A stretch of 64,000 nucleotides of DNA from an uncultured Eubacteriales bacterium (lineage in GTDB: Bacteria; Bacillota; Clostridia; Lachnospirales; Lachnospiraceae), in contig ONKP01000005.1 in the NCBI GenBank assembly GCA_900318405.1, forward strand, positions 12,162 through 76,161, read 5' to 3'. Position numbers and translations under genes: made by a program. Of the stretch, positions 1 to 64,000 are shown piece after piece. The notes under the pieces were generated by a model. It ran no database searches and was not told the origin of the DNA. It saw nothing but the letters and a program-made list of their open reading frames with translations. The stretch's first letter is position 1. Each line of letters begins with the position of its first letter.

Positions 1-1
1 T

Positions 2-1549
2 GAGACACTTTTCGAAGAGGAGACAAAGCCGGAACTGACCGGATATGACAAGGGTCAGGTTACAGAACTCGGTGCTGTCAACGTTATGACAGGTATCTAC
101 ACCGGACGTTCTCCCAAAGATAAATTCATCGTTATGGATGAGAACTCAAAGGACACCGTATGGTGGACTTCCGATGAGTACAAGAATGATAACCATCCGG
201 CTTCCAAGGAAGCATGGGAAGCAGTAAAGGACATCGCAAAGAAGGAGCTCTCCGACAAGAGACTGTTCGTTGTTGATGCTTACTGCGGAGCTAACAAGGA
301 TACCCGCATGGCCATCCGTTTCATCATGGAGGTCGCATGGCAGGCACACTTCGTACGCAACATGTTCATCAAACCTACCGATGAAGAGCTGAAGACCTTC
401 AAGCCGGATTTCGTTGTTTACAACGCTTCCAAGGCTAAGGTTACCAACTATAAAGAGCTCGGGCTGAACTCCGAGACAGCCGTAGTCTTCAACATCACCT
501 CCCGTGAGCAGGTTATTATCAACACCTGGTACGGCGGTGAGATGAAGAAGGGCATGTTCTCCATGATGAACTACTATCTGCCGCTGAAGGGCATTGCTTC
601 CATGCACTGCTCCGCGAACACCGATATGGAAGGCAAGAACACCTCCATCTTCTTCGGTCTGTCCGGAACCGGCAAGACAACGCTTTCCACTGATCCGAAG
701 AGACTTCTGATCGGTGATGATGAGCACGGCTGGGACGACAACGGTGTATTCAACTTCGAGGGCGGCTGCTATGCAAAGGTTATCAACCTCGATAAGGATT
801 CCGAGCCGGATATCTACAACGCTATCAGAAGAGATGCTCTTCTTGAGAACGTAACTGTTGACAAGGACGGCAAGATCGATTTCGCAGACAAGTCCGTTAC
901 AGAGAACACCCGTGTATCTTATCCGATCGAGCACATTGAGAAGATCGTTAAGAAGGTAAACGGCATCTCCGCAGGTCCTGATGCAAAGAACGTTATCTTC
1001 CTTTCCGCAGATGCATTCGGCGTGCTTCCGCCGGTTTCCATCCTGACACCGGAGCAGACAAAGTACTACTTCCTGTCCGGATTCACCGCTAAGCTGGCTG
1101 GTACAGAGCGCGGTATCACCGAGCCTACACCTACCTTCTCCGCATGCTTCGGTCAGGCATTCCTTGAGCTGCATCCGACCAAGTATGCTGAAGAGCTCGT
1201 GAAGAAGATGGAGAAGAGCGGAGCAAAGGCTTACCTTGTTAACACCGGTTGGAACGGCACCGGCAAGAGAATCTCCATCAAGGATACCCGTGGTATCATC
1301 ACAGCTATCCAGACCGGTGATGTAGACAAGGCTCCGACCAAGAAGATCCCGTACTTCGATTTCGAGGTTCCGACAGAGCTTCCGGGTGTAGATCCTGCGA
1401 TCCTTGATCCGCGTGATACCTATGCATCCGCTGATGAGTGGAACAAGAAGGCTGAGGATCTTGCCAACAGATTCATCAAGAACTTCAAGAAGTATGAGGG
1501 CAATGAGGCTGGTAAGGCACTGGTTGCTGCAGGTCCGCACATCGACTGA
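2..1549 (+). CDS. pckA: Phosphoenolpyruvate carboxykinase (ATP), 5'-truncated by the window edge
   Basis: Frame is open from position 2. Motifs [23 protein letters not shown] (P-loop), [18 protein letters not shown] and ENTRVSYP. Confidence 0.97.
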
Positions 1550-1603
1550 GCTGAATATTTTTAAAGCAGCAGCAGCTGCATGAACTGAACAAAGTATAAG
1601 AAG

Positions 1604-1641
1604 GCGCCGCCACAGAGAGAAATCTCCGTGGCGGCGTTTTT
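1604..1641 (+). terminator. Rho-independent terminator of pckA
   Basis: GC-rich stem gcgccgccac...gtggcggcgt with a GAAA loop, followed by a T-run. Confidence 0.85.
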
Positions 1642-1661
1642 GCGTGTTTTTCAGTTGTGTA

Positions 1662-1690
1662 TTGACAAAGCTCCTGGTACTGTCTATAAT
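1662..1690 (+). promoter_or_regulatory. Sigma-A promoter for mccB-mccA
   Basis: Perfect TTGACA (1662-1667), 17-bp spacer, TATAAT (1685-1690). Confidence 0.85.
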
Positions 1691-1763
1691 TTTTAACATA
1701 GTAATCTTATTAAATAAGTATGATATATAGGAAATAAATAACCGGATACAGCAGGAGGGCAAG

Positions 1764-2921
1764 ATGAGCTACGATAAGGTCAATACAAAACTGATTCACG
1801 GCGGGATTCCGATGGACGAATATACAGGCGCTGTCAATGTACCTGTATATCTCACATCTACTTTCAAGCAGGACGGCCTTGGTGTGCGCAGGAGAGGCTA
1901 TGAATATGCGCGGACCGGCAACCCAACGAGAGAGGCGCTGGAGGCGCTGATCGCGGAACTGGACGGAGGGCTCGCCGGCTTTGCTTTTTCCTCGGGACTT
2001 GCTGCGATCGATACGGTGCTGAGCCTGTTCAAAGAGGGTGATGAGATCCTGACCTCCGAAAATGTTTACGGCGGCACGTTCCGTATTCTGGATCAGGTAT
2101 TCAGCCACTTCGGCATCAAAGGGCGTCTGGCGCATACGGAGGATCCGGCGCGCTTCGCAGCGGAGATTTCCGATCAGACAAAGGCAGTCCTGATCGAGAG
2201 CCCGGCGAATCCGCTCATGGAGATCACGGATATTCGCACCATTTCGGATATCGCGCATGAGAAGGGACTTACGGTCATTGTCGATAACACCTTCATGACG
2301 CCGTATCTGCAGAAGCCGATTGAACTCGGTGCGGATATCGTCGTTTACAGCGCGACCAAATATCTGGCGGGACACAGCGATCTGGTGGCCGGTCTGGTTG
2401 TTGTCACAACGGAGGAACTGAAGGAGCGGGTGGCTTTTCTGCAGAATTCCAAGGGCGCTGTTCTTCCGCCGTTTGATTCCTGGCTGCTGATCCGCGGCAT
2501 CAAGACACTGGGCGTGCGGCTTGACCGACACGTGGCCAATGCGGAGAAGATCGCCGCGTGGCTCGATGAAAACTCCGATGTCAAAACAGTGTACTACCCG
2601 GGACTGAAAAACAGCGCGGGCTATGAGATCAATAAAAAACAGGCCAGAAACGGCGGCGCGATGATGTCCTTTGAACTCACGGAGGATCATGATATTGCTG
2701 TATTTTTTGAGCAGCTGAGACTGATCATGCTCGCGGAGTCGCTCGGCGGCGTCGAGTCGCTGATCTGCCATCCGGCCAGCATGACACATGCATCGATCCC
2801 GAAGGAAATCCGTGAAAAGGTCGGCATCACAGATCAGCTGATCCGCCTTTCTCCCGGCATCGAAGATGTGGACGATATTATCGCCGATCTGGATCAGGCG
2901 ATCTGGAAGAGCCGTAAATGA
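1764..2921 (+). CDS. mccB: Cystathionine gamma-lyase / trans-sulfuration PLP enzyme (MccB-like)
   Basis: YEYARTGNPT, VDNTFMTP, YSATKYLAGHSD (PLP lysine), LAESLGGVESLI. Lies next to an MccA-like gene. Confidence 0.85.
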   Translation: MSYDKVNTKLIHGGIPMDEYTGAVNVPVYLTSTFKQDGLGVRRRGYEYARTGNPTREALEALIAELDGGLAGFAFSSGLAAIDTVLSLFKEGDEILTSENVYGGTFRILDQVFSHFGIKGRLAHTEDPARFAAEISDQTKAVLIESPANPLMEITDIRTISDIAHEKGLTVIVDNTFMTPYLQKPIELGADIVVYSATKYLAGHSDLVAGLVVVTTEELKERVAFLQNSKGAVLPPFDSWLLIRGIKTLGVRLDRHVANAEKIAAWLDENSDVKTVYYPGLKNSAGYEINKKQARNGGAMMSFELTEDHDIAVFFEQLRLIMLAESLGGVESLICHPASMTHASIPKEIREKVGITDQLIRLSPGIEDVDDIIADLDQAIWKSRK

Positions 2922-3046
2922 TGCGATGACAGTATGCGGCACGTATAGTATGGGGTTTGCTGGAAACAGCAGTGTATAACAGGCAGAACCGCCAAATCGT
3001 CAGGGCAGGAGGCTGTCATGCAGGAAAGACGGCCACAGGAGGAATT

Positions 3047-3967
3047 ATGTCAGATTATTATGAGGACATGCATGAGCTGATCGGCAATACGCCGATGGTG
3101 AAGCTGAATCATATCGGGGTAAAAAATAATGTCGGCATTTTTGCCAAGCTGGAGTACTGGAATCCGACGGGAAGCGTAAAGGACCGGACGGGCTGGTATA
3201 TGGTCGAGGCAGCCGAGAAGGACGGCTCGCTGAAACCGGGCGGCACGATCATCGAGGGAACGGCGGGCAATACAGGCCTCGGCATTGCTTTTGCCGCCAT
3301 GAACAAGGGGTATCACGTGATCTTCGTTGTGCCGACGAAATTCTCAGAGGAGAAGCAGACACTGATGCATGCACTCGGTGCGGAGATCATCAATACGCCG
3401 CGCGAGAAGGGCATGCTCGGTGCCGTGGCGAAGGCGAATGAACTGCATGCCGAGATCGAAAACTCGGTCATGATGGGACAGTTTACCAACCCGGCCAACC
3501 CGCGGGCGCATTATGAGACGACCGGTAAGGAAATCTACCGTCAGATGGACGGGAAGATCGATTATTTCGTCGCGGGAGCCGGCAGCGGCGGAACGTACAC
3601 GGGAATCATGAAATACCTGAAGGAACAGAATCCTTCCATTCAGGGCATTCTGGCGGATCCCGTGGGATCGACGATCGGCGGCGGAGAACACGGCGATTAC
3701 AATATCGAGGGAATCGGCAATGATTTTATTCCGGGAACCATGGACATGTCGCTCGTGGATGACGTAATTAAGGTCAATGATGACGAAGCCTGGGAGAATT
3801 CCCGTCTGCTCTGCAGCCATGAGGGGATCATCGTCGGATCTTCTTCCGGCGCTGCCCTGGCTGCCTCGATAAAACTCGCCGACAGGATCGGAAGCGGGAC
3901 GATTGTGACGCTGTTTCCTGATCGCGGGGACCGCTATTTCAGTGCACATCTGTATGCGGACAACTGA
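3047..3967 (+). CDS. mccA: O-acetylserine-dependent cystathionine beta-synthase / cysteine synthase family (MccA-like)
   Basis: KLEYWNPTGSVKDR, EGTAGNTGLG, VPTKFSEEKQ, GAGSGGT, IEGIG. ATG at 3047 follows the RBS aggagg. Confidence 0.8.
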   Translation: MSDYYEDMHELIGNTPMVKLNHIGVKNNVGIFAKLEYWNPTGSVKDRTGWYMVEAAEKDGSLKPGGTIIEGTAGNTGLGIAFAAMNKGYHVIFVVPTKFSEEKQTLMHALGAEIINTPREKGMLGAVAKANELHAEIENSVMMGQFTNPANPRAHYETTGKEIYRQMDGKIDYFVAGAGSGGTYTGIMKYLKEQNPSIQGILADPVGSTIGGGEHGDYNIEGIGNDFIPGTMDMSLVDDVIKVNDDEAWENSRLLCSHEGIIVGSSSGAALAASIKLADRIGSGTIVTLFPDRGDRYFSAHLYADN

Positions 3968-3979
3968 GAATATATGGCG

Positions 3980-4033
3980 GAAAACAGCCCTTCCTTCGTA
4001 CATCAGCAGATGTATGAAGAAAGGGCTGTTTTC
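3980..4033. terminator. Long hairpin between convergent mccA and mgtE, probable bidirectional terminator
   Basis: 25-bp stem (gaaaacagccc...gggctgttttc) with 2 non-canonical positions and a 4-nt loop. Confidence 0.65.
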
Positions 4034-4139
4034 TATGCGCCGCTTCGCACTGCGCACGTATATCGTCGCAAAGCCATAGTCGGCCTTGCACACCCTTCGG
4101 GTGTGCAGCCCGCCTCTGGCATGCGACGGACTTATACAC

Positions 4140-5540
4140 TTACATCAGCAGGGGAAGAAAGAGCTTTGCGAGTCCGAGGAAGATGAAGAAACCGAGCACA
4201 TCCGTCGCCGTGGTGACAAAAATAGACGAGGATACGGCGGGGTCCGCATGACATTTTTCCAGAATGAGCGGTACGAGGAAGCCGAAGACGGAGGATACCA
4301 GCATATTGCCGATCATGGCTATGAAGGCGATGACGCCGAGCCAGGCGTTGCCGTACATCAGACTCACGATGACACCGGTGACGAGACCGGTGGAGGCGCC
4401 GTCAATCAGGCCTAGCAGCAGCTCCTTGCAGAACGGCTTCCAGCATTCCCGGAAGGTCAGATCCTTCTGCGCCAGCTGTCGCACGAGGATGGAGAGTGTC
4501 TGCGTGCCTGCGTTACCGCCCATGCCGCTGATGATCGTCATGATGGCGGACAGAGCCACCACCTGCTCGATTGTACTCTCAAAGAGCTTGACCGTAAAAG
4601 AGGCCAGAAAAGCTGTCGCCAGATTGACCATGAGCCAGGGAAGCCGCAGCCGGACGGATTCTCCGAGCGAGGTGTCCAGACTCTCTTCCTTGGACACGCC
4701 GGCCATCTCCAGGATATCTTCGTTGTACTCATCTACGATGACATCGAGAACATCATCGACGGTGACAACACCAAGGATGTGCTTATTCGGGCTGACGACG
4801 GGAATGGAGTTCAGGTCGTATTTGGAAACCAGGCGGGCAACGTCCTCCTGGTCGGTTTCCGGCAGAACAGAGATCACGCGGTCATCCATCAGATCGGACA
4901 GGCGCGTGGATTTGGGTGAGGCGAGGATCTGTCGCAGATCGACGTAGCCGACCAGGCTTCCCGTGTTATCAATGACGTAGATCGTCTCGATATCCTCTGT
5001 CTTTGGACCGATGGCCCTGATCTTCTCCAGTCCGTATTCGGCAGTGTAGTCGCCCCGCAGTGCAATATAGGCCGTGGTCATAATACCGCCGGCGGATTCC
5101 TCCGGATAACGCAGGAGATTGGTAATGATCTTCCGGTCGTCCGCCTTCATCAGATTGATGACATCCTTGCGCCGGCCGATCGGGAAGTCGCTCAGCATAT
5201 CGACGATATCATCCTTCTGCATATATTCGAAGGCTGTCAGCAGTCGGTGATTGTCCAGCGCATGCGCGATGCGGATACGCTCTTTGTCCTCTGCTTCCTC
5301 CATGGTTCCGGCGAGTTCGTCATCGTCCATGATGGGCGTGAGCTGACTGAGCTCTTCGTCGTCAAGATTTTCCAGCAGAAGGGCAAAGTCGATGGGCTCC
5401 ATGCTGTCATATAATTCGGACAGACCTTTGGAATCCTGTTTTTCTATAATGGTATGCAATTGTCGGAGGCGCATCTGGTTCCTTACTTCGGAGTCAAAGG
5501 TTTCCTTGTCCATCTGCACGCTGCTGTTTTCTTCGCTCAT
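4140..5540 (-). CDS. mgtE: Magnesium transporter MgtE
   Basis: MgtE N-domain, CBS pair (ESAGGIMTT, GVVTVDDVLD) and TM domain (RLPWLMVNL, GMGGNAGTQ, DPAVSSSIFVTTATD). ATG at 5540 follows ggaggt. Confidence 0.95.
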   Translation of the reverse strand: MSEENSSVQMDKETFDSEVRNQMRLRQLHTIIEKQDSKGLSELYDSMEPIDFALLLENLDDEELSQLTPIMDDDELAGTMEEAEDKERIRIAHALDNHRLLTAFEYMQKDDIVDMLSDFPIGRRKDVINLMKADDRKIITNLLRYPEESAGGIMTTAYIALRGDYTAEYGLEKIRAIGPKTEDIETIYVIDNTGSLVGYVDLRQILASPKSTRLSDLMDDRVISVLPETDQEDVARLVSKYDLNSIPVVSPNKHILGVVTVDDVLDVIVDEYNEDILEMAGVSKEESLDTSLGESVRLRLPWLMVNLATAFLASFTVKLFESTIEQVVALSAIMTIISGMGGNAGTQTLSILVRQLAQKDLTFRECWKPFCKELLLGLIDGASTGLVTGVIVSLMYGNAWLGVIAFIAMIGNMLVSSVFGFLVPLILEKCHADPAVSSSIFVTTATDVLGFFIFLGLAKLFLPLLM

Positions 5541-5731
5541 GGCTGTGCACCTCCTTTTTCGAATGCGGCGCACGGGCAGAGCGCTGGCGCCGTCAGGGCT
5601 GTCGGACACTTCAGCCACATGGTTCTGCGGGAGAGGTCAGAAAGCCTTTACCAGTATACCAGTATTCGGCGGAATTGTTGCACCCGAAATGTAAATTCGG
5701 GATTAACTCTCTTTCCTGTCCACTTTCTTAT

Positions 5732-5803
5732 TTACGCAAACGTCGCGATAACGGGATAAAACTTGTGAAGCGTGTTTTATCCCGTTATCGCGACGTTGCG
5801 TAA
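5732..5803. repeat. About 30-bp near-perfect inverted repeat
   Basis: ttacgcaaacgtcgcgataacgggataaaac / 11-nt loop / gttttatcccgttatcgcgacgttgcgtaa, with one bulged A. Confidence 0.9.
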
Positions 5804-5991
5804 TGAGGAGAAAATGAAGACAGCAGCCAGCGCAAGTCAGATGTTTCGCCAGATAAAACGCGTAATGATTCAAACGAAGTGAGATATAAGCGGGTTCCAG
5901 TGCAAATCCGGAATCCGCTTATTCAATTCACAGCCTATCCTGTGATAGAATAGATCTGTTGCGTGAATGTATTCTTGACAGGAGAAGCCTC

Positions 5992-7530
5992 ATGGGAATG
6001 CTATTTGATATTGTGCCGCGGCGTTTTTTCAACCCGCTCGCCGCAGTCACCAACGGCAGCAGCGGCCAGATCTGCGCTTCATGCCTGTTGTCCTTTAATC
6101 AGCTGTTTGCGTCAGAGGCTCAGGTGCCCAGAGAAGAAGTCCGCGATGCTGTCGTCGATGTTCTGGCAGCGGGCAACATTACCGGAATCGATGATCCACT
6201 TCTTGAGCCTGAGGCAGAAGCGAAGGATGACTTCCTGGCTGCGCGTAAAGAAAAGAATATGTCGCAGGAACAGGTGTCTGACGAAGATGAAGAAATCAGG
6301 CTGCGGATGGACCTGGCAAACCGTATTCTGAAATACCTCTCGGATGAAGAAGTCGGCTGGATCGAGGAGGGTGTGGATAACGGAACGCTCCACAGAACCT
6401 TCATGATCACGGAGCAGGCCATGCTGCTGGCAGATTATATCGAACGGGCATCTTCACAGAAATTTGATGAGATGTCTAATTATCTCTATAACTCTTATCT
6501 GGTTGTCACCGATTTTTCCAAGAATGTGGAGGATCGAATGAACAATCACCCATATACATCCGTTATTCTCAATGTGTACAGCAATATCGTAAAACTGAAC
6601 GGACAGCTGAAACTGCTTCGGCGCTCTATACGCAGAATCGTGAAGAAGGTCACGGGAAGTCTTAGCTTTGATGAACTCATGGATCATCTGAGTGAATACC
6701 TTGACGGAGAATTCATCGGTGAATTCACCCGACTGATCAATAATGAAAACGCGTCTCTGTTCAGCGGACCGATCCTTACGACACTGCACCGGCTGGTCGG
6801 CCGGGAGAAAACACGGGATATTTTTATCACGGACTGTATGGCCACCTACCGCGATGAGCAGATGACGCGCCAGCAGGCACTGGATCGCGTCATGGATCAG
6901 GTCGGCTATGTGGAGGATTTCCTGAAAAACGGCTACAACGGCATCATCCGTGATATCCGGAATCAGATGGTTGACTATATCATGATCACACGCCTGAAGC
7001 TGAAGATGGGGATGGACCTCTCCGCCGGCAGTCAGGACAGAATTGCGCATTTTCTGCAGATTCTGGCGAAGCTTGATCCCGGCATGGAACTGCCGGAGGA
7101 AATGAACGCTGCTTTCCGCATGACGCATATGGATTTTATCTCTACGCAGTCAGTACGGGGCGCCCGCATTGTGCATGGCAAGATCGACGCGGCGCCCGCT
7201 GACGCTGTGACCCTCTCGGAGGATGAGCTGGAAGAGGCGAGGATGGAACTGAAGAACCAGTCAGAATCGCCGCACACGCGTCAGAAGATGAAGATTTACA
7301 CTGATTTTTATAAGAAGGATCATGTCGTCAGGGCATCCGACCTGCCCCTTGCGACAAAGGAGGATATTACCAATGATCTGGCTGCCGCGTCGTTTGCCGG
7401 CACTAATGACATGCGGGTGACGGTGGATGAACATTACCTGCAGTCCGGAACGATGCGTATGCGCGATTTTACACTGGTGGATGAAGAGGTCTCCGGAAAG
7501 GAACAGAACAATGGAAAATCTGACATATGA
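5992..7530 (+). CDS. jetA: Wadjet subunit JetA (DUF5716-like)
   Basis: First gene of a four-gene operon whose downstream genes are an SMC-like ATPase and a TOPRIM protein. N-terminus LFDIVPRRFFNPLA resembles DUF5716. RBS aggag precedes ATG 5992. Confidence 0.8.
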   Translation: MGMLFDIVPRRFFNPLAAVTNGSSGQICASCLLSFNQLFASEAQVPREEVRDAVVDVLAAGNITGIDDPLLEPEAEAKDDFLAARKEKNMSQEQVSDEDEEIRLRMDLANRILKYLSDEEVGWIEEGVDNGTLHRTFMITEQAMLLADYIERASSQKFDEMSNYLYNSYLVVTDFSKNVEDRMNNHPYTSVILNVYSNIVKLNGQLKLLRRSIRRIVKKVTGSLSFDELMDHLSEYLDGEFIGEFTRLINNENASLFSGPILTTLHRLVGREKTRDIFITDCMATYRDEQMTRQQALDRVMDQVGYVEDFLKNGYNGIIRDIRNQMVDYIMITRLKLKMGMDLSAGSQDRIAHFLQILAKLDPGMELPEEMNAAFRMTHMDFISTQSVRGARIVHGKIDAAPADAVTLSEDELEEARMELKNQSESPHTRQKMKIYTDFYKKDHVVRASDLPLATKEDITNDLAAASFAGTNDMRVTVDEHYLQSGTMRMRDFTLVDEEVSGKEQNNGKSDI

Positions 7531-8221
7531 ACAGCAGCTGGAAGCCCTTTCGGCAGAGGAGAGTGATACGATGCGCATGTGCGTGCGCACGCTGCTGTCA
7601 AGGACATTTATTGTGAGATCCAGGGACAGAGGACTGTTTCGCTTTGCCTCCACGCATCGCGACCTTATCGATCAGAGCCTCAGAACAGCGGGATTTCAGC
7701 TGTTTGTCGATGAGGATTACGGTGTCTGCATGCTGCGTGACAAAGGAGAGATGAAGCAGGGGCAGCCGGCTGTCAACCGGAAGACGTTTTATGTGCGGGA
7801 GAGTGTCCTGTACTGCGCACTCACCTGGCTTTATATGCGCAAAATGAATGACATCATGGACCGGGTGATCACGATCAGTGTGCAGGAACTCATGCAGACA
7901 CTGGAGCAGTTTGAAATCCGCACAGGCTACAGGACGGCTTATAATCTGACGTCGCTGAAGGATATTCTGAAGATGTTTTCACGATACAATCTGGTCGAAG
8001 TGAGTGGTACGCTCGGAGATCCGGACTGTGTGATCGTTCTCTATCCGACGCTGATGTTCGGCCTGAATCCCGAGGAGATGCAGCGTTTCCTGGATAACCG
8101 CGAAGCTACTTTCTATACGGCTGCCAGACAGACACCGGAGCAGCGGGAGGAAGCTGAGGCTGAAGAAGCCGAAGAGGATCAGGAAGATGAAGAATCGGAT
8201 GACACAGCTACAGAAGAATGA
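7511..8221 (+). CDS. jetB: Wadjet subunit JetB (DUF4194-like)
   Basis: Overlaps the jetA stop. About 236 aa with winged-helix-like C-part (LKMFSRYNLV...IVLYPTL) and an acidic tail. Confidence 0.8.
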   Translation: MENLTYEQQLEALSAEESDTMRMCVRTLLSRTFIVRSRDRGLFRFASTHRDLIDQSLRTAGFQLFVDEDYGVCMLRDKGEMKQGQPAVNRKTFYVRESVLYCALTWLYMRKMNDIMDRVITISVQELMQTLEQFEIRTGYRTAYNLTSLKDILKMFSRYNLVEVSGTLGDPDCVIVLYPTLMFGLNPEEMQRFLDNREATFYTAARQTPEQREEAEAEEAEEDQEDEESDDTATEE

Positions 8222-8230
8222 GGAGAAATC

Positions 8231-9796
8231 ATGTCAGAAACGGTATCAGTAAAAACACCGGAAGAAATACTCTGCGAGAAAAAGACGCGGCAGATCAGGG
8301 ATGTTCTGATCACAAACTGGGCTGTGTATACCTGTTCGCGTTTCCGCGTCAATGGCTCGGCTCTGATCACCGGTGTCAATGAGTCGGGCAAATCCACTGC
8401 CATCGATGCGCTGGTCTATGCGATGTTCGGTATCACGGATTTCAATCTGCAGGCAGGCGGCGGAGATGATGAGAGAAGTGTGTATGCCTATGTGATTGGC
8501 GACACCAAGGACAATGAGGACCGCTATCTGCGCGGGGACAGGGATGTGACGAGCTATATCGCGCTGGATATCTGGAATCCGGTGGATCACAGGTATCTGA
8601 CCGAGGGCGTCTGCATCGAGCTCTTCCGGAATGAGAACAGAACACATGCCCGATGGTTCGTTGTGCAGGATGCTGTGATCGATGACTTCAATTTCTACAA
8701 AAAAGAAGGCAACCGCATTGTTTTTACGGCGCGGCAGGATCTCCGCTGCAAGGGAAAGAAAGTGGAGATGATGAAGAAGGAGGTCGGGATCGCCACTTTT
8801 CTCCGTGCCTGCGGTGTTCATCTCAATGAAGACGGTGTGCGTACGCTCCGCGGAAAAATCAAGCGGCTTCTCGCCTGCGGGCGGAAGAAGATGGACATTA
8901 ACTCCTTCATCCGCGAGTCGATTTTTGAAGAGGATACCACGGCGGCGGATTCCCTGCAGAATATCATCCGTCATCGCGATGAATACAATCAGCTGCTGGC
9001 GGCTCTGAGAGAGCTGATCCATGAGAAAAATTTACTCCAGGAGATCGAGCAGGCATACTTTACCTATATGAAGGAGGAGTCCCGGCAGCATCAGCTGGAG
9101 ATCGCGCATAAAAATGTGATCTACCTCCGTCAGAAGGAGAAGAACGATCAGACACTGCAGGAAATCCGGGGTTATGCAGATCGCCATACAGTGCTGGATA
9201 AGCAGATCAAAAAGGCGGATAAGGTGAGACAGAAGGCGGATCACACGCTGATGGATCTGCAGGTGTCGCTGGCGCAGCAGAGCGCACCGATTGAAAAAAT
9301 GCGTGAGGAGATCACGGAGCTGAAAGTCAGCCGGGAAGCAGTGGAGGAGCAGATCGATGTTCTGAAAGGACTCCGTCATCGTGTAGAAAAAGTATTCGAC
9401 GGGGCGGAAGAGATTTCAGGCGTGAAGGACTTCTTCAGCACCAATGCCATGTCTGTGATCGGAGCGCTGACAGAAGGCAGATACAGTGAGCAGGAGATGA
9501 CAGCGGCACTGCAGCAGGCGGAGGCGGCGAGGACTGCCCTCTGCGAATATCAGGACGGGCAGAAAACGGATCTCAGTGTCAGGCTTCGTGACAGCAGGGA
9601 AAAGACAGACAGGCTGCGCCATGAGATCAGTGTTCTGAAGATGAACCGCCGTATCCTGCCGCCGAAGATGGAACCCGAACTCGACAAGCTTTTCTGGCGG
9701 GCAGGCGTTTCAATATTATTGTGGAGCCGAAGGATGTGCCGGCTGTGCTGCAGATCATCCATGACCATCATTTTTATCATCTGTACCTGGTTCTGA
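8231..9796 (+). CDS. jetC: Wadjet SMC-like ATPase JetC, N-terminal fragment (frameshifted)
   Basis: Walker A ITGVNESGKST, Q-loop region FNLQAG, R-loop ERSVYAYV, then coiled coil. Frame loses plausibility after about 9690. Confidence 0.85.
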   Translation: MSETVSVKTPEEILCEKKTRQIRDVLITNWAVYTCSRFRVNGSALITGVNESGKSTAIDALVYAMFGITDFNLQAGGGDDERSVYAYVIGDTKDNEDRYLRGDRDVTSYIALDIWNPVDHRYLTEGVCIELFRNENRTHARWFVVQDAVIDDFNFYKKEGNRIVFTARQDLRCKGKKVEMMKKEVGIATFLRACGVHLNEDGVRTLRGKIKRLLACGRKKMDINSFIRESIFEEDTTAADSLQNIIRHRDEYNQLLAALRELIHEKNLLQEIEQAYFTYMKEESRQHQLEIAHKNVIYLRQKEKNDQTLQEIRGYADRHTVLDKQIKKADKVRQKADHTLMDLQVSLAQQSAPIEKMREEITELKVSREAVEEQIDVLKGLRHRVEKVFDGAEEISGVKDFFSTNAMSVIGALTEGRYSEQEMTAALQQAEAARTALCEYQDGQKTDLSVRLRDSREKTDRLRHEISVLKMNRRILPPKMEPELDKLFWRAGVSILLWSRRMCRLCCRSSMTIIFIICTWF

Positions 9797-11454
9797 CCAA
9801 CCGGATGGAGGATATCTCCGATGTACCCGAGGAGGGTTCGCTGGCGGCCAGATTTACGATCGCCAATCTGTACGCGAGGAAGTATATCAATTACGTCTGC
9901 GGCAGGATTGTGTGTGTAGAGACGCTGAAGGAGTTGAATGATCATCCGAACGGTGCCATTATGCCGGATGGTATGATGGCACAGGGCGTTGTGGCACACA
10001 GAATCGAGCCTGTGGCGGATCAGGTGCTCGGAAGAGATGCGGTGGCCAGGCTGCTGGAGAAGAAGAATAAGGCTTTCGAGGAGGCCGACGGCGATCAGAA
10101 TAATCTGAAGAAGCAGCTGCAGGATGTACAGAAACGGGAACGTGATGTGCAGGAGGAAAACTTCACGCCGTCGCACTTCGATCTCACAGCACCAGCCGTG
10201 CTTCCGAAACTGAAAGAGGATATTCTCCGCAAGACGAAGGAAGTGGAAGCGCTGGAGAAAAATCCTTCGCTGAAGCAGATTATGGATCTTCTGGTCAGAG
10301 CGCAGGAGGATAAGAAGAAGGCGGATCAGGAGTATACGGAGCTGCATACCGAGATCAGCCAGGTCGATACGATGAAGCGCCAGCGCGAAACGGAGCTCGC
10401 TGACGGTCAGCAGGAGGCAAAGATTCTCTTCGAGGCGTATGATCGTCTGACCGCACTGTATCCGCAGGAAAAACAGGCGGCGGATGAGATCAGCCGGCAG
10501 GACATGGAGAAGAACGTCAAGGAGGCATCGCTGCAGCGCCGGTATCAGGAGATCACCGCACAGCACGACAGAACGAAGGATGTGATGTTCAAGGCCATGT
10601 ATGCCTACACGGCGACGCATGACAATTACACGCCTTCCGTCAGCGGTGCGGAAAAATATATCCGGCGCCTTGACGATCTGCGCAACAGAGATCTGGACGA
10701 GGCGGAAAATAAGGTCAGGAGCAAGGAAAAGGCAATCTCCGATACGTTCATGCATGATTTTATTGAGGTAATCTACGCGCGGATCTCAGCCATGCGTGAT
10801 CAGAAGGATGCGATCAACCGGATTCTGACCCGGCATGCCTTCGGGGACAAGACGTATTCCATTGTGATGAAAGAACGGAATTCGACGGATATGGAACCGT
10901 TCTTCTATCTGGCGAGACAACTGGAAAAGATCGGCGGTGCAGATACGCTGGATCTGTATCTGGCTGCCAACCAGTCGCTCATGAGCGAGGGGGATTTTGC
11001 GGATAAATTCGCACAGTTCCGCGATACAGTACTGGAAACATCGGATATGGAGACATTCACTGACTACCGCCAGTATTATTCTTACGATGTGCTGATCCGG
11101 TCGAAGGACGGGCATTCCGCCTATCTGTCCAAATCACAGGGCATATATTCGGGCGGCGGCAAGCAGACACCGTATTTCATTCTTCTCACGGCGGCGCTGA
11201 TGACGAGCTATGGCAGTGAGGGCTGCTGTATCCGGCCGGCTATTATTGATGAGGCGTTTGCGGCACTCGACGGAAACCGTATTCAGAGCATGATCAATTA
11301 TTTTAACGATATGGGACTGCAGGTGTTTTACGCCGCGCCTCCGGAAAAAATGGCGAATATTTCACCGCTCGTCAGTACGACGATCGCTGTTGTCAAGAAG
11401 GGACGGCAGGCGGATATCATCGATGCGCAGGCGGATCTGGATGTGCATGGATAA
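9721..11454 (+). CDS. jetC: Wadjet SMC-like ATPase JetC, C-terminal fragment
   Basis: Frame is open from 9625 (FLAGRRFNIIVEP hinge-like sequence), then coiled coil, ABC signature YSGGGKQ and Walker B IIDEAFAALD. Confidence 0.85.
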   Translation: MEPKDVPAVLQIIHDHHFYHLYLVLTNRMEDISDVPEEGSLAARFTIANLYARKYINYVCGRIVCVETLKELNDHPNGAIMPDGMMAQGVVAHRIEPVADQVLGRDAVARLLEKKNKAFEEADGDQNNLKKQLQDVQKRERDVQEENFTPSHFDLTAPAVLPKLKEDILRKTKEVEALEKNPSLKQIMDLLVRAQEDKKKADQEYTELHTEISQVDTMKRQRETELADGQQEAKILFEAYDRLTALYPQEKQAADEISRQDMEKNVKEASLQRRYQEITAQHDRTKDVMFKAMYAYTATHDNYTPSVSGAEKYIRRLDDLRNRDLDEAENKVRSKEKAISDTFMHDFIEVIYARISAMRDQKDAINRILTRHAFGDKTYSIVMKERNSTDMEPFFYLARQLEKIGGADTLDLYLAANQSLMSEGDFADKFAQFRDTVLETSDMETFTDYRQYYSYDVLIRSKDGHSAYLSKSQGIYSGGGKQTPYFILLTAALMTSYGSEGCCIRPAIIDEAFAALDGNRIQSMINYFNDMGLQVFYAAPPEKMANISPLVSTTIAVVKKGRQADIIDAQADLDVHG

Positions 11455-11462
11455 TTCCCAGG

Positions 11463-11520
11463 TACAGATGCTTCCACCGGCATCTGCGGTCTTGCGGGTT
11501 GGAAGCATCTGTATTTCTGA
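11463..11520. repeat. Hairpin repeat in the jetC-jetD spacer (copy of a dispersed element)
   Basis: 14-bp perfect stem tacagatgcttcca/tggaagcatctgta. About 47 bp are shared with 27844-27891. Confidence 0.75.
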
Positions 11521-11553
11521 AAAACCTTCTTCAATCATCACCGGGATAAAGAA

Positions 11554-12828
11554 GTGTCAATGACACAGGAGAGAGCTTTGCTGGATAAATGGCAGAAGAA
11601 ACTTGCTGAGCTTACGATCGGCGAGTACGAGAAAACAAGTACATATCGCAGAGAAAACACCGTGACGCAGACGATCAGGATTCGCACAGACCGGATCTAT
11701 CCGTCATATTATGATGATATGGCGGATGTGGCTGGCATTGCGGAATTTGAACGATCCATGCGGGAGCTTGCGGAGCGGACGCCGTTTCAAATCGTGTATA
11801 CGGATAAAAAACTGCGGAATGAATTTGCTGCGATGGCCATTCCGGCAGATGCTGTGGAGCCACTGCTGTACGAGCTGACGGGAAGAAAGCCCAGAAGAGA
11901 CATCCATGCCGCGGAAATTCCTCTGTATGAGAAATTTCTTGCATATGCGGAGAGAAATAGTCTGGAACCTGTGGCCGGATTCTGCACAGAGCAGATCAGC
12001 AGGCTGAAGGCGGATAAGAATTCCCGGTATGGAGATGCGGCGGAAGATGTTCTGAAGCTTGCAACGCTTGTCTGTGAAAACAGAGAGGATATCCTCGTGC
12101 GGGAACTGTCTGTCCGGGCTTTTGGTTATACCAAGGAGATGGAACAGCGTTCGCTGCTCAGCCGTGTACTCTATATACTGATCACCTACGGGAAGTATGA
12201 TTTTACAGCTGACGATTTTGACAGCGGCGGAACATATGAAGATGCTGTGCTGGCGGAGTATCACGTATACAGAAATCCCGTATATGTGAATTTCAGCGGA
12301 AATGCGGAGATTCGGTTTGAAAACGGTACGCTGCTTCATCTTAAAGCCGGTGTTCCGGTTGCCCTTCGCTCCGACAGGATCAGCGTTATCACATCTGTAC
12401 ATATCGACGACAGTCGTTATATGACCATTGAAAATCTGACTTCCTATAACCGGATGGTATCGGCGGAGCTGAAGGATACCTTTCTGGTCTACCTGGCGGG
12501 ATATCACAACAAAGTCAAGCAGGACTTTCTGGTCCGCGTCAGGGATGAAAACCCGGGAATTGCGGAATGGCTGCACTTCGGTGACATCGATCCGGACGGT
12601 TTTCTGATTCTGGAAAATCTCAGGGATAGGACGGGCATCGATTTTCGACCATGGCATATGGGGCAGGCGGAGCTTGATCAGTATGCGAAGTTCTGCCGAA
12701 AACTGAATGACAACGACAGGATCAAGGCGGAGCATCTTCTGCAGGAGAATAAGTATACCGGTGTGATCACACAGATGCTGAATAAGGATCAGAAGCTGGA
12801 ACAGGAGATTATCAGCTGGCAGGCGTGA
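11554..12828 (+). CDS. jetD: Wadjet nuclease JetD (TOPRIM, DUF2220-like)
   Basis: TIENLTSY (conserved Glu), VYLAGY, HFGDIDPDGF (DxD) and terminal LEQE motif. Lies after jetC. Confidence 0.88.
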   Translation: MSMTQERALLDKWQKKLAELTIGEYEKTSTYRRENTVTQTIRIRTDRIYPSYYDDMADVAGIAEFERSMRELAERTPFQIVYTDKKLRNEFAAMAIPADAVEPLLYELTGRKPRRDIHAAEIPLYEKFLAYAERNSLEPVAGFCTEQISRLKADKNSRYGDAAEDVLKLATLVCENREDILVRELSVRAFGYTKEMEQRSLLSRVLYILITYGKYDFTADDFDSGGTYEDAVLAEYHVYRNPVYVNFSGNAEIRFENGTLLHLKAGVPVALRSDRISVITSVHIDDSRYMTIENLTSYNRMVSAELKDTFLVYLAGYHNKVKQDFLVRVRDENPGIAEWLHFGDIDPDGFLILENLRDRTGIDFRPWHMGQAELDQYAKFCRKLNDNDRIKAEHLLQENKYTGVITQMLNKDQKLEQEIISWQA

Positions 12829-12915
12829 TCCTTTTTTATATTTTTTAGATAGACAAGCAGTCAAATTCGGTGCAAAATAAAAACATGTTGTTTTATAGTG
12901 AGGGGAACGTAACCG

Positions 12916-14337
12916 ATGATTTTTGCAGATCTGTTTTTTCTGTTTCTGTTTCTGCCGGTTTGTCTGCTGTGCTACTACCAGGCCAGCCGTCTGAAGACAA
13001 GAAACCTTATCCTGATTATTTTTTCACTGATCTTCTATGCCTGGGGAGAACCGCTCTGGGTCTTCCTGCTGATATTCAGCGCATTCTTCAACTGGTTCAT
13101 GGCACTGCAGCTCGAGAAATTCAAGGATGAGCTTCCCGGGAAGATCCTTCTGGCAGTTGCACTCTGCGTGGATCTGGGATTCCTGTTTGTATTTAAATAC
13201 ACGGGTTTCTTTGTGGAGACCATCAATGCAATCTTCCGGACGGGCATACCTGTCCCTTCTATTCGTCTTCCCATCGGTATCAGTTTCTTTACCTTCCAGG
13301 CTATTTCCTATGTACTGGATGTCTACTGGGAGACGGTTCCCGCACAGAAAAAATTCAGACATTTTCTGCTCTATCTGAGCTTCTTCCCACAGCTGATTGC
13401 CGGCCCCATTGTGCGGTATTCGGATGTGGAAAAAGAACTGACAAAGCGTCGTGTCACACCGCAGGATTTCTATGAAGGTTCCACGCGGGTGGTCATCGGT
13501 CTGACCAAAAAAGTGCTGCTGGCCAATAATCTGTATACGATTGTTGAGAACTTTTTCGGCAACGGAATCACCGGTCTGTCCACGCTCGGAACATGGTACA
13601 CGGTCATCATATATTCCATGTATGTATATTTTGACTTCAGCGGCTATTCGGACATGGCGATCGGTATGGGACGCCTTTTCGGATTCCACTTTAACGAGAA
13701 CTTTAATTACCCGTTTATTACCTCCAGTATTGCCGAGTTCTGGAGAAGGTGGCACATATCACTGGGCTCCTTTTTCAGAGATTATCTGCTATATGTGCCG
13801 ATTTTCGGTAAACGCAGACAGTATCTGAACCTGTTTCTCGTCTGGTTCTGTACGGGCATGTGGCATGGCGCGTCCTGGAACTATATCCTCTGGGGACTTT
13901 ATTACGGGTTCTGGATCTTCTTTGAACAGAAGCTTGGGAAGAAGGCCATGAAAAAATGGCCGGTCTGGTTTAAACATCTGTACAGCCTTTTTCTCATCGT
14001 CATCGGATTCGGCATCTTCTATTTCGAGGACTTCGGTCAGCTGGGACAGTTCTTCCTGAACATTACCGGCATCAGCATGATCGTAAATCACAGCGGGTTT
14101 GCAGATCCGGTGACATGGTCTTCGTTACTGAACAACCTGTTTCTGATCGCCCTGGGCGTTGTGGCATGTCTTCCGGTCCTTCCCAGGATCCGGACGTGGT
14201 TCCATGACAACAGGGATACCCGGATTTTCAAGATCGGAAAAATTTCCTGGGTGGTGATCTGCGGTGTTGCACTGGTGATCTGTTCCATCGCACTGGTGGA
14301 TGCGACCAACAATCCGTTCCTGTACTGGAGATTCTGA
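12916..14337 (+). CDS. MBOAT family membrane O-acyltransferase (AlgI/PatA/DltB-like)
   Basis: LPIGISFFTFQAISY, FFPQLIAGPIVR, YFDFSGYSDMAIG, FWRRWHISLG, GMWHG (catalytic His) and C-terminal NPFLYWRF. Confidence 0.95.
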   Translation: MIFADLFFLFLFLPVCLLCYYQASRLKTRNLILIIFSLIFYAWGEPLWVFLLIFSAFFNWFMALQLEKFKDELPGKILLAVALCVDLGFLFVFKYTGFFVETINAIFRTGIPVPSIRLPIGISFFTFQAISYVLDVYWETVPAQKKFRHFLLYLSFFPQLIAGPIVRYSDVEKELTKRRVTPQDFYEGSTRVVIGLTKKVLLANNLYTIVENFFGNGITGLSTLGTWYTVIIYSMYVYFDFSGYSDMAIGMGRLFGFHFNENFNYPFITSSIAEFWRRWHISLGSFFRDYLLYVPIFGKRRQYLNLFLVWFCTGMWHGASWNYILWGLYYGFWIFFEQKLGKKAMKKWPVWFKHLYSLFLIVIGFGIFYFEDFGQLGQFFLNITGISMIVNHSGFADPVTWSSLLNNLFLIALGVVACLPVLPRIRTWFHDNRDTRIFKIGKISWVVICGVALVICSIALVDATNNPFLYWRF

Positions 14338-14401
14338 CAGGACGGCGGCATGCAGAATGATCTTTTCGTAAACAGACTGACATTCGTATTTTCTAAAGAA
14401 A

Positions 14402-15985
14402 GTGTTTCATGATATGGCTGATCTATCGAAGAAACAGAATACATCTGCTGCGCCCGGAAAAGGGGCAGGCTCCGGGGCGGGAGCATTACGCAGAACCGAA
14501 GCAGCTGAGGCAGAAAAACGCACACTGACACGGGAGGAAAGAGCGAAGAGAAGACGGAGACGGCTGGACAACAGACTGTCCACCACAACCATGTTTTTCT
14601 TTATCCTTTTCTGGGCGGCGATCAGTATTTTTCTTCTATTCTTCCCCAGATCGACGGTCTCCAATATTGAAAAAAGGCAGCTGGCAAAGTGGCCGTCTTT
14701 TTCCATCAGCTCTTATTTTTCGGGAGATTACACCTCCGGTATCACGAGCTTTTATGATGACACGGTGCCTTTCCGGGATTTCTTTAAAAATGTAAACAAT
14801 AATATCAAGTCGCTGTTCGGCCTGAAGACAGGCGGAACGGCTCAGATCATCGGCGCGGTACAGAAGGTTGATGACACCCCGGATGCCGGAAATGACGGAG
14901 GGGAGTCTGTTGTGGCTGCAAGCAGCGCATCGGTGGAAGCTGTATCGACGGAGACAACGCGTAATAATGACGGCCAGTCCAAATCTGCTACAGATGAGAA
15001 AAAGGAACAGGCGGACGGAGAACTGAATAACGGATTCCTGATCATTGATTACAAGGGGCACTGGCGCGGACTGCCTCTGTTCCCCGGCGGTACGGGAGAG
15101 GATTTTGTTGACAATGTCAATGAATTCAAAAAGCAGGTAGGGGATGATGTGGCGGTCTATGCGATGCCGGATCCACTTGCCAGTGCTTACTATCTGCCGT
15201 CTAATTACAGTGATTATTCCGCTGATCAGACGGAGTTTATCAACAATATTTTCAAAAATCTGGATGACGATATCATCAAGGTGAATATCATAGACACACT
15301 GAGTCAGCATCAGGACGAGGATATCTATCTCAGGACAGATCATCACTGGACCGCACTCGGCGCATACTATGCGGCACAGGATTTCGCGGAAGCGGCAGGC
15401 GTTCCCTATCCGGCACTGGATTCCGACGCCTATGTCAAAGCGGAGAATGATGGGTACGTAGGTTCGCTGTACGGCTATACGCAGAGCGCGAATCTTTTAA
15501 ATGACCCGGAGACATTTGTGTACTATACACCGACTACGGATTATCAGGCAGACTTCTACACGACCTCCTTCGGTTATAACTATACCGGGAAACTGATGAT
15601 CGAGACGGATACGGCGAATTCCTACATGAAATTTACCGGTACGGACGATCAGATCGTGAAGGTGACGACTTCTGCGGGTACCGGAAGGAAGATGGCTATT
15701 ATCAAGGACAGCTACGGTAATCCGGAGGTGCCGTTCCTTACCAGTTCTTTTGATCAGATCTTCGTCATCGACATGCGGTATTTTGATCTGAATCTGGTGG
15801 ATTTTGTACAGCAGATGGGAATCACGGATGTCCTGTTTTCAGCCAATGTAGATTCTGTGGCAGGAGCGAATGCATCGAATATTGCCACACTGATCACACA
15901 GAATAAGGGAAATCAGATCACTGATGAGGCGCCGGAGACTGCGCTGACCAGAGCAGTTGAGAAGACGGATTCGAAGAAAGGGTGA
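14402..15985 (+). CDS. DHHW-family (AlgJ/AlgX/DltD-like SGNH) membrane-anchored acyltransferase
   Basis: One N-terminal TM helix, EKRQLAKWP motif, RTDHHWT and IIKDSYGN (putative Ser nucleophile). Exact start uncertain (GTG 14402 or ATG 14414). Confidence 0.85.
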   Translation: MFHDMADLSKKQNTSAAPGKGAGSGAGALRRTEAAEAEKRTLTREERAKRRRRRLDNRLSTTTMFFFILFWAAISIFLLFFPRSTVSNIEKRQLAKWPSFSISSYFSGDYTSGITSFYDDTVPFRDFFKNVNNNIKSLFGLKTGGTAQIIGAVQKVDDTPDAGNDGGESVVAASSASVEAVSTETTRNNDGQSKSATDEKKEQADGELNNGFLIIDYKGHWRGLPLFPGGTGEDFVDNVNEFKKQVGDDVAVYAMPDPLASAYYLPSNYSDYSADQTEFINNIFKNLDDDIIKVNIIDTLSQHQDEDIYLRTDHHWTALGAYYAAQDFAEAAGVPYPALDSDAYVKAENDGYVGSLYGYTQSANLLNDPETFVYYTPTTDYQADFYTTSFGYNYTGKLMIETDTANSYMKFTGTDDQIVKVTTSAGTGRKMAIIKDSYGNPEVPFLTSSFDQIFVIDMRYFDLNLVDFVQQMGITDVLFSANVDSVAGANASNIATLITQNKGNQITDEAPETALTRAVEKTDSKKG

Positions 15986-15994
15986 GATCCGAAG

Positions 15995-17770
15995 ATGAAG
16001 GAACTTGTATATCCGTTTGATGCGCCGGGCATCATGAAAAAGAAAAAATCTATCAAACGCAGACTTCTCGCTGCCGGTTCGAACAGACTTGAGAAGAAAA
16101 TTGCAGTGCTTGGGGGATCCACCACCAGTCATATTGTTGATATCCTGGAACTGTTCCTGCTGGATTACGGGATCGCACCGAAGTTTTATGAGTGCGAGTA
16201 TGCGCAGTTTGAGCAGGAGGCACTGTTCCCGAGTGAAGAATTTCTGAACTTTCATCCGGACCTGATTTTCATCCATACATCCAGTCGGAATGTACGGCAG
16301 TTCCCGGAGCTCACGGATGGAAAGGAACAGGTGGAGGAAAAACTGAAGGCAGAGACGGAGCGTTTCCGCACGATCTGGGAAAAGCTCACCGAGACCTTTG
16401 GCTGTCCGATCATTCAGAATAATTTTGAGATGCCGTTTTATCGTCTGATGGGAAACCGGGATGCCAGTGATTATCGGGGCAGACGGCATTTTCTGGAAAG
16501 GCTGAATGAGGCGTTTTACCAGTATGCGGAGAGCCATGATAATTTTTATATCAACGACATGGAGTATCTGGCAGCGGATTACGGCCTGAAGGAGTGGACG
16601 AATCCCTATTACTGGAATATGTACAAATACTGCATGTGCCCTGACGCCATACCGGCGTTTGCTTTTTCCGTGGCACATATTATCAAATCCATCTGGGGCC
16701 GCAACAAAAAGGCACTTGCCCTGGATCTGGACAACACGCTCTGGGGCGGTGTGATCGGAGATGACGGACAGGATGGTATTGACATCGGACAGGAAAACGG
16801 CGTCGCACAGTCCTATTACGAATTTCAGTCCTATCTGAAACAGCTGAAGCCGCTTGGCGTCCTGCTCACTGTCGATTCCAAAAATGAGGAAGAAAATGCC
16901 CGGGAGGGACTTCTTCATCCGGATGGGGTGCTCAAACCGGATGACTTTGTCGTGATCAAAGCAAACTGGGAGAATAAGGACCGCAATCTGCTGCAGATCG
17001 CCTCAGAATTAAATATTCTGCCGGAATCCATCGTGTTTGTGGATGATAATCCGGCGGAGAGAGCCATTGTGGAGGGGCAGATCGACGGCGTTGTCGCGCC
17101 GGTTATGGACAGCGTGGAAAATTACATTACGACACTGGATCGCAATGGATTTTTTGAGGTCACCAGTTTCAGCGAGGATGATCTGAAGCGAAATGATATG
17201 TATAAGGCCAATGCGCTGCGTAACTCGGCCAGAGCTGACTTCGCGGATTACGGGGATTATCTGAAAAGTCTGGAGATGACGGCGACAATCCGTGACTTTG
17301 ATTCGGTGTACCTTGCGAGAATCGCACAGCTGACCAATAAGAGCAACCAGTTTAATCTGACGACAAGACGCTACACGCTGTCGGAGATCGAGGCCATCAG
17401 GGAAAATCCGAATTACATCCGCCTGTATGGAAAACTGGTGGATAAGTTCGGTGACAATGGTGTGGTTTCAGTTGTCATAGGTGAAATTCGCGGAAAAGAG
17501 CTTCACATCGACCTCTGGCTCATGAGCTGCCGTGTCCTGAAACGCGGTATGGAACAGGCGATGCTCGACCAGCTGGTGGAAAAATGTACGGATGCCGGCA
17601 TTGAAACGATTTACGGCTATTATTACCCGACAAAAAAGAATAAAATGGTGAAGGAACTGTATCAGACGTTCGGATTTATCAGGATCTCGGAAAATGAAAA
17701 CGGAGATACTGTCTGGAAGCTGGAAACAGCTGGATATGAGAAGCAGAACCACTATATACAGGTTCAGTGA
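15995..17770 (+). CDS. FkbH-like HAD-IIIC phosphatase / glyceryl-ACP loading enzyme
   Basis: HAD motif I LDLDNTLWGG, motif IV FVDDNPAE, KSNQFNLTTRRY, DKFGDNG and WLMSCRVL (FkbH acyl-carrying Cys). Confidence 0.92.
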   Translation: MKELVYPFDAPGIMKKKKSIKRRLLAAGSNRLEKKIAVLGGSTTSHIVDILELFLLDYGIAPKFYECEYAQFEQEALFPSEEFLNFHPDLIFIHTSSRNVRQFPELTDGKEQVEEKLKAETERFRTIWEKLTETFGCPIIQNNFEMPFYRLMGNRDASDYRGRRHFLERLNEAFYQYAESHDNFYINDMEYLAADYGLKEWTNPYYWNMYKYCMCPDAIPAFAFSVAHIIKSIWGRNKKALALDLDNTLWGGVIGDDGQDGIDIGQENGVAQSYYEFQSYLKQLKPLGVLLTVDSKNEEENAREGLLHPDGVLKPDDFVVIKANWENKDRNLLQIASELNILPESIVFVDDNPAERAIVEGQIDGVVAPVMDSVENYITTLDRNGFFEVTSFSEDDLKRNDMYKANALRNSARADFADYGDYLKSLEMTATIRDFDSVYLARIAQLTNKSNQFNLTTRRYTLSEIEAIRENPNYIRLYGKLVDKFGDNGVVSVVIGEIRGKELHIDLWLMSCRVLKRGMEQAMLDQLVEKCTDAGIETIYGYYYPTKKNKMVKELYQTFGFIRISENENGDTVWKLETAGYEKQNHYIQVQ

Positions 17771-17845
17771 GCTGCGGCGGGAGTTTCCATGTGTTCCGTA
17801 AGTCCGGAAGTGCTTGAAATGGTAACAGTAAAAAAGGAGACAGAG

Positions 17846-18088
17846 ATGACAGAGAAAGAAATTTATACAAGACTGACGCGTGTATTTCAGGATGTGTTTG
17901 ATGATGACACACTGCAGATCAATGGAGAGACTACGGCGGACGATGTGGATGACTGGGACAGCCTGAGTCATATCACGCTGATCGCAGCCGTTGAAAATGA
18001 ATTCGGTATGCGTTTCAAGATGAAGGAAGTCTCAACCATGGCTAATGTTGGCGAGATGGTTGATCTGATCGCAGAACGCGGTCATTGA
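17846..18088 (+). CDS. Acyl carrier protein
   Basis: 80 aa, acidic, DWDSLSH phosphopantetheine site. ATG follows aaggag. Confidence 0.92.
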   Translation: MTEKEIYTRLTRVFQDVFDDDTLQINGETTADDVDDWDSLSHITLIAAVENEFGMRFKMKEVSTMANVGEMVDLIAERGH

Positions 18089-18389
18089 GTGATGAGCGCA
18101 AAAAAAAGATGGAGTTTCTGCTGTCAGATTCGGTACTGTCATCAGAAGGAAGGACAGAAGATGCTGTCAGAGGTGTATCTGCTACGCTTGCTGCCACGGC
18201 TGTCATCGATGTATCTGCCTCGACAGGTTCGCGGCTGCTTTTACTGTGGATGACGACTGCTGAAACGATAATGACTGCCGCACAAAGGCAGATTGCTGCC
18301 AATATCGCTTTTTTTCTCCTGTTGGTGCGGTATTTCATGCGACGACGCAACGGGTTTCTGTCATCAGATTTCTTCTTATGTACCTGCAA
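18042..18389 (-). pseudogene. Short N-terminally anchored protein, possibly a truncated remnant
   Basis: Basic N-terminus, hydrophobic helix (AILAAICLCAAVIIVSAVVI) and Ser/Thr/Asp linker. It then ends inside the antisense strand of the ACP gene. Confidence 0.4.
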
Positions 18390-18648
18390 GTTGATGTTCC
18401 CCCTCTGCTTGCCTCTTCCGCAGCCGGCATCTCAGATAGCACAGCCGCAGGCGGAAAGACGTATATATCAATCGATTTCCATAGCGTTAATATTTTTTGT
18501 CGCCCTAAGGGTAACAAAGGCACAGGTGAAATTCAACCTGTTTTCAATGGCCGGACGGAAATCCCGCGCTTTTTCGATGACCATACCGAGCACCGGGACA
18601 GTGACAGGACTGCTCATAACACCGGAGAGATCAAACAGTCGAAGCACA

Positions 18649-18686
18649 GAAAAAGCGGGTTCCGGCGACGACTCCGGAACCCGCTT
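18649..18686 (-). terminator. Rho-independent terminator of rpsT
   Basis: 13-bp perfect stem aagcgggttccgg/ccggaacccgctt, followed on the minus strand by T5. Confidence 0.8.
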
Positions 18687-18709
18687 ATTAGCTGAATATA
18701 TGAGCTGTA

Positions 18710-18973
18710 TTACTCGATGGAGTTTACAGCTTTGCTCAGTCTGGATACTTTTCTGGATGCGTTGTTCTTGTGGATAACGCCCTTGGAAGCAGCCTTGTCG
18801 ATGGTGGAAGAAGCCTCAAGCAGTGCCTTGGAAGCAGCTTCCTTATCTCCGGACTCTACTGCAGCCTCAACCTTCTTTACAGAAGTCTTAACGGCAGATC
18901 TGATGCCCTGATTATGCTCAGCTCTCTTCTGAGAAATAACAACTCTCTTCTTAGCGGATTTAATGTTAGCCAA
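18710..18973 (-). CDS. rpsT: 30S ribosomal protein S20
   Basis: MANIKSAKKR...KGVIHKNNASRKVSRL. TTG start at 18973 follows RBS ggaggt. Confidence 0.97.
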   Translation of the reverse strand: MANIKSAKKRVVISQKRAEHNQGIRSAVKTSVKKVEAAVESGDKEAASKALLEASSTIDKAASKGVIHKNNASRKVSRLSKAVNSIE

Positions 18974-19056
18974 ACTGTACACCTCCTGTTCATGCGTATT
19001 CTTGTGGACGCGTTCCTTATAGGACGACACTTTTCCACTTCGGAACACGCGAAGTA

Positions 19057-19085
19057 ATACTATCCAATTTCTGAGGGTTTGTCAA
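19057..19085 (-). promoter_or_regulatory. Sigma-A promoter of rpsT
   Basis: On the minus strand: TTGACA, 17 bp, TAGTAT. Confidence 0.75.
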
Positions 19086-19129
19086 TCAAAAATGTGAATT
19101 TCTGCGGATTGATTGAATTGTAACGATTG

Positions 19130-19158
19130 TTGCGCTGACCCGTTCTGACATTTATAAT
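19130..19158 (+). promoter_or_regulatory. Putative sigma-A promoter of the GH2 gene
   Basis: TTGCGC, 17 bp, TATAAT. Confidence 0.55.
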
Positions 19159-19233
19159 TGAAAGAGTTATGTCGCTGAAGCACAAATGGCGGGCGGCATG
19201 ATACAGTTCTGAAGGTAATTCCTGAGAAGGGAT

Positions 19234-21678
19234 GTGGAAAATATTATGAAGAAAATTTCTTTTAACGATGGATGGACATACCGGCACCTGGGAACGGATG
19301 AGGAATGGACGGAGGTCACACTGCCGCATGATGCGATGCTCAGTGAGCCCCGTTCTTCTGACAGCAGAGGCGGCAAAAATACCGGCTTCTTTGCCGGACG
19401 GGATTACGAATACAGAAAGACATTTACGGCACCGGAGATGACGCCGGGCGGTCATCTGTTTTTTGATTTTGAGGGCATCTATCATAATGCCTCCATCTAT
19501 CTGAACGGAACGCTGATCGCGGAGCGGCCTTACGGCTACACGCAGATCGTGACGGAAGCGGGAAAGGAGCTGAACCGCAGCGGCGAAAATGAGATCCGTG
19601 TCATCGCCCGCAATGCGGATCAGCCCAACAGCCGCTGGTATTCCGGCGCGGGCATTTACCGACCGGTTTCTCTGTATGTGGCGGAAAAAGGCCAATTTAT
19701 CCGCCCTTATGGCATCCGTGTGAAGACGCTGTCCCATAATCCGGCGAGAATATCGGTCGAAGTGGAGACGAGTGAACCAGGAGAGGTGAATATCGATATT
19801 TTTGATCCGGACGGGAACAGGGTCGCGGAAGCCACAGGGAAAACGCGTGCGCACGACGAGGTCACACAGGTGGAAGTCCGCCGCGTGCACATCGCGTCCG
19901 TGACGCTGGATATCCCTGCGGCGCAGCTGTGGTCTGAAAAGACGCCTGTTCTCTACCGGTGCCGGGCGGCTTTTGGAGGGGATATGGCGGAGACATCGTT
20001 TGGTATCCGCAGTATCAAATGGGGCAGCGTCAGCGGACTGACGGTAAACGGTGATCGCGTGATTCTCCGGGGTGCCTGCATCCATTCTGACAATCAGATG
20101 CTCGGCGCGGCATCGTATCCGGAGGCGGAGGAGAGAAAGGTCCGGCTGCTGAAGCATGCCGGCTATAACGCGATCCGCAGCGCGCACAATCCATGCAGCA
20201 GTTCTCTGCTCGATGCCTGCGACAGGCTTGGCATGTATGTGCTCGATGAATATGTAGACATGTGGTATACGCATAAAACGAAATACGACTACGCCTCTGA
20301 CATGGAGAACTGGTGGCGCATCGATCTCAGGGATATGGTGGAGAAGGACTGCAGTCATCCCTCTGTGATCATGTATTCCATCGGCAATGAGGTGTCAGAG
20401 ACGGCTGAAAAACGAGGCATTGACCTCACGGGAGAGATGACGGAATACCTGCACTCGCTCGACCGGTCGCGCCCGGTTACCTGCGGCATCAATATCTCCA
20501 TCAATATGATGACAGCCGCCGGCGCTGGTATCTATTCCAATGAAAAAGCATCGGCGGATCAGCAGACGGATATGGTGGAGCAGACGGGAGCCGGCCGCCG
20601 GCTGGCGGGTTCGCAGCTGTTCAATACGCTGACGGGGCTGATCGGTCAGCAGTCCATGAAGCTCAGCGCGGCGACGCATCTGGGCGACGTCTCCACGCGG
20701 GACGCCTATGAGAAGCTGGATATCGCCGGATACAACTACGGCATCCGCCGTTATGAGAAGGATCTGAAAAAATATCCGCATCGCCTGATCCTCGGTACGG
20801 AGACCTTCTGCTGTGACGCTTACGATTTTTATGAGCTGGCGGAGAAAGATCCGAGGATCATCGGCGATTTCGTCTGGGCCGGCATGGATTACCTCGGAGA
20901 GACAGGCATCGGCGCGTGGGAATATCCGGACTATGCGGATCCTTCTGATGAGAAGGGCTGGATCTCCGCCGGCAGCGGGCGCCTGGATCTCACCGGAAAA
21001 GAACTGGGAGAGGCACTGTATACGCGCGTGGCAATGCGTCAGGACAGGGGCCCCTTCATGTGCGTGCGTCCGGTCAATGAAGAGGGTGCACACACACCTT
21101 CTTCGTGGAAACTGACAAACGCGATGCCGAGCTGGTCATGGCGCGGAAGTGAGGGAAAGAATGCTGTCGTTGAAGTCTATACGCGCGCGGACCGGGTGGA
21201 GCTCTACCTGAACGGTAAACGGGTCGGCGTTGTGAACCATGTCAGAAAGTGCACAGCTGTTTTTCACGTGAAGTATGAGGACGGATTCCTGCAGGCCGTG
21301 ACGTACGATGAGGACGGCAATGAGATGGGTGCGGTTTCGCTGACGACATCCGGACCGGATACTGTGCTGCGGCTGGAACCCGAGGCGGAGACGGTGCAGG
21401 CAGGGAAGCTTACCTGGGTGCGCATCCGTTATACTGATGCGAAGGGCATCTGGGAGCCGGCGGATCATCATACCGTCCATGTCGTCTGCAGCAACGGTAC
21501 ACTGGTGGCGCTGGGCAGCGGCTGCCCGTACAATCCGGATGGCTTCCTGACAGACCTGACAAAGACATATTACGGGGAAGCCATGGCGATCGTCCGCGCA
21601 GACGGCAGCGGTCCGGTGAAGATCTCCGCAAAGGATACGGACGGGCGGACAGCAGTCTGTGAGATTCCGGTCAGATGA
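19234..21678 (+). CDS. Glycoside hydrolase family 2 (beta-galactosidase-like, TIM barrel plus C-terminal beta domains)
   Basis: VTLPHD, DFEGIY, PYGYT, SRWYSGAGIYR, GYNAIRSAHNP, YSIGNE (acid/base), GYNY, ILGTET (nucleophile), GDFVWAGMDYLGE. No signal peptide. Confidence 0.92.
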   Translation: MENIMKKISFNDGWTYRHLGTDEEWTEVTLPHDAMLSEPRSSDSRGGKNTGFFAGRDYEYRKTFTAPEMTPGGHLFFDFEGIYHNASIYLNGTLIAERPYGYTQIVTEAGKELNRSGENEIRVIARNADQPNSRWYSGAGIYRPVSLYVAEKGQFIRPYGIRVKTLSHNPARISVEVETSEPGEVNIDIFDPDGNRVAEATGKTRAHDEVTQVEVRRVHIASVTLDIPAAQLWSEKTPVLYRCRAAFGGDMAETSFGIRSIKWGSVSGLTVNGDRVILRGACIHSDNQMLGAASYPEAEERKVRLLKHAGYNAIRSAHNPCSSSLLDACDRLGMYVLDEYVDMWYTHKTKYDYASDMENWWRIDLRDMVEKDCSHPSVIMYSIGNEVSETAEKRGIDLTGEMTEYLHSLDRSRPVTCGINISINMMTAAGAGIYSNEKASADQQTDMVEQTGAGRRLAGSQLFNTLTGLIGQQSMKLSAATHLGDVSTRDAYEKLDIAGYNYGIRRYEKDLKKYPHRLILGTETFCCDAYDFYELAEKDPRIIGDFVWAGMDYLGETGIGAWEYPDYADPSDEKGWISAGSGRLDLTGKELGEALYTRVAMRQDRGPFMCVRPVNEEGAHTPSSWKLTNAMPSWSWRGSEGKNAVVEVYTRADRVELYLNGKRVGVVNHVRKCTAVFHVKYEDGFLQAVTYDEDGNEMGAVSLTTSGPDTVLRLEPEAETVQAGKLTWVRIRYTDAKGIWEPADHHTVHVVCSNGTLVALGSGCPYNPDGFLTDLTKTYYGEAMAIVRADGSGPVKISAKDTDGRTAVCEIPVR

Positions 21679-21774
21679 ACCTGCCGATGGTTTCAGTTCA
21701 AAAGTCTTGATATGTGACAGTGCCTGTCAATGTGTGAACAGGCACCTTTGGATAGGCGACGATCTCTTCGTGCC

Positions 21775-21803
21775 TTGCGGCGCAGATAGAAAACAGGTAT
21801 AAT
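21775..21803 (+). promoter_or_regulatory. Putative sigma-A promoter of lepA-hemW-uvrA
   Basis: TTGCGG, 17 bp, TATAAT. Confidence 0.6.
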
Positions 21804-21824
21804 TCTCCCCACGGAGGCGGAACT

Positions 21825-23639
21825 ATGGGATCTACAGATCAGAGCAGAATAAGAAATTTCTGTATTATAGCGCATATTGACCACGGCAAGTCGACGCTGG
21901 CGGACCGTATCATCGAGAAGACGGGACTGCTGACGAGCCGTGAGATGCAGGATCAGGTGCTCGACAATATGGACCTCGAACGAGAGAGGGGCATTACGAT
22001 CAAGGCACAGGCCTGCCGGACTGTCTATCAGGCGAAGGATGGACAGGAATATATACTGAATATGATCGATACGCCGGGACATGTTGACTTTAATTATGAA
22101 GTATCCCGTTCTCTGGCGGCATGCGACGGCGCCATTCTCGTCGTGGATTCGACACAGGGTGTCGAGGCACAGACCGTGGGAAACGTGTATCTCGCGATGG
22201 AGCATGACCTGGAGATCTTTCCCGTACTGAACAAGATCGATCTGCCGAGTGCACACCCGGAAGAGGTGAAGACCGAGATTGAGGATATCATCGGCATCGA
22301 CGCGGAGGATGCACCGGAGATCTCAGCCAAGACAGGGCAGAATGTGGATCAGGTGCTGGAGGCGATCGTGCATAAAATTCCCGCCCCGGACGGCGATCCT
22401 GAAAAGCCACTGAAGGCGCTTATTTTTGACTCCCTGTATGATTCATATAAGGGTGTCATCATTTCTGTGCGCGTGCGGGACGGTTCGGTGAAAGCCGGCG
22501 ACAGGATCCGCATGATGGCGACGGGCGCTGAGGAGGAAGTGGTCGAGGTCGGCTACTTCGGTGCGGGACAGATGATCCCCTGCGATGAGCTCTCGGCCGG
22601 CATGGTCGGCTATATCACCGCCGGCATCAAGACGATCAGTGATACGCGCGTCGGCGATACCGTGACAGACGCCGACAGACCCTGTGATGAGGCTCTGCCG
22701 GGCTATAAAAAAGTACAGCCGATGGTGTACTGCGGCCTGTACACGGAGGATCCGACGAAATATCCGGATCTCCGTGATGCGCTCGAAAAGCTTGCGCTCA
22801 ATGATGCCTCGCTGTTCTATGAACCCGAGACATCGGCCGCGCTCGGATTCGGCTTCCGCTGCGGTTTCCTGGGCCTTCTGCATCTGGAGATCGTCACGGA
22901 GAGGCTGGAGAGAGAATACGCCCTTGATCTGATCACGACGGCCCCCGGCGTTGTCTACAAGGTGCATAAAACGGATGGCGAGATCATCGAGCTGACAAAC
23001 CCGTCCAATCTCCCGGATCCCTCGGAGATCGAATACATGGAAGAACCGATCGTCAAGGCCGAGATCATGGTCACGAAGGATTACGTCGGTTCGATCATGC
23101 AGCTCTGCGAGGAGCGGCGCGGAGAGTATCAGAACATGGAGTATCTCGAGGCTTCCCGTGCGCTGATCACTTATCATATGCCGCTGAACGAAATCATCTA
23201 TGATTTCTATGATGCACTGAAATCGAGATCACGCGGCTACGCATCGCTGGATTACGAGCTGATCGGATATCAGCGGAGCGAACTGGTACGGCTGGATATC
23301 CTTGTGAACAAGGAGCCGGTCGATGCGCTGTCCTTCATTGTTTTTGCAGGATCAGCCTATGACCGCGGGAGAAAAATGTGCGAGAAGCTGAAGGATGAGA
23401 TCCCGCGTCAGCTCTTTGATATCCCGATTCAGGCGGCAGTGGGCTCGAAAGTCATTGCCCGCGAAACGGTCAAGGCACTGCGCAAGGATGTCCTCGCCAA
23501 GTGCTACGGCGGTGATATCACGCGTAAGAAAAAACTTCTGGAGAAGCAGAAGGAAGGCAAGAAGAGGATGCGCCAGTTCGGCGAGGTGGAGATCCCCAAG
23601 GAAGCGTTTCTCAACGTGCTGAAACTTGATGAGCAGTAA
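21825..23639 (+). CDS. lepA: Translation elongation factor 4 (LepA)
   Basis: [61 protein letters not shown]. Confidence 0.98.
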
Positions 23640-23641
23640 GT

Positions 23642-24958
23642 ATGGAAATATATGTTCATATTCCCTTCTGTCAGAGAAAGTGTGCATACTGCGATTTCCT
23701 GAGCTTTCCGGCAGATGCGGATACGCAGAAAAAATATATGAAAGCACTTCTGACGGAGATCAGGGATTTTCCGTGTGATCCGCCGATGGAAGTGAGCAGC
23801 ATTTATATAGGCGGAGGAACACCTTCTTTTATTTATGCAGAGGCGGTGGCGAAGATTCTGCAGACGATCCGGGAGCGTTTTGTGGTGGACGGGGATGCCG
23901 AAATTTCCATGGAGGCGAATCCGGGGACCGTCACGGCGGATAAGCTCGCCCTCTACAGAAAGGCCGGCGTGAACAGGATCAGCTTCGGCTGTCAGTCTGC
24001 AGATGCAGGCGAATTGAAGGAGTTGGGACGGATTCACACGTGGCCGGAGTTTCAGGAGAGTTTTCGTCTGGCGAGAGAGATGGGCTTCACGAATATCAAT
24101 GTCGATCTGATGTCCGGCATACCGGGGCAGACAGAGGAATCGTGGGAGAGAACCCTTCGCGCCGTGGCGGAGATGGGACCGGAGCATATATCCGCCTACA
24201 GTCTCATTCTTGAGGAAGGCACACCGCTTTACCGCCAATATATTGAACAGAAAAATATCCTCGACACCGGCGTGACGCAGAAAGAGATGATCAGTATTCT
24301 GCGCAGAAAACACGCGGCAGAGGATGGACAGGGAATGCGGCAGACTGACGCGGATCCGGAAATACGACAGACTGACGGAAAACAGGATATACGACAGGCG
24401 AATGGCAACATGGAGATACGGCCGGCTGACCGCGTGCAGGTATGTGATGCCGGTCATCTGTGGCTTCCGGATGAGGAAACCGAGCGCCTTATGTATGACC
24501 GCACGGCGGAGATCCTCGACGCATACGGCTATCATCAGTACGAGATATCCAACTACGCGCGTGAAGGATATGCCTGCCGGCACAATATCGGCTACTGGAC
24601 CGGTGTGCCGTATGTCGGTATGGGACTTGGTGCGAGCTCCTATATGAGCCGCACACGATATCGGAATACATCGGATCTGGACCGGTACTGCAGAGACTGC
24701 TCGCTGGGGAGAAAGTGGCAGGCGCTGACAGAGAAAGACATGATGGCGGAGTTCATGATCCTCGGCCTGCGTATGACGGACGGTGTCAGTGAGAATGAGT
24801 TTCTGCATCGCTTCGGCAAAACAGCTGATCGGGTTTACGGCGATGTAATCCGGCATTATACTGACCTCGGTCTTCTGGAAAGAGAGAACGGAAGGATCCG
24901 GCTGACGCGCAGGGGCATATCGCTGTCCAATACCGTCATGGCTGACTTCCTTCCATGA
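23642..24958 (+). CDS. hemW: Radical SAM heme chaperone HemW (HemN-like), with an internal repeat insertion
   Basis: YVHIPFCQRKCAYCDF (CxxxCxxC), YIGGGTPS, EANP, YEISNYA, HNIGYW. Follows lepA. Confidence 0.92.
   Translation: MEIYVHIPFCQRKCAYCDFLSFPADADTQKKYMKALLTEIRDFPCDPPMEVSSIYIGGGTPSFIYAEAVAKILQTIRERFVVDGDAEISMEANPGTVTADKLALYRKAGVNRISFGCQSADAGELKELGRIHTWPEFQESFRLAREMGFTNINVDLMSGIPGQTEESWERTLRAVAEMGPEHISAYSLILEEGTPLYRQYIEQKNILDTGVTQKEMISILRRKHAAEDGQGMRQTDADPEIRQTDGKQDIRQANGNMEIRPADRVQVCDAGHLWLPDEETERLMYDRTAEILDAYGYHQYEISNYAREGYACRHNIGYWTGVPYVGMGLGASSYMSRTRYRNTSDLDRYCRDCSLGRKWQALTEKDMMAEFMILGLRMTDGVSENEFLHRFGKTADRVYGDVIRHYTDLGLLERENGRIRLTRRGISLSNTVMADFLP
24335..24430 (+). repeat. Degenerate 27-bp tandem repeat (about 3.5 copies) inside hemW
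   Basis: Units start at 24335, 24362, 24389 and 24416 and encode MRQTDADPE/IRQTDGKQD/IRQANGNME/IRPAD. Confidence 0.75.
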
Positions 24959-24988
24959 AGAAATCATACGATACTTTGAAGGCAGAAT

Positions 24989-27817
24989 ATGGCAGATAAA
25001 TTCATCAAAATCCGCGGAGCAGCGGAGAACAATCTGAAAAATATCAATGTGGACATACCGAGAGACAAACTGGTCGTGCTGACCGGACTCTCCGGTTCCG
25101 GAAAGAGCTCCCTCGCATTTGACACCATTTATGCGGAGGGGCAGCGGCGGTACATGGAGAGTCTCTCGTCCTATGCCCGGCAGTTCCTGGGACAGATGGA
25201 AAAACCAAAGGTCGAATCGATCGAGGGTCTTCCGCCGGCTATCTCCATTGATCAGAAGTCGACGAACAGAAACCCGCGTTCGACGGTTGGCACCGTGACG
25301 GAGATTTATGATTATTTCCGTCTGCTGTATGCGAGAGTTGGCACACCGCACTGTCCGAACTGCGGCCGCGAGATCAGCAGACAGACCGTGGACCAGATGG
25401 TGGAGCAGATCATGGCACTTCCGGAAGGATCGAGAATCCAGCTGCTCGCTCCGGTCGTCCGCGGAAAGAAGGGCCGGCATGAAAAGGTGCTGGAGCGTGC
25501 GCGGAGAGCCGGCTATGTGCGTGTGATGGTGGACGGAAACCGCTACGATCTGTCAGAGGACATCACACTGGATAAAAATATCAAGCACAATATCGAGATC
25601 ATCGTCGATCGTCTGATCGTCAAACCGGGGATCGAACAGCGTCTCACGGATTCCGTGGAAAATGTACTGAAGCTGTCGGAGGGCCTGCTCATTGTCGATA
25701 CGATGGACGGTCAGACGAAGAGCTTTTCCGAGAGCTTTTCCTGTCCTTACTGCGGGATCAGTATCGAAGAGATCGAGCCCCGTTCATTTTCTTTCAATAA
25801 TCCGTTCGGTGCCTGCCCTGTCTGCAGTGGTATCGGATACAAGATGGAATTTTCCGAGGGACTGATGATCCCGAATCCCACGCTGTCCATCGATGACGGC
25901 GCCATCGCCGTGCCCGGCTGGCAGTCCGCCAATGTGAAGGGAAGCTTCACGAGATGCCTGCTGGAAGCTCTGGCGAAGGAGTATCATTTTTCCCTCGCAA
26001 CGCCTTTCCAGGATTATCCGAAGGAAATCCACGACATCCTCATCAACGGGACGGACGGCCACTCCGTGAAGGTAAAGTACACGGGACAGCGCGGTACCGG
26101 CGTCTATGACGTGGCGTTTGAGGGACTGATCAAAAATGTCGAGCGGCGTTACCGCGAAGCCGGAGAGTCAGCCAGACATGAATACGAAAATTTCATGAGC
26201 ATTGAGCCGTGTCCGGCCTGTCACGGGATGCGTCTGAAGCCTGCGGCACTTGCTGTGACGGTCGGCGGTAAAAATATCTATGAGATTACCAATCTGCCGA
26301 TCAGTGAGCTCTACGATTTTCTGGAAAAGCTGCAGCTCACCGACTATCAGCAGATGATCGGTGCGCAGATTATTAAGGAGATCCGTGCCCGCGTGAAATT
26401 CCTGGTGGATGTCGGTCTCGATTACCTGACACTCGCGAGATCGGCGGGATCGCTGTCCGGCGGAGAGTCGCAGCGGATCCGCCTGGCCACACAGATCGGT
26501 TCGGGGCTGGTCGGCGTTGCCTATATTCTCGATGAACCGAGTATCGGCCTTCATCAGCGGGATAACGGGAAACTTCTGAATACGCTGAAGCACCTCCGGG
26601 ATCTCGGCAACTCCGTGCTCGTCGTGGAGCACGATGAGGAGACCATGCGTGCGGCTGACCAGATCATTGATATCGGCCCCGGTGCCGGTGAACGCGGCGG
26701 CGAGCTGGTCGCCCAGGGAACGGTCGAGGATATCATACGTTCGCCGCGCTCGGTGACCGGCAAATACCTGTCCGGCGAGCTGAAGATCGCCGTTCCCGAT
26801 CATCGGAGAGAACCGAAGGGCTGGCTGAAGATCCGCGGAGCCAGGGAGCACAACCTGAAAAATATCGATGTCCCCATCCCGCTCGGCGTATTCACCTGCG
26901 TGACAGGTGTGTCGGGATCCGGCAAGAGTTCCCTGATCGATGAGATCCTCTACAAGCGGCTGCAGCGGCAGCTGAATCACGCCCTGGTCGTTCCCGGCAA
27001 ACACAGGGATATCGACGGCGTGGAGCAGCTGGACAAGGTCATCAATATTGACCAGTCGCCGATCGGGCGGACGCCGCGCTCCAACCCTGCGACGTATACC
27101 GGTGTGTTCGATATCATCCGCGATCTCTTTGCGGCTACTTCGGACGCGAAAGCCAGAGGGTACAAAAAGGGCAGATTCAGCTTTAATGTCAAGGGTGGAA
27201 GATGTGAGGCCTGTCAGGGAGATGGCATTGTCAAGATCGAGATGCATTTCCTGCCCGATGTTTACGTGCCCTGTGAGGTCTGCGGCGGCAAGCGGTACAA
27301 TCGTGAGACGCTGGAGGTCCATTACAAGGGCAAGAGCATCTATGATGTCCTGAATATGACGGTCGAGGAGGCGCTTGACTTTTTCAGCCATGTACCTTCC
27401 GTCAAAAACAGGATCCAGACACTCTACGATGTGGGACTCGGCTATATCCGGCTCGGGCAGGCTTCGACGGAACTCTCCGGAGGAGAGGCACAGCGGATCA
27501 AGCTTGCGGCCGAATTATCACGCCGCAGCACCGGACGCACCTGCTATATCCTGGACGAACCGACGACGGGACTCCACTTCGCCGATGTGCATAAGCTGAT
27601 CGACATGCTGCAGAGGCTCACGGACAGCGGAAATTCGGTCATCGTGATCGAGCATAATCTGGATGTCATCAAGACCGCGGACTATATCATTGATATGGGC
27701 CCGGAAGGCGGAGATAAGGGCGGCACGGTCATCGCATCCGGTACGCCTGAGGAGGTAGCGGCCACGGCGGGCTCCTATACGGGACAGTATCTGAAGCCGC
27801 TGCTTGGTGTGGATTAA
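24989..27817 (+). CDS. uvrA: Excinuclease ABC subunit A
   Basis: Two ABC modules ([13 protein letters not shown]; [11 protein letters not shown]), zinc-finger Cys motifs, [12 protein letters not shown] and [12 protein letters not shown]. Confidence 0.98.
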
Positions 27818-27841
27818 AAAGTTACTGCGCTCGGACTTACT

Positions 27842-27891
27842 AACCACCGGCGTCTGCGGATGGTTGCGGGTGGAAGCATCTGTATATCTGA
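27842..27891. repeat. Second copy of the dispersed hairpin repeat
   Basis: ccaccggcgtctgcgga..ttgcgggtggaagcatctgtatatctga aligns with 11474-11520. Confidence 0.7.
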
Positions 27892-27959
27892 ATTTCTGCC
27901 TGAATCAACAAAATAATAGCAATAGTATTTATTATATAGTATAATGAGGAGCATCTTCT

Positions 27960-28961
27960 ATGCCAGCAGTTACAGATATAGGTATCGATCTGGGAACATC
28001 TACAGTCATCGTTTATGCAAGGGGGCGGGGAATCCTCTATCAGGAGCCCTGCATTGCGGCGTATGACAGTGATGCGAGCAGAATTGTCAGTTTCGGCACG
28101 GAAGCGGCAGGCATGATAGGAAGAGCGGCAGACAACATTGTCGGGATCCGGCCGCTGAAGGACGGCGTGATCGCGGATTTTGTTGTGGTGGAGAGGATGC
28201 TCAGGTATTTTATCCGAAAATCTCTGGGCATCCGGAATATCCTGAAGCCGCGGGTGTGTATCGCTGTGCCGGGCGGTGTAACGGATGTGGAGAGAAGACA
28301 GATCCAGGAGGCGGCTTACCGGGCCGGTGCCAGGGAGGCTGTGATCATCGATGAACCGATCGCGGCAGCGCTGGGTGCCGGGCTGGATATCGCGAGGCCG
28401 AGCGGAAACCTCGTCGTGTGCATCGGCGGAGATGTCACGGAGATCGCCGTGATATCCATGGGAGGCATCGTGATGCTTCAGACGCTGAAGATCGCCGGTG
28501 GTTCCTTTACGGAAGCTATCCGCGATCAGGTCCGTCGCCAGGATAACGCGATCATTACACACCGATGTGCAGAGGAGATCAAACTCGGAATCGCCTCCGT
28601 TTCCTCTGAGGAAGGGGCGGATGCCGTCAGCGTGAAGGGGCGGAATGAGACTTCTGCTGTCCCTGTGGCTATCACGGTGACGCGGGATGATGTGCGCAAG
28701 GCAGTGTTTCCGATGATCCATCAGATTGTGGACACGATACGTGCCGTGATAGAAAAGACGCCGCCGGATCTGGCCAATGACATTGCCGAGAGGGGTATTG
28801 TACTGACCGGCGGAGGCGCCATGCTGGCGGGCCTGGAAAACGCTGTGAAGCGCGCAACGGGAATTCCCGCCGTTCTGACGGATATTCCGCAGCAGGCAGC
28901 GGCGATCGGAACCGGAAAGTACATCCGGCTGGCCAGTGAAATGGAGAAACAGCATGTCTGA
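27960..28961 (+). CDS. mreB: MreB/Mbl family actin-like protein
   Basis: DIGIDLGTS, IRPLKDGVIADF, IDEPIAAALGAG, GIVLTGGGAML. The usual VDIGGG motif reads VCIGGD, so it may be a divergent paralog. Confidence 0.88.
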   Translation: MPAVTDIGIDLGTSTVIVYARGRGILYQEPCIAAYDSDASRIVSFGTEAAGMIGRAADNIVGIRPLKDGVIADFVVVERMLRYFIRKSLGIRNILKPRVCIAVPGGVTDVERRQIQEAAYRAGAREAVIIDEPIAAALGAGLDIARPSGNLVVCIGGDVTEIAVISMGGIVMLQTLKIAGGSFTEAIRDQVRRQDNAIITHRCAEEIKLGIASVSSEEGADAVSVKGRNETSAVPVAITVTRDDVRKAVFPMIHQIVDTIRAVIEKTPPDLANDIAERGIVLTGGGAMLAGLENAVKRATGIPAVLTDIPQQAAAIGTGKYIRLASEMEKQHV

Positions 28962-29022
28962 CAGGATGGAAGACTGTGCAGAGTATGTCAATGGAGAAAC
29001 AGCATGTCTGACAGGATGGAAG
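28940..29022 (+). repeat. 33-bp perfect direct repeat (50-bp period) duplicating the mreB/recD2 junction
   Basis: aatggagaaacagcatgtctgacaggatggaag at 28940-28972 and 28990-29022. Confidence 0.92.
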
Positions 29023-31304
29023 GCTATGTAAAGCATATCGTATACAGAAATGAAGACAACGGATATACGGTGCTTGTTCTGGAATCCGGCGGGGACGATG
29101 TGACCTGTGTCGGCTGTATCCCCGGTGTGGAAGAAGGAGAATTTCTGCGTGCGGAAGGAGAAAACACATTTCATCCGACGTATGGGCTGCAGTTTAAAAT
29201 CCGTGAGGCGCATGTGGAGGTTCCGGAACAGAAGGAAGCGCTGGAACGCTACCTGGGCAGCGGCGCGATCCGCGGCATCGGCAAGGCGCTCGCCGCCAGG
29301 ATCATCCGCCGTTTTGGCGATGACACCATGCGTATTCTCGAGGAAGAGCCGGAACGTCTGTCAGAGGTGAAGGGCATAAGCGAGAAAAAAGCGCGTGAGA
29401 TCGGCATTCAGGTCATGGAAAAATCCCAGATGCAGAACGCACTGATTTTTCTCGCTCAGTACAAAATACCGATGAGCCTCGGCGTCCGGATCTACAACAA
29501 ATATCAGGATAATCTGTATCAGGTGCTGAGAGAGAATCCCTATCAGCTCGCAGAGGATATCGATGGCGTCGGGTTCCGTACAGCAGATGAGATCGCTGCG
29601 CGCGTCGGCATCAGCAGAGATTCCGAATTCCGCATGCGCAGCGCTATTCTCTATGTGCTGTCACAGGCGGGGGCCAGCGGGCATATCTATCTGCCCGAAT
29701 CCGTGCTTTTCCGTCAGACAGCCGGTCTGATGCAGACAACGCTGCAGAAGGATGTCTTTGACCATCAGCTGATGGATCTTTCCGTTGAGCGCAGGATCGT
29801 GCGCCGGGAGGGTAACAGGGCTGCGGCTGACGGAGAGACGGATACACGTATCTATCTGCGCAGCGTATATTTTACCGAGCTTGAGACGGCGAGAAAGCTG
29901 GACGATCTCAATCTGGTCATCCATCAGGATGAGAAAGCAGTCGAAGATGCGGTCCGGCGGATTGAAAAAAATGATGATATCACCCTCGATGAGCTGCAGC
30001 GCAAGGCTGTACTCACCGCTGCCTGTCACGGCATCACCATTCTTACGGGAGGTCCGGGCACGGGAAAAACAACAACGATCAACACCATGATCCGCTATTT
30101 CCGCTCCGAGGGGCTGACCATCGCACTTGCAGCGCCTACAGGACGCGCGGCCAAACGGATGACCGAGACCACGGGCTGTGAGGCATCCACCATTCACCGC
30201 CTGCTTGAAGTAAGCGGTCTCTCCGATGATTCGTCCAGAGTTCAGTTTGATCGGAATGCCGACAATCCCCTGGAACAGGATGTGATTATCATCGATGAGA
30301 TGTCGATGGTCGACATTTATCTGATGCATTCTCTGCTCGATGCGGTCGTTCCCGGTACGAGGCTTGTTCTGGTGGGCGACAGCAGTCAGCTGCCCAGCGT
30401 CGGCCCGGGAAGCGTGCTGCGGGATCTGATCCGCTCGGCAAAATTTCCGGTCGTCATTCTCAGCAAAATTTTCCGTCAGGCGCAGGAGAGCGATATTATC
30501 GTCAACGCCCATCGCATCAACGCTGGTCTGCCTGTCCGCATGGACAATAAAAGCAAAGATTTCTTCTTTATCCGCAGTCAGGATGCAGCCAAGGTACAGC
30601 AGACGGTCTACATTCTCGCCAGTCACAATCTCCCGGTTTATTTCCATCTCACGCCTGCGGATGTCCAGGTGCTCACACCTTCCCGCAGAGGACCTCTTGG
30701 TGTGGAAAGCCTGAATATTTTTCTGCAGAAAGAGATGAATCCGCCCTCTCCGGACAAGAAGGAAAAAGAAACAAGGCAGGGTGTTTTCCGCGAAGGCGAC
30801 AAGGTCATGCAGATCCATAATGACTACCAGCTGGAGTGGGAGATCAGGAACCGGTACGGGGTGACGGCACGCCGTGGCATCGGCGTGTTCAACGGGGACA
30901 CCGGCGTGATCAGGTCCATCAACACGGAAGCCGGGACAGTGACAGTCGAATATGAGGAAAACAAGCTGGCGGAATATGATTCAACGCAGCTGGATGAGAT
31001 CGAACTCGCCTATGCTGTTACGGTTCACAAGGCGCAGGGCAGCGAGTATCCGATCGTCATTCTGCCGCTCCTCGGTGTACCCCGCATGCTGCAGACAAGA
31101 AATCTGCTCTACACGGCCGTGACGCGCGCCAGACAGTGCGTTGTGATCATCGGCGATATGGCGACATTTCAGCAGATGATCGATAACGATACGGAGGAGC
31201 TCCGCTACACGACACTGGCGGAGCAGATCATTGCCATCGCCGGTGATGAGGAAAACCCTGACGGCAGACTGCCCGACGCCGATAATCAGAAGGATGATAT
31301 CTGA
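29004..31304 (+). CDS. recD2: ATP-dependent RecD-like DNA helicase RecD2
   Basis: N-terminal OB/HhH region (LGSGAIRGIG, NPYQLAEDIDGVGFRTAD), TGGPGTGKTT, APTGRAAKR, IIDEMSM, GDSSQLPSVG, LAYAVTVHKAQGSEY. Confidence 0.95.
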   Translation: MSDRMEGYVKHIVYRNEDNGYTVLVLESGGDDVTCVGCIPGVEEGEFLRAEGENTFHPTYGLQFKIREAHVEVPEQKEALERYLGSGAIRGIGKALAARIIRRFGDDTMRILEEEPERLSEVKGISEKKAREIGIQVMEKSQMQNALIFLAQYKIPMSLGVRIYNKYQDNLYQVLRENPYQLAEDIDGVGFRTADEIAARVGISRDSEFRMRSAILYVLSQAGASGHIYLPESVLFRQTAGLMQTTLQKDVFDHQLMDLSVERRIVRREGNRAAADGETDTRIYLRSVYFTELETARKLDDLNLVIHQDEKAVEDAVRRIEKNDDITLDELQRKAVLTAACHGITILTGGPGTGKTTTINTMIRYFRSEGLTIALAAPTGRAAKRMTETTGCEASTIHRLLEVSGLSDDSSRVQFDRNADNPLEQDVIIIDEMSMVDIYLMHSLLDAVVPGTRLVLVGDSSQLPSVGPGSVLRDLIRSAKFPVVILSKIFRQAQESDIIVNAHRINAGLPVRMDNKSKDFFFIRSQDAAKVQQTVYILASHNLPVYFHLTPADVQVLTPSRRGPLGVESLNIFLQKEMNPPSPDKKEKETRQGVFREGDKVMQIHNDYQLEWEIRNRYGVTARRGIGVFNGDTGVIRSINTEAGTVTVEYEENKLAEYDSTQLDEIELAYAVTVHKAQGSEYPIVILPLLGVPRMLQTRNLLYTAVTRARQCVVIIGDMATFQQMIDNDTEELRYTTLAEQIIAIAGDEENPDGRLPDADNQKDDI

Positions 31305-31417
31305 CAGCAGACTGCCCGGTGTGTGCAAACAGCCGGAAGGACCTTCCTGGCAGGCGCGGACAGGAGAAAGTGAAATACGTTATTCATTTGCACATGACAG
31401 AAGATGGGAGAAAATGC

Positions 31418-32125
31418 ATGGAGAATCTGTCCGGCCTGCTGTATCCCCGGCACTGTCCGTTCTGTGACAGGCTTCTGCGCGGGGATGAGCCGTATCTGTG
31501 CCGCCGGTGTGCCCGCAGGGTCCGTTTTATTCAGGGCCCGGTATGCATGAAATGCGGTCGGCCCCTCGAACACGCGCATGCGGAATACTGCGATGCCTGC
31601 AGGCGCCGGGAACACCGGTTTATCCAGGGCTTCGCGCCCATGCTCTATCTGGGAGATGCACAGGCTTCCGTTCTGAATTTCAAGTACGGGGGCAGAGCAG
31701 AATATGCCGCGTTTTATGCGCGAGCCATATGGAATTTCGGCAGAGAACGCCTGAAGAGATGGCAGCCCGAAGCGATCATCCCGGTTCCGGTGCATCCGCT
31801 GCGCTGCTGTCAGAGAGGCTATAATCAGGCGCAGGTAACGGCCGCCGCACTGGCGGATCTCATGGACATTCCGGAGATCGGTTATACCGTTCAGCGTGTC
31901 CGCAACACACGTCCGCAGAAGGGACTCGCCCCGTCCGACCGCCGTGCAAATGTCCGCGGCGCATTCCGTATCAGCGACGATATCACACTTCCGTCAACCG
32001 TTCTTCTCCTCGACGACATCTATACGACAGGCGCCACCATGGACGAGCTCGCCGCAGCCGTTTCCGCGCACGGCGCTTCCCGCATCTACGAGGTCTGCAT
32101 CACCATCGCCCCGGGGATGTCATGA
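31418..32125 (+). CDS. comF: ComF family protein (double zinc ribbon plus phosphoribosyltransferase domain)
   Basis: CPFC...CRRC...CMKC...CDAC, IPVP, RGYNQA, LLLDDIYTTGAT. Start uncertain (31319, 31370 or 31418). Confidence 0.88.
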   Translation: MENLSGLLYPRHCPFCDRLLRGDEPYLCRRCARRVRFIQGPVCMKCGRPLEHAHAEYCDACRRREHRFIQGFAPMLYLGDAQASVLNFKYGGRAEYAAFYARAIWNFGRERLKRWQPEAIIPVPVHPLRCCQRGYNQAQVTAAALADLMDIPEIGYTVQRVRNTRPQKGLAPSDRRANVRGAFRISDDITLPSTVLLLDDIYTTGATMDELAAAVSAHGASRIYEVCITIAPGMS

Positions 32126-32143
32126 CATTAGTGCCGCGGCAAT

Positions 32144-32171
32144 TTGCATAATCCCTGAAATATGGTAAAAT
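32144..32171 (+). promoter_or_regulatory. Putative promoter of the membrane-protein/cdaA operon
   Basis: TTGCAT, 16 bp, TG-extended TAAAAT. Confidence 0.45.
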
Positions 32172-32214
32172 AGCATGAATCTGTGTGCCTGAAGAATTCG
32201 GAAAGGAATACGAA

Positions 32215-32667
32215 ATGGTAGACAAAAGGCGTCTTTACCTGATGATCGCCATGGCGCGGTTCAAGGACAAAAAGACCGACAGTTCCGTAAGAATCAGCAA
32301 TTATCACCAGAGAGATTACATTGCCATGAAGCTGATCGTGAACTTCCTGGTCACGACCGTCGCATATATACTGCTCCTGGCATTTTATGCGATGTATAAT
32401 CTGGAGGATATTCTCAGCAACCTGAACGAGATGAATTTCCGGCCGATCCTTGCGGTGATCATTGTGTTTTATCTCGTCTTTCTCGGCGTGTATACGGTCA
32501 TCGCCTTTACGCGGGCCAGGATTCAGTATGTGCGGGCTGACGCAGATGTGGAACAGTACGAGAATGCGCTGGACCGCATGAACAGGATGTACAGGGAAGA
32601 AGACCGTCTCAGCGAAACAGATGATGAAGATGATTACGATTATTTCGACGATGATGATGAGGATTAA
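32215..32667 (+). CDS. Hypothetical membrane protein (2 TM, acidic tail)
   Basis: Two hydrophobic helices and a Asp-rich C-terminus. RBS gaaagga precedes ATG 32215. Confidence 0.75.
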   Translation: MVDKRRLYLMIAMARFKDKKTDSSVRISNYHQRDYIAMKLIVNFLVTTVAYILLLAFYAMYNLEDILSNLNEMNFRPILAVIIVFYLVFLGVYTVIAFTRARIQYVRADADVEQYENALDRMNRMYREEDRLSETDDEDDYDYFDDDDED

Positions 32668-32684
32668 CCCCGGGGAGGGCGGCA

Positions 32685-33902
32685 ATGAACGGATTGATGG
32701 AACTCCGTGAGAGACTGAAAAATTTCTATGAAGACTATGATTTTGTCATCCGGCCTGTATTCCGGTTTGTTCTTGCACTGATCAGCCTGATCGCACTGAA
32801 CAATCAGATCGGTTATCTGGAGGTGCTGAATCAGGTATTTGTTGTGCTGATTCTGGCAGTGATCTGTGCCATTCTCCCGATCAACGGGCTGGTGCTTATC
32901 TGCTCTGTGGTTATCGTAGCGCACAGTATGGCACTGAGCGTCGAAACGGGTGCCTTTGCCATCATTCTTTATCTCCTGATGGTACTGCTCTATTTCCGCT
33001 TTGTGCCGAAAGACGCGCTCGCGATCATCCTGATACCGGTGGCGTTTGTTTTTCACGTGGATGCGGCTGTACCGGTTGCACTCGGTCTGATCCGCGGCCC
33101 GGTTTCGACGGTCTCCATGATCTTCGGCCTGATCTCGTGGTCCTATGTGCAAAGCCTTCCGGCGGATATCGCGCCGCTTGTAAATTCGGATGAATCGTCT
33201 CTGCTGGACGTGATCCAGGCAATGCCAAGAGCACTTTTCACGACCAAAATGCTGCTTCTGCTGATCGTGAGCGTCATCGTACTGCTGATCGTCGCCATGA
33301 TCCGCAAGCTGGCGTCTTCACATTCCTGGGAGATGAGTATCGCCGTCGGTTCCATCCTCTATGTAGGACTTAAGATTGTGGGTTCACTGCTCCTCGGTGT
33401 GGATATCGATATCCTGGCGGAGATCTTTGGCACAGCATTATCTGTGGGCATCTGCCTGATCATCGAATTTTTCAATTTCTGCGCGGATTACACGCGGACA
33501 GAGTACCTCGAATTCGAGGATGATCACAATTACTATAATGTCAGAGTGACACCGAAGCGCACCACGGAATATATGGAGTCGCTTGACAGAGATGCAACAG
33601 AGGATATGTCGCAGATCCCTTCCGACGACAGCCGCTTCATGGAATCGGAACAGCAGAACGAGGTTTCCAGAAAATTCGAGGGCATCAACCTGCAGTCGAA
33701 GCTGGAGGAATCGCTGAAGACGCTGAATACGAACCAGAGCGGGAAAGAAAACGGTACGGGAGATACGACAACAAGGATCTATCGTCGCTCCGGCAGCGTA
33801 TCCCACAGATGGGATGACCTGGAAACCGGGGATGACGATGAGGACAGAAATACATCGGGCGACACGAGAGTGATCAGTCCGGGCAGAAAAAATCTCAAAT
33901 AA
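32685..33902 (+). CDS. Hypothetical multi-pass membrane protein with a charged cytoplasmic tail
   Basis: About 8-9 hydrophobic segments, then LEFEDDHNYYNVRVTPK and a polar tail. RBS gggagg. Confidence 0.8.
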   Translation: MNGLMELRERLKNFYEDYDFVIRPVFRFVLALISLIALNNQIGYLEVLNQVFVVLILAVICAILPINGLVLICSVVIVAHSMALSVETGAFAIILYLLMVLLYFRFVPKDALAIILIPVAFVFHVDAAVPVALGLIRGPVSTVSMIFGLISWSYVQSLPADIAPLVNSDESSLLDVIQAMPRALFTTKMLLLLIVSVIVLLIVAMIRKLASSHSWEMSIAVGSILYVGLKIVGSLLLGVDIDILAEIFGTALSVGICLIIEFFNFCADYTRTEYLEFEDDHNYYNVRVTPKRTTEYMESLDRDATEDMSQIPSDDSRFMESEQQNEVSRKFEGINLQSKLEESLKTLNTNQSGKENGTGDTTTRIYRRSGSVSHRWDDLETGDDDEDRNTSGDTRVISPGRKNLK

Positions 33903-33920
33903 TGACCGTGAGGTGACGGC

Positions 33921-34790
33921 ATGAGTACATTAGCGAGCTGGTTTCAGGTGTACGTGCTGTCGTGGCTGAGACCGCCCAAGACCATAGAAGTGATCGATAT
34001 TGTGCAGGTCCTTCTCCTTTCATGGATAGTCTACCGGCTGATCCTGTGGCTGCGAAACACGAGAGCGTATGCCCTGATGAAGGGCATCCTTTTTATCCTT
34101 GCCTTTGTGGTGATCGCCAATATTCTGCACATGGAAGTGATCGTATGGCTGCTGAGCAACATCGGCGTGGCTGCCATTACGGCCGTGGTCATCATTTTTC
34201 AGCCGGAACTCCGTAAAGTGCTGGAGGAGATGGGACACAGCAATCTGTTTCGGACGCTCTTTTCCAGTGCTTCAAAGACGACAGAGAAAAAAAGATTCAG
34301 TGACAAAACCATCAATGAGATCGTCAGGGCATGCTATGACATGGGTGAAGTCAAAACGGGTGCTCTGATCGTCATGGAAAAAGAGTCCAGTCTTCAGGAG
34401 TACATCAATACGGGTATCGCCGTTGACGGAAAGGTCACGAGTCAGCTTCTGATCAATATTTTTGAACACAATACGCCGCTGCACGATGGCGCGGTCATCA
34501 TCAGGGATGACCGGATCTCTGCGGCTACCTGTTATCTTCCCCTTTCTGATAATATGGAGCTGAGCAAGAAACTCGGCACCCGGCACCGCGCCGGTGTCGG
34601 TATCACGGAAATTTCCGACTGTCTCTCCATCATTGTATCTGAGGAGACCGGTCACATTTCCTATGCGGAGAACGGCAGGCTGCACGTGGCTGTACCGCAG
34701 AGTGAACTTCGTAATGCTCTTCAGGAGATACAGGTGCTTTATCCGGATACGATAAGGCCAATGAAACAGGAGAAGAAGACCAGTGCTTAA
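33921..34790 (+). CDS. cdaA: Diadenylate cyclase CdaA
   Basis: Three N-terminal TMs, IFQPELR, GALIV, NTPLHDGA (DGA) and GTRHRA (RHR). Confidence 0.96.
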   Translation: MSTLASWFQVYVLSWLRPPKTIEVIDIVQVLLLSWIVYRLILWLRNTRAYALMKGILFILAFVVIANILHMEVIVWLLSNIGVAAITAVVIIFQPELRKVLEEMGHSNLFRTLFSSASKTTEKKRFSDKTINEIVRACYDMGEVKTGALIVMEKESSLQEYINTGIAVDGKVTSQLLINIFEHNTPLHDGAVIIRDDRISAATCYLPLSDNMELSKKLGTRHRAGVGITEISDCLSIIVSEETGHISYAENGRLHVAVPQSELRNALQEIQVLYPDTIRPMKQEKKTSA

Positions 34791-36111
34791 AAAAATACTG
34801 TTTGCACTGAAAAGCAATCTCGGACTGAAATTTCTGTCCGTAGTGATCGCCGTGGTGATCTGGTATGCCGTCGTCAATGTCAATGACCCGGTGGAGACGA
34901 ATTCCTATTCTGTCCGGGTGACTGTCACCAATGAATCCTATATTGCGAGCGGCAAACAGGTCTACAGCATTGATGATAACTACAAAACGGTGACGGCTTA
35001 TGTCAAGGGCAACCGGTCCACACTGAACAACATCAGTTCCGATGATATCACCGTGACGGCTGACCTGACGCAGATCGTGAGTCTGGATACAGACCCGGTT
35101 ATGGTGCCGCTCTCCGTTTCCTGTCCGAATGTGTCAGCGGGGAATATTACCCTGTCGCGGCAGGCGATACCGATCAATATTGAGAATGTGGCAAGCAAGA
35201 CGCTGCCTGTCAGTGTGAGCCGCGGTGATTCCGTACCGGGAAGCCAGTATGAAGTCGGTACCATGACGCCTGATCCGGAGACGATCGTCATCAACGGACC
35301 GGAGTCCATCGTCAACAATATCGCGAGCGTAGTGGCGCAGATCGATGTGACGGGAATGACCAGGGACGGAACGAGAAATGCAACCCTGCAGTTCCTCGAT
35401 CAGAACGGCGTCGCGCTTTCGGAAGACACCGTTAACGATGATCTGAGCTTTGACGGGGATATCAGCGAAGTGACGGTTTCAGTTGACCTGTGGAAGAAAG
35501 TGAATGACGTGGCACTCGACGTGGATTACGCCGGTACACCGGCGAGCGGTTATAACGTGGAGAATGTCACCACAACACCGGAGACGATCTCTGTCGTCGG
35601 TAACGATGAAGCGCTGAGAAAACTGGCAGAAAACAACAATACGATCACGCTGGAGGATTCTTCGATCACAGTACAGGGTGCGGATTCTGATCTGTCCTTT
35701 GACGTACAGATTTCCAACAGCCTGCCTGACGGATTGCGTCTGACGGAAAATGAGGCAGATGCTGTCACGGTCTCCATCACGATCCTCTCGGATGAGACAA
35801 AGGAACTCCATGTGGATGTGGATAACATTACGACACAGAATCTGGATTCCACACAGACGGTTTCCTATGACACGACCGATATAACGGTTCGCATCACGGG
35901 ACCGACGGCAGACATCGATGATCTGACAGCGTCGGATCTGAGCCTATCCATCAATCTGAACGGACTGAAGAGCGGAGATTTTTCCGTACCGATTTCCGTG
36001 AACAATCTGCCGGACGGCGTGACAGCTGATCCGCAGAATATCATGGTCCATCTGAAGGACAAGGCAACAACACCGACAGCGACACCCACCGCAACGGGGG
36101 ATTCCTCATGA
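34783..36111 (+). CDS. cdaR: CdaR (YbbR-domain) regulator of diadenylate cyclase
   Basis: NLGLKFLSVVIAVVIW anchor and repeated beta-rich YbbR-like domains. Overlaps cdaA. Confidence 0.92.
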   Translation: MLKKILFALKSNLGLKFLSVVIAVVIWYAVVNVNDPVETNSYSVRVTVTNESYIASGKQVYSIDDNYKTVTAYVKGNRSTLNNISSDDITVTADLTQIVSLDTDPVMVPLSVSCPNVSAGNITLSRQAIPINIENVASKTLPVSVSRGDSVPGSQYEVGTMTPDPETIVINGPESIVNNIASVVAQIDVTGMTRDGTRNATLQFLDQNGVALSEDTVNDDLSFDGDISEVTVSVDLWKKVNDVALDVDYAGTPASGYNVENVTTTPETISVVGNDEALRKLAENNNTITLEDSSITVQGADSDLSFDVQISNSLPDGLRLTENEADAVTVSITILSDETKELHVDVDNITTQNLDSTQTVSYDTTDITVRITGPTADIDDLTASDLSLSINLNGLKSGDFSVPISVNNLPDGVTADPQNIMVHLKDKATTPTATPTATGDSS

Positions 36112-37340
36112 TGACTGCGGTGGTTCAGAGACTCTGCACATGGTACAGAAGCTGCAGAAGAGAGCTGCCCTGGCGGGCGAACAGAGATCCCTACCGCATC
36201 TGGGTATCGGAGATCATGCTCCAGCAGACCCGGGCGGCCGCCGTGATTCCCTATTATCGGCGGTTTCTCGAAAAACTGCCGGGGGTGCGTGAGCTGGCGG
36301 ACTGTCCTGAGGATGAGCTGATGAAGCTCTGGGAAGGTCTGGGGTATTACAGCCGCGCAAGGCATATGAGGGAAACGGCGCGCATTATCAGAGACCGGTA
36401 TGGCGGTATTTTTCCGTCAGATCCGGAAGCACTGCAGGCGCTGCCCGGTATTGGCAGGTACACGGCCGGGGCTGTCGCCTCGATCGCCTACGGGGTTCCT
36501 GTTGCCGCTGTCGACGGTAATGTGCTCAGGATCTTCAGCCGGCTGACCTGCAGCAGGGAAGATATCCTGCGTGACAAGGTGAAACGGGAAACAGAAAAGT
36601 GCCTCACGGCCGCCATCTGCGAAGCCATGGAGATGGCAGAGAACGCTTCTGTCAGTCAGGAGTGCGCCCGCACCGATGCCGACTGCAGCGGTGAAACAGG
36701 AGGCGGTGAAGCGGCCGCTGATAAAAATGCAGCGGGACTGGAACAGGCCGGAACATTTCCGGGAGATGTGAATCAGGGATTCATGGACCTCGGAGCGACG
36801 GTCTGCCTGCCGCACACGCAGCCGCTCTGCGGACAGTGTCCGCTGTCGGATATCTGCGGTGCACATCTTTCGGGGAAAGAGATGGATTATCCTGTCCGCA
36901 GGCAGCAGCGCCACAGACGGATGGAGGACAGGACGGTGCTGCTGATCACGGACGGCAGCAGGGTGGCACTGCGCAGGCGGCCTGAAAAAGGCCTGCTGGC
37001 AGGGCTGTATGAGTACCCGTGCGCGGAAGGACATCTGACGCAGAAACAGGCGCTGCGGGAGACAGAGTCATATGGCTTTGATCCGGTCCGCATTCTGCCT
37101 CTTCCGTCAGCCGTTCATATTTTTACGCATCTGGAATGGCATATGACCGGATATGAGATCCGGGTATCTCCGTTCCGGGAGAGTCGTGAGGACGACGGAC
37201 TGTTTCTGGCGGATATTGCCGACGCGGAGAAAACTTATGCCGTGCCGTCTGCCTACAGAACCTATTCAGAGATACTGACGACACGGACAGTGAAGAAAGA
37301 TGATCCGGAAACCGGATCGAAAGTGGAGAAAGAAGCATGA
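36108..37340 (+). CDS. mutY: A/G-specific adenine glycosylase
   Basis: RELPWR, PYRIWVSEIMLQQT, WEGLGYYSRAR, LPGIGRYTAGA, VDGNV, 4Fe-4S CLPHTQPLCGQCPLSDIC and a NUDIX-like C-domain. Confidence 0.96.
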   Translation: MMTAVVQRLCTWYRSCRRELPWRANRDPYRIWVSEIMLQQTRAAAVIPYYRRFLEKLPGVRELADCPEDELMKLWEGLGYYSRARHMRETARIIRDRYGGIFPSDPEALQALPGIGRYTAGAVASIAYGVPVAAVDGNVLRIFSRLTCSREDILRDKVKRETEKCLTAAICEAMEMAENASVSQECARTDADCSGETGGGEAAADKNAAGLEQAGTFPGDVNQGFMDLGATVCLPHTQPLCGQCPLSDICGAHLSGKEMDYPVRRQQRHRRMEDRTVLLITDGSRVALRRRPEKGLLAGLYEYPCAEGHLTQKQALRETESYGFDPVRILPLPSAVHIFTHLEWHMTGYEIRVSPFRESREDDGLFLADIADAEKTYAVPSAYRTYSEILTTRTVKKDDPETGSKVEKEA

Positions 37341-38362
37341 AGATTCTGACTGTTACTGTACCCTGTTATAATTCGGCAGCTTATATGCGCAAGTGCATTG
37401 ATTCGCTGGTGACGGGCGGGGACGATGTGGAGATCCTGATCGTTGATGACGGTTCAACGAAGGATAACACGCTGGAGATCGCCCGGGAGTACGAGAAGAA
37501 ATATCCGAATCAGTGCCGTGCGATTCATCAGGAGAACAAGGGACACGGCGGCGCGGTGAATACCGGGATCGCCAATGCCACCGGCTATTTTTTCAAGGTC
37601 TGCGACAGTGATGACTGGTTCGACGTCGACGCATTCCGGCATTATCTGCAGGTGCTGAAGAGACTCATCCGTCAGGATCAGGCGACGGACTGCGTATTTA
37701 CGAATTTTATCTACGACAAGGTGGATAAGCAAAAAAAATTCACGATGCAGTACAAAAGGTACTTCCCGCAGAACCGCCGCTTCGGGTGGAGCAGTATCCG
37801 GCCGATCGATGAGGCTCATTACGTGCTGATGCATTCGATCACCTACCGCACAGAGATCCTGCGGGAGAGTGGCATGAAGCTTCCGGAGCACACGTTCTAC
37901 GTGGACAATATCTATGCCTATGAGCCGTTCGCCTGGGTGAAGACGATGTATTACTGTCCGGTCACGCTGTACCATTATTTCATCGGCCGTGCCGATCAGA
38001 GCGTGAATGTGGATGTCATGTACGGCCGTATCAACCAGCAGATTGCCGTGACGAACAGAATGATCGATTTCGCCGGACGTCTCCGCTATATGCCGCTTGA
38101 GAAAAATCAGCGCAAATTCATCATCCACTATCTGGGCGTGATCATGATGATCACCTCCACGCTGCTGATCTGCCACCCCAGCGAGGAAAATGAACGGAGA
38201 AAGAAGGAGCTCTGGGAACGTCTGAAAAAGGCGGACTACGGATGCTATCTCCGCAGGCGGTACAGCATGAGCGGCATGTGCATGCACATACCCGGCAAGA
38301 CGGGTGCAAAGCTCGTCAGCTTTGGTTATCGCGCATCACAGCGTGTATACGGATTTGAATGA
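37337..38362 (+). CDS. Glycosyltransferase family 2
   Basis: [31 protein letters not shown] (DxD), FYVD. Confidence 0.9.
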
Positions 38363-38922
38363 CAGGAGAAAATATGCGGATTGGTACTGGATATGACGTG
38401 CACCGGCTGACGGAGGGAAGAAAGCTCATCCTCGGCGGTGTGGAGATCCCTTTCGAAAAAGGACTTCTCGGACATTCTGATGCGGATGTGGCACTTCACG
38501 CGATCATGGATGCGCTGCTCGGCGCCGCGGCCATGAAGGATATCGGATATCATTTTCCGGACAGTGATCCGGCGTATGAGGGTGCTTCCAGCATAAAGCT
38601 GCTGCAGCGTGTGGCGGAGATGCTGGATGAGGCGGCATACGTTGTGGAAAATGTGGACTGTACGATCGTCTGTCAGGCCCCGAAGCTCCGCCCGTATCTG
38701 GATCAGATGACGCAGAATGTGGCGGATGCACTGGGCATCGATCCCGGGCGCGTCAATATGAAGGCGACGACGGAAGAGCACCTGGGCTTCACGGGAAGCG
38801 GCGAGGGCATCGCCGCGCAGGCGGTCTGTCTCATCAATGAGGCATTTCAGACAGATCCGTATGCAGGGGCGCCCGCCGGCTGTCCGGGCGCGGCAGGCTG
38901 TTCGGGTTGTCCGAGACGCTGA
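38359..38922 (+). CDS. ispF: 2-C-methyl-D-erythritol 2,4-cyclodiphosphate synthase
   Basis: [40 protein letters not shown], plus a Cys-containing tail. Confidence 0.96.
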
Positions 38923-39120
38923 GAGCAGAGGCCTGATGGCGGCATGAAAGAATAACAGCAGGTTGCGACAGATGCCGGAGACACTGATAACCCGGAATGA
39001 TGCCGGGACTGCGTCCGGTCACGGCGGCGGACGGAAGGAAAAACGGCAGAAACATCTGCAGGGTATGACCGGTGCGCATGCAGCGGCAGACAGAAGCAGA
39101 CTGAATATCGGAGGGTAGAT

Positions 39121-40611
39121 ATGGCACTCAGATTTTATAATACGCTGACGAAATCCATTCAGGAATTTCACCCGATCACAGAGGGAAAGGTTCTCATGTA
39201 CGTGTGCGGACCGACCGTGTACAATCTGATCCACATCGGAAACGCACGGCCGATGATCGTTTTCGATACGGCACGCAGATATATGACATATAAAGGATAT
39301 GACGTGAATTATGTATCCAATTTCACGGATGTGGATGACAAGATCATCAACCGCGCGATCGAAGAAGGTGTGTCGTCGGAGGTGATATCGCAGCGATATA
39401 TCGCTGAGACGAAAAAAGATATGGCGGCGATGAACGTCCTGCCGGCGACGACACATCCGCTGGCGACGCAGGAGATCCCCGAGATGATCAGTCTTATTCA
39501 GGATCTGGAGAACAAGGGATATGCGTATAACGTCAACGGTACGGTTTATTTCCGCACGAGAAAGGATACGCAGTACGGAAAACTCTCCCACAAGAATCTC
39601 GATGAGCTTCGTTCCGGCTTCCGTGATCTGAAGGTCACGGGAGAGGATCAGAAGGAGGATCCGCTGGATTTTGTTCTCTGGAAACCGATGAAGCCCGGGG
39701 AACCGTACTGGGAGAGCCCGTGGGGCAAGGGGCGTCCCGGCTGGCATACGGAATGCTGCGTCATGAGCCGCAAATATCTCCATTCGACGACGATCGATAT
39801 CCATGCGGGCGGAGAGGATCTGATCTTCCCGCATCATGAGAATGAGATCGCCCAGGTGGAGTGCTCAACGGGAAAGGAGTTTGCCCATTACTGGCTCCAC
39901 AATGCTTTTCTGAATATCAACAATGAGAAGATGTCCAAATCCCTCGGCAACTTCCTGACCGTGCGGCAGATCGGGGAAAAATATGATCTGCAGGTACTCC
40001 GTTTCTTCATGCTTTCCGCGCATTACCGCCGGGTACTGAACTTCAGTGAGGAGAGCATGGAAGCGGCAAAGGCATCCCTCGGGAGAATCCGCACGGCAGT
40101 CAGGACGCTGAATGACCGCATGGCACATGCGGAGACGGAGGAGCTGACGGATGCGGAGCGGTCAAAGCTCGGCGTCGACGCGGCCGGAAACAGGATTTCC
40201 TTTACGGTGGAAACGGATCCTGAGACGGGAGATAAGATCCTTTCCGATGATATGCGTCTGTTCCGCTGGCAGTTTGAGCAGGCGATGGATGATGATCTCA
40301 ATACCGCAGATGCCGAGGCGGCTATTTTCAATCTGGTGAAGTTTGCGAATATCGTGGTCACTGAGGAGAGCTCAAAGGCATTCGCCGCCGCAGTGAAGGA
40401 TGAGATCATGAGTCTGTGTGATATTCTCGGTCTGATCGTGGATGTACAGGAGCAGGATCTGACGGCTGATATCGAAGCGAAGATCGCCGAGCGCCAGGCA
40501 GCACGCAAGGCGAAGGATTTCGCCAGAGCTGATGCGATCCGCGATGAGCTGCTGCAGATGGGTATTGTACTGAAGGATACGCGTGACGGTGTCCGCTGGG
40601 AGCGCAAGTGA
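39121..40611 (+). CDS. cysS: Cysteine--tRNA ligase
   Basis: YVCGPTVY, HIGN, GRPGWHTEC, HAGGEDLIFPHHENE, KMSKS. Confidence 0.98.
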   Translation: MALRFYNTLTKSIQEFHPITEGKVLMYVCGPTVYNLIHIGNARPMIVFDTARRYMTYKGYDVNYVSNFTDVDDKIINRAIEEGVSSEVISQRYIAETKKDMAAMNVLPATTHPLATQEIPEMISLIQDLENKGYAYNVNGTVYFRTRKDTQYGKLSHKNLDELRSGFRDLKVTGEDQKEDPLDFVLWKPMKPGEPYWESPWGKGRPGWHTECCVMSRKYLHSTTIDIHAGGEDLIFPHHENEIAQVECSTGKEFAHYWLHNAFLNINNEKMSKSLGNFLTVRQIGEKYDLQVLRFFMLSAHYRRVLNFSEESMEAAKASLGRIRTAVRTLNDRMAHAETEELTDAERSKLGVDAAGNRISFTVETDPETGDKILSDDMRLFRWQFEQAMDDDLNTADAEAAIFNLVKFANIVVTEESSKAFAAAVKDEIMSLCDILGLIVDVQEQDLTADIEAKIAERQAARKAKDFARADAIRDELLQMGIVLKDTRDGVRWERK

Positions 40612-41087
40612 AGGAAGAGATCACAGAACGGATGCTGACGGAGATCGGGCGGACGGAACCGCTTCCGGATCACGAGGCAAAGCAGGAATCGCCGCTTATT
40701 CTCGCCTGGATCGGCGACGGTATCTATGAGATGGTCATCCGGGCCATGCTTGTCAGGACGACAGGTATTCCGGGAGCTCCGGTGGCGCGGATGCACAGAA
40801 GAGCAAGCGGTCTGGTTAATGCGGAGACACAGTCACAGATGGTCGGTGTCTGGGAGACGCAGCAGCTGCTGACGGAAGACGAGGCACATGTGTATCACCG
40901 CGGCCGCAACGCGAAGGCGGCCACGCATGCGAAGAATGCCCCGATTCAGGATTACCGTCGGGCGACAGGCTTCGAGGCTGTGCTCGGATACCTGTACCTG
41001 ACCGGCAGAATGCAGAGGATATATGAGCTGGTGAGAGATGGTCTCGCCGGTCTGAAGGAAAAGTCGGAGGAAAACGATGGCAGATAG
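40608..41087 (+). CDS. mrnC: Mini-ribonuclease III
   Basis: LAWIGDGIYE, RGRNAK, YRRATGFEAVLGYLY. Lies between cysS and rlmB. Confidence 0.94.
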   Translation: MKEEITERMLTEIGRTEPLPDHEAKQESPLILAWIGDGIYEMVIRAMLVRTTGIPGAPVARMHRRASGLVNAETQSQMVGVWETQQLLTEDEAHVYHRGRNAKAATHAKNAPIQDYRRATGFEAVLGYLYLTGRMQRIYELVRDGLAGLKEKSEENDGR

Positions 41088-42108
41088 AAGAAACAGACGG
41101 AGCGGCGGTTACAGTTCATCCGGCAGCGGAAAGAGCAGCCGGTACGGCTCGCAGGATGACAGCCGGCGCGGTGGATACGGATCGTCAGCGGGACGGAAGA
41201 GCGGCCGGTATGGCTCGCAGGATGACAGTAAGCGCGGCGGATACGGATCATCGACGGGACGGAAGCGCGGCCGGTATGGATCGCAGGACGACAGGAGAAC
41301 AGACCGCCATGCGGCAGAGCAGAAAAGACGGCCGGATACGACGGCGTTTACTGCACAGGAGAGAACAGCAGAAGAGGATCCGAACAGGATCGAGGGCAGA
41401 AACGCTGTTCTTGAGACGTTCCGCTCAGGCAGAAGCGTGGACAAGCTCTTCGTACAGGCAGATCTGCACGACGGCGTGGTCTCTTCCATTGTCCGCCTGG
41501 CGCGGGAAGCGGGAACGGTCGTGAGCTATGTGCCGAAGAACCGTCTGGATATGATGTCAGAGACGGGAAGCCATCAGGGCGTGATAGCAGAAGCGGCAGC
41601 CGTGGACTATGTGGAGGTCGAAGATATCCTGAAGAGGGCGGAAGAGAAGGGAGAAAAACCGTTTATTTTTCTCCTGGATGATATTGAGGACCCTCATAAT
41701 CTCGGTGCGATCATCAGAACGGCCAATCTGGCGGGCGCGCACGGCGTGATCATCACGAGGCATCACTCCGTGGGACTGACGGCTGTTGTTGCGAAGGCTT
41801 CGGCAGGAGCTGTCAATTATACGCCGGTGGCGCGGGTGACGAATCTCGCCGCCGTGATCGATGAGCTCAAGCAGAAGGGCATCTGGTTTGTCTGCGCGGC
41901 GATGGACGGAACCCCCATGTACGATGTGGATATGGCGGGAGCTGTCGGCATCGTGATCGGCAATGAGGGATCCGGTGTCAGCAGGCTCGTGCGTGAAAAA
42001 TGCGATTTTACGGCATCGATTCCGATGAAGGGCGATATCGATTCGCTGAACGCCTCCGTAGCGGCAGGCGTGCTCGCCTTTGAAGTGGTGCGCCAGAGAC
42101 GCGGCTAA
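41077..42108 (+). CDS. rlmB: 23S rRNA (G2251-2'-O)-methyltransferase RlmB with a repeat-rich N-terminal extension
   Basis: IEGRNAV, HQGV, LDDIEDPHNLGAIIRTA, KASAGA, GNEGSG, SLNASVA (SPOUT). Confidence 0.95.
   Translation: MADRRNRRSGGYSSSGSGKSSRYGSQDDSRRGGYGSSAGRKSGRYGSQDDSKRGGYGSSTGRKRGRYGSQDDRRTDRHAAEQKRRPDTTAFTAQERTAEEDPNRIEGRNAVLETFRSGRSVDKLFVQADLHDGVVSSIVRLAREAGTVVSYVPKNRLDMMSETGSHQGVIAEAAAVDYVEVEDILKRAEEKGEKPFIFLLDDIEDPHNLGAIIRTANLAGAHGVIITRHHSVGLTAVVAKASAGAVNYTPVARVTNLAAVIDELKQKGIWFVCAAMDGTPMYDVDMAGAVGIVIGNEGSGVSRLVREKCDFTASIPMKGDIDSLNASVAAGVLAFEVVRQRRG
41101..41292 (+). repeat. 66-bp tandem repeat (about 3 copies) in the rlmB 5' region
   Basis: ccggta(c/t)gg recurs at 41139, 41205 and 41271. 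Unit is approximately RYGSQDDSRRGGYGSSAGRKSG. Confidence 0.9.
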
Positions 42109-42240
42109 AGAAGCTGTCAGGAGGAAGACGCAGACAGAAGGAGAGCGTATGCTGTCCGATGGTCGGCGCGGACAGAAGGAAAGTGCATGACTTTCAGCAG
42201 AAGCGGGAAGGCAGAGACGGGAGTTCAGATAAGAGCGGAC

Positions 42241-42849
42241 ATGAGCAGAAATACTACCTATGATCAGCTGACAGATGAGGAGCTGATCCGGCGCCTGCGA
42301 AGCGGAGACGGGGATGTGGAGGAATACCTCCTCGAAAAGTACAAGCGTATGGTCCGCACCGTGGCCAGGTCATACTTCCTCACGGGCGGCAGTCAGGAAG
42401 ACCTGATCCAGGAGGGTATGCTGGGACTGTTTCGGGCCATCCGGACCTATGATCCGGAGAAAGGTTCTCCGTTTGCCGTTTATGCCCGGCTGCTGACAGA
42501 ACGGCAGATATATACCGCCATCGGGGCATCCAATACGCTGAAGCAGAAGACGCTGAACACATCGGTCTCTATTGATGCGATCAGTGAAGAAGGTCAGGAT
42601 GCCGTCTCCCGCGCCTGGGACAATCCGGAGACGCTGCTGCTTGACAGGGAAAATGCCGAGGATCTCAGGAAAAAGATCTTCAGCCGGCTGAGCCCCATGG
42701 AAAAACGCGTGCTGGAAGATTATCTGAATGGCTACGATTATGTGGAAATAGCTGCCCGCATGGGGCGCACACCGAAATCAGTCGACAATGCGCTGCAGAG
42801 AATCCGCAGCAAGGCAGCAGATCTGCGCAGGAGTATCTATGGAAAATAA
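42241..42849 (+). CDS. sigH: RNA polymerase sigma factor, SigH family
   Basis: EDLIQEGMLGLFRAI, RQIYTAI, KTLNTSVS, LSPMEKRVL, KSVDNALQRIR. Position after cysS-mrnC-rlmB. Confidence 0.88.
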   Translation: MSRNTTYDQLTDEELIRRLRSGDGDVEEYLLEKYKRMVRTVARSYFLTGGSQEDLIQEGMLGLFRAIRTYDPEKGSPFAVYARLLTERQIYTAIGASNTLKQKTLNTSVSIDAISEEGQDAVSRAWDNPETLLLDRENAEDLRKKIFSRLSPMEKRVLEDYLNGYDYVEIAARMGRTPKSVDNALQRIRSKAADLRRSIYGK

Positions 42850-44245
42850 GCGTGTTACGCATACCGCCAGAACGATCCTCCGTCTGTGGAACGTCGGATG
42901 GTTCCTGATCTTCTGGGTGAAATATTACAACAGGTATATGTTTGATACCTATAAGCTTTTCGGCGCCCTCTTCAGTGCGCTGACGTTCTTTATCATCTAC
43001 AGTGCGCTCTGTAATGTGTACAAGGCATTCCGGATCGCGTCCACGGATGTGTCGGACATTGTTTTTTCCCAGTTTGTATCCTTTGCGGCCGGCGATCTGC
43101 TGCTGTATGTGGAGTGCTCGCTGGTCTACAACCAGATCAGAAATTTCATACCGACGCTCGTGGTCATGGGTATACAGCTGGCGGGGACCAGTTTTTTTTC
43201 ACTGGAGACCAAGCGCTATTTCATGCGCCATGTCGCCCGTCAGAAAACGCTCGTTATTTACGGCGAACAGTCCACGGAGGAGGAAGCAATCAATTTTGAA
43301 AACAGGCTCCTTCACCGCTATAAGCATCTGTTTGACATTCTCTACACCGAATCCGAAAAAATGGATGATGATATATTTCTCCAGAGGCTGCAGGGGGTGG
43401 AGACTGTCATCATGTACAATATCACGCCGGGCCTGAAGATCCGCTTCACCGAACCCTGCATCGAGAACCGGAAAAATTTCTACTTCACGCCGAATATCGA
43501 GGATATCCTGGAGCAGGGAGCGGAGACAAAGCACCTGCTCGACACGCCCATGATGAAATATGAATACAGCTACAACGACCCCAGAAAACTGGTCGTCAAG
43601 CGCATCATGGATGTGATCTTTTCCCTTCTGTTTCTCATCATTCTTTCCCCGGTCATGCTGTTTACCGCGATCGCCATCAAGGCAGAGGACGGCGGCCCCG
43701 TTTTTTACCGTCAGGACCGCTATACCAAAAACGGGAAGATTTTCAGCATGCTGAAATTTCGAAGCATGGTCGTGGATGCGGAGAAAAACGGCGTGCAGCC
43801 CTCTACCGGTGAAAATGACCCGAGAATCACAAAGGTCGGACGATTCATCAGACGCACCAGGATCGATGAGCTGCCACAGTTCATTAACGTTCTGAAGGGT
43901 GATATGAGCTTTGTGGGACCGAGACCCGAGCGCGTGGAACATGTGGATCTGTACGTGCGCGAGATCCCGGAGTTCCGCTATCGTCTCTCTGTTAAGGGCG
44001 GACTGACCGGTTACGCGCAGGTTTACGGCAAATACAATACCTCTGCCTATGACAAGCTGCTCATGGATCTCATGTACATCGAGAACCAGACCACGCTGCT
44101 TGATTTCCGTATCGCCCTGCTCACTGTCCGGACCGTATTCCAGAGGGAAAGTACCGAAGGCTTCGATGAGAATGAGAGCAGACTGATCCACGAGGAAGTT
44201 ACCGGTGAGGATGCCGTGACCGGCAGAAAGCGGGAAGAACCATGA
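42839..44245 (+). CDS. Priming polyprenyl glycosylphosphotransferase (sugar transferase)
   Basis: N-terminal TMs, KRIMDVIFS, FYRQDR, KFRSM, DPRITKVG, RIDELPQ, GDMSFVGPRPE, GLTGYAQV. Confidence 0.93.
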   Translation: MENKRVTHTARTILRLWNVGWFLIFWVKYYNRYMFDTYKLFGALFSALTFFIIYSALCNVYKAFRIASTDVSDIVFSQFVSFAAGDLLLYVECSLVYNQIRNFIPTLVVMGIQLAGTSFFSLETKRYFMRHVARQKTLVIYGEQSTEEEAINFENRLLHRYKHLFDILYTESEKMDDDIFLQRLQGVETVIMYNITPGLKIRFTEPCIENRKNFYFTPNIEDILEQGAETKHLLDTPMMKYEYSYNDPRKLVVKRIMDVIFSLLFLIILSPVMLFTAIAIKAEDGGPVFYRQDRYTKNGKIFSMLKFRSMVVDAEKNGVQPSTGENDPRITKVGRFIRRTRIDELPQFINVLKGDMSFVGPRPERVEHVDLYVREIPEFRYRLSVKGGLTGYAQVYGKYNTSAYDKLLMDLMYIENQTTLLDFRIALLTVRTVFQRESTEGFDENESRLIHEEVTGEDAVTGRKREEP

Positions 44246-45450
44246 AAGCTGTTGTCGTCACACATTCCTCTACCTACGAGTCCCGCGCGGAAGCTGCAGG
44301 TGATTTTTTCAGTAATAAGGGATATGAGGTCACCTGGATCTTCGCTGATTTTGATCATCTCAGGAAGAAGACGCTGGAGAGAGAGCAGCCGCAGCATGTG
44401 TATCTGCACATGAAACCCTACGCGTCCAATCTGTCCGTCCGGCGCATCCTGTCGATCCGTGATTTTTCCCTCGCTGTGGAAAAATATCTGGAAGACCTCT
44501 TCGCCGCAGGCTGCGGTCCCGACCTTCTCTACATTCTGATCCCGGCCAACTCGCTGGCTGCGGCAGCCGGACGGCTGCACGCAAAGTATGGCGTCCGTAT
44601 CGTCTTTGACCTGCTGGATCTCTGGCCGGAATCACTGCCGTTGAAAAAAATCGAAGCCTTTCCTCCGCTGGCTGCCTGGCGGAATCTCCGCGACCGGAAT
44701 CTGGGTGCTGCGGATATGATTTTTACAGAATGCAGCCTGTACAGAAAGGAACTCTCCCTGGATCCGGAAAAGAGCAGGACACTCTACTGGTTCAAGAGAG
44801 AAGCCGCGGGAGTCTCACCGGATCAGCCCGGTACCGCGGCAAAAGGATTTCCCAATGGGAAAGCGGATGCCGGTGTGACAGATACAACGAGCCTGATGGA
44901 GACGCGGAAACCGCTGCACATTGCCTACATGGGCGCCGTCAACCATATCATCGATATCGATGGTATTGTCAGGATCCTGCAGGCTGTCATGGCGCAGCGT
45001 CCGGTATACCTGCATGTGATCGGAGAAGGAGACGGAAAGCAGGACTTCCTGAGAGCACTCTGTCAGGCGGGCATTCCGTTCACGGATTACGGCGCGGTTT
45101 ACGACGAACAGAAGAAGGCGGCGATCCTCTCCGGGTGCCGGTTCGGCCTCAACGTCATGAAGAAAAGCGTCCACGTGGGTCTGACGATGAAGTCCATAGA
45201 CTATCTGTCATTCGGTCTGCCGCTGATCAACACGATCGGCGGTGACACATGGGACATCATCGAAAAATACGGCATCGGCGTGAATGTGGATCCGGACGAT
45301 ACCCGGGCAGGCGCAGCAGCCATCTGCCGTCTGGCGGATCAGGACCGGCAGGAACTCGCGGCAGCGGCTCGTTCCGTGTTCGAGGGAAACTTTACGGAGC
45401 GTGCGTTTATGCGCACCATGGAGGAGTCGCTGGAATTTCTCGGGGACTGA
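44242..45450 (+). CDS. Glycosyltransferase, GT-B fold (GT4-like)
   Basis: DLLDLWPES, IAYMGAVNHIIDI, MKSIDYLSFGLPLI. Confidence 0.8.
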   Translation: MKAVVVTHSSTYESRAEAAGDFFSNKGYEVTWIFADFDHLRKKTLEREQPQHVYLHMKPYASNLSVRRILSIRDFSLAVEKYLEDLFAAGCGPDLLYILIPANSLAAAAGRLHAKYGVRIVFDLLDLWPESLPLKKIEAFPPLAAWRNLRDRNLGAADMIFTECSLYRKELSLDPEKSRTLYWFKREAAGVSPDQPGTAAKGFPNGKADAGVTDTTSLMETRKPLHIAYMGAVNHIIDIDGIVRILQAVMAQRPVYLHVIGEGDGKQDFLRALCQAGIPFTDYGAVYDEQKKAAILSGCRFGLNVMKKSVHVGLTMKSIDYLSFGLPLINTIGGDTWDIIEKYGIGVNVDPDDTRAGAAAICRLADQDRQELAAAARSVFEGNFTERAFMRTMEESLEFLGD

Positions 45451-45600
45451 TGCGAGAACAGCGGGGCGAAAGTCGCAGAGATATATTCTGTCACTATATA
45501 GAGGCCGCTGTTCATAACATAGCAATTATGATATAATATGATCAGGTATGCTTTCAATATGCAGGGCCGTAACCTGCATAAATCCAGGAGGAATAAAACA

Positions 45601-46500
45601 ATGAAGGGTATCGTACTCGCCGGAGGTTCCGGCACGCGGCTCTATCCGCTGACCAAGGTGACGTCCAAACAGCTGCTTCCCATTTATGACAAGCCCATGA
45701 TCTATTATCCGCTCTCGGTACTGATGAATGCCGGGATCCGGGATATCCTGATCATCTCAACACCGGCAGATACGCCGAGATTCGAGGAGCTTCTGGGAGA
45801 CGGGAGCCAGTTCGGAGTTTCCCTGCAGTACAGGGTGCAGCCGAGCCCGGACGGTCTCGCCCAGGCATTCATCATCGGTGAGGACTTCATCGGCAATGAT
45901 CCGGTGGCGATGATTCTCGGGGACAATATTTTTGCCGGACACGGTCTGACAAAGAGACTGCGTGAAGCCGCAAACAATGCGGAGACCGGAAAGGGTGCCA
46001 CGGTTTTCGGCTACTATGTGGATGATCCCGAGCGCTTCGGTATTGTGGAATTTGATAAGACGGGCAAGGCCATCTCCATCGAGGAGAAGCCGGCGAAGCC
46101 GAAGAGCAACTATTGTGTGACGGGCCTTTACTTCTACGATAACCGCGTAGTCGGCTATGCGAAGGGCCTGAAACCGTCAGCCAGAGGCGAGCTGGAGATC
46201 ACGGATCTCAACCGCATCTACCTCGAGGACGGGACACTCAATGTGGAACTGCTCGGACAGGGCTTCACATGGCTGGATACGGGAACGCATGAAAGCCTTG
46301 TTGACGCCACAAACTTTGTAAAGATTACGGAACAGCATCAGCACCGTAAGATCGGATGCCTGGAGGAGATCGCTTATCTGAACGGCTGGATCAGCCGCGA
46401 GGATCTGCTCCGCGAGTATGAGCCGCTGAAGAAAAATCAGTATGGCCAGTACCTGATGGATGTCCTGAACGGAAAGTATCTGGACACGATCAGCAGATAA
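45601..46500 (+). CDS. rfbA: Glucose-1-phosphate thymidylyltransferase
   Basis: [55 protein letters not shown]. Confidence 0.97.
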
Positions 46501-46526
46501 CAACAGATGATCCACAGGAGGAGAAT

Positions 46527-47561
46527 ATGACTATTATTGTGACCGGCGGAGCCGGATTTATCGGAAGCAATTTTATTTTTTATGAGAGAAAAGCACATCC
46601 GGAAGACAGGATCATCTGCCTGGACAAGCTGACCTATGCCGGCAACCTGTCGACGCTGGAGCCTGTGATGAACGATCCGGGATTCCGCTTCGTCAAGCTG
46701 GATATCTGTGACCGTGAGGGTGTGTATAAGCTCTTTGAAGAGGAAAAACCGGATATCGTTGTCAATTTCGCGGCTGAGTCCCACGTAGACCGTTCGATTG
46801 AGAATCCGACGATCTTCCTGGAGACAAATATCATCGGCACCTCCGTTCTGATGGACGCATGCCGGAAATACGGCATTCAGCGGTATCATCAGGTTTCTAC
46901 GGATGAGGTGTACGGAGATCTTCCGCTTGACCGGCCGGATCTGTTTTTCCATGAGGACACCCCGATCCATACATCCAGTCCGTACAGCACGTCCAAGGCT
47001 TCGGCGGACCTTCTCGTCAATGCCTATCACAGGACGTACGGCCTGCCTGTCACCATCAGCCGCTGCTCCAACAACTACGGCCCTTATCAGTTCCCGGAGA
47101 AGCTGATCCCGCTGATGATCGCCAATGCGCTGGATGATAAGCCTCTTCCGGTATACGGCGAGGGACTGAACGTCCGCGACTGGCTCTACGTCGAGGATCA
47201 CTGCAAGGCTATTGACCTCATCATCCGTAAGGGAACGGTGGGCGAGGTCTACAATATCGGCGGACACAATGAGATGAGAAATATCGACATCGTGAAGCTG
47301 ATCTGCGATTACCTCGGCAAGCCCTACAGCCTGATCGAGCATGTGACGGACCGCAAGGGTCATGACAGAAGATATGCGATCGATCCGACCAAGATCCACA
47401 ATGAGCTCGGCTGGCTGCCGGAGACCATGTTCAAGGACGGCATCCGGATGACGATCCAGTGGTACCTGGATAACAAGCCGTGGTGGCAGAATATCATCTC
47501 CGGTGATTATCAGAACTACTACAGAGACATGTACGGAAAAAAGGAAGTACTCAAGGGATGA
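46527..47561 (+). CDS. rfbB: dTDP-glucose 4,6-dehydratase
   Basis: TGGAGFIGSNF, AAESHVDRSI, STDEVYG, YSTSKAS, NNYGPYQFPEKLIP, DRKGHDRRYA. Confidence 0.97.
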   Translation: MTIIVTGGAGFIGSNFIFYERKAHPEDRIICLDKLTYAGNLSTLEPVMNDPGFRFVKLDICDREGVYKLFEEEKPDIVVNFAAESHVDRSIENPTIFLETNIIGTSVLMDACRKYGIQRYHQVSTDEVYGDLPLDRPDLFFHEDTPIHTSSPYSTSKASADLLVNAYHRTYGLPVTISRCSNNYGPYQFPEKLIPLMIANALDDKPLPVYGEGLNVRDWLYVEDHCKAIDLIIRKGTVGEVYNIGGHNEMRNIDIVKLICDYLGKPYSLIEHVTDRKGHDRRYAIDPTKIHNELGWLPETMFKDGIRMTIQWYLDNKPWWQNIISGDYQNYYRDMYGKKEVLKG

Positions 47562-48481
47562 AGGTATTTGTGACCGGTGTCGCGGGCCAGCTCGGCCACG
47601 ACGTGATGAATGAACTGGCGAAGAGAGGATATGAGGGAATCGGAACGGATCTGGCGCCCGCGTATAACGGCGTGGCGGACGGAAGCCCTGTGACCGGGAT
47701 GCCCTATGTATCCCTGGATATTACGGATGCGGCAGCTGTATCGGAGACGATCGGAAAGCTTCATCCGGATGTGATCGTGCACTGCGCCGCATGGACCGCT
47801 GTAGACGCGGCGGAAGATGAGGCGAATCAGGGCAAGGTCATGGCCATCAACAGGGACGGAACGCAGCATATCGCTGATGCGGCAAAAGCAGTCGGTGCGA
47901 AGATGGTCTACATCAGCACGGATTACGTGTTCAACGGGCAGGGCACGGAGCCCTGGAAGCCGGACTGCAGAGATTATGCGCCGCTCAACGTCTACGGACA
48001 GAGCAAACTCGCCGGCGAACTCGCTGTATCGAAGACGCTCGACAGATATTTTATTGTCAGGATCGCCTGGGTATTCGGCAGAAACGGTAAGAATTTCATC
48101 CGCACGATGCTGAATGTGGGAAAAACACATCCGGAGGTCCGCGTGGTCAATGACCAGATCGGCACGCCGACGTATACCTATGATCTCGCGCGGCTGCTCG
48201 TGGATATGATCGAAACCGATAAATACGGTTATTATCACGCGACCAACGAGGGCGGCTATATCTCCTGGTACGATTTCACAAAGGAAATTTACCGGCAGGC
48301 AGGTCTCGACACGAAGGTGACGCCGGTGACGACGGCTGAATACGGCCTTTCCAAAGCGGCCCGCCCGTTCAACAGCCGGCTGGATAAATCAAAACTCACA
48401 GAGAACGGATTTAAACCGCTCCCTGACTGGAAAGATGCGCTGCACCGTTTCCTGATCGACATCGGGGAGACGGCAAGCTGA
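47558..48481 (+). CDS. rfbD: dTDP-4-dehydrorhamnose reductase
   Basis: TGVAGQLG, HCAAWTAVDAAE, ISTDYVF, YGQSKLAGE, DQIGTPT, RPFNSRL. Confidence 0.96.
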   Translation: MKVFVTGVAGQLGHDVMNELAKRGYEGIGTDLAPAYNGVADGSPVTGMPYVSLDITDAAAVSETIGKLHPDVIVHCAAWTAVDAAEDEANQGKVMAINRDGTQHIADAAKAVGAKMVYISTDYVFNGQGTEPWKPDCRDYAPLNVYGQSKLAGELAVSKTLDRYFIVRIAWVFGRNGKNFIRTMLNVGKTHPEVRVVNDQIGTPTYTYDLARLLVDMIETDKYGYYHATNEGGYISWYDFTKEIYRQAGLDTKVTPVTTAEYGLSKAARPFNSRLDKSKLTENGFKPLPDWKDALHRFLIDIGETAS

Positions 48482-48496
48482 CAGGGAGATACGGCA

Positions 48497-49420
48497 TTGG
48501 TTGATATTCTGCTGGCCACATATAACGGAGAAAAATACCTGCGGGAGCAGCTGGATTCCCTGTTTAACCAGACATTTCAGGATTTCCGCATCCTTGTGCG
48601 GGATGACGGATCGACGGATGGAACGATGCGTATTCTGAGAGAGTATGCGCTTCATCACGCGGGAAAGATCGAGATCATCGAAGATGACCTGGGAGGCGGA
48701 AATCCCGCCAGAAACTTTATGCTGCTGATGAAGCATTCCACCGCCGGCTATGTCATGTTCTGCGATCAGGATGACAGCTGGATGCCTGACAAGGTCAGCA
48801 CCCTGCTGCAGCGGATGCAGGCAGAGGAGAAGAGAACGGCTGACGGCGCTGCGCCGATCCTGGTCTTTTCGGATTATCAGGTGACGGATGCTCAGCTCCG
48901 TCCGCTGCCGGTCAATGAATCCAGTCTCCAGATCGCAAGGCATTACAGAAGTCTGAACAGGCTTCTCGTTCAGAATTACATCACCGGATGTACGATGATG
49001 ATCAACAAGACAGCCTGCCAGCTGGCAGGAGATTACGACAGCAGGATTCTGATGCATGACTGGTGGATCGCCCTGTATGTGAGTGCCATGGGCAGGATCT
49101 GTCATGTGCCGGAAAAACTCACGTATTACCGTCAGCACGGTGACAATGACGTGGGCGCACGGGATGTGAAGAGCATGGAATACCGTCTGGAGAAGCTGCG
49201 TGATAAAACCGTGCGGAATTCAAAGAATACCTATTATGCGCAGGCTGAGCTTCTGAAGGAACGCTTCTATGCCGAGATGAGCGGAAAGTCGCAGAAAATC
49301 CTGGATGACTTCCTGGCGATCCGCGATTATCCGAAGCTGAAACGGATGAAGGCGCTCATTGACGGCGGCTACCTCAAAAGCGACTGGGTGCGCTCGCTCG
49401 GGTATCTGCTTTATATCTGA
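48497..49420 (+). CDS. Glycosyltransferase family 2 (probable rhamnosyltransferase, RgpB-like)
   Basis: LATYNGEKYL, RDDGSTD, FCDQDDSW, ITGCTM, MHDWW, YYRQH. Confidence 0.88.
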   Translation: MVDILLATYNGEKYLREQLDSLFNQTFQDFRILVRDDGSTDGTMRILREYALHHAGKIEIIEDDLGGGNPARNFMLLMKHSTAGYVMFCDQDDSWMPDKVSTLLQRMQAEEKRTADGAAPILVFSDYQVTDAQLRPLPVNESSLQIARHYRSLNRLLVQNYITGCTMMINKTACQLAGDYDSRILMHDWWIALYVSAMGRICHVPEKLTYYRQHGDNDVGARDVKSMEYRLEKLRDKTVRNSKNTYYAQAELLKERFYAEMSGKSQKILDDFLAIRDYPKLKRMKALIDGGYLKSDWVRSLGYLLYI

Positions 49421-49549
49421 AAACCGACCGGATTATTCTCAGCCTGTGGTTATTCTGCGGGCCGGGAGTCCGGCCTTCTGTGTATTCGGGGACATCTGCG
49501 ACAGACGATTTGCGCATTCGAATTGGAAGACAGAAAGGAGCGGGCGCAT

Positions 49550-50536
49550 ATGCATATTACGGTTGCACTGGCTGCCTGGAACGGAGAAAAGTACATCCGT
49601 GAACAGCTGGATTCCATTCGTCTCCAGACACGCGTTCCCGATGAGATCATCGTATCGGATGATGCTTCGACTGACCATACATGGGAAATTCTGCAGGATT
49701 ATCAGAAGCAGTGGCCGGCGTTTCCGCTTGTCCTGCGCAGAAACAGTTCCAATGCCGGATACCGGCGGAATTTTTATCAGGCGCTGTCATACGGCAGGGA
49801 AAAGGCCGGCGGAGAAGATGCGCTTTTCATGCTCTGCGATCAGGATGATCTGTGGCTTCCGGAGAAGACGGAAACTGTGGCTGCTCTGTTTGCGGAACAT
49901 CCGGATATGGAGGTTCTCGCCTCCTCCTTTCTTCTGATCGGACCGGAAGGAGAACGGCTGCCAGACAGGACAGGAAAAGGCTGGTCAAACCAGCATCTCT
50001 ATCACAGAAACGTCGCTGCGGATGCGCTTGTCCGTGTGCCGGCTGAAGATCTGATCTATCATAATTTTGCCCAGGGCTGTGCCCTGGCTTTCAGGCCGCA
50101 TATCTGCGACAGCTTTCTCCGGAATTTTACGGATACCGTCCCTCATGACTGGCAGATCGTCATGATGGGTGCGGCTGAAAACGGCTTATGGTTATATCAT
50201 CATCCGCTGTTCTGCTACCGTATTCACGGCAATAATGTGCACGGTCTGCATGCAGATGCTTCCGGCGGACGGATGAACGCGGATTACCGGACACTGGAGG
50301 CGGAGCGGGCGGCAGCATTTCTGTCGTGGGTACAGAAGACCTTCCCCGATCTTTACGCTGCCAGCCGCAGCATGCAGAGGGCAGACAGCTTTCTGAAAGA
50401 GGATATCCGCTGCATACGCGAACGGGATGCTCTGGGGCTGTTGCGGCTGCTCCGGCGACCGGAGTACAGAAAACTGAAATCCGGGAAGGCCATGCTGGCG
50501 GATTTCGCTTCCACGGTATTTACGCAGCACGGATAA
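49550..50536 (+). CDS. Glycosyltransferase family 2 (probable rhamnosyltransferase)
   Basis: AAWNGEKYI, SDDASTD, LCDQDDLW, AQGCA, PHDW, YRIH. Confidence 0.87.
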   Translation: MHITVALAAWNGEKYIREQLDSIRLQTRVPDEIIVSDDASTDHTWEILQDYQKQWPAFPLVLRRNSSNAGYRRNFYQALSYGREKAGGEDALFMLCDQDDLWLPEKTETVAALFAEHPDMEVLASSFLLIGPEGERLPDRTGKGWSNQHLYHRNVAADALVRVPAEDLIYHNFAQGCALAFRPHICDSFLRNFTDTVPHDWQIVMMGAAENGLWLYHHPLFCYRIHGNNVHGLHADASGGRMNADYRTLEAERAAAFLSWVQKTFPDLYAASRSMQRADSFLKEDIRCIRERDALGLLRLLRRPEYRKLKSGKAMLADFASTVFTQHG

Positions 50537-50687
50537 TCGTTTGTCACTGCCTGTGCATGCTGTATGATGCGTGTGATACCTGGTAAAAACAGGATCTTTT
50601 GCAGAATACCCGACGTTCGGACGACGGCGTTTGCTGCCACTGGCAGTGCGCGAAGTTGATATAGCGCGGTGACTCTGCTCACAGCAC

Positions 50688-51647
50688 ATGGTTATCATGC
50701 TTATGAAAAAAAACAAGAAAACAGTTATCTCCTGTATAGCGTTTATCCTGCTGATCATCTGGGTTGTTCTGACCGTTTGGAATAAAGCGGTACCGATTGT
50801 TGAGCAGAAACAGACAGACGGTTCGTTTTCCCTGTTTCCGGGAGAATGGCGATTTACCCGCTGCGCGGGAACATCGGAAAAACAGAGCATGTTCTATTCC
50901 ATTGTTGATGCGAAGGGCAGGCTGGTGCTCATTGACGGCGGATGGGATGAGGCTGGTGATATTGAACAGGTTATGTCTGTGATCCGGGCGCATGACAATC
51001 ATGTGACGGCCTGGATCATAACACACCCGCATCCGGATCACGTGGGCGCATTTAATGGCGTCATCCGCACATATGGCAGTGAAGTTACCATTGATCATAT
51101 TTACACAGTGCCGGTTAACCGGGAACGGTATGAAGAGACCGCACAGGACTATGATGTGCTGAGTGCATACGAGGACTTCCTGCAGCTGACAGAGGGAATG
51201 AACAATATCACTTTTCTCAGGGAAAATGACGAACTTGATCTGATCGGCATGAAGATGAAGGTGCTGCATTCCTGGGACGGGCACACGGACGAATTACAGG
51301 ATCATCTGTGCAATGACGGATCAATGATGTTTCGCCTGACAGGAAGAAAAAACAGCATGTTGTTCTGTGCAGATGTCCAGAAGGAAATGGAACAGTATAT
51401 CCTGCCTGCGCATGAACAGGAGCTGTCATCTGATTTTGTGCAGTGTGCACATCACGGTAACTGGGGACTTTCACAGGAATTTTATGATATCGTCAGCCCG
51501 CAGAGAGCTTTTATCGATGCGCCTGCATCCATCACCGGAGATACAACGGGTACGTATGACTGCCCTTCGCTGATTGCACATCTGCAGGGAAATGGTGTCG
51601 ATGTGGTCACGTGGACGGAACAGCAGTACAACTTCCTGTTCCGATGA
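50688..51647 (+). CDS. Membrane-anchored MBL-fold metallo-hydrolase (ComEC/Pce-like)
   Basis: N-terminal TM, LIDGG, THPHPDHVG (HxHxDH), NDGSM, FCAD, QCAHHG. Confidence 0.87.
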   Translation: MVIMLMKKNKKTVISCIAFILLIIWVVLTVWNKAVPIVEQKQTDGSFSLFPGEWRFTRCAGTSEKQSMFYSIVDAKGRLVLIDGGWDEAGDIEQVMSVIRAHDNHVTAWIITHPHPDHVGAFNGVIRTYGSEVTIDHIYTVPVNRERYEETAQDYDVLSAYEDFLQLTEGMNNITFLRENDELDLIGMKMKVLHSWDGHTDELQDHLCNDGSMMFRLTGRKNSMLFCADVQKEMEQYILPAHEQELSSDFVQCAHHGNWGLSQEFYDIVSPQRAFIDAPASITGDTTGTYDCPSLIAHLQGNGVDVVTWTEQQYNFLFR

Positions 51648-51662
51648 ATAAAGGATACGAAC

Positions 51663-52904
51663 ATGATGATGATTGCTGAGTTCATTCTTTTGCTGGTCTG
51701 GCTGCTGATTCTTCCGATCATGCTTGGCCTGATGTTTTTCCCGGCGTATGCCGCCGGAGGCAGAGACAGAGCGGGATACAGGAACAGGGCAGACAGCAGG
51801 AACAGGCCGGCAGACACAGACAGTGACAGAAAAAAGCCGGGCATTTCAGGAATGATCTGGTGCCTGCTTTCCGGGACGGTGCTGATGTGGGCTGTGTTCG
51901 AACTGATCGCTGTACCGGGTCTGCTCGGTCATATGCGCTTTTCAACAGCTGTCGGTCTGTGGCTGGCGTTTCTGGCGGCGATCCTGATCGTTTACAGTCT
52001 CACGACAAGACGGCTGCCCTTGTGCAGAGATGTGTCTCTGAGAGCGCCGGATGTGCGTTCGTTTTTTCGCAGGCATACACGGGGTATGACACTGCTCACC
52101 TGGATTCTGCTGGCAGCGGTAATCTGTTCCGTGGGATATCAGGTTTGCATGTATATCTTCGGAAGTTACATGGATGCGGATGATTCCCGGTTTGTCGCGG
52201 AGGCAACAGAGGCGTTTCAGCAGAACACAATACTGGAGATGAATCCGGCAACGGGTGTGCAGAGCCGGGACTGGTCGGAGATCACAAAGGATATGCCTTC
52301 GCCCTGGACGATATGGCTGGCACTTCTGTCGCGCCTCAGCTGTATCCATCCGGCAATCTTCAGCCATACGGTCTATGCCCCCTGGCTGCTTCTGCTCTTT
52401 TACGCCATTGTTTTTCTCGGCGGACAGAGACTTTTTCAGAATGATAAAAATAAAGTCCTGCTGTTTGAACTTGTGGCGTCTGTCTGCATGATGTTTTTTG
52501 CCGGATCATCCAGAACGGCAGGAGAGTTTACCCTGCACAGGATATGGCAGGGCAAGGCGACGGTGGCGGGTGTCGGCATTCCTCTGCTTATGCTGGAGCT
52601 CCTGATCCTGTATCAGACAGCAGAAGTCCGTCGGAAGAAAAATGATACGGTTCCGTGGAAAGGCAGTTTTCTGGTGCAGCATCCTTTCCGCGCGTGGCTG
52701 ATTCTTTTTCTCACGGATGCCGGCTGTTGTCTGATGTCCGGTATGGGTGTGATACTGGCGGCGCTGCTGATTGGCGTCGGAGGCCTGTGGTATCTGCTGG
52801 CTTATCGCAGAATTCGTCCGGTACTTGCCATGGCAGCTGCGTGTATACCATCGGCCATCTGCGGCGTTCTGTCGGTGTGGCTGACATCGGCTGGCGTCAG
52901 CTGA
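51663..52904 (+). CDS. Multi-pass membrane protein (DUF6077-like)
   Basis: About 10 TMs; loop motif DADDSRFV, IHPAIFSHT, RIWQGKA. Family recalled from motifs, not searched. Confidence 0.7.
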   Translation: MMMIAEFILLLVWLLILPIMLGLMFFPAYAAGGRDRAGYRNRADSRNRPADTDSDRKKPGISGMIWCLLSGTVLMWAVFELIAVPGLLGHMRFSTAVGLWLAFLAAILIVYSLTTRRLPLCRDVSLRAPDVRSFFRRHTRGMTLLTWILLAAVICSVGYQVCMYIFGSYMDADDSRFVAEATEAFQQNTILEMNPATGVQSRDWSEITKDMPSPWTIWLALLSRLSCIHPAIFSHTVYAPWLLLLFYAIVFLGGQRLFQNDKNKVLLFELVASVCMMFFAGSSRTAGEFTLHRIWQGKATVAGVGIPLLMLELLILYQTAEVRRKKNDTVPWKGSFLVQHPFRAWLILFLTDAGCCLMSGMGVILAALLIGVGGLWYLLAYRRIRPVLAMAAACIPSAICGVLSVWLTSAGVS

Positions 52905-52917
52905 CAGGGGATTGACA

Positions 52918-53694
52918 ATGAAAGATATCATATTCGGGATTTTTTCCATATTGAAAGAGTCCATGGCAGGCAATCTGATCTTTCCCATGTATCTGGTCAG
53001 TCTGGTTTACCTGTTTTTCGCGAAGCCGGAGAAGAGAAGGATCATCATAGGACCGTCCGTGCTGCTAATGCTGGTGATTTTTGCACCGCATCTGTATCAG
53101 TATGTGTATCTGAAAGTGTTCAAATATGCGTACTGGCGGGCATTCTGGCTGATTCCGGCTGTTCCGGTGATCGCCTGCGCAGCCGTGAGCCTGCTGACGG
53201 ATCTTCCGAAAAAATGGATGAAGGCCGCAGCTTCTGCAGCTCTGGCTGTTATCATCTGTATCGGTGGAACGAATGCGTATTCCGCTTATATGACAGACCA
53301 TTTCACACGGGCTGCCAATGCATACAAGATTCCCCAGGCGGTTGTCGACGTGGATAATGCCCTGCTGGCCATGGACAGCAGACCTTATGTGGTCATGCAC
53401 CCGGATCTTTTCTGCTATTCGAGAGTATATTCCTCAAATATTATGCAGATGTATGGAAGAGATGCCTACAGCTTTATTTCTCACAACATCGATGATGAAG
53501 CAAAGAGTGTATTTGACCAGATGAGCAGCGGAAATCCGGATTATGCTTATGTGGCGGATATCATGAGGAAGCGCGGCTATTCATATCTGGTCATCAGGCA
53601 GGACGAAGAGCCGGCTGACGGTGTTATGGAAGCCTGCGGTTTTTCCTTCCGGCAGGCAGCTGACGGCTATCTGATTTATGCACTGGCAGGATAA
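52918..53694 (+). CDS. Hypothetical membrane protein with a C-terminal extracytoplasmic domain
   Basis: About 4 TMs, YWRAFWLIP, NAYKIP, then a soluble domain. Confidence 0.75.
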   Translation: MKDIIFGIFSILKESMAGNLIFPMYLVSLVYLFFAKPEKRRIIIGPSVLLMLVIFAPHLYQYVYLKVFKYAYWRAFWLIPAVPVIACAAVSLLTDLPKKWMKAAASAALAVIICIGGTNAYSAYMTDHFTRAANAYKIPQAVVDVDNALLAMDSRPYVVMHPDLFCYSRVYSSNIMQMYGRDAYSFISHNIDDEAKSVFDQMSSGNPDYAYVADIMRKRGYSYLVIRQDEEPADGVMEACGFSFRQAADGYLIYALAG

Positions 53695-53810
53695 CAGTAC
53701 AGCCAACCACCGACGCCTGCGGAGGTCCCGGCTTGGGGGTCCCCATGTGTTCCGTGGCTCTGGCAGCGTCTGAGCTGTAACCCGTGGGCTGTTCGGAAAG
53801 CGTACACAGC

Positions 53811-53839
53811 TTGCACATTACAAAAGCAGGATTTATAAT
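53811..53839 (+). promoter_or_regulatory. Putative sigma-A promoter of rmlC-wzm-wzt
   Basis: TTGCAC, 17 bp, TATAAT. Confidence 0.65.
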
Positions 53840-53941
53840 GAAATACCGTGCCTGACAGGCCGAAGACCGCGTCAGGCAGCTGGCAGGTATTTATCAGAAC
53901 TTATCTTACAAATTTGTAAATCAGAAGAAACGAGGTAAATC

Positions 53942-54523
53942 ATGGGACAAATCAGTGTTCAGAAGGATTGCGGCGGTATTCAGGGACTTTACGTGATCGA
54001 GCCGAAGGTGTTCGGTGACAATCGGGGCTATTTCATGGAAACCTATAACTATCAGGATTTCAGTGCGGCGGGAATTGACTGTCAGTTCGTACAGGACAAT
54101 CAGTCTGCATCGAAGAAAGGCGTCCTTCGCGGCCTTCACTTTCAGATCCACTATCCGCAGGATAAGCTGGTCCGCTGCATCCGCGGTTCCGTTTTTGATG
54201 TGGCAGTGGATCTCCGTGAGGGCAGCAGCACCTTCGGAAAGTGGTTCGGTGTTGAACTGACGGAGGAAAACAAGAAGCAGTTCTTTATTCCGAAGAATTT
54301 CGCTCATGGTTTTATCGTACTTTCCGACTATGCCGAGTTCTGCTATAAGGTGACGGATTTCTATCATCCGAATGATGAGGGCGGCCTTATGTGGAATGAT
54401 CCGGATATCAATGTGCAGTGGCCGATGCCGGAAGGCATGACTGCCGATGATCTTATCTTTTCAGAAAAAGACAAGGTAAACTGGAGTTATCAGGAGTTTC
54501 TGCAGCGCAGAAAAAATTTCTGA
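53942..54523 (+). CDS. rfbC: dTDP-4-dehydrorhamnose 3,5-epimerase
   Basis: FGDNRGYFMETY, VQDNQS, GVLRGLHFQ, DVAVDLR, FAHGF, YKVTDFY. Confidence 0.97.
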   Translation: MGQISVQKDCGGIQGLYVIEPKVFGDNRGYFMETYNYQDFSAAGIDCQFVQDNQSASKKGVLRGLHFQIHYPQDKLVRCIRGSVFDVAVDLREGSSTFGKWFGVELTEENKKQFFIPKNFAHGFIVLSDYAEFCYKVTDFYHPNDEGGLMWNDPDINVQWPMPEGMTADDLIFSEKDKVNWSYQEFLQRRKNF

Positions 54524-54544
54524 GTGGCAATTTCTTGCTGAGGA

Positions 54545-55987
54545 ATGATTCGGATGAAGAAAAAAAGTACAATAGTCCGCGTGATCCTGGCTGTTCTGGC
54601 AGTGCTGATCATTGTGGGCGTAATCAAATACAGACCGGGTGAACTGCAGGAGGTCATCAGCCTGGATGTCACCATGTCTTCGCCGAAGGCGGAGGCCTGC
54701 AAAGTGTACTATCTGAAGTCCGGTGAGGAAAACGGGGACTTTAATGAAGACGAAACAGAGCAGGGTTCCTACACCGGCAACGGCGAGATGCAGACGGTGT
54801 CGATCGAGATACCTCTCGACACGGCGGTCATTCGTTTTGATCCTGCGGCGGAAAGCTGCCAGGTGGATATCTCCCGGATTGCGGTCAACCATCGGGGACG
54901 CACGATTTTTTCCCTGTCGCTGGATGATGACGTACAGAACATGGTCAGCATCAATGCGGTGAAGAAGGGAGATGTCTATTCCCTGGACCTCACCAGCAAT
55001 GACGGCTATATCGTATTTCATGCCATTGACCCGGCAGAGACGCAGGCGGGCATTCAGCGGATCGATGAGGAGATCGCAACGGAGCCGCTTTCGGCAGGAC
55101 AGATTGTCCTTCGCGTCCTGGTCTGTGCTGTTGTCGCATTGCTTTTCTTCCTTCTCATATGGAAGTGGAATGCCATATCCTCGATTCCGATCGAGGTCGT
55201 CAGAAACAGGAAGCTGGTCGGCTCTCTCGGCCGCAATGATTTCCGCAATAAATTCGCGGGTTCGTTCTTCGGCACATTCTGGGCCTTTGTACAGCCGGTT
55301 GTGACAATATTTGTCTACTGGTTTGTATTTCAGAGGGCTCTGAACGTGGGAAGTCAGGTGACGAAGGGCGGCATTGAGGTCCCTTATGTACTCTGGCTGC
55401 TGTCCGGTCTTGTTCCCTGGTTCTTTTTCTCTGATGCCATGGGATCGGGCTCGAATGCTCTGATGGAATATACCTATCTGGTAAAAAAGGTCGTATTCCA
55501 TGTCAGCTGCCTGCCGGTGGTGAAGATCCTGTCGAGTCTGTATGTGCATCTGTTCTTTGTTGCATTCACACTGATTATGTATACTGCCTACGGCATGTTC
55601 CCGGGGTGGTTCTCATTTCAGCTGCTGTATTATTCACTGGCCATGCTGATCAATGTGACGGGAGTGGTCTATTTAACGAGCGCCATCGTCGCATTTTTCC
55701 GTGATATGTCTCAGATCGTCAATATCGTTCTTCAGGTCGGCGTGTGGTTCACTCCGATCATGTGGAATATTGATGCGATGAATGTATCCGGTGCGCTTCT
55801 GGTTATTCTGAAGGCCAACCCCATGTATTACATCGTCATGGGATACAGGGATTCTCTCATCAACCACATCTGGTTCTGGCAGAGACCGGCCATCACGCTG
55901 TATTTCTGGCTGGTGACGATCCTGATTTTTATCTGCGGCACACACGTATTCCGCAGACTGCAGCCGCATTTTGCGGACGTGCTTTAA
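54545..55987 (+). CDS. wzm: Polysaccharide ABC transporter permease (Wzm) with an extra N-terminal extracellular domain
   Basis: C-terminal ~270 aa: DFRNKFAGSFFGTFWAFVQP, GLVPWFFF, YLVKKVVF, FRDMSQ, TPIMW, NPMYYIV. Preceded by TM, beta-rich domain and TM. Confidence 0.9.
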   Translation: MIRMKKKSTIVRVILAVLAVLIIVGVIKYRPGELQEVISLDVTMSSPKAEACKVYYLKSGEENGDFNEDETEQGSYTGNGEMQTVSIEIPLDTAVIRFDPAAESCQVDISRIAVNHRGRTIFSLSLDDDVQNMVSINAVKKGDVYSLDLTSNDGYIVFHAIDPAETQAGIQRIDEEIATEPLSAGQIVLRVLVCAVVALLFFLLIWKWNAISSIPIEVVRNRKLVGSLGRNDFRNKFAGSFFGTFWAFVQPVVTIFVYWFVFQRALNVGSQVTKGGIEVPYVLWLLSGLVPWFFFSDAMGSGSNALMEYTYLVKKVVFHVSCLPVVKILSSLYVHLFFVAFTLIMYTAYGMFPGWFSFQLLYYSLAMLINVTGVVYLTSAIVAFFRDMSQIVNIVLQVGVWFTPIMWNIDAMNVSGALLVILKANPMYYIVMGYRDSLINHIWFWQRPAITLYFWLVTILIFICGTHVFRRLQPHFADVL

Positions 55988-56000
55988 GGAGGTATCCGTA

Positions 56001-57356
56001 ATGAGTGATGATTACGCGATCCGCGTCAGCGACGTCAGCAAAATGTACAAGATGTACGCCCGCAAGCAGGACCGCCTGCTGGAGGCGCTCGGCCTGTCAA
56101 AAAAACGCCGCTACACGGAATATTATGCGCTGAATCATGTGAGCTTTGATGTGAAAAAAGGCGAGACCGTCGGTCTGATCGGAACGAACGGCGCCGGAAA
56201 GTCGACGATGCTGAAGATCATCACGGGCGTTCTTCAGCCGACGGGAGGTACGGTGGATATCCGCGGACGGATTTCGGCTCTGCTGGAACTCGGTGCCGGC
56301 TTCAACCCGGAGTACACGGGTGTTGAAAACGTCTATCTGAACGGCACGATGATGGGCTATTCCCGTGCCGAGGTCGATGCAAAAATGAAGGACATCCTCG
56401 ACTTTGCCGATATCGGAGATTTCGTCAATCAGCCCGTCAAGAATTATTCCTCCGGTATGTTTGTGCGGCTGGCCTTCGCCGTCGCCATCAATATCGATCC
56501 GGAGATCCTCATCGTAGATGAAGCACTCTCGGTAGGCGATATATTTTTCCAGGCGAAGTGCTATGCGAAGTTCGATGAATTCAAGCGCGAGGGCAAGACT
56601 ATCCTTCTCGTAAGTCATGACCTCAGTTCCGTGTCCAAATACTGCGACCGTGTCATCCTTCTGAACAAGGGTGAGAAGCTGGCAGAGGGCACGCCGAAGG
56701 ACATGATCAACCTGTATAAGAAGATCCTCACAGGTTCATCAGACGACATTCAGGATCTGACGGAAAACCACAGCGATGAGCTCTCCGGTACGATCAGCAC
56801 AGACCAGCTGCGCGCGGAGCAGAAGAAGACCTACAAGGGCGATTCCATCCGCGAGGGAGCCGATGACAGTGAGGAGTGGAAATCACATTTCGCGATCAAT
56901 CCCAAACTCAATGAGTACGGGAATCACCGCGCGGAGATTGTGGATTTCGCCATTGTCGATGAGAACGGCAACCTGACCAGTACCATTGTCAAGGGAACGA
57001 ACTTTCAGATCCGGACCAAGATCCGGTTCAATGATGATATTAAGGAACCCATATTCACCTACACATTCCGGAATGCGCGCGGTATCGACATCACCGGCAC
57101 GAACACGATGCTGGAGGGAAAAGCAGTGCCGTTTGCACATAAGGGCGAAGTGTATGTGGTCACATACGACCAGCGCATGACGCTGCAGGGCGGTGAATAC
57201 CTGCTGTCGATGAGCTGTACGGGCTACGTCAACGGAAATCTGACAGCTTATCACAGGTGCTATGACCTGCTCAGTGTCTCCGTTGTATCCAATAAAAATA
57301 CAGTCGGATTTTATGATATGGAATCCGTGACCACGGTGAAAAAGGTACTGGATTAA
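56001..57356 (+). CDS. wzt: Polysaccharide ABC transporter ATPase (Wzt) with a C-terminal carbohydrate-binding module
   Basis: GTNGAGKST, LLELGAGF, YSSGMFVRLAF, IVDEALSVGD, plus a ~150-aa Wzt_C-like beta domain. Confidence 0.93.
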   Translation: MSDDYAIRVSDVSKMYKMYARKQDRLLEALGLSKKRRYTEYYALNHVSFDVKKGETVGLIGTNGAGKSTMLKIITGVLQPTGGTVDIRGRISALLELGAGFNPEYTGVENVYLNGTMMGYSRAEVDAKMKDILDFADIGDFVNQPVKNYSSGMFVRLAFAVAINIDPEILIVDEALSVGDIFFQAKCYAKFDEFKREGKTILLVSHDLSSVSKYCDRVILLNKGEKLAEGTPKDMINLYKKILTGSSDDIQDLTENHSDELSGTISTDQLRAEQKKTYKGDSIREGADDSEEWKSHFAINPKLNEYGNHRAEIVDFAIVDENGNLTSTIVKGTNFQIRTKIRFNDDIKEPIFTYTFRNARGIDITGTNTMLEGKAVPFAHKGEVYVVTYDQRMTLQGGEYLLSMSCTGYVNGNLTAYHRCYDLLSVSVVSNKNTVGFYDMESVTTVKKVLD

Positions 57357-57413
57357 ACGTCGACGCGGCAGGTTTAATACAGTACAAAAACATGGTATTT
57401 ACAGAGGAAAGAT

Positions 57414-59780
57414 ATGGACAATCAGGATTTGCGGCAGGAAGTGCCGGACAACACGGATGCCGTGACGGAGCTTTCGGAGAACGCGGATACCGCAGCAGAG
57501 CCTGCAAAGAAGGATGCTGCGGATGCCGGGCCGGAGCTTTCGGAGAACGTGGATACCGCAGCAGAGCCTGCAAAGAAGGATGCTGCGGATGCCGGGCCGG
57601 AACTTTCCGATAAAGAGAAAAAAATACTGGCGGTCATTGAGGGTGAGCCGGAAGAGAGATACGCAGCCGTGACATGGGAACGGAAGGATCCGGATCTTCT
57701 CTATCAGCTCTCCCCCTGGCGTGCCAACCTTCTGAACTGGCTGCCCATACACGGGACAGACCGCGTGCTGGAGATGCAGGCCGGATATGGCCCGGCCACT
57801 GCTGATCTGGCGGGACGGGCTGCGGAAGTCGTATGCCTTGAACAGACCGAAGGCCATTATGTGATCAACAGCAGGCGTCAGCAGTCGCGTCACAATGTGG
57901 AATGCGGTATCTGGAATCTTGCCGGAGATGATATCCAGGTTCAGAAGTACCTGAAAAAGGAAGGAACGGATACATCCGAACAGGTGCGCAAGTTTGACTG
58001 GGTGATCATCTATCGTCCGGAATCCACGCTCAGTCTCCGGTCAGATCTGGAGCTCGCGTCAGCCTTTGTCGAAAAAAACGGCAGGATCGTTCTTGCTGTC
58101 GACAACAGTCACGGCATGCGCACGCGCGACGGCGCACCGGCCCCGCACGGTTCGGCGACCAGACAGGAGCTGAAAAAACTCTTCGATGAGCTCGGCATGC
58201 AGGCACAGGTATATTATCCGTACCAGAGCCTTGAATTCACGGACAGCGTTTATACAGACCGTTTCCTTCCCAGAAGCGAGGAACTCGGGCTGTATGAGCA
58301 GGGCTTTTTCCGGCCGCGCATCTGCTGGTGCGATGAACAGGAAGAGTATGCCTATGCGCTGGAGAACGGCCTGTATCCGGAAGTGGCCAATGCTTTTCTC
58401 TGTATTCTGACGCCGCCGGCCGGTGGAAGCAGAACGGCGGCGATGCCGCTCTTCACCTCAGAATCCGGAGGTGTCGTCACACAGAAGGATGCGGATGACG
58501 GAAAACATCCTGAGGTCAGTGCGGACAACGGCACGCAGAAGCATGCGGATGACGAAAGCGGAGCGGAGAACGGCGGAAGCCAGAACGCGCAGAAGGGTAC
58601 GGATGCCGGAAAGAAAACGGATGGCCGTGTGGAAGCGGTTTCTCCGGCGGCCCGGCGATATCCGATCTATGTTAAGTTCTCCAATCAGAGAAAAGCCGGT
58701 TTCAATACGGTGACATCGATATATGAAGATGATAACGGCCAGCGTCAGGTCTTTAAACGTGCGTTTGATGAGGCGTCAAGGAGCTGGGTGACCGGCATCG
58801 CGTCAAAATATCTGAAGCTTGCCGCTGCCTTTGAGGGAACGGGTTTTCTGATCAACCGCTGCAGCAGAAATGCGGAAGGCATTGAACTGGAGTATGTGAC
58901 GGGAAAATCCCTGGACACGGTGCTGGACATGTGTCTGGAGAACGGGCGGCCTGATCTGGCGGAGCTGCTGATCGATGAGTACTGGCGCCGGCTGACGGCC
59001 GGACATCCGATGGGGATTTTTACACCGTCCCCTGAATACCGTGAGATTTTCGGCGAACAGATGGTGGGAGAGAATGAGGCGGCACTGCCGGTCACGAATA
59101 TCGACATGATCTTCTCCAACATTCTTTTGCCGGAAACACTAAGTATGCGGGAACTCATCGATGATATCGATGAGGTAAAGAAGGAGAAGTGGGACGTCAT
59201 CGATTACGAGTGGACATTTCCTTTTCCCATTCCCGTCCGCTATGTGATGTACAGAGCGCTTGATTATTTTCAGAATTATCGCGCCGGCAGGAAAAAATTT
59301 GTCGGTCCGCTCTTTGCCAGATACGGTATCCGTACGGAAGACATGCAGATCTATGCCGCCATGGAGAGCGAATTCCAGAAATGGATCCTCGGTGACACGC
59401 ATCCGATCCGTCTGCATAACAGCGTTTACGGAAAGCCCAGTATGGGCTTCCGCCAGGTGGAAAATGATTATTTCAGGTTAAGGGAGGAATTTCCCGCGGC
59501 GCAGAGCGAACTGCAGACGCTGCGTGAAACAGAGGAAAAGCTCCGGAAAGAATTACAGGATGCACAGGAACAGAACAGCAGCCTGAACGAACAGCTGGAA
59601 TCCCTGCAGAAAGATTATGACAGTGAGCATGAGAAAGTGGAAAAGCTGGACGCATCCTGCGTCAGCCTGTCGGAAACCGTCAATCAGATGAGGGGAGCTT
59701 TTTCCTGGAAGGTGACGGCTCCCATGCGGGCGGTCATGACATTTTTCCGCAGGATTTTTCACAGAAACCCTGAACATTGA
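57414..59780 (+). CDS. Methyltransferase-like + kinase-like + coiled-coil protein (WbdD-like candidate)
   Basis: NLLNWLP..RVLEMQAGYG (degenerate SAM motif), YVKFSN, IDMIFSN (DxxxxN), VIDYEW (DxE), ~70-aa heptad region and terminal SWKVTAPMR helix. Confidence 0.7.
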   Translation: MDNQDLRQEVPDNTDAVTELSENADTAAEPAKKDAADAGPELSENVDTAAEPAKKDAADAGPELSDKEKKILAVIEGEPEERYAAVTWERKDPDLLYQLSPWRANLLNWLPIHGTDRVLEMQAGYGPATADLAGRAAEVVCLEQTEGHYVINSRRQQSRHNVECGIWNLAGDDIQVQKYLKKEGTDTSEQVRKFDWVIIYRPESTLSLRSDLELASAFVEKNGRIVLAVDNSHGMRTRDGAPAPHGSATRQELKKLFDELGMQAQVYYPYQSLEFTDSVYTDRFLPRSEELGLYEQGFFRPRICWCDEQEEYAYALENGLYPEVANAFLCILTPPAGGSRTAAMPLFTSESGGVVTQKDADDGKHPEVSADNGTQKHADDESGAENGGSQNAQKGTDAGKKTDGRVEAVSPAARRYPIYVKFSNQRKAGFNTVTSIYEDDNGQRQVFKRAFDEASRSWVTGIASKYLKLAAAFEGTGFLINRCSRNAEGIELEYVTGKSLDTVLDMCLENGRPDLAELLIDEYWRRLTAGHPMGIFTPSPEYREIFGEQMVGENEAALPVTNIDMIFSNILLPETLSMRELIDDIDEVKKEKWDVIDYEWTFPFPIPVRYVMYRALDYFQNYRAGRKKFVGPLFARYGIRTEDMQIYAAMESEFQKWILGDTHPIRLHNSVYGKPSMGFRQVENDYFRLREEFPAAQSELQTLRETEEKLRKELQDAQEQNSSLNEQLESLQKDYDSEHEKVEKLDASCVSLSETVNQMRGAFSWKVTAPMRAVMTFFRRIFHRNPEH
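57455..57607 (+). repeat. 66-bp tandem repeat (about 2.2 copies)
   Basis: ggagctttc/ggaactttc at 57467, 57533 and 57599. Unit ELSENADTAAEPAKKDAADAGP. Confidence 0.9.
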
Positions 59781-59794
59781 GAGGTACAACGGGT

Positions 59795-62329
59795 ATGAAG
59801 CCGATTTATTATCACATTGATGAACACAGGATCGCAGGATCCGGCCATCTTTTCTACCGCGTTCTGGGCTGGGCTTTCTCCACCACGCCGGAAAATCTGA
59901 AAATCAGCGTCAGAGATGCGAAGGGAGAGGATATCCCGTTCAGCGTTCATGACACCGTGCGCGATGATGTCTTCCGGGCATATCATGATAAATATGACGG
60001 CCTGACACCGGATGTCGGCCTGGATATCCGGGTGGAGCATCTGCAGGATGTCATTCGGGAGCATGGCAATAAGATCAGCATTTGTTTTTCCAGCGGGGAT
60101 GAAGAGGAGACAGCATCGACGGAAGATGTACAGGCACTGCTGTCCGCTGTCGACATGGATAAGCCGGCAGCCCATGTGGATAACTGGGTCACCGCAGAGG
60201 GAATGGTATGGATCAACGGCTGGACCTATGCGCGCAGCGGAGCCTGCAGCGTGAAGATTACCGATGCCGACGGAAATGAGATCCCGTGCACAACTGACCG
60301 GAGCAAGAGAATCGATCTCTGTCGTCTGGAAGGATTGTCCATGAATGATACGCCGGGCTTTCAGATCCGTATCAGGCAGGACGATGTCAGAGGAATGAAG
60401 AAAATTTATCTCCACTGCTGCTCCGAGAAGCAGGATGAGACCATTGAGCTGGATATCACGCCCGGAGCAAAACGGAACAAGAGCACCCGCGGGTTTATTC
60501 GCCATGTCATCGAGTATACAAGGAGAAACGGTGTCTCAGGTCTGATTCGCCGCGCCATCCATGGCCCTGCTGTGGCGCAGAATTTTGATTATGATACCTG
60601 GTTCCGTGCCCGTCGTGTGACGGAGACAGAACTGGAAAAACAGCGCGCCGCACATTTTTCCTGTGAGCCGAAGATATCGGTATGCATACCGCTGTACAAC
60701 ACACGACCGGAGTTCCTGCGGGATATTGTCAATTCCATACTCGCTCAGTCCTATCAGAACTGGGAGCTTTGTCTCGCTGACGGCAGCACAACGGACGAAC
60801 CGGGCCGCATTGTGGCAGACGAGTACGGAAATGAGCCGAGGATCCGCTATCAGAAACTGGCGGTCAATGCCGGCATTTCGGGAAATACGAATGCAGCGCT
60901 GAAGATGGCAACGGGTGATTTTATCATGCTTTCCGACCACGATGATCTGGTGGAAGCGGATGCCATGTACGAGATCGTCAGAGCCATCAATCAGTCGCCG
61001 GATGTCGATGTGGTTTATACTGATGAGGATGTTGTCAATGAACAGGGCACGGTATTTTATGACCCTCATCTCAAGCCGGATTTTTCCATTGACTATCTCA
61101 TGAGCCTGAACTACATCACGCATATTTTTGTTGCAAGGAAGAGCATCGTGGATGAGACCGGCGGATTCGGCGATGCATATAACGGCGCGCAGGACTGGGA
61201 TATGATCCTCCGCTGCTGTGAAAAAGCCAGACGCGTGGCGCACGTGCCGAAGATCCTCTATCACTGGAGAGCGTCCAGTGGCTCTACGGCGGGCAATCCC
61301 GACAGCAAAATGTATGCTGTGGATGCAGGGCGGCGCGCGGTCGGCGATTATATGCAGCGAAACGGACTGGACGGCAGACTCGAGTACACGCTCGACTTTA
61401 TCTGCTTCCATCCGATCCTTTCCGTGAAAAAGGATCCGAAGGTTTCCATTATCATCTGCAGCTGTGACCATGCGGATCTGCTGAAAACCTGTATTGACTC
61501 CATTCTGAGCAAGAGCACGTATGATAATTACGAGATTCTTGTTGTGGAAAATAACAGTAAAGAGCAGGCGACCTTTGACTATTACGAGAAGATACAGAAG
61601 GAAGATTCCCGTGTCCGTGTCGTGACGTATACGGAAAAAGGACCTTTCAATTATTCCCGGGTCAATAATTTCGGCGCGGCACAGGCAGACGGAGAATATC
61701 TCATCTTCCTGAACAACGATACGAAGGTGATCTCCAGGGACTGGATCGAGGGCATGCTCGGCTACTGCCAGCGACCTGACGTCGGAATCGTCGGCGCAAA
61801 GCTGTATTACGGCGATCTCACGGTTCAGCACTGCGGGATTGTCATCGGTATGGGCGGATTTGCCGGGCATGTACTGACAGGACAGCCGGCGGACAGCGCC
61901 GGGTATATGATGCTGCTGCATGCGACGCACGATGTCAGTGCGGTGACGGCAGCCTGCATGATGACAAAGAAGCAGGTATTTGACGAGGTCGGCGGATTCA
62001 CAGAGGAACTGCGTCTGGCCCTGAATGACGTTGACTACTGCCTGAAGGTAAGAGAGACCGGAAAGCTTGTCGTGGTCGATGTGGCGGTGGAACTGTATCA
62101 CTTTGAATCCAAGAGCCGGGGCTATGAGGACACACCGGAGCGTAAGGAACGGTTCAAGAACGAGATACGCCTCTTCAGGAAACGCTGGAAGAAGATTCTG
62201 GATGAAGGAGATCCTTATTACAACCCGAATCTCTCCCTGATGTATAATGACTATCGCCTTCGCGAGGACAATGAGCATTTCGATATCATCGATGAGATTG
62301 AGGCGGAAGACGAACTCAGCGGCAGATAA
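59795..62329 (+). CDS. Large glycosyltransferase with two GT2 domains and N-terminal accessory domains
   Basis: GT2 domain 1 (IPLYNT, LADGS, LSDHDD, GAQDWD) and GT2 domain 2 (VVENNS, FNYSRVNN, FLNND, AVTAAC, NDVDYC). Confidence 0.9.
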   Translation: MKPIYYHIDEHRIAGSGHLFYRVLGWAFSTTPENLKISVRDAKGEDIPFSVHDTVRDDVFRAYHDKYDGLTPDVGLDIRVEHLQDVIREHGNKISICFSSGDEEETASTEDVQALLSAVDMDKPAAHVDNWVTAEGMVWINGWTYARSGACSVKITDADGNEIPCTTDRSKRIDLCRLEGLSMNDTPGFQIRIRQDDVRGMKKIYLHCCSEKQDETIELDITPGAKRNKSTRGFIRHVIEYTRRNGVSGLIRRAIHGPAVAQNFDYDTWFRARRVTETELEKQRAAHFSCEPKISVCIPLYNTRPEFLRDIVNSILAQSYQNWELCLADGSTTDEPGRIVADEYGNEPRIRYQKLAVNAGISGNTNAALKMATGDFIMLSDHDDLVEADAMYEIVRAINQSPDVDVVYTDEDVVNEQGTVFYDPHLKPDFSIDYLMSLNYITHIFVARKSIVDETGGFGDAYNGAQDWDMILRCCEKARRVAHVPKILYHWRASSGSTAGNPDSKMYAVDAGRRAVGDYMQRNGLDGRLEYTLDFICFHPILSVKKDPKVSIIICSCDHADLLKTCIDSILSKSTYDNYEILVVENNSKEQATFDYYEKIQKEDSRVRVVTYTEKGPFNYSRVNNFGAAQADGEYLIFLNNDTKVISRDWIEGMLGYCQRPDVGIVGAKLYYGDLTVQHCGIVIGMGGFAGHVLTGQPADSAGYMMLLHATHDVSAVTAACMMTKKQVFDEVGGFTEELRLALNDVDYCLKVRETGKLVVVDVAVELYHFESKSRGYEDTPERKERFKNEIRLFRKRWKKILDEGDPYYNPNLSLMYNDYRLREDNEHFDIIDEIEAEDELSGR

Positions 62330-62432
62330 CGCTCCGGATCAGTGCCTGCAGGCGCAGGTCTGTGCAGCGGCGGCAGAGGAATGTCAGATGATGCGGCTCT
62401 GGCGAGAATAAAAATAACCGAAGACAGGGCAT

Positions 62433-64000
62433 ATGATGAAAAAAATGGCAAATATCCTGAGGAAGGCTGCTGCCGGTACGGCGGCTGTGCTTCTCATGAC
62501 AGTACTCAGCGGTGTATCCGGACTGGGTACGACGACAGCACTGGCTGAACCCGGCACGACTGGAGAAGATGCCGTAACTGCGGCATCCGACACAGCGGAC
62601 ACGGTTGTGTCAGGCGACAATGAAACGACAGCAGCTGACGCTGCACAGAGTGACGCAGATGTTGCAACGGTATCATCTGACACCGCGCAGAGTGACACAG
62701 ATGATGAAACAGCATCATCTGATACTGCGCAGAGTGATACAGATGATGAAACGGAGTATCTGACCGATTATCTGAAGTTCAGCCGGGAGGACCTCGTAAG
62801 CTATCTCTATGCCCATATGGATACCTTTGTCGGAACGCCTTATCATGAGAGCCTCTACGAATTTCCGACGCCCGGAGAAGATGGGCATATGCAGTGCGAG
62901 GGATTCGTCTGGTATGTTCTGCACGAGGTAGCAACAGAAAATTCCGACAATATTCCCTGCGGTGATGCGAGCACGGAGCCCTATGGGAACGCCGGCGGAT
63001 GGGTCAACTGGCTGTTCAGCTCCGGCGTGAAATTTGAAGCATACGATACCATAGATGACATGCTGGCCTCCGGCACCATGCGCAAGGGTGATATTATATG
63101 GCTCTTTGATGCAGGCGGTCCGTACGCCATGTCGGACACACATCACACCGGATTTTTCTGGGGCGATACAGCAGATGATGATAAATTCTGGCATTCAAGC
63201 GCACTTGCGCTTTCTGATACCTATGCAGGAGAAGAAGCAGAGAACCGCATATCGAAGATTGAAGGAATGACAGAAGAATCCAATATCTCCGAAATCTGGG
63301 TGATTCATCTGGATTCGAGCGGCGGGACGTCATCAACCGCCCGTTCAGGGGAAGAAGTGATCGCAGCCAGAAGAGGCATAGCTGTTAACGACACAGACAG
63401 CACCGCCGGAGGACAACAGGCCACAGACGGTTCAACTGATACAATTGATACGGAAAAGGCACTGTCGGATGTCTCTGCCTATGCCGGCGTTTTTGATGCG
63501 GACTGGTATCGAAGTCAGCTCGATGCCGGCATGGCTGAGCAGAATGCCTCCTATCAGGTCACTGTCGGCGGCACGGACTATACCATACCCCGCGGTGACG
63601 TGTCCGCCGATGATATGACAGACGCGGAGCTTCTGCAGTATTTTCTGCTGTCGGGCGTCTGGTATGGCGATCAGGCGTCACCGGATTTTGACATTACCTG
63701 GTACATGCAGCAGTATCCGGAAAGTGAAGCTGCTGGGAACCGCCTGGCGTATATCCGTCATTACCTGGAGGAAGGAATGGCGGCCGGAGAACAGGGCGTG
63801 GGGGAGCGTGCGACAGATGAGACACTTTCCGCCGTATCCGCATCGACGGATACAGCATCTGACGGAACGGGATTCGGTGATAACGTCCTGTCAGTCAGTC
63901 TTCCGTCATCCGCTCCGGCATCTGCACAGAGCGGTGTATCCGCGAAAAACATTCTCAGGATCATCTGCGTGCTCGCGTTTGCGGCTGCGATTATCCTGCG
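62433..64000 (+). CDS. Secreted NlpC/P60-like cysteine hydrolase with C-terminal anchor, 3'-truncated by the window edge (not in the ORF track)
   Basis: Frame 3 is open from ATG 62433 to the end. Signal peptide, acidic linker, GTPY...QCEGFV...KGDIIW...HTGFF...WHS, two FDxxWY repeats, hydrophobic helix at the window end. Confidence 0.7.
   Translation, partial: MMKKMANILRKAAAGTAAVLLMTVLSGVSGLGTTTALAEPGTTGEDAVTAASDTADTVVSGDNETTAADAAQSDADVATVSSDTAQSDTDDETASSDTAQSDTDDETEYLTDYLKFSREDLVSYLYAHMDTFVGTPYHESLYEFPTPGEDGHMQCEGFVWYVLHEVATENSDNIPCGDASTEPYGNAGGWVNWLFSSGVKFEAYDTIDDMLASGTMRKGDIIWLFDAGGPYAMSDTHHTGFFWGDTADDDKFWHSSALALSDTYAGEEAENRISKIEGMTEESNISEIWVIHLDSSGGTSSTARSGEEVIAARRGIAVNDTDSTAGGQQATDGSTDTIDTEKALSDVSAYAGVFDADWYRSQLDAGMAEQNASYQVTVGGTDYTIPRGDVSADDMTDAELLQYFLLSGVWYGDQASPDFDITWYMQQYPESEAAGNRLAYIRHYLEEGMAAGEQGVGERATDETLSAVSASTDTASDGTGFGDNVLSVSLPSSAPASAQSGVSAKNILRIICVLAFAAAIIL
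62631..62756 (+). repeat. 42-bp tandem repeat (2 good copies plus 1 degenerate)
   Basis: tcatctga at 62673 and 62715. Unit SSDTAQSDTDDETA. Confidence 0.85.

What the first reader, a model, noticed from the sequence alone, without database searches (positions are those of the whole stretch)
55971..59780. WbdD-like chain terminator and molecular ruler in a Firmicute rhamnan ABC-export locus
Seen: directly after a Wzt with a C-terminal binding module lies a 788-aa protein. It has an MTase-like domain, a kinase-like domain with DxxxxN (IDMIFSN) and DxE (IDYEW), a ~70-aa coiled coil and an amphipathic SWKVTAPMR tail. Established: E. coli O9a WbdD has the order methyltransferase-kinase-coiled coil-membrane helix, caps the glycan, sets chain length, and the cap is read by the Wzt C-terminal module. 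Inference: this is an analogous terminator for a Gram-positive wall or S-layer glycan. The SAM motif reads EMQAGYG, with Gln where the first Gly is expected, while the kinase residues look intact. The cap may therefore be phosphate only.
Basis: partly seen in the sequence, partly recalled or inferred. Interest (0 to 1): 0.72.

Follow-up and report, generated by a model that had tools for sequence, protein, structure and literature searches.

The report
Glycan chain-capping kinase with coiled-coil ruler
A gut Lachnospiraceae bacterium encodes, right after its polysaccharide export pump, a protein that most likely stops sugar-chain growth by phosphorylating the chain end; it looks like a Gram-positive relative of a terminator recently described in Klebsiella, and its methyltransferase half looks degenerate.

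Summary
ORF 57414-59780 (788 aa) follows Wzm and a Wzt with a Wzt_C module. It has a class I methyltransferase fold, a protein-kinase-like fold with Lys448, Asp564, Asn569, Asp597 and Glu599, a 10-heptad coiled coil and a basic amphipathic tail.

"WbdD-like" is right for function and architecture but not for family. No sequence link to WbdD was found, and WbdD is absent from the top 50 fold matches of either model.

The protein belongs to a large family with no Pfam or NCBIfam model for the kinase domain. Its DYEWTFxF motif occurs in 531 species genomes. In 80 of 80 loci examined the methyltransferase is fused to the kinase or lies just upstream. In 77 of 80 a Wzt with a related C-terminal module lies upstream.

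The closest characterised system is Klebsiella pneumoniae O7 ORF6 (JBC 2024), which caps terminal rhamnose with methyl-phosphate. Homology to it rests on architecture and residue spacing only.

In the window's clade the methyltransferase has lost 14 of 22 family-conserved positions, while the kinase signature is intact. A phosphate-only cap is plausible but unproven.

Verdict: a new Gram-positive variant of a known kind.

The parts
54545..55987 (+). Wzm permease (480 aa). ABC2_membrane domain at residues 227-437, preceded by a roughly 215-aa N-terminal extension.
   Evidence: Pfam PF01061, E=3.4e-14. The extension is weakly similar to the post-kinase beta domain of family members.
55971..57356 (+). 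Wzt ATPase (461 aa): nucleotide-binding domain plus C-terminal module.
   Evidence: ABC_tran E=7e-25 and Wzt_C E=1.8e-39. Best PDB match is Aquifex WzmWzt 8dku/7k2t, E about 1e-82.
56910..57320 (+). Wzt_C carbohydrate-binding module (residues 314-450), the presumed reader of the chain-end cap.
   Evidence: PF14524 covers 3-143 of 143 profile positions. A homologous module lies upstream of the kinase gene in 77 of 80 loci.
57414..59780 (+). The 788-aa terminator candidate: methyltransferase-like domain, linker, kinase-like domain, coiled coil, amphipathic tail.
   Evidence: Ribosome-binding site GAGGAAAG upstream of the ATG.
57454..57607 (+). 66-bp tandem repeat, 2.3 copies, encoding a 22-aa repeat in the N-terminal extension that precedes the modelled region.
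   Evidence: Tandem Repeats Finder score 280, 95% matches. Absent from the homologue in L007, the 98%-match locus from the same lineage.
57609..58427 (+). Class I SAM methyltransferase-fold domain (residues 66-338), probably catalytically degenerate.
   Evidence: PDB profile hit 5wp5, E=9e-6. Foldseek top 50 hits are all methyltransferases. hhalign 99.7-99.8% to stand-alone methyltransferases of split loci. Deviates at 14 of 22 family-conserved sites.
57765..57791 (+). Motif I, VLEMQAGYG (residues 118-126). Gln122 replaces the family's first Gly.
   Evidence: The family has Gly in 90% of members at this column. Coordinates verified.
58428..58655 (+). Low-complexity, disordered inter-domain linker (residues 339-414).
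   Evidence: pLDDT below 50 in model residues 280-341. Length varies among homologues.
58656..59453 (+). Protein-kinase-like (APH/Rio-type) domain, residues 415-680.
   Evidence: AlphaFold2 pLDDT 92. Foldseek matches APH(3'), Mph(2'), Rio and Cph001 with probability 1.0. 199 homologues found.
58755..58757 (+). Lys448, the candidate ATP-binding Lys on the third beta strand.
   Evidence: Invariant in 89 sequences. Lies on strand E40-46 of the model.
59103..59120 (+). Catalytic-loop motif D564-M-I-F-S-N569.
   Evidence: Asp and Asn are invariant. The K/D/N/D/E pattern is intact in 210 of 235 sequences.
59202..59210 (+). D597-Y-E599, the DFG-equivalent metal-binding motif (IDYEW).
   Evidence: Invariant. 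DYEWTFxF found in 531 species genomes.
59481..59699 (+). Coiled coil, residues 690-762, 10 heptads (about 100 Å).
   Evidence: Single heptad register, 16 of 20 a/d positions hydrophobic. 68-residue helix in the model. Gaps of 7 and 14 residues within the coiled coil among close homologues.
59700..59777 (+). Basic amphipathic C-terminal helix, FSWKVTAPMRAVMTFFRRIFHRNPEH.
   Evidence: Hydrophobic moment 0.60. A W[KR] motif after the coiled coil occurs in 93 of 193 family C-termini; in long fusion proteins the W[KR]xTxPxR motif lies at residues 726-781, ahead of the GT2 domains that start near 808-846.
59795..62329 (+). Two-module GT2 glycosyltransferase, the candidate polymerase, with a roughly 290-aa N-terminal region. 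The ORF listing TTG start at 59777 is probably not the true start.
   Evidence: Two Glycos_transf_2 domains, E=1.7e-44. GAGAGG ribosome-binding site before the ATG at 59795. Some relatives fuse this gene to the methyltransferase-kinase module.

Best explanation
The 788-aa protein is the chain terminator and length ruler of an ABC-transporter-dependent, rhamnose-containing cell-surface glycan in a Lachnospiraceae bacterium.

Proposed mechanism (inferred unless marked otherwise):
1. The glycan is built on a polyprenyl carrier at the cytoplasmic face of the membrane. A WbaP-type initiator (42788-44245) starts it. The downstream two-module GT2 enzyme extends it.
2. The terminator is held at the membrane, or on the polymerase, by its basic amphipathic tail.
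3. Its 10-heptad coiled coil places the catalytic head about 100 Å away, so only chains of a minimum length reach it.
4. The APH-like kinase domain transfers phosphate from ATP to a hydroxyl of the non-reducing terminal sugar. The catalytic residues would be Lys448, Asp564, Asn569, Asp597 and Glu599. This blocks further extension.
5. The cap is recognised by the Wzt C-terminal module, which licenses export.

In canonical family members the methyltransferase would then methylate the phosphate, as shown for K. pneumoniae O7 ORF6 and E. coli O9a WbdD. In the window's clade the methyltransferase fold is kept, but most family-conserved pocket residues are lost. The cap is therefore most likely phosphate alone, with the domain kept for a structural or substrate-binding role.

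What is shown: the folds, the conserved residues, the conserved gene neighbourhood and the fusions. What is inferred: kinase activity on the glycan, the chemistry of the cap, the ruler role and the membrane anchoring.
For: **Architecture and folds.**

**Kinase residues.** They are invariant in 89 sequences. The full pattern is kept in 210 of 235 family sequences.

**Gene neighbourhood.** In 80 loci from different species, the methyltransferase is fused to the kinase domain in 52 and lies immediately upstream in 28. A Wzt with a homologous C-terminal module lies upstream on the same strand in 77; the other three loci have too little (or no) upstream sequence to tell. Individual loci L001 and L004-L006 show the order Wzm, Wzt(Wzt_C), methyltransferase, kinase.

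**Split and fused forms are homologous.** Stand-alone methyltransferases from split loci match the window's N domain over its full length (hhalign 99.7-99.8%).

**Fusions to the polymerase.** Relatives of more than 1200 aa fuse methyltransferase, kinase, the W[KR]xTxPxR motif and two GT2 domains. P0256 fuses the methyltransferase-kinase module to the N-region and GT2 of the window's downstream gene type.

**Characterised counterpart.** K. pneumoniae O7 ORF6 has a methyltransferase, an unannotated AmiN/APH-like kinase with catalytic D441, a coiled coil and two GT2 rhamnosyltransferase modules. It caps O-3 of terminal rhamnose with methyl-phosphate, and the D441A mutant blocks export (PMC11231755). 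Its published landmark residues Y66, G91, G93, E112, Y158 and D441 fall at this family's typical spacings:
- Tyr to the first Gly is 25 residues in 153 of 154 sequences.
- The first Gly to the Glu is 21 residues in 153 of 154.
- The first Gly to the later Tyr is 67-69 residues.
- The first Gly to the catalytic Asp has a mode of 350 residues.

**Phosphate alone can terminate.** This is stated for WbdD in PMC3482155.

**Methyltransferase degeneration.**
- The window deviates at 14 of 22 family-conserved sites.
- Sequences with a degenerate motif I deviate at a mean of 10.0 of 20 other sites, against 1.4 for canonical ones.
- Two conserved loops are deleted.
- No Pfam methyltransferase model hits the window protein, while canonical members are hit.
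- Degeneration arose at least 8 times on a kinase-domain tree.
Against: - No biochemical data exist for any Firmicute member.
It rests on architecture and residue spacing.
- The window protein lacks the Ig-like/beta domain that follows the kinase in ORF6(O7) and in canonical family members.
- The alpha-C His conserved in 215 of 235 kinase domains is Trp458 here, so full kinase competence is not certain.
- The methyltransferase-like domain is more conserved within the clade (77% mean column identity) than the kinase domain (64%). It also keeps the second and third motif-I Gly residues and the acidic residue after the second beta strand. It may therefore still bind SAM.
- From my own knowledge, active methyltransferases with a non-Gly first motif-I position exist (RumA; its DLFCGMG motif is visible).
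- The glycan, its acceptor (wall, S-layer protein or lipid) and the oligomeric state of the coiled coil are unknown.
Confidence: 0.72

Rival explanations
1. Same terminator role, but the methyltransferase domain is still active. The cap would be methyl-phosphate, as in K. pneumoniae O7 and E. coli O9a. The divergent pocket would reflect a re-tuned rather than a lost SAM or acceptor site.
For: - The domain is strongly conserved within the clade: 77% mean column identity, higher than the kinase domain.
- It keeps G124, G126 and E143, and the Rossmann topology is kept in the model.
- Motif I with a bulky first residue occurs in RumA (DLFCGMG in the alignment), which I know to be an active enzyme.
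Against: - 14 of 22 family-conserved positions are lost, including the post-beta-4 E-Y pair, the EDH...F.G.EGY loop and the PDYK motif.
- No Pfam methyltransferase model reaches E below 0.01.
- The same pattern of loss recurs independently in at least 8 clades. This looks like relaxed catalytic constraint.
Confidence: 0.22
2. The protein is a true WbdD orthologue, that is, a member of the E. coli O9a / Klebsiella O3 WbdD family moved into a Firmicute.
For: The domain order is the same: methyltransferase, kinase, coiled coil, amphipathic helix. The position next to a Wzt with a carbohydrate-binding module is also the same (PMC3482155).
Against: - No WbdD chain appeared in PDB sequence searches with the protein or with profiles of either domain at E up to 10.
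- WbdD is not in the top 50 Foldseek hits of either model.
- The kinase domain here is closest to APH, Mph and Rio, whereas WbdD's is described as Src-like.
- The N domain is about 270 aa with a family-specific C-terminal subdomain. WbdD's methyltransferase is 210 aa.
Confidence: 0.03
3. The protein is not a terminator. The kinase-like domain would phosphorylate a small molecule, for example a choline/ethanolamine-type precursor for glycan decoration or an antibiotic. Alternatively it is an inactive scaffold, and the link to Wzt is only operon co-membership.
For: - The fold class (APH / choline-kinase-like) is dominated by small-molecule kinases.
- The alpha-C His is replaced in the window clade.
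- No direct activity data exist.
Against: - The position immediately downstream of a Wzt with a C-terminal module holds in 77 of 80 species loci.
- The domain is always paired with the methyltransferase, fused or adjacent.
- It is fused to a coiled coil and to polymerase GT2 modules.
- The one studied enzyme of this architecture phosphorylates the glycan terminus.
- The K/D/N/D/E signature is intact.
Confidence: 0.05

Closest known systems
Klebsiella pneumoniae O7 ORF6, N-terminal methyltransferase-kinase terminator (Kelly et al., J Biol Chem 2024; PMC11231755)
   Same: - An N-terminal class I methyltransferase is followed by a kinase of about 220-260 aa that domain databases do not annotate. 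That kinase is APH/AmiN-like.
- A coiled coil follows.
- It is associated with two GT2 (rhamnosyl)transferase modules, rml genes and a Wzt carrying a carbohydrate-binding module.
- Its landmark residues Y66, G91, G93, E112, Y158 and D441 sit at this family's typical spacings.
- Firmicute relatives with the identical single-polypeptide layout exist.
   Different: - The window protein is a separate polypeptide from the GT2-GT2 enzyme.
- It lacks the Ig-like domain between kinase and coiled coil.
- Its methyltransferase site is degenerate (Gln at the G91-equivalent position; the Y158-equivalent is deleted).
- The host is Gram-positive.
- Direct sequence homology could not be computed here.
E. coli O9a / K. 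pneumoniae O3 WbdD (PDB 4AZS series; PMC3482155)
   Same: - Same order: methyltransferase, kinase, coiled-coil ruler, C-terminal membrane-associated amphipathic helix.
- It is a separate polypeptide from the polymerase.
- The cap is read by the Wzt carbohydrate-binding module.
- Phosphorylation alone suffices to stop extension.
   Different: - No detectable sequence similarity.
- WbdD's kinase is Src-like and its methyltransferase is shorter (210 aa).
- Its substrate is polymannose.
- Its hosts are Proteobacteria.
Geobacillus stearothermophilus NRS 2004/3a WsaE (S-layer glycan; PMC2943079)
   Same: - A Gram-positive, ABC-transporter-dependent poly-L-rhamnan pathway with a WbaP-type initiator.
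- Gene order wzm, wzt, then terminator/polymerase.
- An N-terminal methyltransferase caps the terminal rhamnose.
- Two rhamnosyltransferase modules are present.
   Different: WsaE is described with a methyltransferase and two glycosyltransferase domains only, with no kinase domain. Its cap is 2-O-methyl, not phosphate-based. According to the review, methylation in vitro was independent of chain length.
APH(3') aminoglycoside and Mph(2') macrolide phosphotransferases; Rio kinases
   Same: Best structural matches of the kinase domain (probability 1.0, TM 0.4-0.57). The Lys ... D-x4-N ... D pattern is shared.
   Different: Only 11-14% identity. Those enzymes act on small molecules or proteins. 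They have no methyltransferase, coiled coil or glycan-export context.

Membership tests
WbdD (E. coli O9a-type bifunctional terminator) | Detectable sequence homology to the WbdD methyltransferase and kinase domains | tested here: not met
   PDB sequence and profile searches with the whole protein and with alignments A2, A3 and A4 at E up to 10 returned no WbdD chain.
WbdD (E. coli O9a-type bifunctional terminator) | Kinase domain of the eukaryotic (Src-like) protein kinase type | tested here: inconclusive
   The fold is protein-kinase-like, but the best matches are APH, Mph and Rio. SYK and ABL appear lower in the list, with TM about 0.33. WbdD itself is not in the top 50.
WbdD (E. coli O9a-type bifunctional terminator) | Order methyltransferase, kinase, extended coiled coil, C-terminal amphipathic membrane helix | tested here: met
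   AlphaFold2 model and heptad / hydrophobic-moment analysis.
WbdD (E. coli O9a-type bifunctional terminator) | Encoded with a Wzt that carries a cap-binding C-terminal module | tested here: met
   Wzt_C E=1.8e-39 in the gene immediately upstream. Conserved in 77 of 80 loci.
K. pneumoniae O7 ORF6-N type methyltransferase-kinase terminators | Direct sequence homology to ORF6(O7) | not testable with these tools
K. pneumoniae O7 ORF6-N type methyltransferase-kinase terminators | Methyltransferase with SAM-site landmarks Y66, G91, G93, E112 and Y158 at fixed spacing | tested here: inconclusive
   The wider family matches the spacing: Tyr+25, Gly+2, Gly+21 and Gly+67 to 69. The window protein keeps the equivalents of Y66, G93 and E112 (Y97, G124, E143). 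It has Gln122 for G91 and lacks the Y158 equivalent.
K. pneumoniae O7 ORF6-N type methyltransferase-kinase terminators | Unannotated APH/AmiN-like kinase domain directly after the methyltransferase, with a catalytic Asp | tested here: met
   Foldseek matches the APH family. Asp564 is invariant. The family's modal distance from the first Gly to the catalytic Asp is 350 residues, equal to D441 minus G91.
K. pneumoniae O7 ORF6-N type methyltransferase-kinase terminators | Ig-like (CBM-type) domain between kinase and coiled coil | tested here: not met
   The kinase domain runs straight into the coiled coil. Canonical relatives do have a beta domain there. Weakly similar segments sit instead in the Wzm N-extension and the GT N-region.
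K. pneumoniae O7 ORF6-N type methyltransferase-kinase terminators | Coiled coil linking the terminator to GT2 polymerase modules (fused or adjacent) | tested here: met
   A 10-heptad coiled coil. The GT2-GT2 gene starts 15 nt downstream. Fused versions exist in relatives.
K. pneumoniae O7 ORF6-N type methyltransferase-kinase terminators | Phosphorylates, then methylates, the non-reducing terminal sugar; required for export | not testable with these tools
   Needs enzyme assays, mutants and glycan NMR/MS.
Class I SAM-dependent methyltransferases (active enzymes) | Gly-rich motif I (E/DxGxGxG) and an acidic residue at the end of the second beta strand | tested here: inconclusive
   E120-M-Q122-A-G124-Y-G126: the first Gly is replaced. 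The acidic residue E143 is kept. No Pfam methyltransferase model hits at E below 0.01.

The most novel reading that the evidence does not exclude
In this clade the methyltransferase half may have become a conserved pseudoenzyme, so the Wzt module would read a bare phosphate cap. The same loss of methyltransferase residues, with the kinase signature largely kept (17 of 21 degenerate members that carry a kinase domain), arose at least 8 times in the family. Switching between methyl-phosphate and phosphate caps, with co-evolving Wzt readers, could therefore be a recurrent way for gut Lachnospiraceae to diversify the ends of their surface glycans. The retained methyltransferase fold might serve as an acceptor clamp or an assembly scaffold.
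Probability: 0.35. Interest if true: 0.65.

Novelty: new variant of a known kind. Interest (0 to 1): 0.55.

Why it matters
Chain termination coupled to export quality control has been worked out almost only in Gram-negative O antigens. The one Gram-positive precedent I found is the methyl cap of a Geobacillus S-layer glycan.

This locus shows that a methyltransferase-kinase terminator family is common in Lachnospiraceae such as Blautia, Fusicatenibacter and Robinsoniella, which are abundant in the gut. At best it is annotated as 'methyltransferase', and it has no domain model for its kinase half. It occurs in 531 species genomes.

This gives a concrete, testable handle on how these commensals set the length and end-chemistry of their surface polysaccharides. 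Those features plausibly matter for immune recognition and phage adsorption.

It also provides natural split, fused and methyltransferase-degenerate variants for dissecting the ruler mechanism.

Tried and rejected
- **Pfam and NCBIfam on the 788-aa protein.** Only coiled-coil noise was returned.
- **PDB sequence searches for the kinase domain.** Searches with the single sequence, the 5-sequence profile and the 89-sequence profile found nothing meaningful.
- **Word-index homologue search with the N-domain profile.** It returned nothing because unrelated candidates flooded the index. The exhaustive search solved this.
- **Foldseek with the two-domain model.** I hoped it would rank WbdD first. 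Instead generic methyltransferases filled the top 50.
- **tblastn of the kinase domain against plasmids.** I was looking for annotated proteobacterial relatives. There was no match.
- **Supplement of PMC11231755.** It holds no ORF6(O7) sequence or alignment text.
- **Literature searches.** I looked for a described Firmicute methyltransferase-kinase terminator and for a glucorhamnan link and found none.
- **Region 62330-64000.** I considered an RNA gene or a pseudogene. There is no Rfam hit. The apparent lack of an ORF arises because the homologue of the 526-aa L007 protein would run off the window end.
- **Single Gly-to-Gln change as proof of inactivity.** I rejected this because an active methyltransferase family shows the same deviation (RumA, from my own knowledge).

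Full report
**1. The observation**

The finding's coordinates cover two genes.
- The first, 55971-57356, encodes a 461-aa Wzt. It has an ABC ATPase domain and a C-terminal Wzt_C module (PF14524, E=1.8e-39, residues 314-450). Its best solved relative is the Aquifex aeolicus WzmWzt transporter that carries a carbohydrate-binding domain (8dku/7k2t, E about 1e-82).
- The second, 57414-59780, encodes a 788-aa protein behind a GAGGAAAG ribosome-binding site.

- VLEMQAGYG at residues 118-126
- IDMIFSN with D564 and N569
- IDYEW with D597 and E599
- a coiled coil at residues 690-762
- the tail FSWKVTAPMRAVMTFFRRIFHRNPEH

**2. What the domains are**

Pfam and NCBIfam see only coiled-coil noise in this protein.

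*N domain.*
- A profile of the N domain from the five closest homologues (alignment A3) hits plant phosphoethanolamine N-methyltransferases in the PDB (E=9e-6). VLEMQAGYG aligns to VLELGAGIG.
- An AlphaFold2 model of residues 60-788 (pLDDT 84) shows a Rossmann-type domain. All of its top 50 Foldseek hits are class I SAM methyltransferases.

*Middle domain.*
- It has no sequence match to any solved structure, even with an 89-sequence profile.
- It models with high confidence (pLDDT 92, pTM 0.88).
- The model matches aminoglycoside 3'-phosphotransferases, macrolide 2'-phosphotransferases, capreomycin phosphotransferase and Rio kinases, at probability 1.0 and TM about 0.4-0.57. It is therefore a protein-kinase-like fold of the APH type.
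- Twelve positions are invariant in the 89 homologues. They include Lys448 on the third strand, Asp564 and Asn569 five residues apart, and Asp597 and Glu599. In the family consensus the Asn-to-Asp distance is 12 residues; the window clade carries an insertion there.

*C-terminal region.*
- After the kinase domain the model gives one 68-residue helix and then a 20-residue helix.
- The first helix keeps a single heptad register over 10 heptads, with 16 of 20 a/d positions hydrophobic.
- The second helix has the second-highest hydrophobic moment in the protein and is rich in Arg and Lys.
- Within the coiled coil, close homologues differ by gaps of 7 and 14 residues, which preserves the heptad phase. 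A further 7-residue gap lies just before it.

**3. The family and its context**

*Source organism.* The window comes from a Lachnospiraceae MAG. L007 matches the kinase-domain query at 98% identity.

*Kinase-domain family.* The kinase domain defines a family with 199 hits in the word-index search. Most are proteins of about 430 aa that begin with the kinase domain.

*Split loci.*
- In three unrelated loci the gene order is Wzm, Wzt(Wzt_C), a roughly 300-aa methyltransferase, then the kinase protein. The three are an unnamed metagenome contig, a Roseburia contig and Romboutsia lituseburensis.
- Those stand-alone methyltransferases are full-length homologues of the window's N domain (hhalign probability 99.7-99.8%).

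*N-domain family.* An exhaustive profile search with the N domain found 1828 cluster representatives at E ≤ 0.001. Of the top 148 representatives other than the query clade's own, 110 also carry the kinase domain directly after the methyltransferase.

*Genome scan.*
- A scan of one genome per species found the DYEWTFxF motif in 531 genomes. The best 80 are almost all Lachnospiraceae, including Blautia, Robinsoniella, Fusicatenibacter and Lacrimispora.
- In those 80 loci the methyltransferase is fused in 52 and immediately upstream in 28.
- A Wzt with a C-terminal module homologous to the window's lies upstream on the same strand in 77.
- The three exceptions have too little (or no) upstream sequence to tell.

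*The window locus.* Its order is WbaP-type initiator, GT4, RmlA, RmlB, RmlD, two GT2 genes, a metallo-beta-lactamase-fold protein, DUF6077, a membrane protein, RmlC, Wzm, Wzt, the terminator and a GT2-GT2 protein. It is syntenic with the locus of homologue P0004.

**4. Comparison with what is known**

*WbdD.*
- WbdD of E. coli O9a has the order methyltransferase (1-210), kinase (211-459), coiled coil and C-terminal membrane region.
- It phosphorylates and then methylates the terminal mannose.
- Its cap is needed for recognition by the Wzt carbohydrate-binding module, and phosphorylation alone suffices to terminate (PMC3482155).
- The window protein works on the same plan, but I found no evidence that it belongs to that family. 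No WbdD chain appears in any PDB sequence search or among the top 50 fold matches.

*K. pneumoniae O7 ORF6.*
- This is a much closer counterpart (PMC11231755).
- It has an N-terminal methyltransferase and an 'unannotated 223 AA' domain. That domain is an AmiN/APH-like kinase with catalytic D441.
- An Ig-like domain, a coiled coil and two GT2 rhamnosyltransferase modules follow.
- It puts methyl-phosphate on O-3 of the terminal rhamnose, and the D441A mutant abolishes export.
- The authors stress that it differs from WbdD in sequence and structure. They found orthologues in alpha- and gammaproteobacteria and in cyanobacteria.

*Indirect tests of the link to ORF6(O7).* I could not obtain its sequence, so I used two indirect tests.
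- The published landmark residues fit the family's spacings. Y66 to G91 is 25 residues, as in 153 of 154 family sequences. G91 to E112 is 21, as in 153 of 154. G91 to Y158 is 67, against 67-69 in the family. G91 to D441 is 350, which is the family mode.
- Firmicute members of more than 1200 aa have the same single-chain layout: methyltransferase, kinase, W[KR]xTxPxR motif, GT2, GT2.

*Canonical 730-aa members.* They carry a beta domain and a shorter coiled coil after the kinase and end in ...MENTKVWKAYRKY. This again matches the ORF6-N layout.

I therefore file the window protein as a probable member of the ORF6(O7)-N type family, with direct homology still to be computed. It is a functional analogue of WbdD, not a member of that family.

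*Gram-positive precedent.* WsaE of Geobacillus stearothermophilus combines a methyltransferase with two rhamnosyltransferase modules. It makes a 2-O-methyl cap in a wzm-wzt locus with a WbaP-type initiator (PMC2943079). The review describes no kinase domain in it.

**5. Is the methyltransferase half alive?**

RumA reads DLFCGMG at the same place in the alignment, and I know it to be an active enzyme. The family comparison is more telling.

*Evidence for degeneration.*
- Ninety per cent of members have Gly at that position, mostly as VLE[IV]G[SA]GCG.
- The window clade also lacks several other family-conserved elements:
  - the conserved Gly-Asn-Phe after strand 3
  - the Gly-Val-x-Glu-Tyr after strand 4
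  - the K-Y...E-D-H...F-x-G-x-E-G-Y loop, which is partly deleted
  - the P-D-Y-K motif
- Overall it deviates at 14 of 22 family-conserved sites.
- Across 154 sequences, the 116 with a canonical motif I deviate at a mean of 1.4 of 20 other conserved sites. The 38 with a degenerate motif I deviate at a mean of 10.0.
- On a neighbour-joining tree of kinase domains, the degenerate state needs at least 8 independent origins.
- The kinase signature stays intact in 17 of the 21 degenerate members that carry a kinase domain.

*Evidence against simple decay.*
- The N domain is more conserved within the clade than the kinase domain, at 77% against 64% mean column identity.
- It keeps G124, G126 and E143.

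My reading is that the domain has probably lost methyl transfer but is retained for another role. A phosphate-only cap is plausible, at roughly 60% given that the protein is a terminator.

*One caveat on the kinase side.* The alpha-C His conserved in 215 of 235 kinase domains is Trp458 here.

**6. Differences in layout**

- The window clade has no beta domain after the kinase.
- Segments weakly similar to the post-kinase domains of relatives occur instead in the roughly 215-aa N-terminal extension of Wzm.
- They also occur in the roughly 290-aa N-terminal region of the GT2-GT2 protein.
- P0256 fuses the methyltransferase-kinase module directly to that region plus a GT2.
- These matches are weak, at E about 1e-8 to 1e-3 in a set of about 250 sequences. 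I treat them as leads.

**7. Verdict**

- The phosphate-only idea is strengthened but not proven.
- The system is a new, Gram-positive, split and methyltransferase-degenerate variant of a known kind of terminator.
- The broader result is that a large Lachnospiraceae family of methyltransferase-kinase terminators exists. Databases call its members 'methyltransferase' or 'hypothetical protein'.

Noticed in passing
window 57454-57607: A 66-bp tandem repeat (2.3 copies, 95% matches) encodes a 22-aa acidic, Ala-rich repeat in the N-terminal extension of the terminator that precedes the modelled region. The homologue in L007, the 98%-match locus from the same lineage, lacks 44 aa here, so this is a strain-level expansion.
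   Followed up: yes
window 54545-55190 (Wzm residues 1-215): Wzm carries an unusual N-terminal extension: a hydrophobic helix, a beta-rich segment containing IRFDPAAESCQVDISRIAV, then a second hydrophobic helix. The segment is weakly similar to the beta domain that follows the kinase in canonical family members (phmmer E 2e-6 to 1e-3 in a small set). Wzm of L001 and L004 is also long (477 and 461 aa), whereas Wzm of L005 and L006 is 262-277 aa.
   Followed up: partly
window 59795-60670 (GT residues 1-290): The GT2-GT2 protein has a roughly 290-aa N-terminal region of unknown function. Residues 126-240 resemble the post-kinase domains of some relatives. P0256 (1256 aa) fuses the methyltransferase-kinase module directly to this region plus a GT2.
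   Followed up: partly
window 58785-58787 (Trp458): The alpha-C His conserved in 215 of 235 kinase domains of the family is Trp or Phe in the window clade. The consequence for activity is unknown.
   Followed up: partly
family-wide (P0126-P0273; L007-L086): Degenerate methyltransferase motif I occurs in about a quarter of cluster representatives (variants QAG, NAE, HAE, GAE and others). It needs at least 8 independent origins on a kinase-domain tree. The Roseburia stand-alone methyltransferase in L005 reads VLERNAECG.
   Followed up: yes
window 50688-53694: Three genes sit between the GT2 genes and rmlC: a metallo-beta-lactamase-fold protein, a DUF6077 membrane protein (413 aa, E=4.6e-76) and a 260-aa membrane protein with no Pfam hit. 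The same trio is conserved in L001, and DUF6077 recurs in the Roseburia locus L005. Their role in the glycan pathway is unknown.
   Followed up: no
L001 17240-20601: In the syntenic Eubacteriales locus the cluster continues with a HypF/Sua5-type (carbamoyltransferase-like) protein of 748 aa and a UDP-galactopyranose mutase. This hints at carbamoyl or galactofuranose decoration there. An extra 722-aa GT2 also sits between terminator and polymerase and is absent from the window.
   Followed up: no
window 62330-64000: No ORF is listed here and there is no Rfam hit. The reason is that the homologue of a 526-aa secreted, acidic-repeat protein seen in L007 would run off the window end, so this is not a real gap.
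   Followed up: yes
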